Part shown: in pieces, positions 1-64,000 of the stretch
Numbering within the stretch: the stretch's first letter is position 1
Layout of the letters: every line of letters starts with the position of its first letter
NCBI GenBank assembly: GCA_009103225.1
Contig: RHPI01003389.1
Span: 62,001 to 126,000 of the forward strand
Source of the DNA: Chlorokybus atmophyticus
Lineage: Eukaryota; Plantae; Mesostigma and Chlorokybus algae
Direction: 5' to 3'
DNA length: 64,000 nt
Notes under the pieces: generated by a model
Databases searched by the model: none
Seen by the model: the letters and a program-made list of their open reading frames with translations, nothing else
Told to the model about the DNA's origin: nothing
Program-made: the position numbers and the translations under genes

Positions 1-1264
1 TAACCCTAAATCCCAACATGGTGTTACCCTCTCGCTTGTTGTGCTTGTGCACAGTGGCTGCCAGATGGCGCCAATCGACGCAGCTGACAGTCAGCGCACG
101 GCTGATACGCCTGTTAGACGAATAGGAAGTTCCGTTTCCGGGTCTTGTCTCAACTAACGGACAGATCCTAACCGGGCTTTGTCATCTGAGTAAGGAAGAT
201 CAACGTGATACCGATACAGCCGTTGATATCCAGCGTATCTGCCGCGTAAACCTGCTCAATGTCAGCGCGGAAGAATGCCTCTCACGCGCTTACGCCGACA
301 GAGTTGCGCAACTCGCGGCCAAACGACGCGTCTGGCAAGCGTACCGCACTTGGGGAAAACCCCGCGAAAGGATAACGCGTTGCGCGTCGCAACTTCAAAC
401 TTGAAATCTCCGAATCCACCAAACTTTATGGCCCGTTTCTAGGTTGCGTCGATGACCTGTCGGGTCCAGACTGGACTGGTAGGTAGAGGCTCATCTTATG
501 CAAATTATTATATTATGTAATTCATACTAGAGGCTCACAAGGCTGTACGATGAGCACAGGCGATAAGCCCCTACCTTAGGGGGGGTCATCCAGGTAGGGG
601 CCCTGCCTATTGGACACCTGTTAGCCCGGTCTATGTTTTCGAGCATCGCATTCAACCGGATTCTCTAGGTCGGACAAAGCCTAGGTCTGAAAAGGGTTTC
701 CACCATTCACTTTGCCAAGTTCCTCGCCTTTTTCTTGACGCACTTTCCTCCACTTGCCAAGTGTCCTCGTGCTACGAATTATGTCGGATAGGCCCAGCAA
801 TGATGTTATGCTAATGATGTGTGACAGTTCAGACAGGCCTGAGGGGGTCCCGTCACATGCGTGGCGCTTTGCCGCCCCTGACGCCGTGACGTGGATAGGT
901 GCGCCTGTTGGATGTGCTGAAGGCGGCGGCGGCAGCGGCGGCAGTGGGGGTGGAGGAGAGGTTGTCGTCATTGTCGGCGGTGGCTGGGGAGTGTGGGTGG
1001 GGGCTTGAGGGGCACGTAGGGAGTGTGATTTGCGGAGCAGGGTGTCTGCTTGCCTGCGGGGCTTGGTTAGGGTTCGGGGGGTGGGGCTAGGGTTTGGGGA
1101 GCTGGGGGCGGCGGTATGGGCGGGGTTGCCAGTGAGCGCAGGCTGAGGAAACGTCTGTTGATTGTGCATAAGCGTTGACCTTGACGTGAAAGTCGAGTAG
1201 CATTGCGTTGACAGCCGGAAGCCAGCATCCAGGTCGTGTGTATTGCGCCGATCATTCCAGCCAC

Positions 1265-3497
1265 ATGCCTACCCTGGTGCAGCTCCAGGACCAGGTGGCG
1301 ATGGCCTCCTCGTGGCTAAAGGGCGTGCTGAGGCGGCCGAACAAGGAGGATCCGCCGGCTCGCATCCTTACCCCGGAGTAAGCATTGCATGCTATTCAGT
1401 ACGATAGGACATTCATGCTTGTCCAGTAGCCACCACTAACCATCTATGGAGCATGACTAGTCACTGTTGTTTGCTGTAACAATGCTAATGGCTTGGACTT
1501 TGATCGTTCAGACGCATTGGCTGGTTAGGCTGACACATTGTTTACGATTGGAAAGCATGATGGGCAGTTGTCGTGGGATTGTGTCGAATCTGCGTGAGTA
1601 TGGTTGATGAGAAGTGAGGCTTAGTCGCGCATGGACGTATTCTTGCAGGACTACTCTAGGCTGCCTTGGCAGTTGTCTTTGCTGTACCCTGCCTGTGTCT
1701 GCAGCTAATGGAAGGCATGTGTGCACACAGGGAGGCCGCAGTGCAGTTGGAGGAAGCGCTGAGGTGTCGTTTTGGGAAGCAGTTGTCAGGGCGAGCAGGC
1801 AACATGAATGCAGTGCTTAGCGACGGGTATGGTGTTTGCACAGACTCAACAATATCAGATGGTTGGTTAACATCACCCAAGTCATTCAGCACCAAACTGA
1901 TCATGTCTGCACAGCAACATGGCACTGTTGCGATACTACTGGCTGCTGCTCATCACTGCTGTAACATCCACATAGCCTGTGCAGGTTTGAGCATCGCTGA
2001 TAGCTCTTTGCATGCAGGTTTGTGTTGCATGTGTTGTGGGATGTGGCTGAAGATCGATTCCGCCTGCTTGTGCCCATTTGCGAACTGCCACGCCGCGTGC
2101 CTGCTGAGTTTTTGCGTCGCTTGCTTGAGTCAAACTGGCAAGAGGCAGAGGTGAGGCTCACAGCGTCAGTGCAAAAGGCTCGCTGTGCAAGTGTTTTTGT
2201 CCAATTGCATCTGTTGCTTACTCCATTTGATACTCGTGGGTTGCAGTATGCGCGCTATGGGTTGTCGGAATGGGTGCTGTTGTCCACATTCGAGCATCAG
2301 TTAAGCACGCTGCAAGACCAGTTTATGCTCGATGCTGTGGATCAGGTTGAGACACTAGCATGCAACACAGGTAACCACATGCGTTGCGTGTGCTCGTTTC
2401 ATGGTACTCCTTTCTAGTGAGTCATGCCAAACAGTGTTGCCTGGGTCGCTTATGTTTTATGCCATGCAACAGGTGTTTCATTTGCTGCTTCACGTTGGGA
2501 CACCGTCAACGGCCAGTTGATAAAGTCTTGCGCGCGCTTGTCGCCATCGGGAAGGCGTGGACGGTTGTCTGCAAATCAGATTATCGGGTCGGTGCCGCTG
2601 CAGCTCGACGAGTTTCAACAGGCTGAGGAGGAGAGGAACAAAGACATCACCAACGCGTTCTGCTGCCCGATCAGCTTGCAGCTGATGAAGCACCCCGTTA
2701 TCACGCCAGGTGGCTACACATATGATCGGTCGAGCATTGAGTCGCATCTCAAGACTCAAGCGACGGACCCGTTCACGCGCATGCCGCTTTCGCGGTGGGA
2801 GCTCAGGCCCAATGTCGCAATGAAGAAGGCGATACAGGCGCACAAAGCGCGCATGGCGGCAAATGCGGCGGCCGCCAAACTTGCACATGAGCAGAAGCAG
2901 CAGCTGGAAAAGCTGCAGCAGCAACAGCGGCTGTTGAACAAACGCATGGCGGTGAGCTCGCCCTCCACGCAACACGGCGGGTGCGTCACGCTGCGTTCTT
3001 GCGCCACGCCCGTGCACCTCCAAACGCAGCGCCAACAACAGCAAGCGGCAGTAGTCGTTATGCGATCGCAGCCACAGCAGCAGCCACAGCAGCAGCCACA
3101 ACCACAACCACAACCACAACCAGCACAAACAGGACAAAAGCAAGAAGAGCACGTGCCGCTCATGCGCTCGCACAGGAGATCGCGCTCCAACGAGGTCGCT
3201 TGGCAACATGCCGATGCCTCGACGCTGTATCACAGACCTGTCAGTGCATCCCCACGCCAAGCCACAACACCGAAGACACCAGAAGTACCCTGTACCCCAT
3301 GGCACCCTCGCTCCACGCCAACATCCCCGATGATATCCCACCCTTCACCATCCTCCCACGCACCCCGCCGGCCGTTTAACAACATGATTGCGGTGGAGTG
3401 CGCCAGCCCGCAATACGTCCCGCACACACCCAAGTCTGTGCACCTGCCCGTGCTCACCATCAGCAGGACATCGTCACTGGTTATAGTGGAAGAATAA
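1265..3497 (+). CDS. Multi-exon U-box E3 ligase with an N-terminal YbjN/CesT (T3SS chaperone)-like domain
   Basis: The last exon encodes a clear U-box (FCCPISLQLMKHPVITPGGYTYDRSSIESHLKTQATDPFTRMPL..LRPNVAMKKAI). Upstream AG/GT-bounded exons give LHVLWDVAEDRFRLLVPICEL..LRRLLESNWQEAE and YARYGLSEWVLLSTFEHQLSTLQDQFMLDAVDQVETLA. The ATG at 1265 (MPTLVQLQDQ) and the exon 2-3 joins are uncertain. Confidence 0.75.
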
Positions 3498-4248
3498 TGA
3501 AGTATGATACGTGTTTACGTGTTGTGATATATGTCTATACCGTCATCGCGTGTACAGCTACACTGCCGCCCCGCTTCCACGCTTCTGGGTTTTGGTAATT
3601 TGTGTAAGGATATATGTCATAGTACAGTATAGTATAGTAGCCGCCAGCAGGCGTCGCTGCTGTGCGTTGGTCATGTGGCCAGTTCGTTAATAATTTCCAG
3701 CAGCCCTCGAGGCTGGTGTATCTTAAGCTTGAGCTTGCGCCAGTTTCAGTGCTGGTTGGTGTTTTGATTCTTGTGCTGCGCCGTTCATGCAGAGCACGTT
3801 GTGCTTAGTTGAGGTGAAATTGGTTGCATGCAAAAATGTTCAAAACAGTGCCACGTGCTGCAGTCAACAGCCATCAAGGCATACATCTGTGTGCATGTGG
3901 CCTATCGGGTTTAAGCAAACAAAACTACACAACGACAACTGTACATAGTTTCCCCTCTTGACACACCTCTCACTGTGGACTCATTGCAGACCACATCTGT
4001 ACGAGTCGTAGACAACTTGCACACAGTGGTGGTATGAGACCATGCTGCTTAAGCAGAGACAGTGCATAGGGTGAATGACAATGCATACTTTACACCCCTT
4101 CCAACGTGTTCAGTCTTCTTTAGGATTGGACAAGAGCGGCCACGTCCCTCCTCCTGCAGAAGAGTTCAACGCTTGCCTTGCAGTTGGCGACAGCAGCGAT
4201 CTGCCACAGTTGAGCAAAGAAGATGGCACATCAGTTAATGGCAAGGTT

Positions 4249-6992
4249 TTATTGACATAGCAGCACTCGGCATTTTAGGTTGGCAATGTAATTGCGGAAT
4301 GTTGTGTTTGATGGCGCGCACCGAGGTGGGCTGCGTGGCGGGACACTGGTGCTCTGCTGCGGCCGCTGCTGCTGTTGTTGGTGGTGGTCGTCTTTTTGAG
4401 GGAGCTCGCTAGTGTTGCTGCAGTTGCTGTTGCTGTTGCTGTTGGTGTTGTTGTTGTTGGTGGTGGTGGTGTTGTTGCTGTTGCTGGTGTGGGGTGTTGT
4501 TGCTGTTGCAGGTGTGGATGCCGAGATCGCAGAGGAGAAGCCCGCACGGGACCGAACCGCAGCCAGCGCGCGGCCCAAGTCCACCTCTGGAGCAGACTGA
4601 CACAGCTCATCAAATCAGATACGACCACAATCCCTTTCACAAGCTGACACTTGTGCACAATTCTGGTTATTGGTTTGCAGGTGAAGATGCCAACCAGTTT
4701 ACCTTGCCGAAGGATGCCTTAACTTCGTGGAGGCGACTGAACTGCTCATACGACTCCTCACTGCACACGCGTCACACATGTATATGTTCGGCATGCGTCC
4801 AGCAGAAAGCAACACATAACCCAACACTACGTGCAACAGCTACTCTGCCTGCATGCCTCACCTCAGCAAGTGCTGCACGGACTTGGGCTGCACGAGCGTC
4901 CCGCACCTGATTGGACACTTGAGCGGCATCGGCACCTGGTGTGCAGCCACACACACATATGTGTACAGTGGACCTCCCAGCCCGACAATGACCTTGCACC
5001 GCATCACAAGTTACAGAGATACACTGCAACTGTTCGATTGGGCGTTCTTGCCTGTCCAGCCAGCGCCCTGTCGAGGATGGCACTCGCGCATGGGTTGCAG
5101 AACCGATGCCCACACTGCGTGCAAGAAATCTTGGCTTATTGCGTGCATGCGACTGTCTGTGCATAAGTGTCACCGTGTATGTGTGCATGTGCGCAACTGT
5201 GGAGTGCAGCATTTTGATCCTCGTGCGATGAGAGACTTCCTTCAGACCACGTACCTGAGGCACGGCGAGGCCCTCGGCTGCCCTGTGCGCCATGAAGCAC
5301 AACCTGCAGTAGAACTCCCCTCCCCTCTCCCCCCCCTGCCAGCTCTCATCCAACTGCCACACATCCACTCAACACCCCCACCAACTCAGCACCCCCACCA
5401 CCTCACACACTCAGACATCAAGCCCAACACACACACCAACTCTCTCCTCACCCTGTCAACGGCTGCGTGCATGGCGCCAAAGAGCTCGGGGTCCCTGGCG
5501 GCCTGAGGCCCCGCAGCCAGGACACGGCCGAGAAGCCAAGCGGGGTAGGGGCGGGATGAAGACACGTGCGTGGACTCGAGCGACCTGTTTTGTGAGCGTA
5601 TGTGGGCGTGGGTGCGTGCGCATATGCTCGAGTGTGTGTGCGTGTTTGCGTGCGAGTGTGCACATGCGTGTGTTCTCTAAAACCTCCAACCAAGTTGGAC
5701 CAAACGTTGTGTGTAAGAGCACTACTACATATACCTGTGAAGGACGTCCAGGCACAGGGACTTGTAATCCACTTCCGGCACTGCATTGCCAACAATGGTG
5801 GTGCTGACACCACTGTTGTTGTTGTTGTTGCTGTTGCTGGCATTGTTGAGGGTGTTGAGAATGTTGTTGCTGCTGGTGTTGTTGGTGTTGTTGACCATGA
5901 TGGCACTGTTGCCATTGCTGTAGTGGCCTAGATTGAAGGAGCGCTGCGTGCGCGGACTGGCGCCCCCACCCGCCCTCGCAACCACCTCATCCCCCTGACC
6001 AGACCAACAGTTGGCACTGTGTGTGCTTGTGTGCATGTGTGCATCACACTGCGTGCTTACCAGTTTGCGTCGGCGGCAGTCTTCTTCAAGGCGCATAAGG
6101 CCCGCTGCCCTACGCGCTTCCACCAGTCGCCGGCACTGTGCACTCAAAAATGCCACCTGAACCAGAACCAACCAACCAGTCAGTGAAATCATTGATGCAA
6201 CCACTCAACACTCAGTGAAGGGCTTGGTAGTTAGCTGCTTCTTGCTCAAGTCCATCAGCCAAGTACACAAGTAGCAGCCATATTGTGCAACTAATGCACT
6301 GATTCACTGAGACTCAGATGCTCAAGGTAAAGAAGCAGCGTCAATATGACCATCATTACTGTTGTTGTTGTTGTTGCCATCGTCGTTATATCAGTACCAT
6401 CATCATCATCATGGTGATGTTGTTAGGGTCACACCTGTTGGCGTGCGGGAGAGAGCCGGTATGTTTCGGAGTAGGCTGCAAAGGCGACAGCCGCGACGAG
6501 CACGACGTGCAGTGCCGCATGCACGTGGTGCCGCATTCCCCCCGTCGGATGGTGCTGTGCATGTTGTTGTTGTGTTGTGAGGGGATCTGTGTCTAGCATT
6601 GATGATGTGGAGTAGTAGATGGCGAGGAGCGCCGCGACCAGCGCTGCGGAGGCCAGCAGCAAACACAAGTACGACGCGCCCGCCGCACGCTGCAATGCGA
6701 GCGAGTTACACCCACCCACTTGGCGCATGCACGGATGCAAGCGTGTGCGGAGAAAGTGTGTGCACGCATTTGTATGTGAGTGGTTGTGCATGAACCTGTG
6801 CATAAATTTGAGTGCTGTGTAAGACCCTAGACTCTCCCTCCTTGCCTGCTGTGGTGCACATCTTGGGCTGCGTGGGGATAGCCCAAGGGCCGCATACGAG
6901 GACGAGGAGGAGGGCGCACCTGCAGGCACCAACGCCGCTAGGGAGAAAGGGAACAACGAGGAGGAGCTAGTGGTGGGCTTGCTGGACGGCAT
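4249..6992 (-). CDS. RING-finger protein (RBR RING1-like C3HC4) with a hydrophobic N-terminal segment and a low-complexity N/Q tail
   Basis: Spliced exons give EFYCRLCFMAHRAAEGLAVPQ|CGHRFCNPCASAILDRALAGQ|VPMPLKCPIRCGTLVQPKSVQHLL|SEESYEQFSRL. A hydrophobic stretch LCLLLASAALVAALLAIYY lies near 6600-6690. The 5' exons are approximate. Confidence 0.65.
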
Positions 6993-7148
6993 GTGGCAGT
7001 GCGATATGGCTATCTGTATGTATGTGTATACGTAGTTGTTCTTTGGTCCTTGTTGGGCAAACTACTACTGTTTGTCTTGTTTCGACGAAAGAATTACTGG
7101 CAGGCCAAAATACTCCATCAACACCAGTAACCTATCTATCAATGCACC

Positions 7149-7357
<209 letters not shown>

Positions 7358-7661
7358 CCAGCCTGCCGCCGCCGCCGCCGCCGCCGCCGCCGCTCAGTTC
7401 GCCTCAGGGGTTATGATCAGCACGTGAGCGTCTGTCGCAGGGGGTTTGGGAATCGGGATCGGAGCAGCGGCAACGGATCCCGATCAAGGAGCGGCTGTCC
7501 GTCGTCATCTACAAGTACATGTTGTGAAACATGTCAGCTGCCCTGGTCAGAGACAGCGTCACAACTGAACACAACAACTTTAGGCTGTAACTTATAGGCC
7601 TCGTGTGATGCAACTTGTTCGGAGGCTGTAATACATGTGTCAATTAATTCACGGTACCTCT

Positions 7662-7700
7662 GGCACGGTCTTTGCTAATAGCATTAGCAAAGACCGTGCC
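7662..7700. repeat. Perfect inverted repeat, 18-bp arms, 3-nt loop
   Basis: GGCACGGTCTTTGCTAAT-agc-ATTAGCAAAGACCGTGCC. Confidence 0.95.
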
Positions 7701-8409
7701 CGGCTTTTTGGCAAGCAAGACTTATGTGTTTAATCATGCTGTAACTGAGCATTGTTTGAACACAGCGTGTTACATTCCTTAAGAGTATACTTGACTTTTA
7801 TGTTGCGTTGCAATAGCGAACATGTCACAATATATTTTGCAAACATCTTAAATATCGTGTGTATCAAGATCATCATGTACACTATCGTGAAATTCATAAA
7901 ACACATATTAATGAATTATATATCAAGTATCATCAAATCTTATGATGTACGCTACCATGTCCGTATGCAAGCACTTAACGGTTAATGTATGTTATCATTC
8001 GTGTCTTTGCAATGCAGATTGAATGCATGGACATGGCAATTTTTCAATTCAATGACAAAGTTCGTTGGTACATCAGAATGATTTAGCTTATGATAACGAG
8101 GTATGATGATGATTAAAGTTAGACAAGTGATTTAATTGTGACAGAAAAAAAACATACATTGCCACGTGCCATGTTAATTCAAGAAAACAACCGCTATAAA
8201 TCAAGGCGTATAAGGTATTTGTTTACGCTTACCGCATGCGTTATCAATGCGTATGTCATATATGATTACACAATTTTATAAAATCAAGCTGCAAATCACA
8301 CATGCAAGTTTATTGCATGCACAATGGTTGATGTTATGCTTATTAATTCCTAAGCAACATCGTAACCAATGTTGATACATGTATGAGGATCCATTTTTGC
8401 TTTTTTTTT

Positions 8410-8854
8410 GGGGGGGGGGGGGGGGGGGGGGGNNNNNNNNNNNNNNNNNNNNNNNNNNNNNNNNNNNNNNNNNNNNNNNNNNNNNNNNNNNNNNNNNNNN
8501 NNNNNNNNNNNNNNNNNNNNNNNNNNNNNNNNNNNNNNNNNNNNNNNNNNNNNNNNNNNNNNNNNNNNNNNNNNNNNNNNNNNNNNNNNNNNNNNNNNNN
8601 NNNNNNNNNNNNNNNNNNNNNNNNNNNNNNNNNNNNNNNNNNNNNNNNNNNNNNNNNNNNNNNNNNNNNNNNNNNNNNNNNNNNNNNNNNNNNNNNNNNN
8701 NNNNNNNNNNNNNNNNNNNNNNNNNNNNNNNNNNNNNNNNNNNNNNNNNNNNNNNNNNNNNNNNNNNNNNNNNNNNNNNNNNNNNNNNNNNNNNNNNNNN
8801 NNNNNNNNNNNNNNNNNNNNNNNNNNNNNNNNNNNNNNNNNNNNNNNNNNNNNN

Positions 8855-8915
<61 letters not shown>
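8410..8915. other. Assembly gap (N run, about 8433-8854) flanked by a poly-G run and (CT)n
   Basis: Directly visible. The ORFs spanning it are artefacts. Confidence 0.97.
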
Positions 8916-8917
<2 letters not shown>

Positions 8918-11900
8918 TCCTCGCTCCCCCCCTCTCCTCGCTCCCCCCCTCTGCTGCTGCTGTTTTCTGTTGCGCTCTCTTTCTCTGCAACGCTGACTTT
9001 CATTGTGAGTGTGGCTTATTACCAAAACAAATGGCCTCTGTTTTGCAAGGTGGTGCTCTAACAACCTGACTAGAGCAGTGTGACAATAGCTACCACCAAC
9101 CTTCTGATGTTCGCTCTTGTCCGTGTCTTATACTTTAAGATAAAGCTACTTTGTTGCAAGCGCGCCAGGAGCTACAGAATTGTTCACAACTCAAGTTCTA
9201 TAGACGGTGGGGAGGCCACTACGTTCAACATCTGGAGGCGTACACACCAGGATATATATACATATTCCAATTCCCTCTGGTGAAGCCACTATGCCTGCAG
9301 ACACCATTGATATGTAATATATATCGCAAGATTTTAAAAAGCTTATTGGAATTATTGTTTTATAGCCATTTTAGTATTCAAAGAAAGAAAGCCGCAATCA
9401 TGATTGCAGGCCATCAAGCACTTTGTTTTTAAGGAAGAGCCCAACGAACGAATTATTAGAAAAGAGTAATCTTGGTTGCGCAAAGGTAAAACACTGCGCA
9501 CATCAAAATGTGTCACACGTTTCTAAGTGCGCATGGTTTGGAACCATGTCAGACACAATAAAATCACTACAAATACAAGTGTTAATCAGGTTGGCCGATT
9601 TTGCATTGAACAGTTATGGCGGCAGGGGGACAATATGTTATTGCCCCCACGGTGGTTGGACCACTTAAAATCATTGTGTAAAAACTTTCAATTGTCAAAC
9701 ACAACTTCGTTATAAATATGCCAAGAGACCAGTTCAGGTGGCCTTTACTTCAATATCGTCACTGTGATTTTTGCACATACACGTCGTTAAACATTGCAGT
9801 TGTATTTCTGGTCATTGTTAAGTTCGATAGCATTGTCGAGTTGTACATGATTATCTGTTATTGAGCTTAGCAAGAATTGCACATTTATATATGTTGATGT
9901 GCGCAGTGTTTCGCCGTTGTCAATGCGGCGCAATTGGGGGGTCATGCTTTCTGAGCTTAAAAATGTGCACATTGTCCTTGCCGCCCTTGTCACCGCCCCG
10001 CTCAATCAGACTGCAGTTCTCGCGCCCGCACAGCTGAATTTCTGTGGATTAGGGCAAATAGTACTGTACTTTAAGAATTAAAAACTGTGGGGTTGCGGCG
10101 GCGGCGGGGTTGTTAGCGAGGTGGGCGAGACTGGCGGCGCGGGGGCCTTCAACATGACGCAGCGGCAGCGGGCGCCAGGGGCGTTAAAGAAACGATTGAA
10201 TAATACTTACTCTTTGCTACCAGGATACAATTTTATGTATTTCAGTCATGGCAAAATCGTCGTCTTGTGCCACGGCAGATCGCATAATTTCATCTCTACG
10301 GAACGGCCTGGATTGATGTGTATTGTCCTCTGTGTGGAGATAGCCGCAGCATCAAGGGCATGTTTCTTTTGCACATGTAGAGTTGCTTATTCAACCAGGA
10401 CATCACTATGCTTTTGCTTGGCAACTTTCACATTGTATGGCACACATGTTGGTCATATATGTATTTATAAATAAAAAATAAACCATTAATCCGTGCACGA
10501 TGTACACGTGTACATCATGATTAAGCGCACATCGAATTGTGTCATGACAGTAAAGCATGTCAAGCTTGATAATGTCACTACAAATGCGAAGCCAACAACT
10601 ATATAACCGTTGAATGTCACGCGCGCTAAGTTTAATATCGCTCATAGCGTTTTCGCGCTCACGATCATGCCATTGCATGACGATTATGCCAAATCCAATT
10701 GCGTAACAAGAAACGCTGCGCAGCGTTTACCGCTACGCAATTGCAATGGCATTGCAATGTACAGATTATGCAAAGCTTAACATAGCATAGTAAGCTTGAC
10801 ATAAATAGCGTGATCGAAACATTGTGCATAGTATTATACACATCGCATAGGCGCAGTGCACAGAGTGATCGTGCGATCACAGCACGCCACAAGAGGATCG
10901 CATTCTTCTACATCCTACGCTCGCAAAGTAGGTCCTTTATAAGTTAAGGACAGGCAGAGCAGCAAGCCGATTGATGCATTAAAATCGTGCAGGTGGTGTG
11001 GCATGTGCGTACATTATGGTGAGACGGCGGAAATTTTCACGTGGTGGAAAAAGGGGAAATTATGGCGCGCTTCTTGTGTATTGCTGACCATTGATGGCTT
11101 ACCGCATGGCATTAAGCACACCAAACAGATTGTCCATATAGACATGTGGATGGTCGAGTTTTAATCAGCGATTGCAAACAGATCAAGTGCAGCCAATCTA
11201 CCTCCACATGACCGCACTAGTTACGAGGCGAAACACACGCGGCTACCCACGCCGCATCTGACACTTCATTGATAATCGAATCGTGTCACTGTTGACCATG
11301 GGCTTGAAGTTGGTTGCTCAATTGCTGCGGGTACTCAAAAAGAAATGGCATCAATGCTGGCGCTGACGCTGGAGTTTGAAGGGCGAACAACCTCCATTGC
11401 CGAATGCAACGGTTCCTATGTGTTGCGCTTGGTGGTTAAGATTGCCAATTGCGTGATGTGTGTACACAAAAAGGGATTGTAATCAATTTTATTCACACAT
11501 GTATGGTTTGCAACCATAGATAAGATGACGACACCGATGGTGGACCCTATATGGTTTTGTGTCGTACACACCATACTGTAGGCGTATGGCCGCGAGTGTG
11601 GTCCTAAGCCATAAACCGGTGGTCACAACGATTTATGACCACCACTGATTCATGCTTTTGCATGTGGTACGGTGCGCCAAATTGAACTTAAGCCGACGTC
11701 ATCAAACGGTCTTTTGAATATAATGCAAGTACTAGAATGTTTTAAAATAACATACAGACTGAGCTTTAACATCGCTCACACTGCGCATGTTATTCGTAAG
11801 ATCCGGTTATGCAATAATGAAATACTACACATTTTTAAATGTGTAAACAATGCAAAGCTTAGTTACGTCAACACAAGTATAAGAAATCTCACCGATCACC

Positions 11901-12968
11901 TATCCTAATAATAATAGTCAAGCCAATCAAAATGGATATTGAGCAAGCTTGCAATTGAGTGTGCAGCTAAATGTCCACTTATAAATGGGGTTAAGCGTTA
12001 ACACTTGAATGGCATATGCAAAAAGCATAAAAAGTGCACCATGTGAAATTGCAACATTGATGCTTTAATGGATATCCACAAAGTTGATGTGTTGTGACAT
12101 CGGCGCCTTAACTACGAGGTGTGACAGCGACAGCGGCTGTTGCTGTCGCTGTCCATAGCCAAAGTCGCTATTATAATAGAAGCCACATGCTACAAATACA
12201 TGTCCCATGTACATGTGATATGACACGTGCTAAATTTGAAGAGAGTTCATCAAGGGACAGTTGCTTAACCCGCTAATGAAAGAGTCGAGCATCAAGCAAC
12301 ACAGCGACAAGGCAAGGAGCATTTGTTGCATGGTATATCATGGTGAAGGTTTGTGTGACTTTTGAGGTTAGCAAAATCATGAGTGTTTATGATTATTATT
12401 GCAATTGCAAGCTGTTGTGCGCTTTCGTTATGTTAAGCTATCCTTGTAGGTGGCTTTTACGAAGCTCGGCAATTTCACTCCTAATCATATTGAAGAAAGA
12501 TGCCCATCAAGTTGTGTATCATATGATAATCATTGCAACCCGTAAAATTTGCTAATTTGTAAATTCAATCGTGTACTAGTTGTGCGGATAGATGTGCGCG
12601 GGTATTGTTATGAGTGTGTTATATTCGTTTATTTGTTGATGTGCATTCCGCATGGATTGTGACGGAGCGCATCTGTTACACCTGGTATACTTTGCATATG
12701 TGCTTACACATGCACACGCACACGCACGCGCACGCGCGCATGATGCCCATGCATATGCCAACACACAGGATTGAAGGCAGTGCATGATTATTGCCTTCAT
12801 TGGATTTGCCTTGCTGCTTGTTGACATTATTGCTTGCGGCCACTGTGCTATACCCTAGGCAATAAGTTTCATACATATTAATGTATGTGCATGTAGCAAA
12901 TAATATAGGCAAAATATTTAGCTGAACAACTGGCACCATAAGCGCATGCTGAGGGTCTTATGCGTATG

Positions 12969-12971
<3 letters not shown>

Positions 12972-13013
<42 letters not shown>
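12972..13013. repeat. (AT)n microsatellite
   Basis: Directly visible. Confidence 0.95.
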
Positions 13014-13017
<4 letters not shown>

Positions 13018-13819
13018 TCATTTGCGAGCAAGGAAACAACTCGCCAGCAGCAACACCGCCATCTCTATATTTGCAATGCCAAGGCGATAGCTGCATGACT
13101 TGTGCAATCGCTGCTCGCGTCTTTGCCACTACATATGGCCCGTAAGCAGCATATACGATACAAGACAATGTCATATGCAGTGGTCATGCTCACTCGGTGG
13201 TTGTTGTCATTGAGGCTCAAGGACAATAGACGACAACAGCACAAACAACGCTCATGCGCAAGCACTTGCACTTGTACACTCGCACTCGCACGAGCACGCA
13301 CGCACGCAAGCTCGCATACTCATACGCGCACGCACAGGCTGGAAGACTGTTGCACGCACACACACAGGTTGGAACACCCCCTCCCAAGGAGTTTATGTTT
13401 GTTTCCTGCAACATCCAATACATTGAAGGGTTCATTTTTGATCGCCAATGACAAACACAAGAGTCCTACTGACGACTTTGTAGGCACACACGTAGCAGCA
13501 TGTTCAGTGCTTAGCAGCAACAGCTCCTGAGCATATATACATCATGCGTATGTGCCACCATACATACTCAACTTCGAGCCCTCATGGAGAACTAGAGCAG
13601 CACTGCGATATGCAAGCAAACACCAACCTTACACATAGCGCGCAACCTATTCCAGCTCCACGATCAAAATGCAACCCACCACACCGTTTAAGGATATCAA
13701 CAGGCGACCAATGCAACACGCATTGTCATCATTTAACATCCGCGCATATACTGTCTACTCTGCTAACCCATACACCGGCAACGTTCAACCCGAAACAATT
13801 TGCTGCACCTACCCTCACC

Positions 13820-16800
13820 TCACAACATAAATTGACTGGACTCGTCCGGACCGCCTTGCTTGTGCTCAAATTTTGCAAACATGCTCTTGCCCTCGCGCCA
13901 CCGACGCTCTAGTGGAACAGGTCGGCCGGCAAGCATAGCGTCGACATTGCGCTCCACGGAGGCGTGTACACGCAGCTGCGTGGCGGAGAGCACCTCCACC
14001 AGCACTGGAAAGGTGGCAGCTCCGGAACGCTCCAGTTGGGTCTTTTTGTTCCCATGCTGCCTTGCCAGGGCATCCCCCAGGGTGACTGCTTGCACGCCAC
14101 CAACAAGAGGGCGCAGTTCTGCAGTTCAACATGCTTCAGTGTGCAAGAACCCGAGCATGCACACGCATAGCGCTGAACCTGAACCACAGATGTAATGCAG
14201 CACTCATGCGCGCACGCGCACGCAGGTGTGCGCGCACACGAGCGCTGCATCACTTTGGCTGTCACACACACATCCAAGGCATGTATCCTGCTCAAGCACT
14301 ACGCAGCATGTGCTGCCGCATCCATGCAGCATACCGGGATTCTTGAGCAGACCAGTCAGAGATAAACCGTGCGCTGTAGCAACCATTGCTACACCACGCT
14401 GTGCGATTGTTTGTGCAGCTTTGACTTCTTTAACATCGCTGATTTCGTCCACAATCACAACCTGCGAGCAGGGCGTAGTAATTGTAAAAAGTCCGCGAGT
14501 AGTCAAGCAGTCATAAGCACATTATCTGGCGGTGCACTCGTGCCAAGCTGGTCCAGTACTGCGACCATCATCTGGACATATACCTGTGGATTGTGATTCT
14601 GCACTGCCTCAACGAGCACCTCATGTTGCCGTGTGCGTTCCTGCACATGCATTCGCCTTGCACGGCCCACACAAGGATGGGGGACGTCCCCTCCTCCTGT
14701 TTGGTCATTTGCACACATTGAATCGCAGTCACAGCGCAGTGCTACCATATTACTGTGACAGTGTTAGTAAGGGTGTAACAAGACCTGCAATTTCGTTTGA
14801 TGTGTCTACAACAACGACCCGCAAGCGGAACTTTTCAGCAGTGACGCGTGCAATGTCCCTGAGGAGTGTAGTCTTGCCCACACCTGGCACGCGTGCAACC
14901 CGCATCAGCATCATGCATTTTGGTGATTGATGTTCGGTTTTCAGGGACCTGCTGCATACCTGGAGGTCCCAGGAGCAGAATGGACCGCGGATTGACACCG
15001 TCTGCAAGCTCAGCTGGGCTCGGCATCAGCCGGCTGATGTAATCAACAAGGATGTCAGCCGTGCCTTCGATGTGCCGTCCAATCCGGTACGTCAAGCCGA
15101 GCACCTGGTCGGGCGCAGTCATGAGCCATTGATGCAAAGGCACGAGCTTGGTATTGTTGTTTGCAAGAGCATACCTTCTCAGGGCCGACAATCTGCGAAA
15201 TGCGGTGGAGCGTGCCGGATATGCCGGCGCGATTGGACTTCAAAAACCGTACCCTCTGAGAATCAAGTGAATTGAGCGCCTCATCAATGTCAACGACAGT
15301 CCCGTCAAGAACCTCGTCGCCGCCATCTGTGCAAAGCCACACCCATTGAATTTGTGTTTAGATACTCGCTTTGAACAGTCATGTTGGCATCATTTCAGCG
15401 TATAACATGCCTGCGAATCTGAGCAAAAGTGGGCGTCCCGCATCGAGAATAACCTCCACAAGGCTATGGTCGTCTTGCAAAGCCTCCGTGCGCTTCACGA
15501 TTTGGTTCTGACAAATAACAGCATAGGTTAGTTTGCATGCACGCTAAGCTTCTTGCTGCAACTGGGTGCCAAATAGCATCCCTGAATGGTTGGCACCTGC
15601 AACTCTGCAGGCAGCACTGCGAGCAGACTGTTGAGCTCGGCATCCTTGGAATGTCTCCGCTCAACTTCCACTGGTGTAAACAGTGGTAGTTGTGTTCCAT
15701 AATCACCCCAGCCACTAGATGCTGGGGCGTCATTGTCCTCCCAGCCTGAGGTTGCTACCCTCGTTTGCTCATCTGTTGAGGTGGCGTGCGCATCAGTGTT
15801 GGATGCAGAGGTCTCTACAGAACTAGCTGTGGCTGGAAGCTCCTCTGACACTGGAGCTGGTGCATCGTGCTGCTCATGCTCATTGGCTTGAGCGTTGTCG
15901 TCACCCACGTCATCAGTAACATCAACATTTTCATCATCAGCGGTGTCGGCAGCCGCATCAGCCTCTAGTGCTAGTGCCGCATCTTTGTACACAGGTTGGT
16001 GTTTCTCATCAAACGTCAACCAGAGGTTGACACCAACAGGAGAATTGAAGGCTGACAGCGCCTGCTTGCATGGGTTGATCACGGCTGCTGTTTGCTCAAA
16101 CAAGCGCTGCTTGCAATCTTTGATGTAGTCAAGCTCCAGCTTGTCATACAAGGCAAGCAGCTGGCTGGCATCTGCTGCAGCATACTCCAGTTGCAGCCGG
16201 CTGAGCGGGCGTTTGGACCACTGGCGATGGTCAATTGCATCTTTCTGCACGTTTGCTGGCAGATTGTACTTCCGTAACAGCGCGTTTAATCCCTCTTTTT
16301 GTCCTTTCGTGATCTGTTTGACAAGCAACAGCAACGTTTATGCAACTCTTTCCGCATAGCATTGAAACCTTGCTGATTGTTTGAGCACAATGTACAGGTT
16401 GCTACAAGGTTACAGTCAAGTAACTCAAAGACAGCCATACCTGCTGCGCCAGGACTTGTGTATCCACGACACTCCGTAGAGTAATATCAAACTGGTGGTA
16501 AAGCGCCAAAGCATCTTGCCGTCCATCATGGACAACCTGCAGTTGGCAAAGGCATCAAGGATGTAAAGAGTAGCCAGGAAGCCATTGTCATGCACAACAG
16601 TCATACCTTAGTAATACGCTCATCCTCCAACAGCTTGCGCATCAAGTCAACAACCGCATTGTAGTCAGTTTCGCTTTTCAGCTTGGCACCCACTGGGTCC
16701 AACAGTGCTACAAACCCTTCAGCAGCCAGCTGCACAGCAGCCAAGCAGTCAGGAGCAGCAGCTAGTGCAGAGTACCACCATTGTGACTTAGACATGCCTG

Positions 16801-18323
16801 ATGTCACAGTTTTGGTACTGTAGCACATTCGTGCATACTCTTGTGAAGGACTAAACTTGGTCCAGCAACGCTTGCATTGCAATTGCAATGCATGAAACCA
16901 TGCCAAGTGACATGAGGTCCATACCTGAACAAGGCAAAGCGGGCCTGTCTTACTCAGCGCAATGCCCTCACAATCAATACCAATCCGGCGGCATGTCAGA
17001 AGCTGCTGTGTTGTTTGCCCGCAAGCAAAGCTCGTGTCTATGACGACCGTGCCTACAACACTGAGTTCAGTTCACAACCTTGTGTGTGTTTGCGGACAAA
17101 TGCCACCGACTCAAACCTGAAAGACCCTTGACGTCTGGGACTGCTGTCAATGACGGCATGTCGGTAATGTCCGTGATACGCCACTCAGCAACTTTCTTTG
17201 CTGGACCTAAACCACAGCTTAAACTCAAGCGCACGTGTTTGCCTCACATTTCATATCACGAGACATTGCACTGTGCGTTACCCGTGCTGCTGTGGCCGTT
17301 GCTGTAAGTGGAGCCATGGCGCGCAGCTAACTTGCCTAAGCCTTGCGTAAGCTCCACCACACCTGTAGGGTCCTGCGCGTCCCCGTTGCGGATGGAAAAC
17401 ACATCCGCATTGGCCATCAACACAGCCTTCAAGCCACCAGCGCTTTGCACATACTTCCAGGCAGCTGCATACTGAGGCCTGTTGAGATAATTCCCAAAGC
17501 TAGAGAGACCCACCCGGCCTCCACAAATATCGTGCAAAACAAACTTCATGACGTCAACCGTGTCTGCGGGTGAAGACAGCTGAGGTGATGTGTAACGCTT
17601 GTTTGGTGCCTTGCTCAAAGCTTTTGCTGGGGGAGCCACGAGGTGGGCGGGGTAAACTTGATTCTCAATTACAACTAATTTGTGCGGATAACTGGTGACA
17701 AAGCTTTGCAAGCTCATGCCGGAAGCCTTGATCGCATCTCTGTACGCCACATGCTCAGGCTCCGTCAGTGCCACGCCAATCTCTGAAGGCAGCATGCGAT
17801 TGTTCTTGGACGCAGATACGATTCTCAGCACGACATCGGCAGCTTCATCCAGCATTGTTGAGGTCTTGTCAAAGGTGCTGCTGCCGTTTGGGGAGGGCGC
17901 GCGAGCCAGTGGGTGATTGTACCTGCAGTTCAGGCCAAACCCACAGGTGCCAGACCTGGCATAGTATGCGCAGTCAGGCTGTCCGGGTCGCTGAGGGTAA
18001 CCCAGCGCAATGGGCTGGGGCACAGTGGTAGTGGCTTCGGTGGCAGCGGCAGAAGTGGATGCGAAAGACTGTGCCAGCGTGTGCTTGTTGTTGGCTAATA
18101 CAACAAGCACTTCACCAGAATCGTCCGGAATCAGCGTGAACTTGCTAGGGTGGTTCATCAGAAATGCATGAAGGCCACCAGCACGTTTAACCATGGCCAA
18201 GTTGATCGAGTTCTCACTTGATTGCAACAGGTCGCCCAGTGAGCGCAGAGTGACCTGGCCTCCTGACTGATGGATTGCCGTACATATGCCATCAATAGCG
18301 GCTTCTGTGACCAGCGCAATCAT
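13820..18323 (-). CDS. Multidomain protein, copy A: wHTH/LOTUS-like repeats + CCCH zinc finger + DEDDy (EXD1/Egalitarian-like) 3'-5' exonuclease + Ycf45/SpoIIIAA-like AAA ATPase
   Basis: CCCH: [29 protein letters not shown]. Exonuclease motifs: IGIDCEG (about 16980), [21 protein letters not shown]. Walker [20 protein letters not shown], then [26 protein letters not shown] and Walker B VVIVDEIS. Additional upstream exons are possible. Confidence 0.8.
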
Positions 18324-20552
18324 GCTGTCTGCAAGTCAACACCCAGGAAGGTAAGCGTGTATAGTGACAGCCGTGCAATGCCAAGCTCTACTATCAGGCG
18401 GTATAGCTGCGAAATGCTTTGGCTCACCGCCACTCAGTGTGCTGGAACAGACGTGAGTCTCACCTGGTTTGATGCAGCTGCCGTTTTGATACCGTAGCTC
18501 ACTCACAACCTCCGGTTTGCATGCAGCTACGCCCTTACCATGCAAGCTAAGATCTGCTGGCATCAATCAGCACCACTTCACTTCAGTTCTCGCCTTGAGA
18601 CCAGGCATGCTACACTCTCACAACTGTGAACTCGATATGCAAAAAGCTTGCTTACCTCAGACTGTACCATTCCAATGGACAGGGTCGTGTTTGCAACATC
18701 TGCACGCCTGTCCTCAACGTCCGGCACCTCCTTAACCACTGCATTCACACGCTGCCTACTGCGCATTGTCTATAAGCAACATCCTTGCGAAGAGATGTAC
18801 TGACCTTCCAAGCAACAGCCAGAGCACACAAGTGTGCTTTGCGGCAGACAATGCACAGCTGACCTGCCAGCAGTGCAGCGGGCTGGAACTGACCTTGCTG
18901 GTTGGTTGCGCCTGGTGACCACAGGGAACTTAGTGACAAAGACGATGGCCCTGTCTGCAAGGCACACTACGAGCCATTCCACAACCCACCAACCTGTCCA
19001 TAGATGAACACCAGATGTAAAAGGAAGGAAGCAGCTGATGGTAAGCCCGACTGAACACAAGCAGACACAGCTGTGAGCACATGTGATGCAGAGTGTGCTG
19101 CCGTTGGGACAGGCATGGTACACAGGTTGACCAGCATATGCTGAGATTTTCTGTCCTTGCTACTTGTTGTAACTCAGGCCCCAACCCGTGTTTTTGTATT
19201 GTCTATCAACAACACAGACTGCACGACCGCAACTTGCTGCTTATGGTTACAAGAATGCAGCACTGGCTGACATGTGGCACCCTTATAGCTGGTGGTGATA
19301 TGACAGCAGGTTATCCTGTCGTTTGCTGCTTGACATGCATTGCACTGACGACAACCTAGGTAGCAGCAGCATTTTTATGGACCAGACCAACCACATGCGA
19401 GCATAACCGCGCTGTACATGCATCGTAACTCATCATGTGCTGAGTGACGACAGTGACTGGACTTGTGCTGCCCTTTTGCCACTGGCAATGCTGTAATCGA
19501 CCACTGACGACGTGCATGAGACACAGCTATCTACCCAAAACGCTGCTCAACGCTGCCGAGCAATGCAGAGTAACCCTGCACATGGGACTTGCACGCTGCT
19601 ACGTTGCGCTTGGATGAACACTCGATGCCAATGCGGTTGGTACCACAGCCAGCTTGCGCAACACACCAATACAGCACGAAGCATTGTCCAACGACTTGCA
19701 AGTGCAGCCTACCAGCAATGCATGGACTGGCGATCCACCACAGACAAGAGCGTGATTTGCATACGCATGCATGCCGGCCACAGGTTGTTTAATCCAAGCA
19801 CTCACCCGGACGGTTGGCAAAAACAAGAGCGCTTTGGTGGCACATCACATCATCAACGTTGTTACCATGTGCGCAAAAGTTGAAACGTCTGAGCGCACAA
19901 CTGCCGATCAAGCCTGGGAGAGGAATAAGCATTCAGCAGCGGCCTGCAAGCCAGTGTCAGCTGCTGTTATAGCTGGCGATAAGAGATTGTGTCAAGCAGT
20001 GCTAAGCGGTTGAATGGTATCAGCTTGTTGACGAGGCATGCGAGAGATCTTTGCTAAAGCCGCTTATGAGCTGCTGATCTGACAGACTACAGCCATGCAG
20101 AGCAGCGTTGTGTACCACGCAATTGCATGCTTAGCGACATGATCAGATCGGCTGTGCAGCTGAAACAGTGTGAGCCTGACATCAACAACAGGCCGACCAC
20201 AAGCATGCGATCACACATTACACACTGACATTGCCACCAGCGCCAAGCCCAGCAGGCTGCATGCACCGAAAGAAACGGAGCCTAAATCACAGCAAAGATC
20301 CTGCAGGTTGCCCTGCCAGCAAGCACATTCCAAGAAAGAGAGGCACAAGGTACCTGACCGACAGACATCTCCACCGCCGCCCACTTCGCGCTCTCCGCCG
20401 CCGCCGGCGCGGCCTGTGTGAGAAGTCGAATTGGTACTGAGCTATTCGTCGCATTGCAGAGAGGCGGAGGTGGGCGGCGAGGTGAGGGAGGGATCTTAAG
20501 GGGGAGGTGGGTGAGCCGGCGGGGAGGGGCGTCGGACGCTGCGGTGTTGGGG

Positions 20553-22357
20553 ATGCCTAAGCGGACGACGCACACGTATTCCAGCGAGGACGCGGCGGCA
20601 AGGGACGCCTCGGAGGCGCAGCTCCGCGTGTACTATTGCGCTGCCTGCCAGGCCCACGCCCTCATCCTCGGTAGGGTAGTCAACACACGACTGCCGTCGC
20701 CAAACAGTCGCGTTGCACGCAGAAAGGTCGTTGATTATGCATGGTCAGAGCATGTGCTTGTCCAACACAGCAGCTTGCTCGTTTTCAGGGACTGCGCTTT
20801 CTACTTCTCAACAGGCCACGCCATTGAACTAGCCTTCGCCTTGGCAGCAGCTGTTCCGCTGCGTTAGCCACTTGGTTGTGGTCAACATTGCGCAGCCATG
20901 TTTTTGCGTGCTTGCGCTTCTTCTCTTTTCCGTTGCAAGTCAGCATGCGTCACAGTTGGTTGAAAAAGAAGTTTAGATCTAAGCTCACAGTGCTGGAGAG
21001 CAGCATAACCATGACCAACCCCCACCAAGTGCTGACTTCACACTTACTGCAGACGCGACGCTGCAGGAACTGCCAGTGCGACGTGCGGACGGCTCCAGCG
21101 TGATCGATCGCGCCCAGCGTCTCGTTAAAATCTCCACAATTCCTGGCCCGACACGCCTGATCCGCCGGTAATTCTTTGTTTTACAACAAACAATCTTAAG
21201 CCAACTATCTTGAATGGATGCAACACGCACCCAGACATAGTCAGTTGCAAAGGCAGGTTGACCCCGAAACGTCACTCGTATAACTGTCGTTGTGCATGCA
21301 GACTGTACTTAAACAATGTTCCACTGCTTCCAACTTGAGGCTGTTTCTCAAACGAATGGCATTGTATCGTAACAAGCATGTGTGTACACAGTGCGGACGG
21401 GAAAGTAGAGAGGCAATGGCGAGAGGCGTGCCCGTCATGTGGCCTGCCACTTTTCTACCGGGCAGAGGATGGCCCTGCTGAGGAAGTACGCCTCGTTTAT
21501 GTCATTAAGGGCGCGTTGAGTGGCCAGTCTGCCACGGACTCCAAGGCTGCCTCGGTACATACATTAGCAATGCAAACATTCATGTTCGTACACAAGCTTG
21601 TATGTGCTCGTTTGCACATACATCATTGTATGCGAGTCCGACCATGCAAGCGTATGGCACACTGTGTTGTCATTATGTGCAGGCACTCCTTCTAGATACT
21701 ACATAACAGGTACTTGCTGTGCTTGCAGGATGCCCCTGTGCCGCCATGCATCCAGCAGGTGGGAGACAAAGTGCAGGTTGCCGTGGAGGTGGAAGAGCGC
21801 GCACCTTTGAACCAGATCACAAGTGAGGTTAAGGTTTATGAGGCTTGCATCACATATAGCGGCTGCACTTGCCGTTGCTTAACGGTCTTGCCAACAGGGG
21901 TCAATGCGGATGACGTGCGAGTAGCCATGTGCGCAAGCGCACGGGGAACAGACATTAACAACGAGCTGCTAGAATTCATGGCAAAGGTTTGTTGCTGTGC
22001 ATCGGAATCAACAAACTCATGCATGCAGAGATGGTGCCTGCGTCATTGACTGTTGGCTTATGAATGCATTTGTTCAGGTGCTGGGTCTGGCAGTCACTCA
22101 AGTGACGCTAGAGAGAGGTTGGAACTCCAAGTCCAAACTTCTTCTGGTATGCTACAAATGTACAGTGTAATTGAGCGAGCTCATGCACATCTCTTGGTGG
22201 TTGATCATTCGTGCAAGCCACTGACAGTCATGCATTCATACTTCAGCCAACGCACATTGGCTGGCAGTATTGACGTTTCACTCCTGTGCAGGTTGAGTCT
22301 CTTACCACAGAGAAAGTGTACCATAAACTTCGACAGGCAGCACCTCCTGTCACATAG
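20553..22357 (+). CDS. UPF0235/At5g63440-like protein (STEEP1/CXorf56-like Zn-binding N-terminus + DUF167 C-terminus)
   Basis: [82 protein letters not shown] and VYHKL match the plant At5g63440 pattern as I recall it. Confidence 0.85.
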
Positions 22358-22434
22358 TCTGGAAAAAAGTGTGCTTACGTGTGCAGAGGAACAGAGATTC
22401 GGCGGTGATTTGTTTGGTGCAACACACGCTGGCT

Positions 22435-22840
22435 TGTCGGAGAGTTGAGTACTCTTGTCAAGCAACATGATGGTCATTGCACAGCGTGACCTAAGCAGAG
22501 ATGTGCGTGTACGTAAGCGACGTCGTAATGTCGGAGAGTTGAGTACTCTTGTCAAGCAACATGATGGTCATTGCACAGCATGGCCTAAGAAGAGTTGTAT
22601 AACATATATGCAATGTTATGCATGTGACCCCATTGCATTGTGAACATGACATGCACACACACACGCACACTTGCACACGCTAGCAAACAACTTCTTACAC
22701 CACCGGGCTACCTATATGTGTATGTACATAAGTGACGTCGTGTAAGTGGACACAAATGGTGTTGTCAAGCGACATGATGGTCATCGTACAGCGTGAGCTA
22801 AACAGAGTTGTGTGCATACATAAGTGATGTTGTTAAGTGT
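22435..22840 (+). repeat. Degenerate tandem repeat with a 94-bp period (two close copies plus a third diverged copy)
   Basis: TGTCGGAGAGTTGAGTACTCTTGTCAAGCAACATGATGGTCATTGCACAGC is identical at 22435 and 22529. A related copy lies at about 22725-22840. Confidence 0.85.
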
Positions 22841-23423
22841 ACTAAATGTTGTATGCCAGCATATACAAAATGTTCATTAGAGATGGTATGCTATTGCGTG
22901 TGCAAGTACACTTTCTGCATCCTTCAAGTGACATCCCTACAGCTTCATGGTTGATATGCAATTCAAGTGCAAGCTTGTATGCGTCATTGTACAGTGCATT
23001 ATGAAATTGGGATTGAGCTGCACAAGAAATGCCAACAAACACTGTGCAGTGCACACAGTTAATCAGTGCACATACTTTTTAGTCTGCTATTGGCCCACAT
23101 AAACACTACACTCATGACCAAATCGTAATGCTGCCCTGCCACTGTGAAACTTTCATTCACGGCTAGGGTGCTGCCCATATCAAGTTGTTTGCGCATGAGT
23201 CTGCTGCATGCAATGCAGCCCAAAAACCAATGGACTTTAGAACCGCAAATGCTGTAGCTAGTATTATTCACTTCAAGGTCTAAAGTAGTGTACACCAGCA
23301 CCCTACCCACTGCACAGTACAAGCTTCGCAAGCACTTTGCTGACACTAGTCCTGTGCAAGACAGACACCACCAATGAGAGCTGAAGGGTCATATCGTTTC
23401 TGCTGGATGCTGCAAGTGGTTGT

Positions 23424-24276
23424 CTAAACACCAGCCATCATGCCGCCAGATGATGCTGTTCGGATAATTTGAAATATCGCTGCACATGTAGAACGTGGTT
23501 AGCAGAAAGCTTTGACAGGCACATGATATTGGTAATAAAGCGTAGATGAGTGAGATGTCTGCACTGAGCACTTACATGAGCCGACCACGACAAAGAGGAA
23601 GAACCCCAGCAATACTGGGCCGACTGTGAAGTTACTTTGTTTCTTCTGCAAGCACAAAGCAAGATTTGTTTAGTACAAAACCATTTCTGCCAAAATTGTG
23701 CTGCATGTTAGTTGAAAAATTCCAAGCAGTTTGCTGAATGCTATAGACAACCTCACACGCTAAAGGGCAACTCACCGTTGTGACGACCTTGCCGCGCTTG
23801 TGGATGTTCTTGTTGTACTTCTGGCTCTTGGCCTTGGCGATGCGCTCGGATGTCGTCTGCAACAAAAAAACGAGCAAACGACGTTCAGAATAAGCAAGAG
23901 AGCCCCCTAGAGGACAAGCAGTAGACAGCACAGTCAACTGTAACAAAGTCGTGCGACAGCACACAAACACTGCAATGCAAGCTAGGAAAAACGTGCAAGC
24001 GCTAGGCCAGAAGGCACCCTGCACTGCAGCGAGTAGACTGAGGCATAACCCAATCACCACGACAACTCCAGCAGATCGCTTCCAGCAATAAATAACCGCA
24101 CCAACACGGCGACACTCCTCTAACATGACCAAGCTGCAAAGGGCAGCACGCAAGCAGGCAACCGAGGCACAAAGCGAGCGAACAATTAGCAAGCCAGCTG
24201 TCAGCCAGTGAACACGGGCCGGGTTGACACCCTGCCAAGGACAAACGGTGGCAGCAGTGGAGCAGGCGCTCACCAT
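23424..24276 (-). CDS. SERP1: Stress-associated ER protein SERP1/RAMP4
   Basis: Exons splice to M|TTSERIAKAKSQKYNKNIHKRGKVVTT|KKQSNFTVGPVLLGFFLFVVVGS|SIFQIIRTASSGGMMAGV*. Confidence 0.9.
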
Positions 24277-25249
24277 AGTAATGGGCTGGTTGCTTGCGTG
24301 GCGTGTGAAGGGAGGGGACGTTGACACCGATGCGCTGGGCACCGACAATGACAATATCGCCGCCTCGCAAAGTTACTCGTGTACACAATATGTGCGACGC
24401 TGCCTGCTCTTCATATACTTGGTTACCTTAACTGTCGCCGCCCGCGGCTGTGGTTAGTGAATCAGTCCACTCTCCGCGCAAGTGAATCAGCGACTAGGCA
24501 GGTGAACTACCGAGAGCAACGGTAGTTCAGAGCAACGCGTCCCCAAGTTAGCTGTTAGTTCACCCCACTCCCGACACGGGCTTGCCAATCGGTTAATCTC
24601 TCATTTCGTCACTTGCGCCGCGTGCGTGGCCTCGTCAGCACGGTTAAAGGCGCCACTTCCCCCCGGTTGATCTCCCTCGGAAGATTGACCAAGCGGCTAC
24701 TTGACCATAAAGATCATCCTTTCAACTGGTCTATTTCGTGTATTCGCCGTTAGTTGGAGACTTTCGCGGCTAATGTTCAGCCGCCTTGACGTGGTTCAAA
24801 ATAGTCGAGAATCTGTTGCGCGTCGCAACTTATGCCGACGCATGGCAAAAGCGGACGCATGTCTGCGGCTAGTGCGGCCTCGCACAATCTGTGCGGGGAG
24901 CATGTGCGACTGATCGCTTGTGCTACAAGCACAAGCTGTGCGCCAGGCACAAGGTTTTCCGTGCCTATCTGCTAGCGTAGCTTTTCCACGGTGTCATGCA
25001 CGTAGTTATCCCGCGCTTTGCCGTCACCGCCGCCGCTGCCGTCATCTCCACGGCGTGGAGGGACGCCTGCTGGCTGTGCGTGCTCTTGGATCACTTGTGT
25101 TGAATTTGCTGCTGGCGCGGTGTTATGGGGAGAGGAGAGACGAAAAGAGGGTTGCAGCTAGCAGTCTGGGGCATGGTCGGCTGCTTGCTGCGACCGTGGT
25201 GATGGGACAAATTGGGTATTGTAAGTAGCCGCGCTTCGAGGTGTGTGCA

Positions 25250-28200
25250 ATGGAGGCCTACAAGCAATGGATAAGGCGAAATTACGCTTGGGTGTCGCAG
25301 CTGGAGTCCGCTTTACAGGTCAGTTGAGGCACCGTGTGGCAACGAACCAGCAGCTCATGGTGTTGAGATGTTGTGCAACCTCATGCCTTGTAGCACATTG
25401 TGGAGTTGTTAAGTGCTATGTATGTGCACGGTTGTCCCATATTAGGCGTGTTCCTGCCAGCCGCTACCATCAAATTACACCATGCCTGCATTATGCGGTC
25501 CCCTTTTGTGTTTTGTATGATAGCAATTCAGCTGTGGCACACGTTTTTCCCTGAGCTAGAGGTGAAGCGACTTACCTACTGACATGCGTCTATGAAGCCA
25601 ATGTTGCGTTTGCAATGGCCTCGCATGCAGCTGGACGAGCTTCTCGTTTCCAGCGACCTGCAGTGCATGTGCACTTATCCAACCTAGGCTGCTGGGTTTC
25701 ACAAGCAAGCTTCATGCACAAGGCTTGCACATCAACGGTCAGCATGCATTGATTTGCTGACCGTTCCATATACAAAAACCATGAAACTTGAATTCATTAT
25801 TATGATTCAAGGCTTGATGTCACAATGGGCTTTGGGCTCATGCGATTGGCTGTGCAATATCTGCGCAGCTCATCACGGTTGGTTGCACCTTCTTCCAGCC
25901 TTGATTTACAGCGAGCGGCTGTATGTTTGTTCATGCACTCCAATGCGCGAACGCAACTCATCTCTGGCATCGTTCCGCATCTTATATGTTTGGTAGTGCG
26001 TTAACAGTATCAAGTTTCTCTCCCTGTTTTCCTGACGCAGGGTGTGACTTGGCTTCTGCCTGACCGATTTGCTGGTTCTGAAGTTACATTGGAGCTAGGT
26101 ACAATCGCTGTATAGCAATGCCCTGCATGGCATAATGAATATGGTCTGTTACCCTCCTTGTGTGCTAGATGGCCTGTAGTAAGTAAATACACGTAACACT
26201 GCTGTTATTGGCAGTTTCAACTCTTGTGGGTATGTTTGGCGTTGTCAATGACACCATCATGAACGAATCTGCTTCGCAGCAAGAGTCCGAGCGTCGGCCG
26301 AGGTATTTTTTGGAGTGCTAGTTCACTGCATTGTGTACAATGTTGTCACACATGTTGGCACCTGTCCTGGCAGAAGGTCTGGATTATCGCCGTGCTCCTG
26401 CAGACAGCTCTGTGTGCATAGGGCAGCTGGTTGTCATAAAGTCTAACTTACTTCTGTGCAGAGGGCTTCCATGGCCATTGCTGGTTGGTCTCACGCAGCA
26501 GACAGAGGTTCTAGGAGAAATGGCAGCAGAACACCTGTATGGCCCCAAGAACAAGTGGGGTGTCATTTCTTCTATAGAGGCAATCAAGTATGTTTCCTCT
26601 AGATTTTGACATGTCGGCAAACACCTTGGCTTGGTTGTTCTGCAGCCTAGCTGTTACAATCTTGTGATCTATGTCACATGAATACAGGACTGTACTGCGG
26701 TTGATTATTCTATACAACAACCGCGGCCGCGTGCTCATCGAAGGTGGTACGACGGTTAATAAGGCTACAAGCGGTGCACCGCAAAGCATGCCGTCTCCAT
26801 CACGAACGCCGCGCGTTTCCGGCAACGACATATCGGACCCAACAGCAGCTGCACTGAGGGCTCTTGCTGAGTTTCGAGCTAAGAAAGCTGCCGCGGCCAA
26901 ACAACACATCGCTTCCAGGACAGTCGTTGCGAGCAGTAGCGCCAAAGCAGCCGACTGGGATGGATTCTGGTATGCTGGGCCTGCCAGTCATCTAGATGTT
27001 GTTCCTGAGAAAGACACTGGTAAGTCCACAAACCAGCTCTGTACTTCATTTGCGTACTTGAGTGCTTGCCTTTGTCAATTGAAGGCAGCTGTCAAGATGT
27101 ACAGCATCAGACCTTGAAAGACTGAGCAGGCCATTGTGTGTCGATTTGCCAGTTGCACAGCAATCGAGGATGCATGGTGTGCTGACTGTACACTGCATGT
27201 TACTGATATACTCATTGCTCTTGTAGTTCTACAGACAGCTGAAGACCGACCCAATCCTCTGCAAAGCTGGTGGGCGCATGCCACTTTATCGCGGCAAGAG
27301 AGGGCGCCGCAGTGTTCAAATCCTTCCCACCACCATAGGCACAGTCAAAGGCACGGCGGCGTCTCACATTCTGCATTGGCCCGTCCATTTAACCCTACTC
27401 AGGGGCAGTCACTGCACAGTAGTGCCCATACAATGGCTCAAGACAGAGCAGTTTCAGCCGCGCACCGTTTGGATCGCGTGGACACTCGGCCACGAGGTAT
27501 GTGCGTTAAAGCCCCAGTCGTGCTCATATGCCGTATGCAATGTTACATGCAGTGCTTATGGCAAAATTGTGTTTTACAGAAAAGAAGGAACAGCAGGATG
27601 AAGCTTCCACATCGGAAGCAGCTGATGTTGACTTGGAGGCTGGCAGAGCAATAGCAACTCAAGTCGCTAGCAGTCGGCACATATTGTCAGCTGCACGCAC
27701 GGCGCGGCGCCTGGTACTAGCGGGGGAGGTAAGCAGCATTTCCTGTGTTCATTCACATGAATGCCACTTTGGGCAGCACATACCATCCACTTGTGTGAAG
27801 AGCAACAGTAAGCCAGTTGCCTTGTTGCACACAGGTGCTGCACATAGTACGACCCCTGGTGTATGCGTTGGCGATTCGCAGATACGGCTTACGCTCGTGG
27901 AAGCCCTGGCTACTATCCATGGCATTCAACGCAGCGAGCGATGCAGCATTGGCTCGGGCGGATATCCTGACTGCATGTCAGGCTGTTGCCACCAATCAAT
28001 CTCGCGACGGCACGAACCTCGCCCTCGATACCAGTCAGGATGTTTATGTTGAGGGGAACGGCCCCGGAGCGATGGGTGCCTTTGTTGAGCAAGAGCGCGA
28101 GGAGTTGGCGCGGAGGCGTGCAATGTGGATATTCTACCTTCTCAGAAGCCCTTGCTTTGATGTGTGTACCAAACCGTCAGCCGAGGCTCTTTTGCGCACC

Positions 28201-28296
28201 ATTGGTTCAATACCGTTGCTCGGCACGCTCGCAGGCAAAGGCTACGAGCTGCTTCTCGGCATCCAAGGCTACTACTTTTACACAGCGGCCTCGTAA
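25250..28296 (+). CDS. PEX16: Peroxisomal membrane biogenesis protein PEX16 (SSE1-like)
   Basis: MEAYKQWIRRNYAWVSQLESALQ|GVTWLLPDRFAGSEVTLEL ... RRYGLRSWKPWLLSMAF ... EELARRRAMWIFYLLRSPCFD ... YYFYTAAS*. Confidence 0.88.
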
Positions 28297-29207
28297 GGAA
28301 TGTGGCAGTTTGTGTGCAGTTACACAGTCTATGTGCAGTCACACAGTTCGTCATCAACCATTGCTTGTACATGTGCTAGTGGTCATTCAATGTAGATTGC
28401 TGTAGGTAGGCCAGCATGGATAGCGCTTCGCTGTGTTGTGTTAATTTGTACATCATTTATTTACAAGGGTAACCACACTCAGGACTGGAAATGGTGATGT
28501 GGCATCCATAGTTGTGTTTGGTACTACGCCTACATTGATGAGCTTTGAATCATGCCAACATATGGTTAGTGCTTCAAGGTAAGACGGTCTGAATGCAATA
28601 TAGTAGCACGTATTTGTACACACAATAGTCTTGCAGATTTCTATACACATAAATTGCACGCACCGAAATGCTAGCATGCGTAGCTGCCTACCCAGTACAC
28701 ACTGCTATCAAACACATCATACGCATGATCACAGGCTCCCACAATTACAACAGGCGAGAAGTCCAAACTCTACACTTGACCATGCGTGATTGTGCAGGAC
28801 TGTCGTGCACGATACATGAATAAATTCCCTTTGAACATTGATCTTTTGCTACGCAAAAGTCCTTCTTTGTACAACCTCCTGGCACATGAAAGGGTGAGAT
28901 TGGCAATAAGCACCCAGGATTGAAAACCAGACAATCAACAAACTACAGCTATAACATGATTGAGCATGAGGAGCACAAAGGAGATAGCCTGCAACAGTTC
29001 ACAAATGCATGCATATTGCCCAAAGAAGCACATATACCTGGCCAGCGTTGGTGGCACCCCGTGCTTAACATGAGCAATAGCCAAGTAGCCAACTAACCAA
29101 CTAGCCAAGTAGTGCTAGTTTAGTAGCCTAGGTGGAACTCGGGCTTCCCATGCAATTGACATGCAATTGCCCTCTAGGACTGTATTATCACCTACACCTC
29201 GGCATCA

Positions 29208-32200
29208 TTATGCGCTAGCACTGGCTGCCGCTTCCTTCTTCGGCATCTTCTTCGGATCCCTGTTGACGGACTTCTCTTTGCTTCGCCAGAACAGCCTGAT
29301 GGGCGTGCCGTCGAGACCAATACTCTGTCGGAAGTGCCGCTCGACAAACCGCCTGTAAGTGTCGGAGAACAGCTCCGCGCTGTTGGTGAAGAACACGAAG
29401 GTCGGGGGCCTTATCGCCGCCTGCGTGCAGTAGTAGATCTTGCCCTTGCGGTTCGAACGCGACGGCGGCTGCTTGATAGCCAGCGCATCTTGCACGACAA
29501 AGTTGATAGTGGCTGTCGGAACCCTACGCCTGTGCTGCTCCGCCGCCCTCTCTGCCGCTTCCAAAATCCTGCATACCACATTGGCTCACAACCACAGCAA
29601 CAACAACAACAACAACAACAACCACAGCGACAAGGGACCACGCTACTTGACAAGACAACAAGCATTTCCAAAGAGCCCAGCTGACACCAGCTGCCCACTT
29701 CATGAACGACGCCTTATGAAGTATAGCACAGTGAATGTGTTTACAAAGCAGCATGGCACATACTTGGGGACTCGCAAGCCGCTCGTGGCCGACGTGTAGA
29801 CGATCTCAGCCCAGTGCAGGTTGCGCAGCTTCACGCGCAGGTCCTGCTCGTACTCTTTCTGCGTCTTGCTGGTCTTCTCCGGCACCGTGTCCCACTTGTT
29901 GACCACGATGATGCACGCGCGACCCTCCGCCACGATCTTCTCCGCCAACTTGTAGTCCTGTGTACCAATAAGAAGAAGATGTGTGATGCTACATTGATGC
30001 ATGTTGCAAACAACGAGGAGTGCTTCTTGTCCAACATACGATAGCCTTGTGCGTGCTCACACATTCGCATGCAGGTGCGTGTGTTTGCCTGTATGCCAAG
30101 TAGTGTGCTACGTAAGCATGTAAGAATGGTACGCAGATCACTGATGCATACACGGAAAACACACACGCACCTGCTCAGTGGAGCAGTCCAAGGCTTCCAG
30201 CACCAACACGATCACATCCGCCCGCTGCATCGCGCGAAAAGACCTCTCCACCGAGAGCTTCTCCGCGCCGCTCTTGCCGGCCCAGACAGACGTCCGGCGC
30301 CGGATACCCGCAGTGTCTATCAGACAATACCTCTGCATAACAACACCAACACCATGTCAGACCACAATCACACACACACAAACAACCCACCATAGCTCGT
30401 ACCTGCCCGCTCGGGCTTGTGTACATGGTGTCGATGGCGTCGCGCGTGGTGCCGCTGATCTCGCTCACGATCGACCTCGGCTCCCCAACCAGAGAGTTGA
30501 GGATGCTGCTCTTGCCCGTGTTGGGCCGGCCGACAATCGCGATGGACAGGGGCTCGTCTTCAGCGGGAGCGTCAAGCTCAACATCCTCCTGCAGAGAAGC
30601 AGAGCTGGATTTGACATGTCCCAGGAAAATTGTAGACAACATGTAGACAACATTGCCTTCACACTATACTCATGCCCATACACGCGCACGCGCGCACCCA
30701 CACCCACACCCACATGCACATGCACATGCACACTCCCGCGCATGTGCACACAGAATCAGGCAGAGTCTTACCGGGATGTCTGGTAGATTAGTTGCCAGCT
30801 GGTCCAACAGCTCGCCCGTGCCCGTGCCGCTCAGAGCAGACACGGGGATAGGCTGCAGCCTGCGAGAAGGCTTGTCTTTTATATCTATGCACTTGACAAC
30901 AATGTCACACGACATCACACCAACACAGACAGTGAGAGAAAAACAACACTAACAACCAACCCCAATCTCCAGAACTCTGCCGCTTGAAGCTCGCCGCGCG
31001 TGGGGGACTCGCACTTGTTCACAGCAAGAGTAACCTAAAAGCAATTGTGCACTAACTCAATTTAGCTGTACGTGAAACCAGCAGCTGTAAAGCACGCAAA
31101 GTCTCTTTGTGTACCGTCAAGTGCTTGTACGATTTGCGCAGCCAGCTGGCGATGTCTAGATCCGCTGCTGTGACACCCGCCTGGCCGTCCACAACCAGAA
31201 CAACGTGATCGGCCTCGCCCACAGCCGAAGCTGCCTGCACGAGAGAAGAAATATCAGCCAAGACTCACAAACAACATCGTGTTGCAGTACATGCATGTGT
31301 ACATACCTGTGCATTTGCACAAATTAGTACATGTGTGCGCGCGTGCGCATGTGTTGGGTTGTGCACAAGCGCGCATGTGTGTATGTGCGTGCACGTGTGT
31401 GTGTGGGACCAGAAGCATGTGCACATATGCACAAGCCCACCTGCCACTCGATGAGTGCCGGGAGACCGGCGGCTTGGGCAGCCTTAGCGGCTGCCTTCTG
31501 CGCGTCCTCTCCGGCGTTGCCGACCTCGGAGCCAATGCCGAGCGATGCTGCGTCCTCGGGGGTGACGAGCCCGCCCGTGTCGATGAGAAGGAACTCGCGG
31601 CCGTTCCAGTGCGCGCGACGGTACAAACGATCGCGAGTCACGCCGGGCTCGTCAAACACGATGGCCTCGGACGCCTGCAAGGATACCACATACACACATA
31701 TGACGAAGGTGCATTGCAACATACTGTGTTGGGGTAAGGTGGTGGACTAGCTAGGCTGTTGTTGTGTGCCATGCATGCATGCGTGTATTCCTAACCTGCA
31801 CAACAGTTGTGTCAGCGTACCCCAACTATGCGATTGAAGAGGGCAGACTTGCCGACGTTGGGTCTTCCTACAATGGCCACCTTCGGCAGCTGGGACTCAG
31901 GGATCTGCGCATAATCATACTTCAACAGTTAGACCAAACAGGCATTGCATCATGTTCAACAACCTGCTGTCCAACGCTATGTACAGTTGTTGATGGTTGA
32001 ACTGTTATGTGTTCGCACCTGCCACTTGTTCTCCATGCGGTCTTGCCGTCGCATGCTGCGCGTGGTCTTCTTGCCTTTATCTGGTGTGCTTGCCTCCTCC
32101 TCTTCCTCATCTGCAACGAACGACAACGTCAATAACTATTTTGGAGAAACAAAACCATAGACCTTTGGGAAGACAAATGTTGGCATCCGTCTAATACAGT

Positions 32201-33481
32201 ACACGATCGTAAGTAAGCATGCACCGGAAATCACTAGGCACTTTGATTGCAGCATGCAAGCGATTACACAATGTACACATGCTTTGCACAGAGCAACTGC
32301 AGCGCTGCGTGTAAGTAAACCAGCGCCAAAGAGACAAGTACCAACAACGAGAACCATCTTACTGTATGCCACCACCTCAGACAGCCACGAGTTTTACTCG
32401 AGATATTGACATAATCATCAGAAAATCAACACATTACTCAACACGAGCGCCACCATGCACGCACCATCATCGTCGTACGTGTAAGCGTCCCCCAAGAACG
32501 GCTCATCCTCGCGGTCGGCTCTGCTGCTTTGCTGCTGCTGCTGCTGCTGCGAAGACGAGGGTCGGTCCGACACCGCCGCACACACCGCGTGGCCTCGATG
32601 CCGCGTGGCCTGCATAAACACAACATGACAAATGAGCATCGCAGTAGAAGCTGCTAGATCAGGTCAGGTAGGTTGAGTGCACTGTGATATGCGATTGATT
32701 GATGCGGTTTTGTACGCATGGTAAATCGGTCACGCGACATTGTTTGAAAGCTCCAGACACATGTACCACGCGTAAAAGAAGAAAGAGTGTTCTTGCTATG
32801 CGGTGCCTATTGTAGAGAACAGAACTTTTGGGGAACTACTCAAAGATGTATTGTCTGGTATGTTGCTTGCGCGTGCACCATCAATCTTGCCATGCATGAA
32901 GTGCAGAGCAAACATTGATACAAGATCCAGTGACAAGTTTGTCGTCCAGTCCCGGGTCTTGCAACAGGTGTAGTTATGGTCTGTGATGTACGACGAGCTA
33001 ACAGCGAACAGACAGCTGGCACACAAGCTTGATTTCAGCGACAGACATTTATCGCCTTTGACTAAAGTACAATTGCATCGTTGCCTGTGCGATTCGCTTG
33101 CTGTTAACAAGTTTTCAAGACGCCGACATTCTGTACACATTCACCCCAACATCCACAAATCACGCAGCACAGTAGAAACACACGAAACATCACGTGACGC
33201 GGACCATTGACGGTCACAAATGTTGCGCTTCATATTGACAGCATCAAACAACACGAATGTCAAGAATTGAGTGCAACTCAAATGTTAGCAGTTGAGTACA
33301 AACACAATTACGCTAACTACAGCCTTACCTCAGATTCAAGGCTGTGTGCTCGTAAGTGTCCCCCGCTTGCATCCTTCTGTTTTCTCACGGGTCGGCCCTT
33401 GAACGCAGAGACAAATACATCACCGCTCACAGCTCCGCACACGCACGGCGAGGACGACGTCCCCACCGACGTCGCCGCCAT
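29208..33481 (-). CDS. engA: Organellar (probably plastid) double GTPase EngA/Der
   Basis: Two G-domains ([35 protein letters not shown]; [38 protein letters not shown]) and a KH-like C-terminus ([15 protein letters not shown]). The coding start upstream of about 32610 is uncertain; 33481 is a candidate first exon. Confidence 0.88.
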
Positions 33482-33933
33482 CCTGTACCGGAGCGGCCAG
33501 CAGCTGCGGCTGCAGTAAGCTGGCCAGAAGCAAGCACAACAATTGACACGTAAATGTCACGTCTACAATGTCATGGTGCACCCCTAACGCAGCCCTGGAG
33601 GACACGCACGCCCACGCCCACGCCCACGCCAACACCGCCGCCGCCGCTGCCACCGCCGCCGCCGCAAATTGACCACGGCATGACACACTGTACAACGCTG
33701 CCTGTCAATTGAATATCATTTATTTGGTTGATAGCCAAGTAGCGTTGATGTCATTGTCAGCACGTGACAGTTACGGTCGTCCGTGACGCACATTCGACAA
33801 ATGCATGACGCGTGACGCTGGCTGTTGGTGAACGCTGTGGCGCTGGCCTGGCTTGGCCTGGCGCTGGCCTGGTCTGGTCTGGATTTGGGCTGGCGCCGTC
33901 GGGCTTGTTGCAGAGTGGGTTAGCTGTGGCAGC

Positions 33934-36900
33934 ATGGAGATAGGCGGTCTGGGTGGCGCAGGTGGTGCGGCGCACCTGCGGCCTGAGGACGGCGTGCTGC
34001 TGACGGCGCCGGAGGCGGAGAGGCTGGTGGAGCAGCTCACGCCTTACCCCATAGACCAGGTGGGTGCGTAAGATTCGGTCGTTTACATCGAGTCATACAG
34101 TTTGCACATGTCCAACTATGCAATCTTCCTCTTTAACTGAATCTATCAGTCAGCAAGAAAACTGCACTGTAGGTAGGCAGCAAAACAACCTAGCCAAGCA
34201 ATGCTACTACTACGCTTCTGTCGCTTTGATTCCAGTAGTTGATACGACGAGCAGCATGTGTGTCCAAGAACATGTTTGGGTGGATGAAATTTTACTTACG
34301 TGAGAGCTTAATCTTTTGCTGCTTGCAAGGTTGGAAGCAGCAAGTGGCTGAGGCAACACAACTGGGTTGGGGAGCTCAACCTCCAGGTGAGACAACCAAC
34401 AACCAGACAAACCATGCGCCTTTACGCCCATGCAACGAGCTACAGCCAAACCATCCAAGGCTTCATTCCCCCCCAATACGACATGCGCACATATTCACAA
34501 GTACTAACCAGTGCACACGCACCATCCACAGGCACACCACAATGCGCTGTCTCACTCGGACGAGTTTGTCATGGAGGTATGCACTATGTCAATGCTGTAC
34601 TGTGCAAAACCCTGCCTGGTTACTTCTTCACACTTGGCAGCACGCACTGCTCTCACCACTTGAACACACAATCCCCTCACACTCTTCGTCTCAGGCACTG
34701 GTGTCGCTGGATAAAGTTGCCGTGCTGGTCCACGAGCTGCTCGTGATTGAGGTAACACGATACTTTGCAAGAGGGGAATGGACCAGTGTTTGTTGCTACA
34801 CCGAGTGCTTGCATTTGTCATACAATTCGTGCATGCTTACTTGCATGCAGGTGTGGAAGGAAAGAGTTTACCCGCTCATTGCTAAAGGCTTGAAGAACGA
34901 TGACAACACCATCAACTTGTAAGCTCGTAAGGCTGAGTCACAAGTCAAGAAGTGCTGCAGACGGCATTGAGGCAACCACTACTTGACGGATGCGAGGCGT
35001 GTAGTGCATGTCTTATACACGTTGTTTCTGCAATGCAGGTACCTTGCTCTCTACCATGAAGCCGCTGTTGCCAACCTGCTCGAGGTCAGTGCCATGCCAA
35101 TGACAGTCGAACCAACATGCTGCTGACGGTCACATGCTGCGTGCGTGCGTGCGTGCATGAGAGTGTGCGAGTGCACGCGGAGGCACGCACGTATGACACG
35201 CACACCTTTCAATCTCAGGTCACATTGTTCCATCGCTCTGCATGCGAAGCGGCCGGCGATGACGCTCTGCTTGAGCTTGTGGACTACTGCCAGCGGAAGC
35301 TTCTGTACCTCAACACGGTTGCCGCCGATGATGCAAAGGCCAAAGGCATGTATTGCCTTTAAACATGCAATGACAGCTCAACCACATTTTGGATGTGACT
35401 GATAGTTGTTGTGATCCTTCAGAAGTCTCAGCAGAGGAGCTGATGAAACAAACCGCTCAACAAGAGATGCAGGAAAAGGTGAGATTGAAGTTATGGTTGT
35501 GTTACACACGCGCACATGCACATTGTGTGCTTTATCTTGATGTTTGGTTGAGTTCGCAGGCTCAACACATTCGTTTTGGAGTGGCAATGTGCTCGCTGTC
35601 AATTCTGCGGTATGCATTGGTCTCACACGGCTTGTCACAAACAGCAGCCAACTGTGCACGTTGACTGATATGTTGCTGCCATCAACAACATAACAGGTAC
35701 CTTACTGACTATGCGAGCGAGCTTCCCCTTTGCGTTATGGTAAGTTTTGGTAGATGGCGCTCAGTTGTAAGTATGCTTTTTCGGGTGTTGTCACAACAGC
35801 TGTACCACGTTCAGGCTCGGCTCGTGAGCACGCACGACGTGGTTCTATCGCTCGTGCCGCTGCTGGACTCCAGGCCATGGATGCGACGGCGTGTGCGCAC
35901 TTCCGACTCATCAACTGTGGTACATACTGTGTCACGGTTGAATGCTATGGTTTCATGCTTAATATAATACAACTACTGTCTAGTTTGAAGCGTATGGCGA
36001 CCATGGGTGGGTGACAGTGCCACCAGAGGAGCGGCTGAAACTCACAAAACCAGAAGCACAGGTGTGATTGAGTGTGTATGTTGCTATATGTCACGTGAAG
36101 TTATGCCTTGCAAGCGTCTCAGTGTCTATGTTGTGCACAGGTTTGGTTATCTTTGAACAACCTGCTCGTTGAGCCAAAGTGCCGGGCAAAGTACACATAC
36201 GATGACCATCGCAAAGACACAGTTTTGAAGGTACCATACATGCCTCAGTGCCTGTAATGAAGTTAACCGGTCAATCGAAAATGAACAATGAACAAAACTT
36301 GATGCAACCATATTATGCAGTTGCGTCGTCACTTCAATGAGTTGCTGTTCGACCAGCTCCCGGTGTTGAAGGACCTGCAGAGGGTATGATCGCTGCGCAA
36401 TGCAGCAGTTTATACATAGAAATTTTATCTGTTAATTTTACTGTCCTGACTGCTTTACTCCTGTGTTTTGCGTCATTGCGTAAGCAGGTGATTGAGGAGC
36501 TGATCCTCATGCAAACTATGCCTCCTGGCGAGGTGCAGGCTGCAAGGCTCATCCTTGAACAAGTAAGCCACTAAAAAATGGTGACGGGTTCCTCCTTGTG
36601 TATTGTCTTGGGCAGTTTTGTGACACATATGACCGTGCCACAGGTACCAGTGATGCGGGAACGAATGCTGCAAGGAAAGGATTGGGGTGAGTAGGTTGAA
36701 TTGGGTCGCGTCCGATTGTGCCTACATGTGTGCATGTATGCATGCGCATATGCTCGTGCACGTGCGTCCGTGCGAGTCCGTGCGCGTGCGTGTGCATGTG
36801 CTGTCATGTCATGCTTTGCTCATGCGGTTCGGCAGGCGCGTTGGCCGCTTCCCATAGAGAGGTGTTGCTTGCGCACACGCTAGAGGCCCAAGAAGACCTG

Positions 36901-37272
36901 ACTGCACGCATGCGTGACATGATGAGACTCCTTGACTTTGAGGTAGAATGTTGGCTATGAGGCGACACTATGCTGACTGCCATTATTTCGGAATTGCACT
37001 GTTATGTAAGGCACTTCTCATGCAACCCAACTCCTTCACAGGGCAATCTTGAAACGCCCAAGTGCGCGGGTTGTGGCATCGTGGCCACGCAACGATGCTC
37101 AAGGTGTAAACATGAATGGTAAGTTGCCCAACATGTGCTTGCTTACTCGCATGATGCACTAACTACGCATATTTTGATAAACTTATTGTGGTGCAGGTAC
37201 TGTGGTAGGAAATGTCAGGTTTCTGTGTGGAAAAGGCACAAAGCCTTTTGTGACATGCTTCATAAACATTGA
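33934..37272 (+). CDS. ZMYND10: Zinc finger MYND domain-containing protein 10 (axonemal dynein assembly factor)
   Basis: EAERLVEQL, WLRQHNWVGELNLQ, LVHELLVIEVWKERVYPL, LYHEAAVANLLE, ALLELVDYCQRKL and a C-terminal MYND finger CAGCGIVATQRCSRCKHEWYCGRKCQVSVWKRHKAFC. Confidence 0.88.
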
Positions 37273-37895
37273 AACTGCCTGCTCATAACGCAATGGTATT
37301 TGGAGTTGTGTAAATAGAGTTACCTGTGATTGCATGCATGTTTCCTGACTGCAGGGCGCATGTTGGCCATGTGAGTTTTACATCCACATCCTATGCCCAA
37401 TGCTGTAGCATAGCAAGTCGAGCATGCGTGATGCAAGCGTAGACAACATGCATGCATTGTCGACATGAGAGTAGATATTGTAGAAGGTGGGCAATACATG
37501 GGATGCGAAAGCATGCACGCATGTGTGCGCATTGAGTTTCCGTGCATAGCCGTCGTTAATGCTGCAGCTCTGAACCCGCCGCATGCCGATATGAGCACTT
37601 GCATGTCGCATGACCGTGCAAGCTAGTGACAGTCTATGGCACACTTCTTCGCAACCCTTACGCAAACACCTACAAAGTACAAAGCGGGGCTGGCTATGTG
37701 GTTGCTTTGACCCAACGCAGCCAGCTCATCTGTGCCAGGATTACACGCACGGTACATCACATGACGTTTCACGGATTCAACTCCAACTCTAATGCGGGTT
37801 GACAGATCTAGTTTCCAAATTAGGGTTTCACAACGCCTCTCAGCTCCTTTGCTCCTCTGGGCCTTTGCCCGGCATTGCATGCGGCATTCAGCTGC

Positions 37896-39998
37896 ATGGC
37901 GTCGGCGGCGTCGCCGGCCGGGGCGGGGCCGGTCAAGCTGTACAAGCACGGGCCGGGATGGAGCATGCCCACATTCGACCCGGCCTGCCTCCAAGTTGAG
38001 GTGAGGTGAGTGCTGCGGTGAGACAGGCTGCTGGGAGGAGAGAGAGAAGTCGAAGCTGCTTGTGACTTTGCGCTTGTGTTTGTGAATGAGACTGTCGGTT
38101 TCAAAGGTGTACTTAAGGCTGGCGAGGATACCCTTTGTCGAACAAGTGTGCCAGTCTGTAGAGCAGTCGCCGACAGGTGAGCGGAGTCAACGTGCTGTGC
38201 AGTTTCCAACTAATCCACGTGCGTTGACACTCTACTCTAAAGAGAGCCTGCTGTGTATCTCGTGCATGCACTGGCAATGCGGTTAGTAGTAAGCTCTCAA
38301 CATACACGGTCCTGTGATCGTTTAGGGCGATTGCCCGCCATTGAAGATGGCGAAGAGCTAGTCATTGACAATGAAGAGCGGCTAGGCATCATATACCATT
38401 TGCAGGATACGGTAAGGTGATGCGCCTTGTCTCTGCCGTGACTACGCATCATGCATGCGTATTGCAAAATTTACTTGCCATGCTTGTATGCATGTCACTC
38501 GCAGTATGCACAGAGTAATGCAGACAGTCCCAAGCAAAGACAGCACCGTTCGCACTTGAGCAACGCAACTTACTGTTGCGTTCACGTTCAGCGGCAGGAT
38601 CTCAATGCCGGTCTCGCGCCTTCTGAACTGGCGGAAGTGCAGGCGTTTCTCACGCTGGTTGAGACCACCCTAACGCCTGCTGTGGTACGCAACTGTCCTG
38701 CATGCTCGCGCATGAGTGCATGCATGCGCAAATGCATGTGCATCAGTGTATGCATGCATGTGCATGTTTGTCGAGTTGTATGCTCGCTGCTTCAGTAGTT
38801 CAGTCGCCTGTTGATGTTCAACTTGTTGTGTTATGTCACGTGGGCCGTCAGCTTGCAGCTGTATGGGTGGAAAGCAGCAACTACCCGACCACACGGTTGG
38901 GGTACTCGGGCATGCTGCCGTTTCCGCTGTCTCGCATAGTGCCGCTTGGCAAGCGAGCAGACATCACAAAAGCACTCAAACAGTCCACACACAAGGACAT
39001 TGATGAGGTGAGAAGCTCGAGGTCAGCTCTATAGATTCATCCTCGCAGTTCCTGAGTTACGCTTGTATGCAGCTGTACAAATGTGCAGAGAAGACATACA
39101 GGACGCTTGCAGCCAAGCTGGGAGAGCATAAGTATCTCGTTGGTGGAAGGTGCCTTCTTCATGGGTGGCAGTGCTAGTGCCACTGTTCATTTAAACTCTG
39201 CTTGCTGCAGTTGCTTACATCAAGTTGTGCTCAGACCCACTAGTTTGGACGCTGCTGTGTTCGCGCACGTCTTGTTCATCACAAGAGCACCATTGGTAAG
39301 GTTGGCATGCATGTGCCTTGTACGCATGTATGCAAACACTATGGACTGTGCCCAGGCTTGTGTCCTTGAATTGCCACTATTTGTTGTTGATAGCCCAAGA
39401 ATCCACTGAAGGACGGCTTGCCGCCATTGCTTGAGCGCTACGCTGCGCGGTTGGAGCCGGAGGTGTTTGCGAGTCAACCGCTTCCGCCGCCACCTCCGGT
39501 GCCTTCTGCACCGGCGGCCAGCAGAGTGATGGATGCCGTCACCCAACGCACTGCCGGCGTCTTCACCGACATCTACAAGTGGTGGAATAAACCAAAGACG
39601 TACCGCCCAGCCAAAGAAGAGCGCTTCCGCAGGTGGACATGCACACATGCATGTAGCAACTTGGCTGATGTAATGTAACTTGTGCAACGCGTCTTGTTGC
39701 AGTAAGCGACCTGTGGCAGGCTATCATGTTTCGGCATTGTTGCAGGCTGTCTAGTGTGTTCTTAAGCAAAACTCTGATGCATTTGGTTCTGTCTGTGGCA
39801 GGAGGTCACGGTATGCGGTGGTGTTTGCGTTGGCGTCAGCTGTGGTGTACGTCTTGATGGGGGACATGATTCAGGTAGGGTTCTGTAACTTCATTCTGTT
39901 GTTACCATTGCAGTGTTCTCATGCAACATGTACAGTTTCAGGATATGGAAGATGACTATGAGGACGCTGGTGATGATATTCAGGATGACGATGAGTAG
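37896..39998 (+). CDS. MTX1: Metaxin (mitochondrial outer membrane SAM complex subunit)
   Basis: LYKHGPGWSMPTFDPACLQVE|VYLRLARIPF, GRLPAIEDGEELV, GYSGMLPFPLSRIVP, PTSLDAAVFAHVLF, and a C-terminal TM segment followed by an acidic tail. Confidence 0.8.
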
Positions 39999-42230
39999 GA
40001 AGAGTGTAGGCTGTAGTCATGGAAAAAAGCAAGGGTGAGGTTGTTTCTCTTTTCTGTGTGCCTGCCTGGGGCTCAATTGCACCATATTTCTTCACTTTGC
40101 TTGTTGTGCATATATTTGCATGGTTGCAGGCTCAGCACTATTTGACAGATATGCGCAATGCAGGCGCATTGTACCACTCTAGCATTGTGTTATTGTAGTT
40201 TGAAGGCTATGCCCGTGCTAGATAGGTTGTACATTGTTGCATTGTGTATGCCATCAAAGGCCTTGCGTCATTGCCCAAGGTAAAATGAAGGGGCACGAGA
40301 TACAATAGACACCGTCCATTGCTCACACATTGTAGCCAACACAACCTTACCCAAAGTAGGCTTGGGGGCTATCTCTTGTGTCATGCAGGACAAGTGGGCA
40401 TGGTAGGCAAGGCAGATTAAGACTCGAATCAACAACAGGCAAGAGCACAGCCGCACCTGCAAGGGCAGAGCATAGAAGTAAAGGGATTGGTTTGAGCCAG
40501 TTCAACGTCACGACAAGCACGTCATCACAATCGTTGTTGTTGATAGTGTCGGCTTTAGCAGCGGTAATGGCACCAGCCGCGACAGAGATGTGCTTAACAC
40601 GGTGTTGTCATACTCAGTCGTTGTTCACTAGCTTGTTATTGTGTATGACATTGATCGAATGAATTGAGTGTTCCACATAATTGCGCATTGTTTTATGTGC
40701 AAGCTGTAATGTGTATTGTTTTTTGGTACAATGACCTCTGAAATTTACTTAATGCATGTTGCTTATGTTCACACACTTACATTATTGGTATATAGAGCAA
40801 CCCTTCAATTGTGCACATAATCATGTACGCGTCGGCCTCTATTGATATAGAAGAAAAGAGTTGATTTACAAATGTGCTTCATACAATAACAAACAACTTT
40901 TTGTTTAGCGAGTCGTTACTAATGGGTGAATTTCAACACGTGTCACTGACGACGCGTTAAACAAGCTGAAATGAACATAGTGCACGACAATTAAAACACA
41001 TAGTTACGGTTTATGAATGGCAAGGTAATTAGGCTTTTTGAAAGTCACCCATTACCATAATTTTGCAGCGATAAGCCGAGGTCGCGAATGAAATACATAC
41101 AATCATTAAATGGCATAAAGTATGACTGCCATATAGGGTCGTGACTTTGTCCTACTTGTGTACCAGTGTGTAACATAACAACAACTGTATGCATCAATTC
41201 AATGTATAATTTATGCTTGGGCAGATTTGCAATAAAAAGTCGATATCAAATTGGTTAAAACGTTATAAGGATACAAATGATTGTGCAACTCATGTCGACG
41301 CATTTCTTGTTTACTTTAACGCTTGCATGATACAATAATGGTGTATACACTTAAATGCAATCCATGCATACTATATTTTGTACAATAAGCGCATGGTATT
41401 GTTGAATATTTCATTTAAACACTTCATGCTATAATACCCACCCCTCCTATAAAGCCACCTTCAGTAAAAAGGTGACCCGAGGGCTTCAAGTAAATAAATA
41501 TTGGTAAGTGTAGAGTGTTAAAAAATCATGGCATGACCTCATATATCAATTTTATATTGAAATTACAAATACAACAACTAATCACGAAACGCAAAAGGTG
41601 ACAAATTGTGAAACAACTATTCGACTTGACAGCAGTTCGAGCCTTTGTAGCCTTGCCAATAACTTACCATCTACTACAAGCGTTGTCATGCACCTGATAA
41701 TTACTTGGTCACCCACCTTGCACATGTTGACAATGCCTGCATGCCACTATGGCCCATAGTTTATGGGTCATGCAGCAATGCCACATGACAATGTTCAGGT
41801 CTGTTGGGGACTCGCAGCTCCAGTCGCCGGGTTCGCGCGCAATCGAACGAACAGGAGATCGGGCAGCGAGAGCCAATAAGCACTCGCCGGCAGCTTACGG
41901 ATTCCGCTTTTCAGCCTTGCGGATAAGGCCGGACTGGCGCTCAACTTGACCCTCGGTCAGTCCTCCCGCGGACAGACTAACCGTGTACATTTGCACCGAA
42001 GCACAGAAAGTAGCTAATTTCCCTTGTTTACCGCGGATATCGATGACGTGTTTTGGTGAAACTGACCGGGTATCTGACCACGGTCCGGTTCGCTGGTTTC
42101 GCTTAGTCGGTAGCTTAGTTGGCTGCTTGATTGGTGCGGCGACGGCGTTGTTGTAGAGGTTGCTGGGAGCGTTATCAGCGTCGGCGGCAGAAAAGAGCTT
42201 GTGAGCGTGTGTGTTTGACAGTAACCAGCA

Positions 42231-43319
42231 ATGGCGTGCGCACAGGCTGCTGCCGTGATTGTGCCCACAGTGGCTGCTGCGGCGGCCACCGTGCGGACCT
42301 CCGCCCCCAGGAGCTCCTTCGCCGGCAGCTCCCTGCGCCCCGCCCTCCCCGCCCGCCACTTCGCCCGCAAGTCCCTCAACGTCCGCGCCCAGGCCGCCCC
42401 CAAGGAGACTGTAAGTGCAGTTGTTGCTGTTGCCGCCCGCACAGACTGGGGGGGACAAGATCTTGTCGCTTTGGACTTGCTGCTACACCGTGCATTCTAT
42501 GGAGGGGACATGCAAACAACATGCTTTTGCAAAGCAACTGATAATCACAAGCTTTTAACTTCCGAAAAGAGACCATTGCGCCGTAGTGGTAGTTGAGCGA
42601 GTTTGAACGGTGTAGTTGGGTCTCATGCTGACGGTGATCATATGCTGTGTATGAACAGTTCCAGGTGATTACTCCCATCAACGGCGATCCCTTCATCGGC
42701 TCTTTCGAGACCCCGGTCACCTCCGCCCCGATCGTCGCTAACTTCCTCTCCCAGCTGCCGGCTTACCGTGTCGGTGTTGCCCCCCTCGTCCGCGGTGTTG
42801 AGGTATGTCTTGAGGCAGTAGCATGTATGCTAGCTTAGCAGCATCTTAGGGTTTCAGCAGCTGACTTCAGTTGTATGTTGCGCTGCAGATTGGTCTCGCC
42901 CACGGTTTCCTGCTCGTCGGCCCCTTCTACAAGGCTGGCCCCCTCCGCGCCACCGACGCTGCCCTTGTGTCCGGCACTCTGTCCGCCGCCGGTATGATTC
43001 ATTCTGTCATGCTGAGTTTCTAAAAGTTATTGTGTGCTTGTCATTGTGATCAAGCTACAAGTAATCTGACGCCTTGCATGCCTGGTCTGCAGGCCTGGTC
43101 GTCATCCTGGCTGCCTGCCTCACCATCTACGGCGCGGCCACCTTCCAGAACGAGCTGAGCCCTCTCAAGTCCAAGACCCTCACCGGCCGCGAGCTGCCCC
43201 AGGACCCCCTCCAGACCTCCGCGGGCTGGCAGTCGTTCGCCGGTGGTTTCCTCATGGGCGGCCTCTCCGGCGTGCTCTGGGCCGCTTTCCTTCTCAACAA
43301 CTTCGCCTACTTTGTGTAG
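42231..43319 (+). CDS. PSAL: Photosystem I subunit XI (PsaL) precursor
   Basis: A transit peptide is followed by [47 protein letters not shown]|[20 protein letters not shown] ... [20 protein letters not shown]. Codon usage is strongly GC3-biased. Confidence 0.97.
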
Positions 43320-44575
43320 ATTGACGTGACCTCTCTGCCCTTGTTCGCAATGCCCCCGCCCCCTAGCAACAGAACTTGCACGATATACTCATGTGATACC
43401 GTTGTGTGCCAAGCTGGTTACTTTTTCCGGGTTTGGCTCTTGTACTTATGATGTGGAGTAAACTATTGTTTGCACAACGGCTAGGTGGTGCAGCTTGTAC
43501 TGGCAAGTGGGCGTGTTGAGAATCTTGGGTGTTATATATGCCGCGTCTGGAGCTCTCGTTTGTGCATTGCCCTGAAGGCATTGTGACATCATGCATCCGT
43601 GTTAGTTCACATGCTGTCGTTAGTCAGTCTAGGCATTGGTTCCTACATTGGGAAGGAGATGTGTGGCCAGTGTGAGTCAGACGCATGATTTCCAACAAGT
43701 GGGTGGGCATGCGGAGATTAACATACATGGGTATAGTAAGGAGTAGAACAAAACATAGATAGTGCAGCACAGCCAGCCAGAACAGCAGCAAATCAGGGCA
43801 CTGCACAAGTGTTGCGACACGCAACTACATCTCATAACAGCTAGTGCTTGTGTCTGTGCCTGTGCCTGTTAGTACTAATTGTTACTGGTTGCTACGTGCA
43901 TTGCTGTGCATCACACAGGCTGTCCACAGTCCATGCCTATGCACCTGTATGCGAGATGCAGTTTGACTTGCATCTTGGAATAATCAATCTAGGTCAAATG
44001 GAACTCGGTTGCATATTGCAACAATCCTTGGAACAATGATAATGCAAAGTGTATGAGAGATCTGCAAGCTGGATATGGCTTGCAAGGAAATTGGACCCTT
44101 TGCAGCCTTCGCAATTGCACTACTTTTGCCCTAAGATGTTGACTTAGTATGTACACGTCTTGTGCACATGGTTTGTTATGTGCAGTAAGCGAAACAAGGC
44201 ACGCATTCAATGCGTTCTGCTCCATCGGTGGCGGTAGCGCCTACCGTAGCGGCGAGATCCGCAAGTGGTATGGGCTTATGCACAAAGGTTACACGCTCGG
44301 TCTTCGACAGATTAAGTGATCATGGTGTGGGGTTTTCGGGGTGTGTGGGCTTTATGGATGTGATTATGACTGCGCTCGCCACTTCACTATGGATCAGGGT
44401 AAGTAGTAGGTGTAAATGACACTCAGCATTACACAACATATCTCGCTTGGGCCAACATGGATCCGGATGCATGTGTTTACATTGTGCTGCAATGTGCACG
44501 CATGTTTGTGCATGATATACCACAATTAATACCCGACACGCATAGCATTGCATTGCACTAATTTTTTACAGCAAA

Positions 44576-45640
44576 TGTAACAATAAGGGCCCGACCACTA
44601 TGCTATGGTAGTAAAAGACACTACCATGAGTGAGGTCTGTCACAATTTATCCCAATTCATGACATTCCTCCCCAATTGAATCGATGAGTTCCTCATAATC
44701 CAATGAGGCACTAGCCCACGTCGCCGTGTTCGCGGCCGTGTTACGATCGGTCTGCCCGCGGCCTGTTGGATCCGGCCCGCGAACGGTCCTGACCGACCGA
44801 ACGACCATCCTCATCGCGCGACCTGTCACAGCCCACTCGACCACAAAAGACTTGGTGCTTATTATGGTCGATTTGTGGTAACTTAATGTACCTCCCCGTT
44901 ACATCCCCCCCCACTTAAGAACGCTGACGTCCTCGGCAGCTGGCTCGCATCAGCTGAGGTATCATCCCAGGGGTCTGATTAGGGTCGGTCACCGGCCCCA
45001 CCGCCCAAGGACTGGCTAATTTAGGCCCATACCGGTCAACGCGCGCATAGCGAACCGCTGCCGGCCCCACAGGTCGCGTCGCCGCGATAGGCAGGTTGCG
45101 CCCTGCCGCGCCGACTAAACTGGTCAGTTCGGCGCGACTGCCATTAGGCAAGTTGCGACCCATCGATGATGGCACTTATCAAGTCACCAATTACGATGTT
45201 ATTGGATCGAGAAACAATGACCACGGAATGTGTGCAAGGCAGGAATTGAACCCGGGTCTCAAGCTCCGATACCAATGTCACAGCCCACTCGACCACGAAA
45301 GACTTGGTGCTTTATGGTCAATTTGTGGTAATTTAATGTACAATTTAGTACAATTTAATGTACATTCCCGTTACACGACCTGCCATCGCTGCGCGACCGC
45401 TCACGCGGCCTTAGGTTGAATTGGCTCGGCGCGCTGGTCGTGATCCCGCGCCCAGCCTAGGGCAAGCCGCCTTAAATGTTCTTGTTTTTGCCGTGGATCT
45501 GCTTCAGTCCCCTACGGGAATTGAATCTGAGACGTCAAGCTCCGTTATCATTGTAATAATTGGGTCCCGACCACTAGGCTATGGTAGTAAAAGACACTAC
45601 CATGAGTGAGGTCTGTCACAAATTATTCCAATTCGTGACA
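44576..45640 (-). mobile_element. TRIM family 1 (miniature non-autonomous LTR retrotransposon, about 0.5 kb without its insert)
   Basis: 89-bp TG...CA LTRs at 45552-45640 and 44576-44664. A PBS-like ATGATAACGGAGC follows the 5' LTR and the PPT GGGGAGGAA precedes the 3' LTR. The 5-bp TSD GCAAA is present on both sides (44571-44575, 45641-45645). Confidence 0.93.
44824..45375 (-). mobile_element. TRIM family 2 nested inside TRIM family 1
   Basis: LTRs TGTAAC...GTGACA at 45276-45375 and 44824-44903. PBS TGGTATCGGAGC (tRNA-iMet type) at 45263-45274 and PPT GGGGGGGGA. TSD CGACC at 44819-44823 and 45376-45380. Confidence 0.93.
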
Positions 45641-46693
45641 GCAAAGCACAACCACAACCACGGTGCAGGTGACTAAGTGTGCATATTGCATGCATACATG
45701 GCTAACAAGGCGGGGTATCTGTAGTGGTGGAGTAGGTAGAGAAGTAAGCAACAATAGTTTGTGTAGCCCAATGGTTGTGTTGAAGGTGCGTGGGTATGAT
45801 TGCCAAGCATGTCATGTATGATGAGTGTTGCGCTAGCTCGTGGCATGCAGCTGCCAGTGGCGCTATGTCATGCATACGATGTGTGGCATGCATTGCACGC
45901 AGCGAATACATTCAACACTCTGTTGTTCACACTGCAGCATGTCATGTGTGCAGTCTGCAAGCTTTGCCCACCTGTCATCAAGTTCTTTTCTAATTTGTTT
46001 ACAATCAGGGGCATTTTTGTCGGTTTGGTTGCAAGCTTCAAGCTTGCATAGCAAGTTGCTATCAAGCTTATATGCTATTGCTTACGTACGAGCGCCCTAC
46101 CGTGGCTGCTCAATTTGAGTGGTTATGTATATAAAAGTAACACGAGGGTGTGTTCGTTTGGTTGCTGAGCTTTAATGACTGTGGCGTTGCGTATGATGGC
46201 TTTATATGGTTACTTATGTACCCTCCTCTCGTCTCCTGCGACATGGTTACATTACGCCTCTACATCCTTCAACATTCTAAGGCATTTGCATTTCACATGC
46301 CTTAACTGGCCGTGCGGTATTCAGTTGTGCAAATACAACTTTTCGAGTGCCTACGTTAATCGCCCTCAGGAGTCCTGAGTCAGGACTCAGGTGCGCCGCC
46401 GCACTTGACCGCCATCGAGAATTCTATGCTCCGCTATCGGCAGCGGACCCGATGGCGCCAGTCAGACCGGACCAGGTCAGACCAGGCCAGCGCTACAGCC
46501 AGCGTCACGTTGCAGCGTCCACGTGGTCAACGTCAATAACCTGGACGTCGTTCCACGTTCACCACGTTGCAGCACAGCACACTGACAACGTGCAAGGCTG
46601 CAACGTGATGGACGTTGACAACGGCCAGGTGTTGGCGTCAACGTGCTTTGCCACCAGTTACGTGGCTTACCCGTAGTGGAAACTCATGTCAGG

Positions 46694-46734
46694 CAGCTGC
46701 GCATGGTTGCATTTCCTGCAACCATGCGCAGCTG
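46694..46734. repeat. Perfect inverted repeat, 18-bp arms, 5-nt loop
   Basis: CAGCTGCGCATGGTTGCA-tttcc-TGCAACCATGCGCAGCTG. Confidence 0.95.
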
Positions 46735-48087
46735 GTCACGACTGTTTGGGGAGGATGTCATGAACCCTAGAGGTATGCCCGAACACCGCACATGCGAGCA
46801 GCTCACATGTTCAGGTTGTCCTGTGCACAGTCACATCACTTGGTGGGACACGCACGACGTGACAGTAGTGCACGATGCAAACTTGCTGTGTACGCTCTGC
46901 TGGAGTGTGGTTAGCCGATAAGTCAGACCAACAGGGGAGGAGAGGGTGCTGCGGAGGGAGTTAGGTAGGCAAGCGCATGCGAGGACATTGACAACGCCGA
47001 CCAGGCCAAGGAAGCGCTTGGTCTGCAGTACATTGCTGTTCAGCTGAAACTTGGAGCCTCCAGCACTTCAGTTTGCTGCTGCTGAGGGTTGAGGCAAGCT
47101 TGCCTCCTCTGAACTAAGCTAGGCTGAGCATGCACGCATGCACGCACACAGTGCAATTGTAAGAATAAGCTAAGCAAGTCGGTCGTCAGCTGGTGAAGTG
47201 ACTTGGTTCACGTTGTCGGTTGGCTGCTTGTCCTCCAGTAGTGTGGTGGTCGTCATGCCTTGACTAGCTGCAAGCCAGCTGTGCACTGGTCGAGTGAATT
47301 AACAGCTCGTAGCGTCTGCCAAAGAAACAAAACTAGAACAACAGTAGCCTCCTTCTACCTCCTGTGCCCCGTCTCTCAACAGGTGATGATTCATGATTCC
47401 GTACTTGTAAGATACTTGTAGCACGGCACGCGCAACGTCATGCAAAAACTTCCTGTTGACTCTGTACTACTGTTGCTGCGGTCACGCACAGTACGGTATC
47501 CTATTCACGTATATCCAACGTGCAACACGCCTGCAAGCAACTACACTGCCGGCAGGTCAGCTGGGTGCTGTTTTGGAACATGCTTGCTCGCTTTCACCTG
47601 CTGTATGTTGAGACTTTAAAGCTCGTGCTTTACCAGCACAACAGACACAACCCGCTCATGTACATACACAGTTCCAGGAGAAGTTTGAATGCTAGTTACG
47701 AGGATGCAGGACAGTGCACGGGTCATGGGGCAGTTGTTGCCAAAGTGATGCTGTGCAGAGCGGTGGTATTGTCCGGGTAAGTTTGCTTGTTGCTTGGGCT
47801 CGACAAGCGCGGTTTGAGGATGCCTAGATGTTAGGCGAGGAGATTTGATGCAGATGCCAGCAGGTCTCAGCTTGCCTGGTAAGGGCTCACTCTGCATGAC
47901 AGTGGACTTTGTGAGTGAGTGACGGTGTCAAGACCACGTGCATCATTAAACTAGGTGAGACCTTTGCCAACGCTGAGTGGCAGTCAGCTGACTTGGTTAG
48001 CAGCCTGTCAATGGTGCCTCTTGGGTGAATTGGCATTTCATAGCTATCTTTTGCACCTTACCTACTTTGCGCTCATGTGCAGACAGC

Positions 48088-51000
48088 ATGATTGCGCTCG
48101 TGGACAGCATTTACACGGCAATCCAGCAGTCAGGAGGCCACATCACTTTGACCTCACTCGGTGAAAAATTGAAGTCGAGGGAGAGCTCGGTCAACTTGGC
48201 CATCATTAAGAAGGCCGGCGGCCTACGCGCATTTCTGCTAAACCACTCTAGCAAGTTCACACTGAATCTGGACGACTCTGGGAAAGGGCTTGTCGTTGCA
48301 ATCAACAACGAGCACATGCTGGCACAGACTTTGGCATCAACTGCTGCCACTGCCACCGGACATGGAGCCTCTGTTACCGTACCCCAACCCATTGCGCTGC
48401 CGCTCCCTCAAAGACCCGGAGAGCCCGACTGCCCATACTATGCCTGGTCTGGTACTTGTGGGTATGGCCTGATCTGTAGGTACAACCACCCAACACTCGC
48501 ATGCGCGCCCTCCCCAAACAACAGCAGCACGTCTGACAAGGTTGCAGCAACACTAAACGAAGCCGATGCTGTGCTGGGGATCGTGTGCACGTCCAAGGAC
48601 AAGTCCTACAGCAACGGCCACAGCATCACAGGTAGTGCAATGCTAGTAACAAGCATGGTCATTCACGACAAGACAGCTTTGAGGTCACCAAACATATACG
48701 CTTCAGGTTGTATTGCAGGGCCACCAAAGACTGCTGCATACACGTGGCGTATCAAGGGCAATCTCGAAATGCCATTGGTGAACAACAAGCAGACTCCCAA
48801 AACGCCTGTTCAGCTTGACAAGAAGGACACGGCAGTAGCTGAAACGCCTCAGGCTGCAACGACGCCAGCTGCTCAGGACCAGAAGCCTGTCGAGAGCGTT
48901 CAGGCCTCTGGCAAGCAAGGGGATGCCAGCAAAGCCAATGGCGCCAACAACAAGACACCTGCAACAGACGTGAAGACGCCCGCCAAGGATGCCAAGACGC
49001 CTGCAGGTGGGAAGGATGCTAAGACGCTTGCAAACGACCACAAGGGTCTTTCAGGTTTGAGTCGCAATGGTGCGCAACCACACGCAGGGTTGCACACTCA
49101 ACTTCAACAAGTTCTTTGTGTTGCAGGCACAGTTGTCATAGACACCAGCTTCGCTTGTGGGCAGACAATGCAGCAGCTTCTGACATGCCCCCGCGTTGGC
49201 ATTGACTGTGAGGGCATTTCATTGAGTAAGACAGGCCGGCTTTGCCTTGTTCAGGTATGGACCGTGTGTTATTTGGCATGCGTTTATGCGGGCTTTGGCA
49301 TGCAGTACCAAGGCAACGCGTGCACTGCTGGACCACATTCAGTCCCTTACACGTGTATGCACAACAATTACATGCTACAACATTACCACTTTACACATAA
49401 AACACACTGAAGTAGCTGCTGCTTCTGACTGCTTGGCTGCTGTGCAGGTGGCTACTGAAGGGTTTGTAGCGTTGTTGGACCCCGTGGGTGCAATGCTGAA
49501 GAGCGGAACTGACTACAGTGCAGTTGTTGGCTTGATGTGCAAGCTGTTGGAGGATGAGCGTATCGTCAAGGTATGGCTGGTGTGCTTGATAGAGACTTCT
49601 AGGCTGCACTTTGCATCCTTCACGCCCCATTGCAACGTGCAGGTTGTGCATGACGGACGGCAAGATGCTTTGGCACTCTACCACCAGTTGGGTATCACTC
49701 TGCGGAATGTTGTGGATACGCAAGTTCTGGCTCAGCAGGTATGTCTGCATTTAACTACTGCAACGTTGTAGCAACTTGTAAGCGTGTACTGAAGCTACTT
49801 CAGCAGCATTGCAATGCTGTGAGGTTTTGCGTCAGCGTGATGTGTATGACAAGCGTTGCTTGTCATACAGATCACAAACGGTCAGAGAGAGGGATTGAAC
49901 AAGTTGTTACAAAAGTACAACCTGCCAGCGAACGGGCACAAGGACGCTATGGACCATAGCCAGTGGGCTAAGCGCCCACTCAACCAAGTTCAGATTGAAT
50001 ATGCTGCAGCGGATGTCAACCAGCTGCTCGCCTTGTATGACAAGCTGGAGCTTGACTACATCATAGCTTGCAAGAAGGGCTTGTTTGAGCGAACAGCCAC
50101 TGTCATCAACCCATGCAAGCAGGCGCTGTCAGCATTCAATACCCCCCTCGGTGTCAACCTCTGGTTGACGTTCGATGAGAAACACCACGCTGTATACAAA
50201 GATGCAGCTCTGGCGGAGGCTGATGCCGCTGCCGACACCGCTGCTGATGGAAGTGGTGAAGCTATTGATGGCGTGGGTGATGCCAATGCTGAAGAACAGC
50301 ACGATGCACTGTCTCTAGTGTCAGAGGAGCTTACATCCACAGCTAGTTCTATAGAGACTTCTGCATCCGGCTGTGACGCACACGCCAGCACACCAGATGA
50401 GCACATGAGCGTAACGTCAGCCTGGGAGGACAATGACGCCCCAGCAGCGAGTGGCTGGGGTGCTGTTGAAACACAACTACCAATGCTTACACCAGTGGAG
50501 GTTGAGCGGGTACATTCCGAGGATGCTGAACTCAACAGTCTGCTCGCTGTGCTGCCCGCAGAGTTGCAGGTGCCAACTACTCGGAGATGCCAGTTGTCAT
50601 GAGTTGCAGCAAAAATCTCAGCGTGTATGCAAACTGATCTATGCTGCTGTTTCAGAACCATGTTGTCAAGCACACGGAGGCCGTTCAAGACAGCCATAGC
50701 CTTGTGGAGGTTGTTGTCGATGCTGGACGCCCGCTTGTACTCAGATTTGCAGGCAAGTTGCACCTGCAGTGTTCAAGCATGACTGCTTCAAGAGAGTCTC
50801 ATACACACATGCAGTTGTTGTGTCTTTGTGCAGATGGCAGCAATGTGGTTCTTGATGGGACCGTCATCGACATTGATGAAGCGCTCAATGCGCTCAATAA
50901 CCAAAGCATTGAGTTCCTGAAATCAAATCGCGCTGGCATATCTGGCACGCTCCACAGAATCTCGCAGATTGTTGGCCCTAAGAAGGTATGCTTGGGCAAA

Positions 51001-52338
51001 CAACGATACAGAGCTCATGCCTGTGCATGATTGGTTGTATGCGCCCAATCAGGTGCTGGGATTGACTTACCGGATTGGACGGCACATCAAAGGCACAGCC
51101 GACATCCTCGTTGATTACATCAGTCGATTGATGCCGAGCCCTGCTGAGTACGAAGCCGGTGTCAGTCCGCAGTCCATTCTGCTCCTGGGACCACCAGGTA
51201 TGGAGCGGGTGCCTCAATACCCAACATCCTTTACTTACCCTATAGCTTGCTACTGATGTGCATTGCACGCGTGCCAGGTGTGGGCAAGACAACACTCCTC
51301 AGGGACATCGCACGCATCACTGCTGAGAGATTCCGGGTGGTTATTGTCGACACATCAAACGAGATTGCAGGTCTCGTGCCCTTCATAACAATGTTACGAT
51401 TGGCTGATGCTGTGCTGTGACTTTATCGTCTCATTATCGTCTCATGTGTGCGCACGACTAACAGGGGGAGGAGATGTGCCCCATCCTTGTGTGGGTCGTG
51501 CAAGACGAATGCATGTGCTGCAACGCACACAGCAACATGAGGTTCTCCTTGAGGCAGTCCAAAACCATACTCCAGAGGTATGTCCAGTCCACACAATGGT
51601 TGCCATGCTGGAGCAGCTTGGCGCAAGTGCATTGCTAGATAATGTGCTTATAACTGTATGACTATTCGCGGAGCGCTTAAACTCCCTTATGCCCTGCTCT
51701 CAGGTTGTTATCGTGGATGAAATCAGCGATGCCAAAGAAGTCAAAGCTGCACAATCAATCGCACAGCGTGGTGTAGCAATGGTTGCTACGGCGCATGGAC
51801 TGTCTCTTACCGGTCTGCTCAAGAATCCCGGTATGCGGCATGGGTGTGGCAGCACATGCTGCTTTAGCAGGATACAAGCTTTGGATGTGTGTGTGGCGGC
51901 GAAAACAATGCAGCGCGCATTACAGTCGTCCAAAGTGCGCGTGTGCGCATTACATCTATGTGATTCAGCAAGCTACATGCTCAGGGTTGTGCGTGCATGT
52001 TCCAGTTCTTGCGCACTGACGAAGCATGTTGATCTGCAGAACTGCGGCCTCTTGTTGGTGGTGTGCAAGCAGTCACCCTGGGTGATGCCCTGGCAAAGCG
52101 GCACGGGAACAAAAAGACCCAACTTGAGCGCGCAGGCGCTGCCACGTTCCCAGTGCTGGTAGAGGTGCTCTCCTCCACGCAGCTGCGGATACACGCATCC
52201 GTGGAGCGCAACATTGATGCCATGCTTGCCGGCAGACCTGTTCCAGTAGAGCGACGGTGGCGCGAAGGGAAGAGCATGTTCGCAAGGTTTGAGCACAAGA
52301 AAGGAGGTCCGGACGAGTCTGGTCATTTCACGTTGTGA
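48088..52338 (+). CDS. Multidomain protein, copy B (paralog of 13820-18323): wHTH/LOTUS-like + CCCH + DEDDy exonuclease + Ycf45-like AAA ATPase
   Basis: The exon series matches copy A: [78 protein letters not shown]. Confidence 0.8.
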
Positions 52339-53769
52339 GTGGTTGCAGAGAGTTGCACTTTTTGTTCAGAATTATTACCAGGTAGCTATCGGCATTTAGG
52401 TAATAGTTGCGCAGATGATGACACTGCCTGGTGTTAGTCGCCTGTTCATATCCTTAACCCGCTTTGTGGGTGCAATTGGAGTGTGGATCTGGAGTAGATG
52501 GTGCGATCTGTGTCGTCAGTTATTTGTCTGCTTGTATGTCGCAGGGCTGCCTCCAGCTAATCAATAAGCCACAAACTTGTGTACGGTGTATTAGTAGTGG
52601 CCACAGACCCATGACGCCGTTCAATGTTGAGGGAAGAGAGCGTGTGCCTGTATTTGCCAAGTGCGGCACTCGCTCTTCATTGGCAACCAGGTCAGATTCT
52701 GGTTGTGCCAGCTGTTTTGAACAATTCAACACCATCTCGTCTAAGATATGATGTGCGCCTCAGTCGCGTGCAAAGCTACTCGGTGCCGCAATGGCTTTGC
52801 AATTGGTTACCTTTCTCCAAAAGTTGAGGTGCGTTGAGGTGCGAATGGCTGGGATAATATGGACCCATTATGAGGATGTGTGGAGGTGAATTCCGCTAAG
52901 CCCACAATACATGCGGATAAATCATGAGCAGCACACATCAGATGACTGAATGACTCATATTACTTGGGCAACGGATAGTTTGGTGTCAAGCTACGCAATC
53001 AACCAAATAACCACAAACAACCAAACTACGCTAGGTCACCATGACTCAATGTAGCCACATCTGTTAATCCCGTGCCGGAGTCGTGGGTCTATGAGTCCAT
53101 GTCGCCCTGATGGATGAAGCCGCCAACGCCAGCAGCGCCGAGGCGTGTGCGCGTTGAAATGCCACGGCCATGCGCTAGCAATACTGCGTCGGAAAGCGGG
53201 ACAGGTAGCGAGCCTCCAAGCCTAGATGCTCAATCGCGCAACGCGCGCACTGCTGCAGTACCACAAATGGCTCCCCCAATGAGCCGTGCGTCTCCATTGC
53301 GAGTAAATTGAAGGTAGCGGTCGGGTGGCACACGTTGTACTTCGCGCCCTAGTCTACTAAACGGGGCCAATGGGTAGAACATGGTAGCAGGCATGAGGTT
53401 GCTTCCAATTACACATTAATCTACCACAACAAGATAACAACCTTGCGTGGGGCTCTCAACAGGTAAGATTGAGTGCATTAGACCGGGGGCGTTGGGAAGG
53501 GAAGCGCAGGCAACAAGCACAAACAAGCGCAAGAGCAACATCTTCACCTGCTAGCGCAGAGGTGGTGTGAGCGACGCCGTCGGCGGCGGACTGCACAATA
53601 ACATGATTGCCGTGGCCCTTAAGGCTCCAAGCGGCTCTATCGCCGCCATACACATAACAACAAGGGTTACAGCAACGCAGTGTGGCTGTGGAGAGACGGA
53701 AGAAAGGAGACGGCGGGGCGGGGAGAGGAGGCGAGGGAGGGAGGGGGCTGCATTCGCTGCACCCACCAT

Positions 53770-54040
53770 GGCTTGTGCACCCATTCGGGTACAATTATGA
53801 CACAATTCGTTGATGATGCGCTACCAGGCGCACTGCCAAGGCGACCAGAGCTAGCGGAGGGAGCACCCAAGTCCAGCCTCCGGTGGCAATGCACCAGTTC
53901 GAGGTAATGGCGTTGCCAGCAGCACAAGGACGGCAGGCAGCGAAGAACAACTGCGCCTTGACGATAGCCTCTGAGGCGAAGCAATCTAAGGTTGTTTGAC
54001 CCCATCCGCTGATGAGCAGGTGCGAGGATGTCGGCGCCCA
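53770..54040 (-). pseudogene. DIRS-associated DNA N6-adenine methyltransferase-like fragment
   Basis: LDCFAS, W.LPP and IVPEW..KPWW motifs lie directly after RNase H and are broken by frameshifts. Confidence 0.7.
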
Positions 54041-54043
54041 GCT

Positions 54044-55640
54044 CTAGTCGCCAGTGTCTGGCGCTCGCGAGAGGGCATCTGCCTTCTGCAGGCAGGCCCG
54101 CGGTTGCCAGCAGCAGTGCAGCTGCCAGTCCTGCTGCCACAACACTTCCCACAGGTTGTACAGCTCCCCCCTCAGGTATGGATCACTTGCAGTCAGCTTG
54201 CTGAGGTTGCTCAGCGCTGGCTGGCAGTCCCCCTGCAGGGTGAGCGCCACATGTCGTAAGCTTGGCCGCCGACGCGCCAGCGCGCATAGCAATCTGATAC
54301 ATGCCATGGCTTCTTTCACAGACGGAGCTAACGTCAGCGCCTGCTCGGCAAAGTTACCCTGCACCGGGCCCCATGTGTAACAGCCCCCCAGCCATGCGTG
54401 CCAGATGCATCTGCTTGCAACAACACCGATGCTGGCGGCTTCCACCAGGCGCAGCCCTGAGCTGCATATGCGCGCCAGCAGCCACACCAAGATCTGCGTG
54501 GTATCCGCTGGTGAAGTGAAAAGGCTGTCCCAGCTTGACGCACTGGCCAGGGGTTTCAATAACGTGCGAGCAAACAGCAGAACAGGCGGCAAAGCAAGCC
54601 GCAGCGACACCAGCTTGCCTGCTACGCTGGCTAGCTGGCGAGCCGTCAGCTGAGGGTGCGCAAGCAACGCAGCAATGTCCTCCTCAAGCTGCTGCAGCTT
54701 GTGAGTAGGCACGGCAAAGACACCTGTTTGTGTGTCCACCATCAAGCAGCTTCAATAGTTGAATTGGATAGGGGTTGCACTTAGGCAGCCCAAAGAAACA
54801 CCCAAGAGCAGCGAACATTTGCATTATCAACTTCGTTCTCCACATCACATGCAACTTGCGGTGGTGCGCCAGGTGCATGTCATCAATGTATTCTAAGGTG
54901 CCGAAGCCTCGCATCCGCATTGGTCCGTAAATCACTTGTTGCGTGATGGTGAAAGCATAGCATGCTATACTCAGGCCAAAGGAAAGAACATTCCATTGAA
55001 ACACTTGATCTTGGTACGATATACACAAGAACCTGCGATGTTGCGGTTGTACGGGAATGTGATAGTAGCCCGACTTCATGTCAAGGCTAGCTTGCCACCA
55101 TCCTTTGTGCGTGTAGTGGAGAATATCGAATAACTTCTTGTAATGGAAGAGAACGTGCGCTAGAAAGAGATTCACATAGCGCAAGTCAACTATTAACCTG
55201 AGTTTAGGTTGCGTAACTACACCCATCCCCGACACCACTTGCGGAGCTGCATCCACGAGCACAGGTGTAATACCACCAGTGCACACCAAGTTGCTCAGTT
55301 CATTCTGCACGAATGCAGCGTGCTCTATCACCGAGGCTCTATTACGGAGCTGCACCGAGTGGGAGTGCGTTTTAACAACGCTGCTCTGCGGTGCGCGCAG
55401 TTCAGGCCCTCCTCCCTCAACATCATTTCTACTTGTTTCCGCTTTTTGGGGGAAGCAGCAGCCGTGCCCACAAAACGCAATGGCAAACCATGCCGTATCT
55501 AGCCCAACACTTTCTCCGCAGCTGGATGCTCCGTCCAGCATTCCCAAGCCGCTGCGTGGTGAGTTGGCAACGCAGCCGTAAAAAGCGTGGCATCATGCAT
55601 GATGCCACGTATTTGACCCAACCACTCAGCCTCTGTACAG
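54044..55640 (-). pseudogene. DIRS RT-RNase H pseudogene
   Basis: The N-terminal motif AAWECW..KVLG*IRHGLPLRF contains a stop and is out of frame with the RT core. A second frameshift lies at about 54770. Confidence 0.85.
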
Positions 55641-58601
55641 TCCGGAAGAACAGGTTCTGCTGCCAGGCAGGAGAGCTAGCGCAGCACGTGCATCACAACG
55701 CGTCACTGCTTGTCTTGAGACCAGGGCGCCGACAGCCTTGGCGTGGGCCATACCGCAGGCGACACTGCTGCTGGCTCCGCCAGCAGAAGGGGTTGCTGTG
55801 CGCGCAGGTGCAAGGCCTGCTCTGCAGCGTGTTCCGGATGTTCCTCGCCTGCAGACAGCTCCGGCGCCCACGAGACATCCTGCTGGTCGCATGAGGGTGC
55901 TGCGCATTGTCTTAGGTCATCAACTGCAGCAGAAACAGCAAATGTGAGAGGTGCAGTTCGTGCAGGCGCGGCTATGGGCTCGTCGCCTGATGACGCAGCT
56001 ACCGCGACAGCCTCATGCTGAGCTGCAGCGAGAGACAATATAGCGTACTCAGCTGCAGAGGACGACAGACGACGCTGTATCTTAGCAGCAGAACATTCTG
56101 CCGAAGATGCCGCAGCTATGGCGACGGGCTGGTCACGCACCAAGCCATGCTGCAACAGCACGGCGGACTGTGCTGTACTGGACAGCTGCGGTGCCAAGGC
56201 TGCAGGTGGTTCAGCGCGCGTCAGTGACGTGGTCACAGGTCGTCGTGCAGTCAGGGTAGAGTCGCATGCGTGTGGCGACACTGCATGCGTCGTAGAGACA
56301 CTGCAAATGCGCCTGCAGCGGTGGGCCTCAGGTGCCATGTGACACAGCGACACTGCCAGACTGTGCGGAGCAGACTGCAGGCGCATGCACATGCAACGCA
56401 CAGCCAGCACAGCAGAGCAGTATGGGCGTATATACATGTATGACAAAGGGGGAAAGACAGTGTTGGCCACACACGCACAGTGTGGGCACAGCTGACAGCC
56501 GCCCACCAACAACTAGCTAATCACATAGCTTAACTGCTCGCATTTTCTTTTGCCGGCGCTGCGGCATTCTTTCGTCGGGGGCTTGTCCTGCTGACGTCCA
56601 CCTCCCGCATTCTGCTGCAGTTGGTCATGGCGTCTGTCCTTGTCCATATACGTCAGCGTATCTTGCTCACGCCGTCTGTCACGGTGACCAGCATTCTTGG
56701 TGCTCACAATCCTGAGCGTGGCATAATAAGCAACAAAGCGCGGCATGCATGCAGCGCAGATGTACACAAGGGCACGGCTACTGGCCACCATGCACAGGCC
56801 GCCCTTGAACAGAAAACAAACCTGGCAACGTGCCGGAACTAACTTCGATGTTGTGCAGCCGTGCGCCACACTTCACTGTACAGGTTCAGGTCCTCGTCGA
56901 TGAGACGAGCCTCCGTATATGTCTTCGAGAGCTTTGTCTTCTCCAAATTCGCGGAACAAGCTAGCTTCTAGCAGCACATGTACATATGCTGCCATGAGCA
57001 GTACCTTGAATCCGTGATGAGCTCGGAACACCTCCACATGTTAAGGAGGCCTCGCATGGACAAGTCATTGGTGATGCGGTTTACAATTTTTTGCCGCACC
57101 CGCACATAATGAGATGTGCGAGTGGATTGCACGACAAGCATGCCGTTGGGTGCAAGCACCATGCTACTGGTGTTGGCGAACCCATCTTCATCCTCGATGG
57201 GCGGTGCGAGAGTGTGCGCGGGGGCATCCATGAGAAGCACACATGAAGCGGGAACTGGCGCTTTGAGTTATGAGGGTAGGAGTGTGGTGTTGAGGGTGCC
57301 TAGTGCGGAATCCTCCACGCCATCAACACGCGCTACCAAGCATTCACAACTCATACTAGGTATGTACACTACCTTGTTGACGAGGACGTGGAGGTCACAA
57401 GGAGGAGCCACGTCCTCACTACTCGCCGCCCCCATCGTCCTCGCTTGAGTATAAGGCCATGTAGCTCTCCACGGCAGCGGTGAGGGCCTGGAAGGCCCCA
57501 GCTGCAAAGTCACATTGGCACTGCCAACGGCACTGGCAGTGCCGGCGCCCTGCGCTCCTGACAGCACGCAGGGTCTCCATGCGGGAACGGCGGGAACCGG
57601 AGGAACCGCTCTCTCCGGAGGAAGGGGTGGAGGTGGCTGACAGGGGAGAGGTGGGGGAGGTTGCGCCGCCTGAAGAAGTGGTGGAGGCGCGTGAGATGTG
57701 GCCTCCAGTTGTGGGGGAGAGCGGCGGGAGGAATGAGCGCGGCTCCGTACTGGGGCTCTGCGCCTGGCAGGGCTTCGGCTCCGACTGTGGCTGCAAGTCC
57801 TGCTGCGGCTGGGGCTCTGGCTCCGGTTCCGCTCCCACAACGGCATCGATGATGACGCCGTCAGCGAGCTGCTGCGCTGAGGGCGCTGCAGATGGTGGGA
57901 GCTGCGACGCGGGCTCCGTTGGGGCTCCGCTTCAGGCTGCAACTCCGCCTGTGAGGTGGGGTCCTGCTGCGCCTCCGGTGCGGGCTCAGGTGCTGGCGCC
58001 AAGGCTTCCTGAGGGGCTGCTGGTGCCGGTGCTGGCTGGTGCGGTGGGGAGATGCCGACCCACCTGCCATGCGGGTTGGGAAAAGTGCGGCGCAGGGTGG
58101 TGCGCTCCCTGCCGAACACCATACGCAGGCGACGCGCCCGCGGTGTTGCCGCCGGGTCCTGCAGGAGAGGAGGCAGGGACACGACGATGACGTCACACCA
58201 CACACCTGCCTCACACACCTGCAGCAAAGCTTGGCGGGTTTGAGGGGCTGAGGGGTCGCTGACTCCGACCTCCACCACTAGACCTCCTGCAGACCGAGCA
58301 GCGGACCAACGCCAATCATGAGGCAATCATGCAGGGGACGGGTGTTGAAGTAGCGGACATCCACCTGCTTGGTGATGTCTATCGCCAGCAGATCATCCAC
58401 AACAACACCCAAAGCTACTTGCTGGCGCCAAGCACACAGCTGCACAGGGCGAAAACTGCTCCCCAGCAGCTGCTGCTCGACGCCGTCCTCCGGTGGCAAG
58501 AGAAAACGCTTTGCCGTCTGTCCTGGAGGCTCCAGCGGTGACCAAGGATTGTGCGCCGCTGAGCCAGGACCGTTCTGCAGGCCGACGGCTCACACTCGCA
58601 T

Positions 58602-58908
58602 TTGAGCAAGCACGACGTTGATGGCGCCCACAGCGTCAACAATAACAAGAACAGCTGCTGCGGCTTCAGCCGCAGCAGTTGTTCACTTGCCACGCTTGGC
58701 AAGGTTGCCAGCTGCCCGGCTTTTGGGCACCGCCCATCAGGCCGACGTCGCTGGCTACGGCGGCGTCATGCCCGAGGGGCAACATGACGCGACCGCGCAC
58801 ACAAGGTGCGCACAAGCATACCGTTTCTTGTGCGTCCTCAGACGCAGCAAAGGCGCGCTTACAGAGAGACACTCGCTAGCCTATAAGCTCTCGAGTATTA
58901 ATGCGTGA
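58602..58908. repeat. About 310-bp segment repeated in inverted orientation at 63375-63681
   Basis: The two segments are alignable as reverse complements. The ORF track gives near-identical MMAPTA... peptides on opposite strands. Confidence 0.9.
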
Positions 58909-59093
58909 AAATATTGTAGTGAAGTGTAATTGAAATCTGTATGGTGTGGTAGATCAAAAGGTTGTCACAATTCCAGAGGGCGAAAAGAGTTTAAAATTGT
59001 TTTGTTCTCTAGATTTTGCATCACGTTATGGCACAACGTCTACCTTCCACTTAGCACTGTAGTGCATCATAGTACGAGTCAACACTAGGCATG

Positions 59094-59918
59094 TAAATGT
59101 ACACTTAAGTGTACATTTAAACGGCCTTCTTGGCCGGTGGTGATGTGACAATGCAACATGTGACATATTGTTGGATGGCTCTCAGCGTGACGTGTCTAGG
59201 AAAGTATGGTTTGAAAGTTGCATGCATTCAAATGTTTAACCCTGTGATTAGGGCTTGCTGATCGGACGCGTCGAGGAACCTGTCGGGTTCACTCAGATAG
59301 GAATATCTTCTTACAGAGAAGGAATCTTGTAACAAGTTACCAATGAAAGTTGTTTTACTCAACGAGAGCTATCCAACATGCTCATAAATGCCGCGAAATT
59401 CCTACACATGCAGCCGTAAGGACGCTTTGAAGGCCCTTACATAACTGTACGAAAGTGTACAGCGACTTTTGCCATTTTGGTCGCGTACCAAGGTGTAACT
59501 TTACACCTCGGTACGCGACCAAATTTGTACTTGTAACACAAGTGGCCAATCAAGCTGATATTTTGCACACTGGTTGCTTACAATGTTAGCAATATGTGCA
59601 TAAAGTTTTAGCTTGAAATGTAAAGGTTCGCAATTGTTATAGCAATGCTCAGCAGATGAGATAAGTGTACACTTAAGTGTACACTTATCTACAATCCTAG
59701 TGTTAATTTGTCGAGCGTCGAGTATTTCTGACGCCTTGAAACATATGCAAGAATGTGGTGGTATTGCGAGCAACAGTAGTAGCAGGTCCGATGGTATGCT
59801 GACTGGTATGCTGAGTGTACGAGCTGCTGAGTATGTAGTGTAAGCAGCACTGCTTTAAACCATACTTCACAAGTCTGTTATATAATGTGAGCTCACATAT
59901 CATATACTCTAGAGTATA
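59094..59918. repeat. Cluster of perfect or near-perfect palindromes in an AT-rich spacer
   Basis: 26 bp at 59094-59119, a hairpin at 59476-59523, 32 bp at 59659-59690, 14 bp at 59885-59898 and 16 bp at 59903-59918. Confidence 0.9.
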
Positions 59919-60373
59919 GCATGCATCGCCGCATATGGTATGCTCGGCTCATGTATGCATGCATAGTGAGTAATGATTGGTTTAAAATGATATCTTCAAA
60001 GATGACGTGTTAAGTTGACATAATTATATAACCCGCTCATGCCCCCCCCCCCTTTTCTTATATGTGTGTGAGCAATACACAATGGCATGTGCATGCTTAA
60101 TTGTTGCGGCTTGTATCTTCATAACTTATGCTTTTTCATGAGTGCAGGTGCGCAACAAAACGCATCATCACCTACTGCAATATTTGTAAAACCTTGGTGG
60201 GGGGCGTGATGAAGCATGTCCGCAAGACGACAAGTTGTATATGTCACCACAATAAGTGCACGGAAACAATGCTACATGCAGCATGTAATGTCACATTGAA
60301 TGCTGCATATTGCTATGGTAGCAGCATGCATGCGTCAAATTCAATGTAGCAATGTGCATATTTGGAATGTGAT

Positions 60374-61065
60374 AGTCACAATTTATTCCAAATCGTGACA
60401 TTAGGCTGGGCGCAGGTTTGCAACCTGCGCGCCGAGCCAGTTTAACCTATGGTCGCATGAGCGATCGCGCCGCGATGGCAGGTGTTGCGCGGTGAGGATG
60501 GCCGGATCAAAAAGGCCGCGGGCAGACCGATGGTAAGGCCATGACCACGGCGACGTGGGCTAGTAAGTGCTTCATTGGATAATGAGAAACTCGTGGGTCA
60601 AGTTGGGGAGGAATGTCATGATTTGGGATACATTGTGACAGACCTCACTAATAGTGACGTCTTTTGCTACCATAGCCTAGTGAGCCCACTTGTTGGAATG
60701 GTAACGGAGCTTGACGTCTCAGGTTCAATTCCCGCTGAGGCAGATCCAAGGGCAAAAAACATTTTGGGCGGCTTGCCCCAGGCTGGGCGTAGGTTCGCAA
60801 CCTGTGCGCCGAGCCAGTTTAACCTATAGCCGCGATAGCAGGTCACGCGGTGAGGATGGCCGGATTAAAAAAAGGCCGCGGGAAGACCGGTCATGGTACG
60901 TCCGTGACCACAGCGACGTGGGCTAGTAAGTGCTTCATTGGATAATGAGGAACCCGTGGGTTAAGTTGAGGAGGAATGTCACGATTTGGGATAAATTGTG
61001 ACAGACCTCACTCATGGTAGCGTCTTTTGCTACCATAGCCTAGTGGTCGGAGCCCACTTGTTACA
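60374..61065 (+). mobile_element. Rearranged tandem TRIM family 1 copy (inverted 27-bp LTR tip - partial internal - LTR - internal - LTR)
   Basis: LTRs at 60614-60697 and 60977-61065, PBS TGGTAACGGAGC at 60699-60710, and PPTs before each LTR. GTGAT flanks both ends (60369-60373, 61066-61070). Confidence 0.88.
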
Positions 61066-61285
61066 GTGATGTCCGTAGGGCAGCATGCATGGGTACAAAG
61101 TTTGCATTACAAAAGAGGGGCCATCAATGTAAGCAGATGCAATGTGTTGTTAATGCATCTTGGATGAGAGATCGAGAACCACAAACCAATCGACACCACA
61201 CATGTATATGGTATAATTATCGAGTATCATTATATGTCGTAGTCAATCAACGTACAGTGTACATACACGCTGGATATAGTATTTC

Positions 61286-61328
61286 GTTTGCTGAGAGGGG
61301 TATATCTGATATACCCCTCTCAGCAAAC
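61286..61328. repeat. Perfect inverted repeat, 21-bp arms, 1-nt loop
   Basis: GTTTGCTGAGAGGGGTATATC-t-GATATACCCCTCTCAGCAAAC. Confidence 0.95.
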
Positions 61329-61999
61329 AAAGCAGACCTTGGTTATGGGGCTGATGCCCACGAGCTTGCAAGTGCAAAGCAGGACAGCGATAGAGCAGCG
61401 GTGATTGTATCAGCATAGAGGCATAGTTCATGCAGTTTTCACAAAGCGGTTGCATGTCAACTTATAGAAGCAACGTCAACTACTACAAGCAATCCTAAAA
61501 ACAGCAATGGTGCAATTGACATTGAGCCGCGTCATACCATTCACAACACTAGCATGCATGCCCTACGCGGTGGTTGTGCTAGTGACGATGTGCGACAAAA
61601 ATATAGTATGCTATGTTTGCGGTTTTGTATTGCTGGGTACGGTAGCAGATCACGCTCAAATACTTGTCATGTATTGTCACCAAGTATACAACATTCCAAG
61701 GTGAATGCTCAGCAAGCTTCACCATGTCCAGCATGACACATGATCGAATGCTTACATCCACCACCGGGCACATGCTACAGTCTCTTTGTACCTGTGTTAC
61801 CTACACGCTATTCACAACACCACTACTGCCCAACCCGGTTAGTCATGCATGCGTATGCTAGTACAGTGGCACGACCAGCAACTCAACTAGTAACAACTAC
61901 AACAGCAACAATCAATGCAAGCTACTAGGTAAGGCATTATGATGCATGTCATGCGGTATCATGGTTTACCTGCTCACAGGGGCTGAGAGTCAGTTCAAC

Positions 62000-63134
62000 A
62001 TGCTCACTCTCACAGTACTGATGTGATTAATCACAGCAAGATGATCAGCAGGACCCTTGCCTTTGCATCTCCTCAACAATCATGCCACAAGCCGCTTGTG
62101 GAGGGGCTCACGGCCAAGTTGGCCGTGAGCCCCTCCCCGCCAAAAGCTATGCAGAGTTGCTTCGATGTACACACCACAATCATGCAAGTGTGGTTGAAAT
62201 GCCTTATGAGCAGTAGCGTAGCTGAGTGGTTGTTGCAACTACGAGCGCCGGTTCAGGTGCAAGCCATGGAAGATGTAACATGTGCCAAATGGCATGCCGC
62301 AAGCAGTAGCCCCGACCAAGACCTCCTCCAACTTGCGGGTAAACTGCACTCCTGCTGTGCCTCGTACAGGCATGCATGGTGCTGCTTGATCCTTCCAATT
62401 CTTCAAAGTGCTAAGTTGCACGAGCACTTCGTCAAAGTTGCTCACGACGTTGTCCACACGCACTTTGCAGCCTTTTCCTCCACGTTGCCACGTGCTCCAT
62501 AGGTACACATATAATAAACGGTCTCGCATCAGCAACAGTTGACGCATGCCAGTAGCCTTACCTATCCGCTATGTCATATGTTGCAAAAGCTGATGTATGT
62601 GGCTCTCATTCAGGGGTTGAGCCTCCCGAAGGTGCCACCCATCACCAGCCAGCACGCGTTGATATACCTTCAGGTACTCTTGTAATTCTGGTGCTGCAAG
62701 GATTGCCAACAAGTTGTACAGGATCCCAGCATTGGTTGACCTCGGCCCAGTGAGGCGTGGCCATTGACCAGATGGTTGACAACACGCGTGCGTGCATAAT
62801 GAGCCAGCTGCTACACAAAAGTCCAGAGTTGTTGTTACACTGCTCGTGCTCCATGCATAGGCAACCAATGCCCATGCAGGTATGCGCGTACAAAATGTGG
62901 CCCCACAGCCAGTACACTCTCCCCGTGTCCTTGCACAAATGCATCAGACTCCCTCCATGCTACATTGTTGGCACGTTGGTGCTCAGCTCCAATAGCATGC
63001 ACGCTTATCGTCTGTGATGCGGCTATATATATATATATATATATGTGTATATATATATATATATATGCTAACAGCTGTTGCTGGCTATGCTGGGTCCCCA
63101 CTCGGGGCCTCTCCTCGTCAACCAGTGCTGCCAC
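62000..63134 (-). pseudogene. Tyrosine recombinase pseudogene (DIRS/Crypton type)
   Basis: YLHGHWLPMHG, WDPVQLVGNP, QEYLKVYQR..EAQPL, LLMRDRLLYVYLWSTWQRGG (catalytic Arg box I) and HL..GVY.EATLHSF (HxxR box). It is interrupted by stops, frameshifts, an (AT)n tract and a palindrome. Confidence 0.8.
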
Positions 63135-63226
63135 TCGCAGCGTACGGCTATAAGCCTCAACGGCTTGAGCTGTTGTAAGCCTGCGAGTGGTGAAATTTTG
63201 GCAATAAGTGTATTGTGAAATTTGGT

Positions 63227-64000
63227 TATGCTAGTACGCACAGCCTAGATGAGGACTCTTATCCACGGCTGAGCCTCACTGCCAAAGTTTAATCTAGTCA
63301 GGTAAGCAAACGTCTCAAGCTAAATAAGCTGGTTAGCATTAACTATCATATCATCTGGTTGTAAGTTCAGATGTTCACGCATTAATACTCGCTAGCTTGT
63401 AGGCTAGCGAGTGTCTGTCTATAAGCACGTCTTTGCTGCATCTGAGGACGCACAAGAAACAGTTTGCTTGTGCGCACCTGTTGTGCGCAGTCGCATCATC
63501 TTGCCCCTCGGGCATGACGCCACCGTAGCCAGCGATGTCGGCTTGATGGGCGGTGCTTAGAAGCCGGGCAGCTGGCAACCTTGCCAAGCGTGGCAAGTGA
63601 ACAACTAATGTGGTTGAAGCCGCAGCAGCTGTTCTTGTTCTCGTTGGCGCTGTGGGCGCCATCACCGTCGTGCTTGCTCAACCGCGCACCCAACCCAACC
63701 ACCCGCGCTGCCGCCACCGCTGTTGCCACCTCCTTCAGCACAACTGTTGTGGTGTAGCTGACGGCTACAGTATGGGCAGCACCGTCCACGTGGCAGCTAT
63801 GGCTCACGTGATCTTGTGCGCACTCAGTCGTCGGATGTGCATTTCGCACCGTTTCCTAAGGCTATGCTAGTACGCACAGCCTTAATGAAGACTCTCATCC
63901 ATGGTTGAGCCTCATTGCCGAAAATTGATCTATTCGAGCAAGCAAACATCTCAAGCTGAATAAGCTGGTTGTTAACATTAACTATCATCTGGCTCCAAGT
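63227..64000 (+). repeat. Tandem direct repeat with about a 636-bp period, carrying the inverted copy of the DIRS 5' region
   Basis: 63227-63364 aligns with 63863-64000 (TATGCTAGTACGCACAGCCT...). The repeat runs off the window end. Confidence 0.85.

Follow-up and report, generated by a model that had tools for sequence, protein, structure and literature searches.

EXD1 and Mut-7/EXD3/Nibbler act in small-RNA pathways, Nibbler trimming RNA 3' ends, while Egalitarian (Egl) is an animal mRNA-localisation factor, known as the mRNA-transport protein of the fly. The plan of Drosophila Egalitarian comprises ED1-3, ExoHD and XAD, which together bind RNA; its catalytic residues are dispensable, the protein being an RNA adaptor whose exonuclease fold binds RNA at 15 Angstrom from the putative catalytic residues (PMC13186709). 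Eukaryotic proteins in which an OST-HTH domain is fused to a CCCH or another RNA-binding domain have been described (PMC2848206). In the literature searched, the layout of three winged helix-turn-helix (wHTH) repeats plus exonuclease is described only for Egalitarian, and no description was found of an Egalitarian/LOTUS-exonuclease-ATPase combination.

The ycf45 gene appears in the literature searched only in plastid-genome gene lists, none of which gives a biochemical role. SpoIIIAA/Ycf45-type ATPases are found in cyanobacteria, Chloroflexota, plastid genomes and plants, are related to the ring-forming secretion/SpoIIIAA ATPases, and normally have an R3H domain of their own that binds single-stranded nucleic acid. 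To our knowledge, no nucleic-acid motor activity has been characterised in this family, for which a sequence search found no solved structure.

The locus described here belongs to the alga Chlorokybus atmophyticus (assembly GCA_009103225.1, contig RHPI01003389.1). The window is the whole 64,000-nucleotide stretch that was analysed (positions 62,001 to 126,000 of the contig) and holds two related genes, copy A and copy B. The product of copy A carries, in this order, a LOTUS/Egalitarian-type wHTH, a CCCH finger, two wHTH repeats, a DEDDy exonuclease, a conserved segment, an acidic linker and a SpoIIIAA/Ycf45-type ATPase. The reading put forward, to which we give a probability of roughly 45%, is that this protein may act on its own as an ATP-powered enzyme for RNA 3'-end trimming or decay.

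Gene structure and transcripts of copy A

The gene is organised as follows in window coordinates:

13820..18328, minus strand: copy A gene, 13 coding exons, with splice joints in transcript contigs of X1, X2 and X3
18323 (ATG) and 13822..13820 (stop), minus strand: start and stop of copy A
18464..18566, minus strand: 5' leader exon of copy A, joint 18328/18464 in X1
18328..17282, 17206..17117, 17052..16925, 16729..16607, 16536..16441, minus strand: exons 1-5
16313..15597, 15507..15411, 15326..15175, 15104..14960, minus strand: exons 6-9
14883..14785, 14696..14584, 14461..14335, 14118..13820, minus strand: exons 10-13

The transcript evidence consists of the contigs of runs X1, X2 and X3, obtained from one organism in two studies. 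They skip 13 introns (12 GT-AG and one GC-AG), one of which is in the 5' leader; the splice sites were checked in the DNA and the splice phases are consistent. The coding sequence sums to 3,228 nt, corresponding to 1,075 codons and a stop, with no internal stops. The leader exon is separated from exon 1 by a 135-nt intron (18329-18463) and, among the transcript contigs, X1 record 3 gives 574 nt past the joint 18328/18464. Translation from an in-frame upstream ATG in the leader exon (18563) would lengthen the protein by ~35 residues; the ATG at 18323 is favoured as start because the MIALV start is conserved in copy B. Copy A is an expressed nuclear gene encoding a single 1,075-residue polypeptide. 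The initial annotation had proposed a spliced gene at 13820-18323 and all elements it described are found there on the minus strand (gene model, motifs and Pfam matches), although its model missed the small exon 2 at 17117-17206.

The exonuclease and ATPase halves are joined in one spliced mRNA. The splice 15597/15507, connecting the exonuclease/linker exon 6 with the ATPase exons, is crossed by two contigs, a 743-nt one from X2 and a 997-nt one from X1, which represent the two studies. The single transcript expected by the initial annotation is thereby observed at this splice, although none of the X1, X2 and X3 contigs carries YAAAD together with the ATPase exons. Two X1 contigs break within the 717-nt exon 6, where they overlap by only 26 nt (16125-16150), and contig depth climbs 3'-ward (28 -> 59 -> 134), a measure that cannot rank the parts of a gene. 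Both features would suit a locus yielding two separate proteins, with an exonuclease transcript that ends and an ATPase transcript that starts within exon 6, but such an arrangement is very improbable. The frame is unbroken through exon 6 and over the splice into the ATPase exons, copy B keeps the same continuous arrangement, and a 3' depth bias is usual for poly-A libraries. In addition, an in-frame Met is absent from aa 450 to 842, so that a stand-alone ATPase would have no AUG of its own and an internal transcript would encode the ATPase without its N-terminal domain.

Copy B, selection and genomic surroundings

48088..52338, plus strand: copy B, inverted paralogue with the exon layout of copy A, delimited by exon-by-exon tblastn

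Copy B is found ~30 kb from copy A and codes for repeat 1, the CCCH finger, the exonuclease and the ATPase, while most of repeat 2 is deleted and all of repeat 3 is missing. Its exons show 65-95% amino-acid identity to those of copy A (exon-by-exon tblastn), it keeps the splice sites, among them the GC donor that follows exon 7, and its exons 3-13 read through 689 aa without a stop, retaining all exonuclease motifs. Inverted repeat pairs between the copies are confined to the two gene spans. This second copy had gone unseen in the initial annotation.

At a dS of ~0.5 between the copies, dN/dS is 0.14-0.15 for the exonuclease, 0.15 for the ATPase, 0.18 for the CCCH finger and 0.33 for repeat 1, and reaches 0.7-0.9 in the linkers. 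Purifying selection acts on the folded domains (dN/dS 0.15-0.33), and the linkers evolve nearly neutrally. Between strains, 17 synonymous and 11 non-synonymous differences are counted. The neighbourhood, initially regarded as transposon-rich, is only modestly so within the window. A single reverse-transcriptase fragment lies at 54.7-55.5 kb, and short repeat pairs occur in two places (44.6-45.7 kb and 58.6-63.7 kb); no element abuts copy A.

N-terminal wHTH repeats and CCCH finger

18096..18323, minus strand: repeat 1 (aa 1-76), LOTUS/Egalitarian-type winged helix-turn-helix, from AlphaFold2 model and structural alignment
17913..17972, minus strand: CCCH zinc finger (C-x8-C-x5-C-x3-H, aa 118-137), from Pfam zf-CCCH and the spacing read from the sequence
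17637..17867, minus strand: repeat 2 (~aa 153-229), divergent wHTH-like repeat that aligns with repeats 1 and 3
17364..17570, minus strand: repeat 3 (~aa 252-320), wHTH-like, homologous to repeat 1 by BLASTP

The AlphaFold2 model of repeat 1 has a pLDDT of 85.5. Its best structural matches (VIA-align) are the LOTUS domain of TDRD5 (Z 10.3), Egalitarian ED1 (Z 9.4), TDRD7 (Z 9.4) and Tejas (Z 8.9), as compared with Z 7.9 for the MARF1 LOTUS domain and Z <=7.7 for generic or non-LOTUS winged helices, and a separate model of exon 1 likewise ranks LOTUS domains and Egalitarian first. Superposition on Egl ED1 covers 70-75 residues with an rmsd of 2.2-2.3 (Z 9.4-10.2). In the ESM Atlas, an Egalitarian-homologue cluster (PF23713 + PF01612) is joint best with a TM of 0.73, tied with a plant PORR cluster; the Foldseek E-values for this small wHTH domain are all >0.09. 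The predicted fold of repeat 1 is LOTUS-like, its lead over generic winged helices being modest. At the level of profiles, Pfam WH_Egal (PF23713) gives an E of 0.022 and 15.7 bits for repeat 1, which is under its 27-bit cut-off, PF12872 (OST-HTH) gives no Pfam match at E up to 10 to exon 1 or to any single repeat, and a profile built from the three repeats retrieves no LOTUS chain among PDB sequences.

Repeats 1 and 3 share 36% identity over 44 aa (BLASTP E 4e-7). Repeat 2, the weakest member of the three, matches repeat 3 with a BLASTP E of 0.023, and its low-confidence model has the helix/strand order of the other repeats. The LOTUS-like assignment covers repeat 1, the one repeat with a confident model. 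The three LOTUS-like repeats of the initial annotation are thus upheld for the modelled fold of repeat 1 and for the likeness of repeats 1 and 3, but not by Pfam OST-HTH, and weakly for repeat 2. Its CCCH finger, placed between repeats 1 and 2, is recognised by zf-CCCH (PF00642) with an E of 1.9e-7 and 31.3 bits, above the cut-off of 20.5.

Exonuclease domain and adjacent segments

16130..17206, minus strand: DEDDy 3'-5' exonuclease (~aa 348-555), exons 2-6, from Pfam and motifs
16964-16978, minus strand: ExoI IDCEG (aa 403-407)
16513-16530, minus strand: ExoII HDGRQD (aa 464-469)
16170-16184, minus strand: ExoIII YAAAD (aa 537-541)
15978..16133, minus strand: conserved segment after the exonuclease (aa 554-605), dN/dS 0.23 against copy B
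15699..15977, minus strand: acidic Ser/Thr/Ala-rich linker (aa 606-698) inside exon 6, identified by composition

DNA_pol_A_exo1 (PF01612) matches in three collinear pieces that cover profile positions 3-170 of 173, the last of which scores 31.6 bits for a cut-off of 23.6. The five DEDDy catalytic residues are all present in order (ExoI D-x-E, ExoII D, ExoIII Y-x3-D), in agreement with the intact IDCEG, HDGRQD and YAAAD motifs initially reported. When compared by sequence to solved structures, exon 5 has its best match in Egalitarian (4.8e-4), followed by EXD1 (0.043), and exon 6 has Egalitarian as tied best (2.5e-4) and a Mut-7 homologue at 7.5e-4; weaker matches of exon 6 include WRN and polymerase proofreading domains. 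The domain is apparently an active DEDDy exonuclease of the Egalitarian/EXD1/Mut-7 neighbourhood, judging by its intact motifs.

The N-terminal two-thirds of the copy A protein have the Egalitarian layout, with three wHTH and an exonuclease of the Egl/EXD1 subtype. Since catalytic residues are dispensable in the protein with this layout (PMC13186709), and Egalitarian is also the best or tied best solved match of exons 5 and 6, the product of copy A might serve as an RNA adaptor or chaperone in the manner of Egalitarian and not as a nuclease. RNA would then be recognised in a pocket formed jointly by the wHTH repeats, the CCCH finger and the exonuclease fold, the catalytic residues being kept but not used for decay, and the ATPase, instead of powering degradation, would move RNA or take part in RNP remodelling or assembly. 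This reading is rather unlikely, as all five DEDDy residues persist in both paralogues after a dS of ~0.5 with a dN/dS of 0.15, the pattern expected of a working active site.

The exonuclease is followed by the conserved 52-residue segment, which is possibly the counterpart of the tetrahelical exonuclease-adjacent domain (XAD) of Egalitarian. The acidic linker differs between copies A and B by indels and has a dN/dS of 0.70; aa 606-700 contain 24 Asp+Glu and 1 Lys+Arg in 95 residues.

ATPase domain

13898..15698, minus strand: SpoIIIAA/Ycf45-type P-loop ATPase (~aa 699-1050), end of exon 6 to exon 13, from tblastn and Pfam
14867-14969, minus strand: Walker A GPPGVGKTT (aa 861-869), intron-spanning
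14444-14461, minus strand: Walker B VVIVDE (aa 935-940)
14366-14380, minus strand: ATAHG motif

Two bacterial homologues align with exons 7-13 collinearly and with 29-74% identity (tblastn). These exons match residues 18-324 of the Dehalococcoidia homologue (539 aa) and the corresponding part of the Synechococcus protein. Pfam Spore_III_AA (PF19568) and TIGR02858 match the ATPase exons in pieces. The TIGR02858 scores are 23-30 bits for the exon pieces and 66-70 bits for the full bacterial relatives, for an equivalog cut-off of 281; SpoIIIAA proper, as defined by this equivalog, is thus ruled out for the copy A ATPase, and the bacterial relatives also score under the cut-off. The domain is a complete SpoIIIAA/Ycf45-type ATPase, as claimed in the initial annotation and borne out by collinear homologues and intact Walker A and B motifs, that lacks the R3H tail seen in bacterial and plant relatives. 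The last exon has no Pfam match and no PF25516 or R3H domain, which are absent because the protein stops ~25 residues past the ATPase homology. In the two bacterial relatives examined, PF25516 is found in both and R3H in one.

The bacterial context raises the question of whether copy A acts on DNA. Of 108 bacterial loci, 62 have the ATPase gene placed directly upstream of the gene for thymidylate kinase, which belongs to DNA-precursor synthesis. Single-stranded DNA is, like RNA, a ligand of R3H domains, and DNA_pol_A_exo1 takes in exonucleases that act on DNA (WRN, polymerase proofreading), examples of which are among the weaker matches above. The protein would then process ends in the way of the WRN exonuclease, with a ring ATPase of FtsK/HerA/secretion type to drive it, and be engaged in repair, recombination or the control of mobile DNA. 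Such a role is quite unlikely, for the LOTUS-type wHTH, the CCCH finger and the nearest nucleases (Egalitarian, EXD1, Mut-7/Nibbler) are all RNA-associated.

Proposed function

For the preferred reading, an RNA 3'-end trimming or decay enzyme, the wHTH repeats and the CCCH finger would select and hold the RNA substrate, a task that LOTUS, Egalitarian and CCCH domains perform in other proteins, and the exonuclease would shorten or degrade the bound RNA from its 3' end. Through its ATPase the enzyme may form oligomers, with ATP spent on feeding or unwinding the substrate or on stripping protein from it. The Egalitarian-like RNA-binding and nuclease module would replace the R3H domain as nucleic-acid handle of the ATPase. 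In functional terms the protein would resemble WRN (same exonuclease superfamily and a motor) or MARF1 (nuclease and LOTUS repeats). A start at ATG 18323 leaves no space for a targeting peptide, and a cytosolic or nuclear site is therefore likelier than a plastid one. Copy B dispenses with repeats 2 and 3, an observation that speaks against RNA trimming; paralogues with three and one wHTH repeats also provide a natural deletion series for repeat function.

A wider, speculative and doubtful extension is that the exonuclease-SpoIIIAA/Ycf45 ATPase core defines an undescribed eukaryotic family of ATP-powered RNA-processing proteins with interchangeable RNA-recognition heads (LOTUS/CCCH here), whose LOTUS-exonuclease half shares ancestry with animal Egalitarian/EXD1. 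If so, animal germline RNA-transport and piRNA factors would descend from an ancient catalytic RNA-trimming module, to which some lineages would have joined a ring ATPase derived from bacteria.

Comparison with described systems

The four-part architecture had initially been considered unrecognised, a label that still suits the fused ATPase, the insertion of the CCCH finger and the preserved catalytic residues. The three wHTH and the exonuclease follow the Egalitarian plan (PMC13186709). Like copy A, Egalitarian (PF23713 + DNA_pol_A_exo1; PDB 9rvy, 9uju) has three N-terminal LOTUS-like wHTH on flexible linkers followed by an exonuclease fold of the same subtype, and the conserved segment after the nuclease is common to both. 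In the ExoII stretch compared with copy A, Egl reads VIHDCRNDAANLYLQF..DTQ. Copy A differs by the CCCH finger between repeats 1 and 2 and the full C-terminal ATPase, and no BicD- or dynein-light-chain-binding region is recognisable in its protein. The common layout could be ancient or convergent. With its Egalitarian layout and intact active site, the algal protein gives a suggestion of how the ancestral, catalytic form might have been built.

EXD1 and Mut-7/EXD3/Nibbler (PDB 5fiq, 7jw2) belong by sequence to the same DEDDy-fold subfamily as copy A but carry other accessory domains, and none is fused to an ATPase. The whole module of the Ycf45/R3H-domain SpoIIIAA-like ATPases (PF19568) is collinear with copy A, with 43-75% identity in the conserved exons and with Walker A, Walker B and further motifs present in copy A. 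The two bacterial relatives examined continue into PF25516, whereas copy A has its nucleic-acid-binding parts N-terminally instead. That this ATPase is naturally fused to a nuclease and RNA-binding domains hints strongly at nucleic acids as the target of the SpoIIIAA/Ycf45 family, and the exonuclease fusion makes a role of the family testable.

In WRN, too, one chain carries a winged helix and an ATP-driven motor for nucleic acids next to an exonuclease from the Pfam family found in copy A, but the motor of WRN is a RecQ superfamily-2 helicase and its substrate DNA, the resemblance being functional and implying no family relationship. MARF1/Limkain-b1 and other LOTUS proteins share with copy A an array of LOTUS-type domains combined with a nuclease and other RNA-binding domains; in MARF1 the nuclease is a NYN endonuclease and the ATPase is absent. 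Compared with the initial annotation, the Egalitarian layout of the N-terminal part, the inverted copy B and the domain-wise purifying selection are new.

Gene structure and transcripts

Copy A codes a single expressed and conserved polypeptide in which RNA-type binding domains, a nuclease and an ATPase are joined. Its gene comprises the following features.

13820-18323, minus strand: copy A, coding region of the fusion protein
18464-18566, minus strand: 5' leader exon, open and in frame with the coding region, with an upstream ATG at 18563
17117-17206, minus strand: exon 2, 90 nt
16313..15597, minus strand: exon 6, 717 nt, a single open frame
16170-16184, minus strand: exonuclease motif III
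15327-15410, minus strand: intron following exon 7

The reading frame extends from the ATG at 18323 to the stop codon at 13820-13822 (3,228 nt, 1,075 codons), with consistent phases throughout and zero internal stops. Splice phases, stops, methionines and motifs were located by stepping through the codons, while homology and fold comparisons were run exon by exon. Contigs from three public runs of one organism (X1, X2 and X3, from two studies) map 13 introns to the interval 14119-18463; because they skip introns, these contigs are taken as transcript assemblies, a record type that is only guessed. After small boundary shifts 12 introns are GT-AG and intron 15327-15410 is GC-AG. The coding exons number 13, and one further intron sits in the 5' leader. 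One X1 transcript contig extends 574 nt upstream beyond this leader intron, so the leader is either long or has more exons. Differences between X1 contigs and the window amount to 17 synonymous, 11 non-synonymous and 3 non-coding positions. The gene pieces quoted in the initial annotation are visible at this locus in stop-free stretches of three minus-strand frames, but its exon list had overlooked exon 2.

Production of the exonuclease and the ATPase as two separate products is very improbable. Motif III and the ATPase exons are never found together in one contig, and two X1 contigs overlap by only 26 nt, inside exon 6, as such a split would allow. Against it, the single open frame of exon 6 starts just before motif III, passes a conserved segment and then an acidic linker, and reaches the helix that opens the ATPase homology. 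Splice 15597/15507 connects it in phase 0 with the following ATPase exon and is contained in an X2 contig (743 nt, reaching the Walker B exon) and an X1 contig (997 nt). The ATPase homology begins near residue 715 and methionine is absent from residues 450-842 of the full frame, so the ATPase part has no AUG of its own. The proposal of one spliced gene joining both enzymes is borne out by contigs that cross 15597/15507 in a frame without stops, the one gap being that motif III is connected to them only through the 26-nt overlap.

The amino terminus carries winged-helix-like repeats

The three winged-helix (wHTH)-like repeats encoded in exon 1 align mutually, repeat 1 with repeat 3 at E 4e-7 and repeat 2 weakly (E 0.023). 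None matched the OST-HTH profile in a Pfam sequence search, repeat 1 had a sub-threshold match to WH_Egal (E 0.022), and neither exon 1 nor a three-repeat profile retrieved anything relevant from PDB sequences. Modelling exon 1 from its sequence alone gave a poor result (pLDDT 47); the model of repeat 1 built from the three-repeat alignment reached pLDDT 85.5 and pTM 0.68 and was compared exhaustively with 48,161 PDB representatives.

Closest PDB structures to the repeat 1 model (Z; rmsd; aligned residues)
TDRD5 LOTUS: 10.3; 2.0 Å; 73
Egalitarian ED1: 9.4; 2.2 Å; 70
TDRD7 LOTUS: 9.4; 2.4 Å; 71
Tejas LOTUS: 8.9; 2.4 Å; 68
MARF1 LOTUS: 7.9; 2.3 Å; 65
Generic winged helices: 7.7 or less

The ranking of LOTUS and Egalitarian domains was reproduced with the poorer exon 1 model. 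With both models Foldseek also placed LOTUS and Egalitarian chains among the best TM-scores, all with E-values of at least 0.09; a domain of 75 residues usually gives weak Foldseek E-values. Two ESM Atlas clusters shared the best match at TM 0.73, a nematode "Egalitarian protein homolog" cluster featuring WH_Egal and exonuclease domains and a plant PORR cluster; TM was 0.68 for an OST-HTH cluster, and a sequence-feature search of the Atlas with exon 1 gave no usable match. From the modelled fold we conclude that repeat 1 is a wHTH of the LOTUS/Egalitarian type. Repeat 3 is, on its alignment score, a homologue of repeat 1, and repeat 2 is probably the same kind of wHTH. The suggestion of three LOTUS-like domains therefore stands for repeat 1 by fold ranking and for repeat 3 by homology, and is weaker for repeat 2; the structural check puts LOTUS and Egalitarian domains on top in the exhaustive PDB comparison but not at significant Foldseek E-values.

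CCCH finger and exonuclease

The annotated CCCH finger (residues 118-137, C-x8-C-x5-C-x3-H) scores 31.3 bits in Pfam against a cut-off of 20.5. The exonuclease matches Pfam DNA_pol_A_exo1 in three collinear pieces covering profile positions 3-170 of 173 and, in agreement with the initial annotation, keeps all its motifs: D-x-E (IDCEG), the ExoII aspartate (HDGRQD) and Y-x3-D (YAAAD). Two separate exons indicate the same solved relatives. Exon 5 matched Egalitarian (4.8e-4) and EXD1 (0.043), while the top three matches of exon 6 were closely spaced: an "ancestor of diDNase" construct (2.4e-4), Egalitarian (2.5e-4) and a Mut-7 homologue (7.5e-4). Exon 3 found nothing relevant among PDB sequences.

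The ATPase and its bacterial relatives

The carboxyl terminal part has the Ycf45/SpoIIIAA character assigned to it initially. In tblastn with two full bacterial proteins, exons 7-13 were matched in order; in the one of 539 residues the matches extend over residues 18-324, and identity reaches 74% in the Walker A exon. The last exon, used to scan bacterial and archaeal genomes, gave full-length matches at 43-55% identity in Dehalococcoidia, Ktedonobacterales, Synechococcus and others; with metagenomes and viral contigs included, scans for relatives of the ATPase carboxyl terminus found nothing but full-length matches at 39-55% identity. The bacterial proteins are classed as relatives of SpoIIIAA and not equivalogs because they score 66-70 bits against the equivalog cut-off of 281; they also match a type IV pilus ATPase faintly. 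No solved structure was detectable by sequence for the ATPase, the last ATPase exon retrieving nothing relevant from PDB sequences.

Two bacterial homologues (L003:2248-3864 and L031:2215-3624) carry a 79-residue Pfam PF25516 domain ("PTPase") after the ATPase. One of the two has an R3H domain; in L003 PF25516 sits between the ATPase and R3H. The algal protein ends ~25 residues past the ATPase homology and has no PF25516.

In the bacterial neighbourhoods, thymidylate kinase lies directly downstream of the Ycf45-type ATPase gene in 62 of 108 anchored loci, and an unnamed family of ~318 residues without Pfam match directly upstream in 46 anchored loci. PdxT and PdxS are found further upstream, and LdpA is upstream of the ATPase gene in a cluster of 10 loci exemplified by a cyanobacterium.

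An inverted paralogue under selection

The tblastn search with bacterial ATPases revealed a second gene in the window.

48088-52338, plus strand: copy B, inverted paralogue of copy A

Its amino acid identity to copy A is 65-95% exon by exon, introns and splice sites are conserved and length changes are in frame only. The GC donor after exon 7 is kept in both copies (introns 15327-15410 and 50753-50833). Exons 3-13 of copy B code 689 residues without a stop and keep all catalytic and Walker motifs; an internal deletion removed most of repeat 2 and the whole of repeat 3. Inverted-repeat pairs between the two loci are confined to the gene spans. The copies differ by dS ~0.5 (Nei-Gojobori).

dN/dS between copies A and B
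Exonuclease: 0.14-0.15
ATPase: 0.15
CCCH finger: 0.18
Post-exonuclease segment: 0.23
Repeat 1: 0.33
Two linkers: 0.7 and 0.9

The ratios are low in the domains relative to the linkers, so the pattern of selection agrees with the proposed domains. The paralogue confirms constraint on every folded part. A Lys/Thr/Pro-rich stretch precedes the copy B exonuclease, in the open frame 48001-49299.

Surroundings and distribution

Copy A is not within any recognisable element, and large open frames between the two copies have no Pfam match. Other features of the window are:

8000-10000: 33% G+C, open frames >200 codons on both strands in several frames
44.6-45.7 kb and 60.5-61.1 kb: short repeat pairs
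54687-55547, minus strand: reverse-transcriptase fragment downstream of copy B (Pfam RVT_1, E 8e-11)
54047-58326: large open frames near this fragment, without Pfam match
58597-58912 / 63371-63686: inverted repeat pair, 316 nt, 90% identity, 4.5 kb apart

Overlapping long open frames in a low-G+C block are typical of low-complexity or repeat sequence.

The best 150 HMMER matches of exon 1 were all multi-CCCH proteins, covering residues ~54-170 only, and they revealed no orthologue of the wHTH part. Word-index searches with exon 1 and with the exonuclease portion of exon 6, which reach proteins of at most 1.75x the length of an exon-sized query and hence miss full-length relatives, gave no match, a result of little weight. 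Matches to the exonuclease exons were absent from all 126 bacterial and metagenome loci with the ATPase. By these sequence searches, neither a bacterial operon precedent nor a close relative elsewhere was found in the genomes, metagenomes and viral contigs scanned. A bacterial ATPase query of the ESM Atlas gave eukaryotic SpoIIIAA-type clusters (diatoms, streptophytes); an exonuclease domain is listed in none of these clusters of at least 50 members, which is weak negative evidence. Literature searches combining Ycf45 or SpoIIIAA with exonuclease or R3H yielded nothing relevant and no description of the fusion. These results are compatible with novelty without establishing it.

Predicted role and comparison with Egalitarian

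Judged from their residues, the nuclease active site and the ATPase motifs are complete, and we predict a role in ATP-driven trimming or decay of RNA 3' ends. The wHTH and CCCH parts would hold an RNA that the nuclease would trim or degrade from its 3' end; the ATPase may oligomerise and spend ATP on feeding in or unfolding the substrate. The Egalitarian-like module would occupy the place of the R3H domain in the relatives of the ATPase. Processing of DNA ends by the same machinery is unlikely.

According to the 2026 Egl-BicD structural paper (PMC13186709), Egalitarian (Egl) has at its amino terminus three LOTUS-like wHTH modules, the "Egl domains", connected by flexible linkers; a 3'-5' exonuclease homology domain comes next, and then a helical exonuclease-adjacent domain. 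All these parts jointly build an RNA-binding pocket, and the catalytic residues of Egl are dispensable. An RNA adaptor of this kind, acting without catalysis, is a somewhat less remote alternative than DNA-end processing but still a doubtful one: the order of parts speaks for it, whereas the algal active site is intact. The trimming or decay role remains our preferred reading. The algal protein shares the Egalitarian order up to residue ~605, with a 52-residue conserved segment after the nuclease that may correspond to the adjacent helical domain of Egalitarian; the amino terminal two-thirds are therefore an already known layout, and the initial view of an unrecognised architecture holds only for the inserted CCCH finger, the complete active site and everything beyond the linker, where the ATPase is fused. 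The protein combines known domains in a new way and is unexpectedly like Egalitarian.
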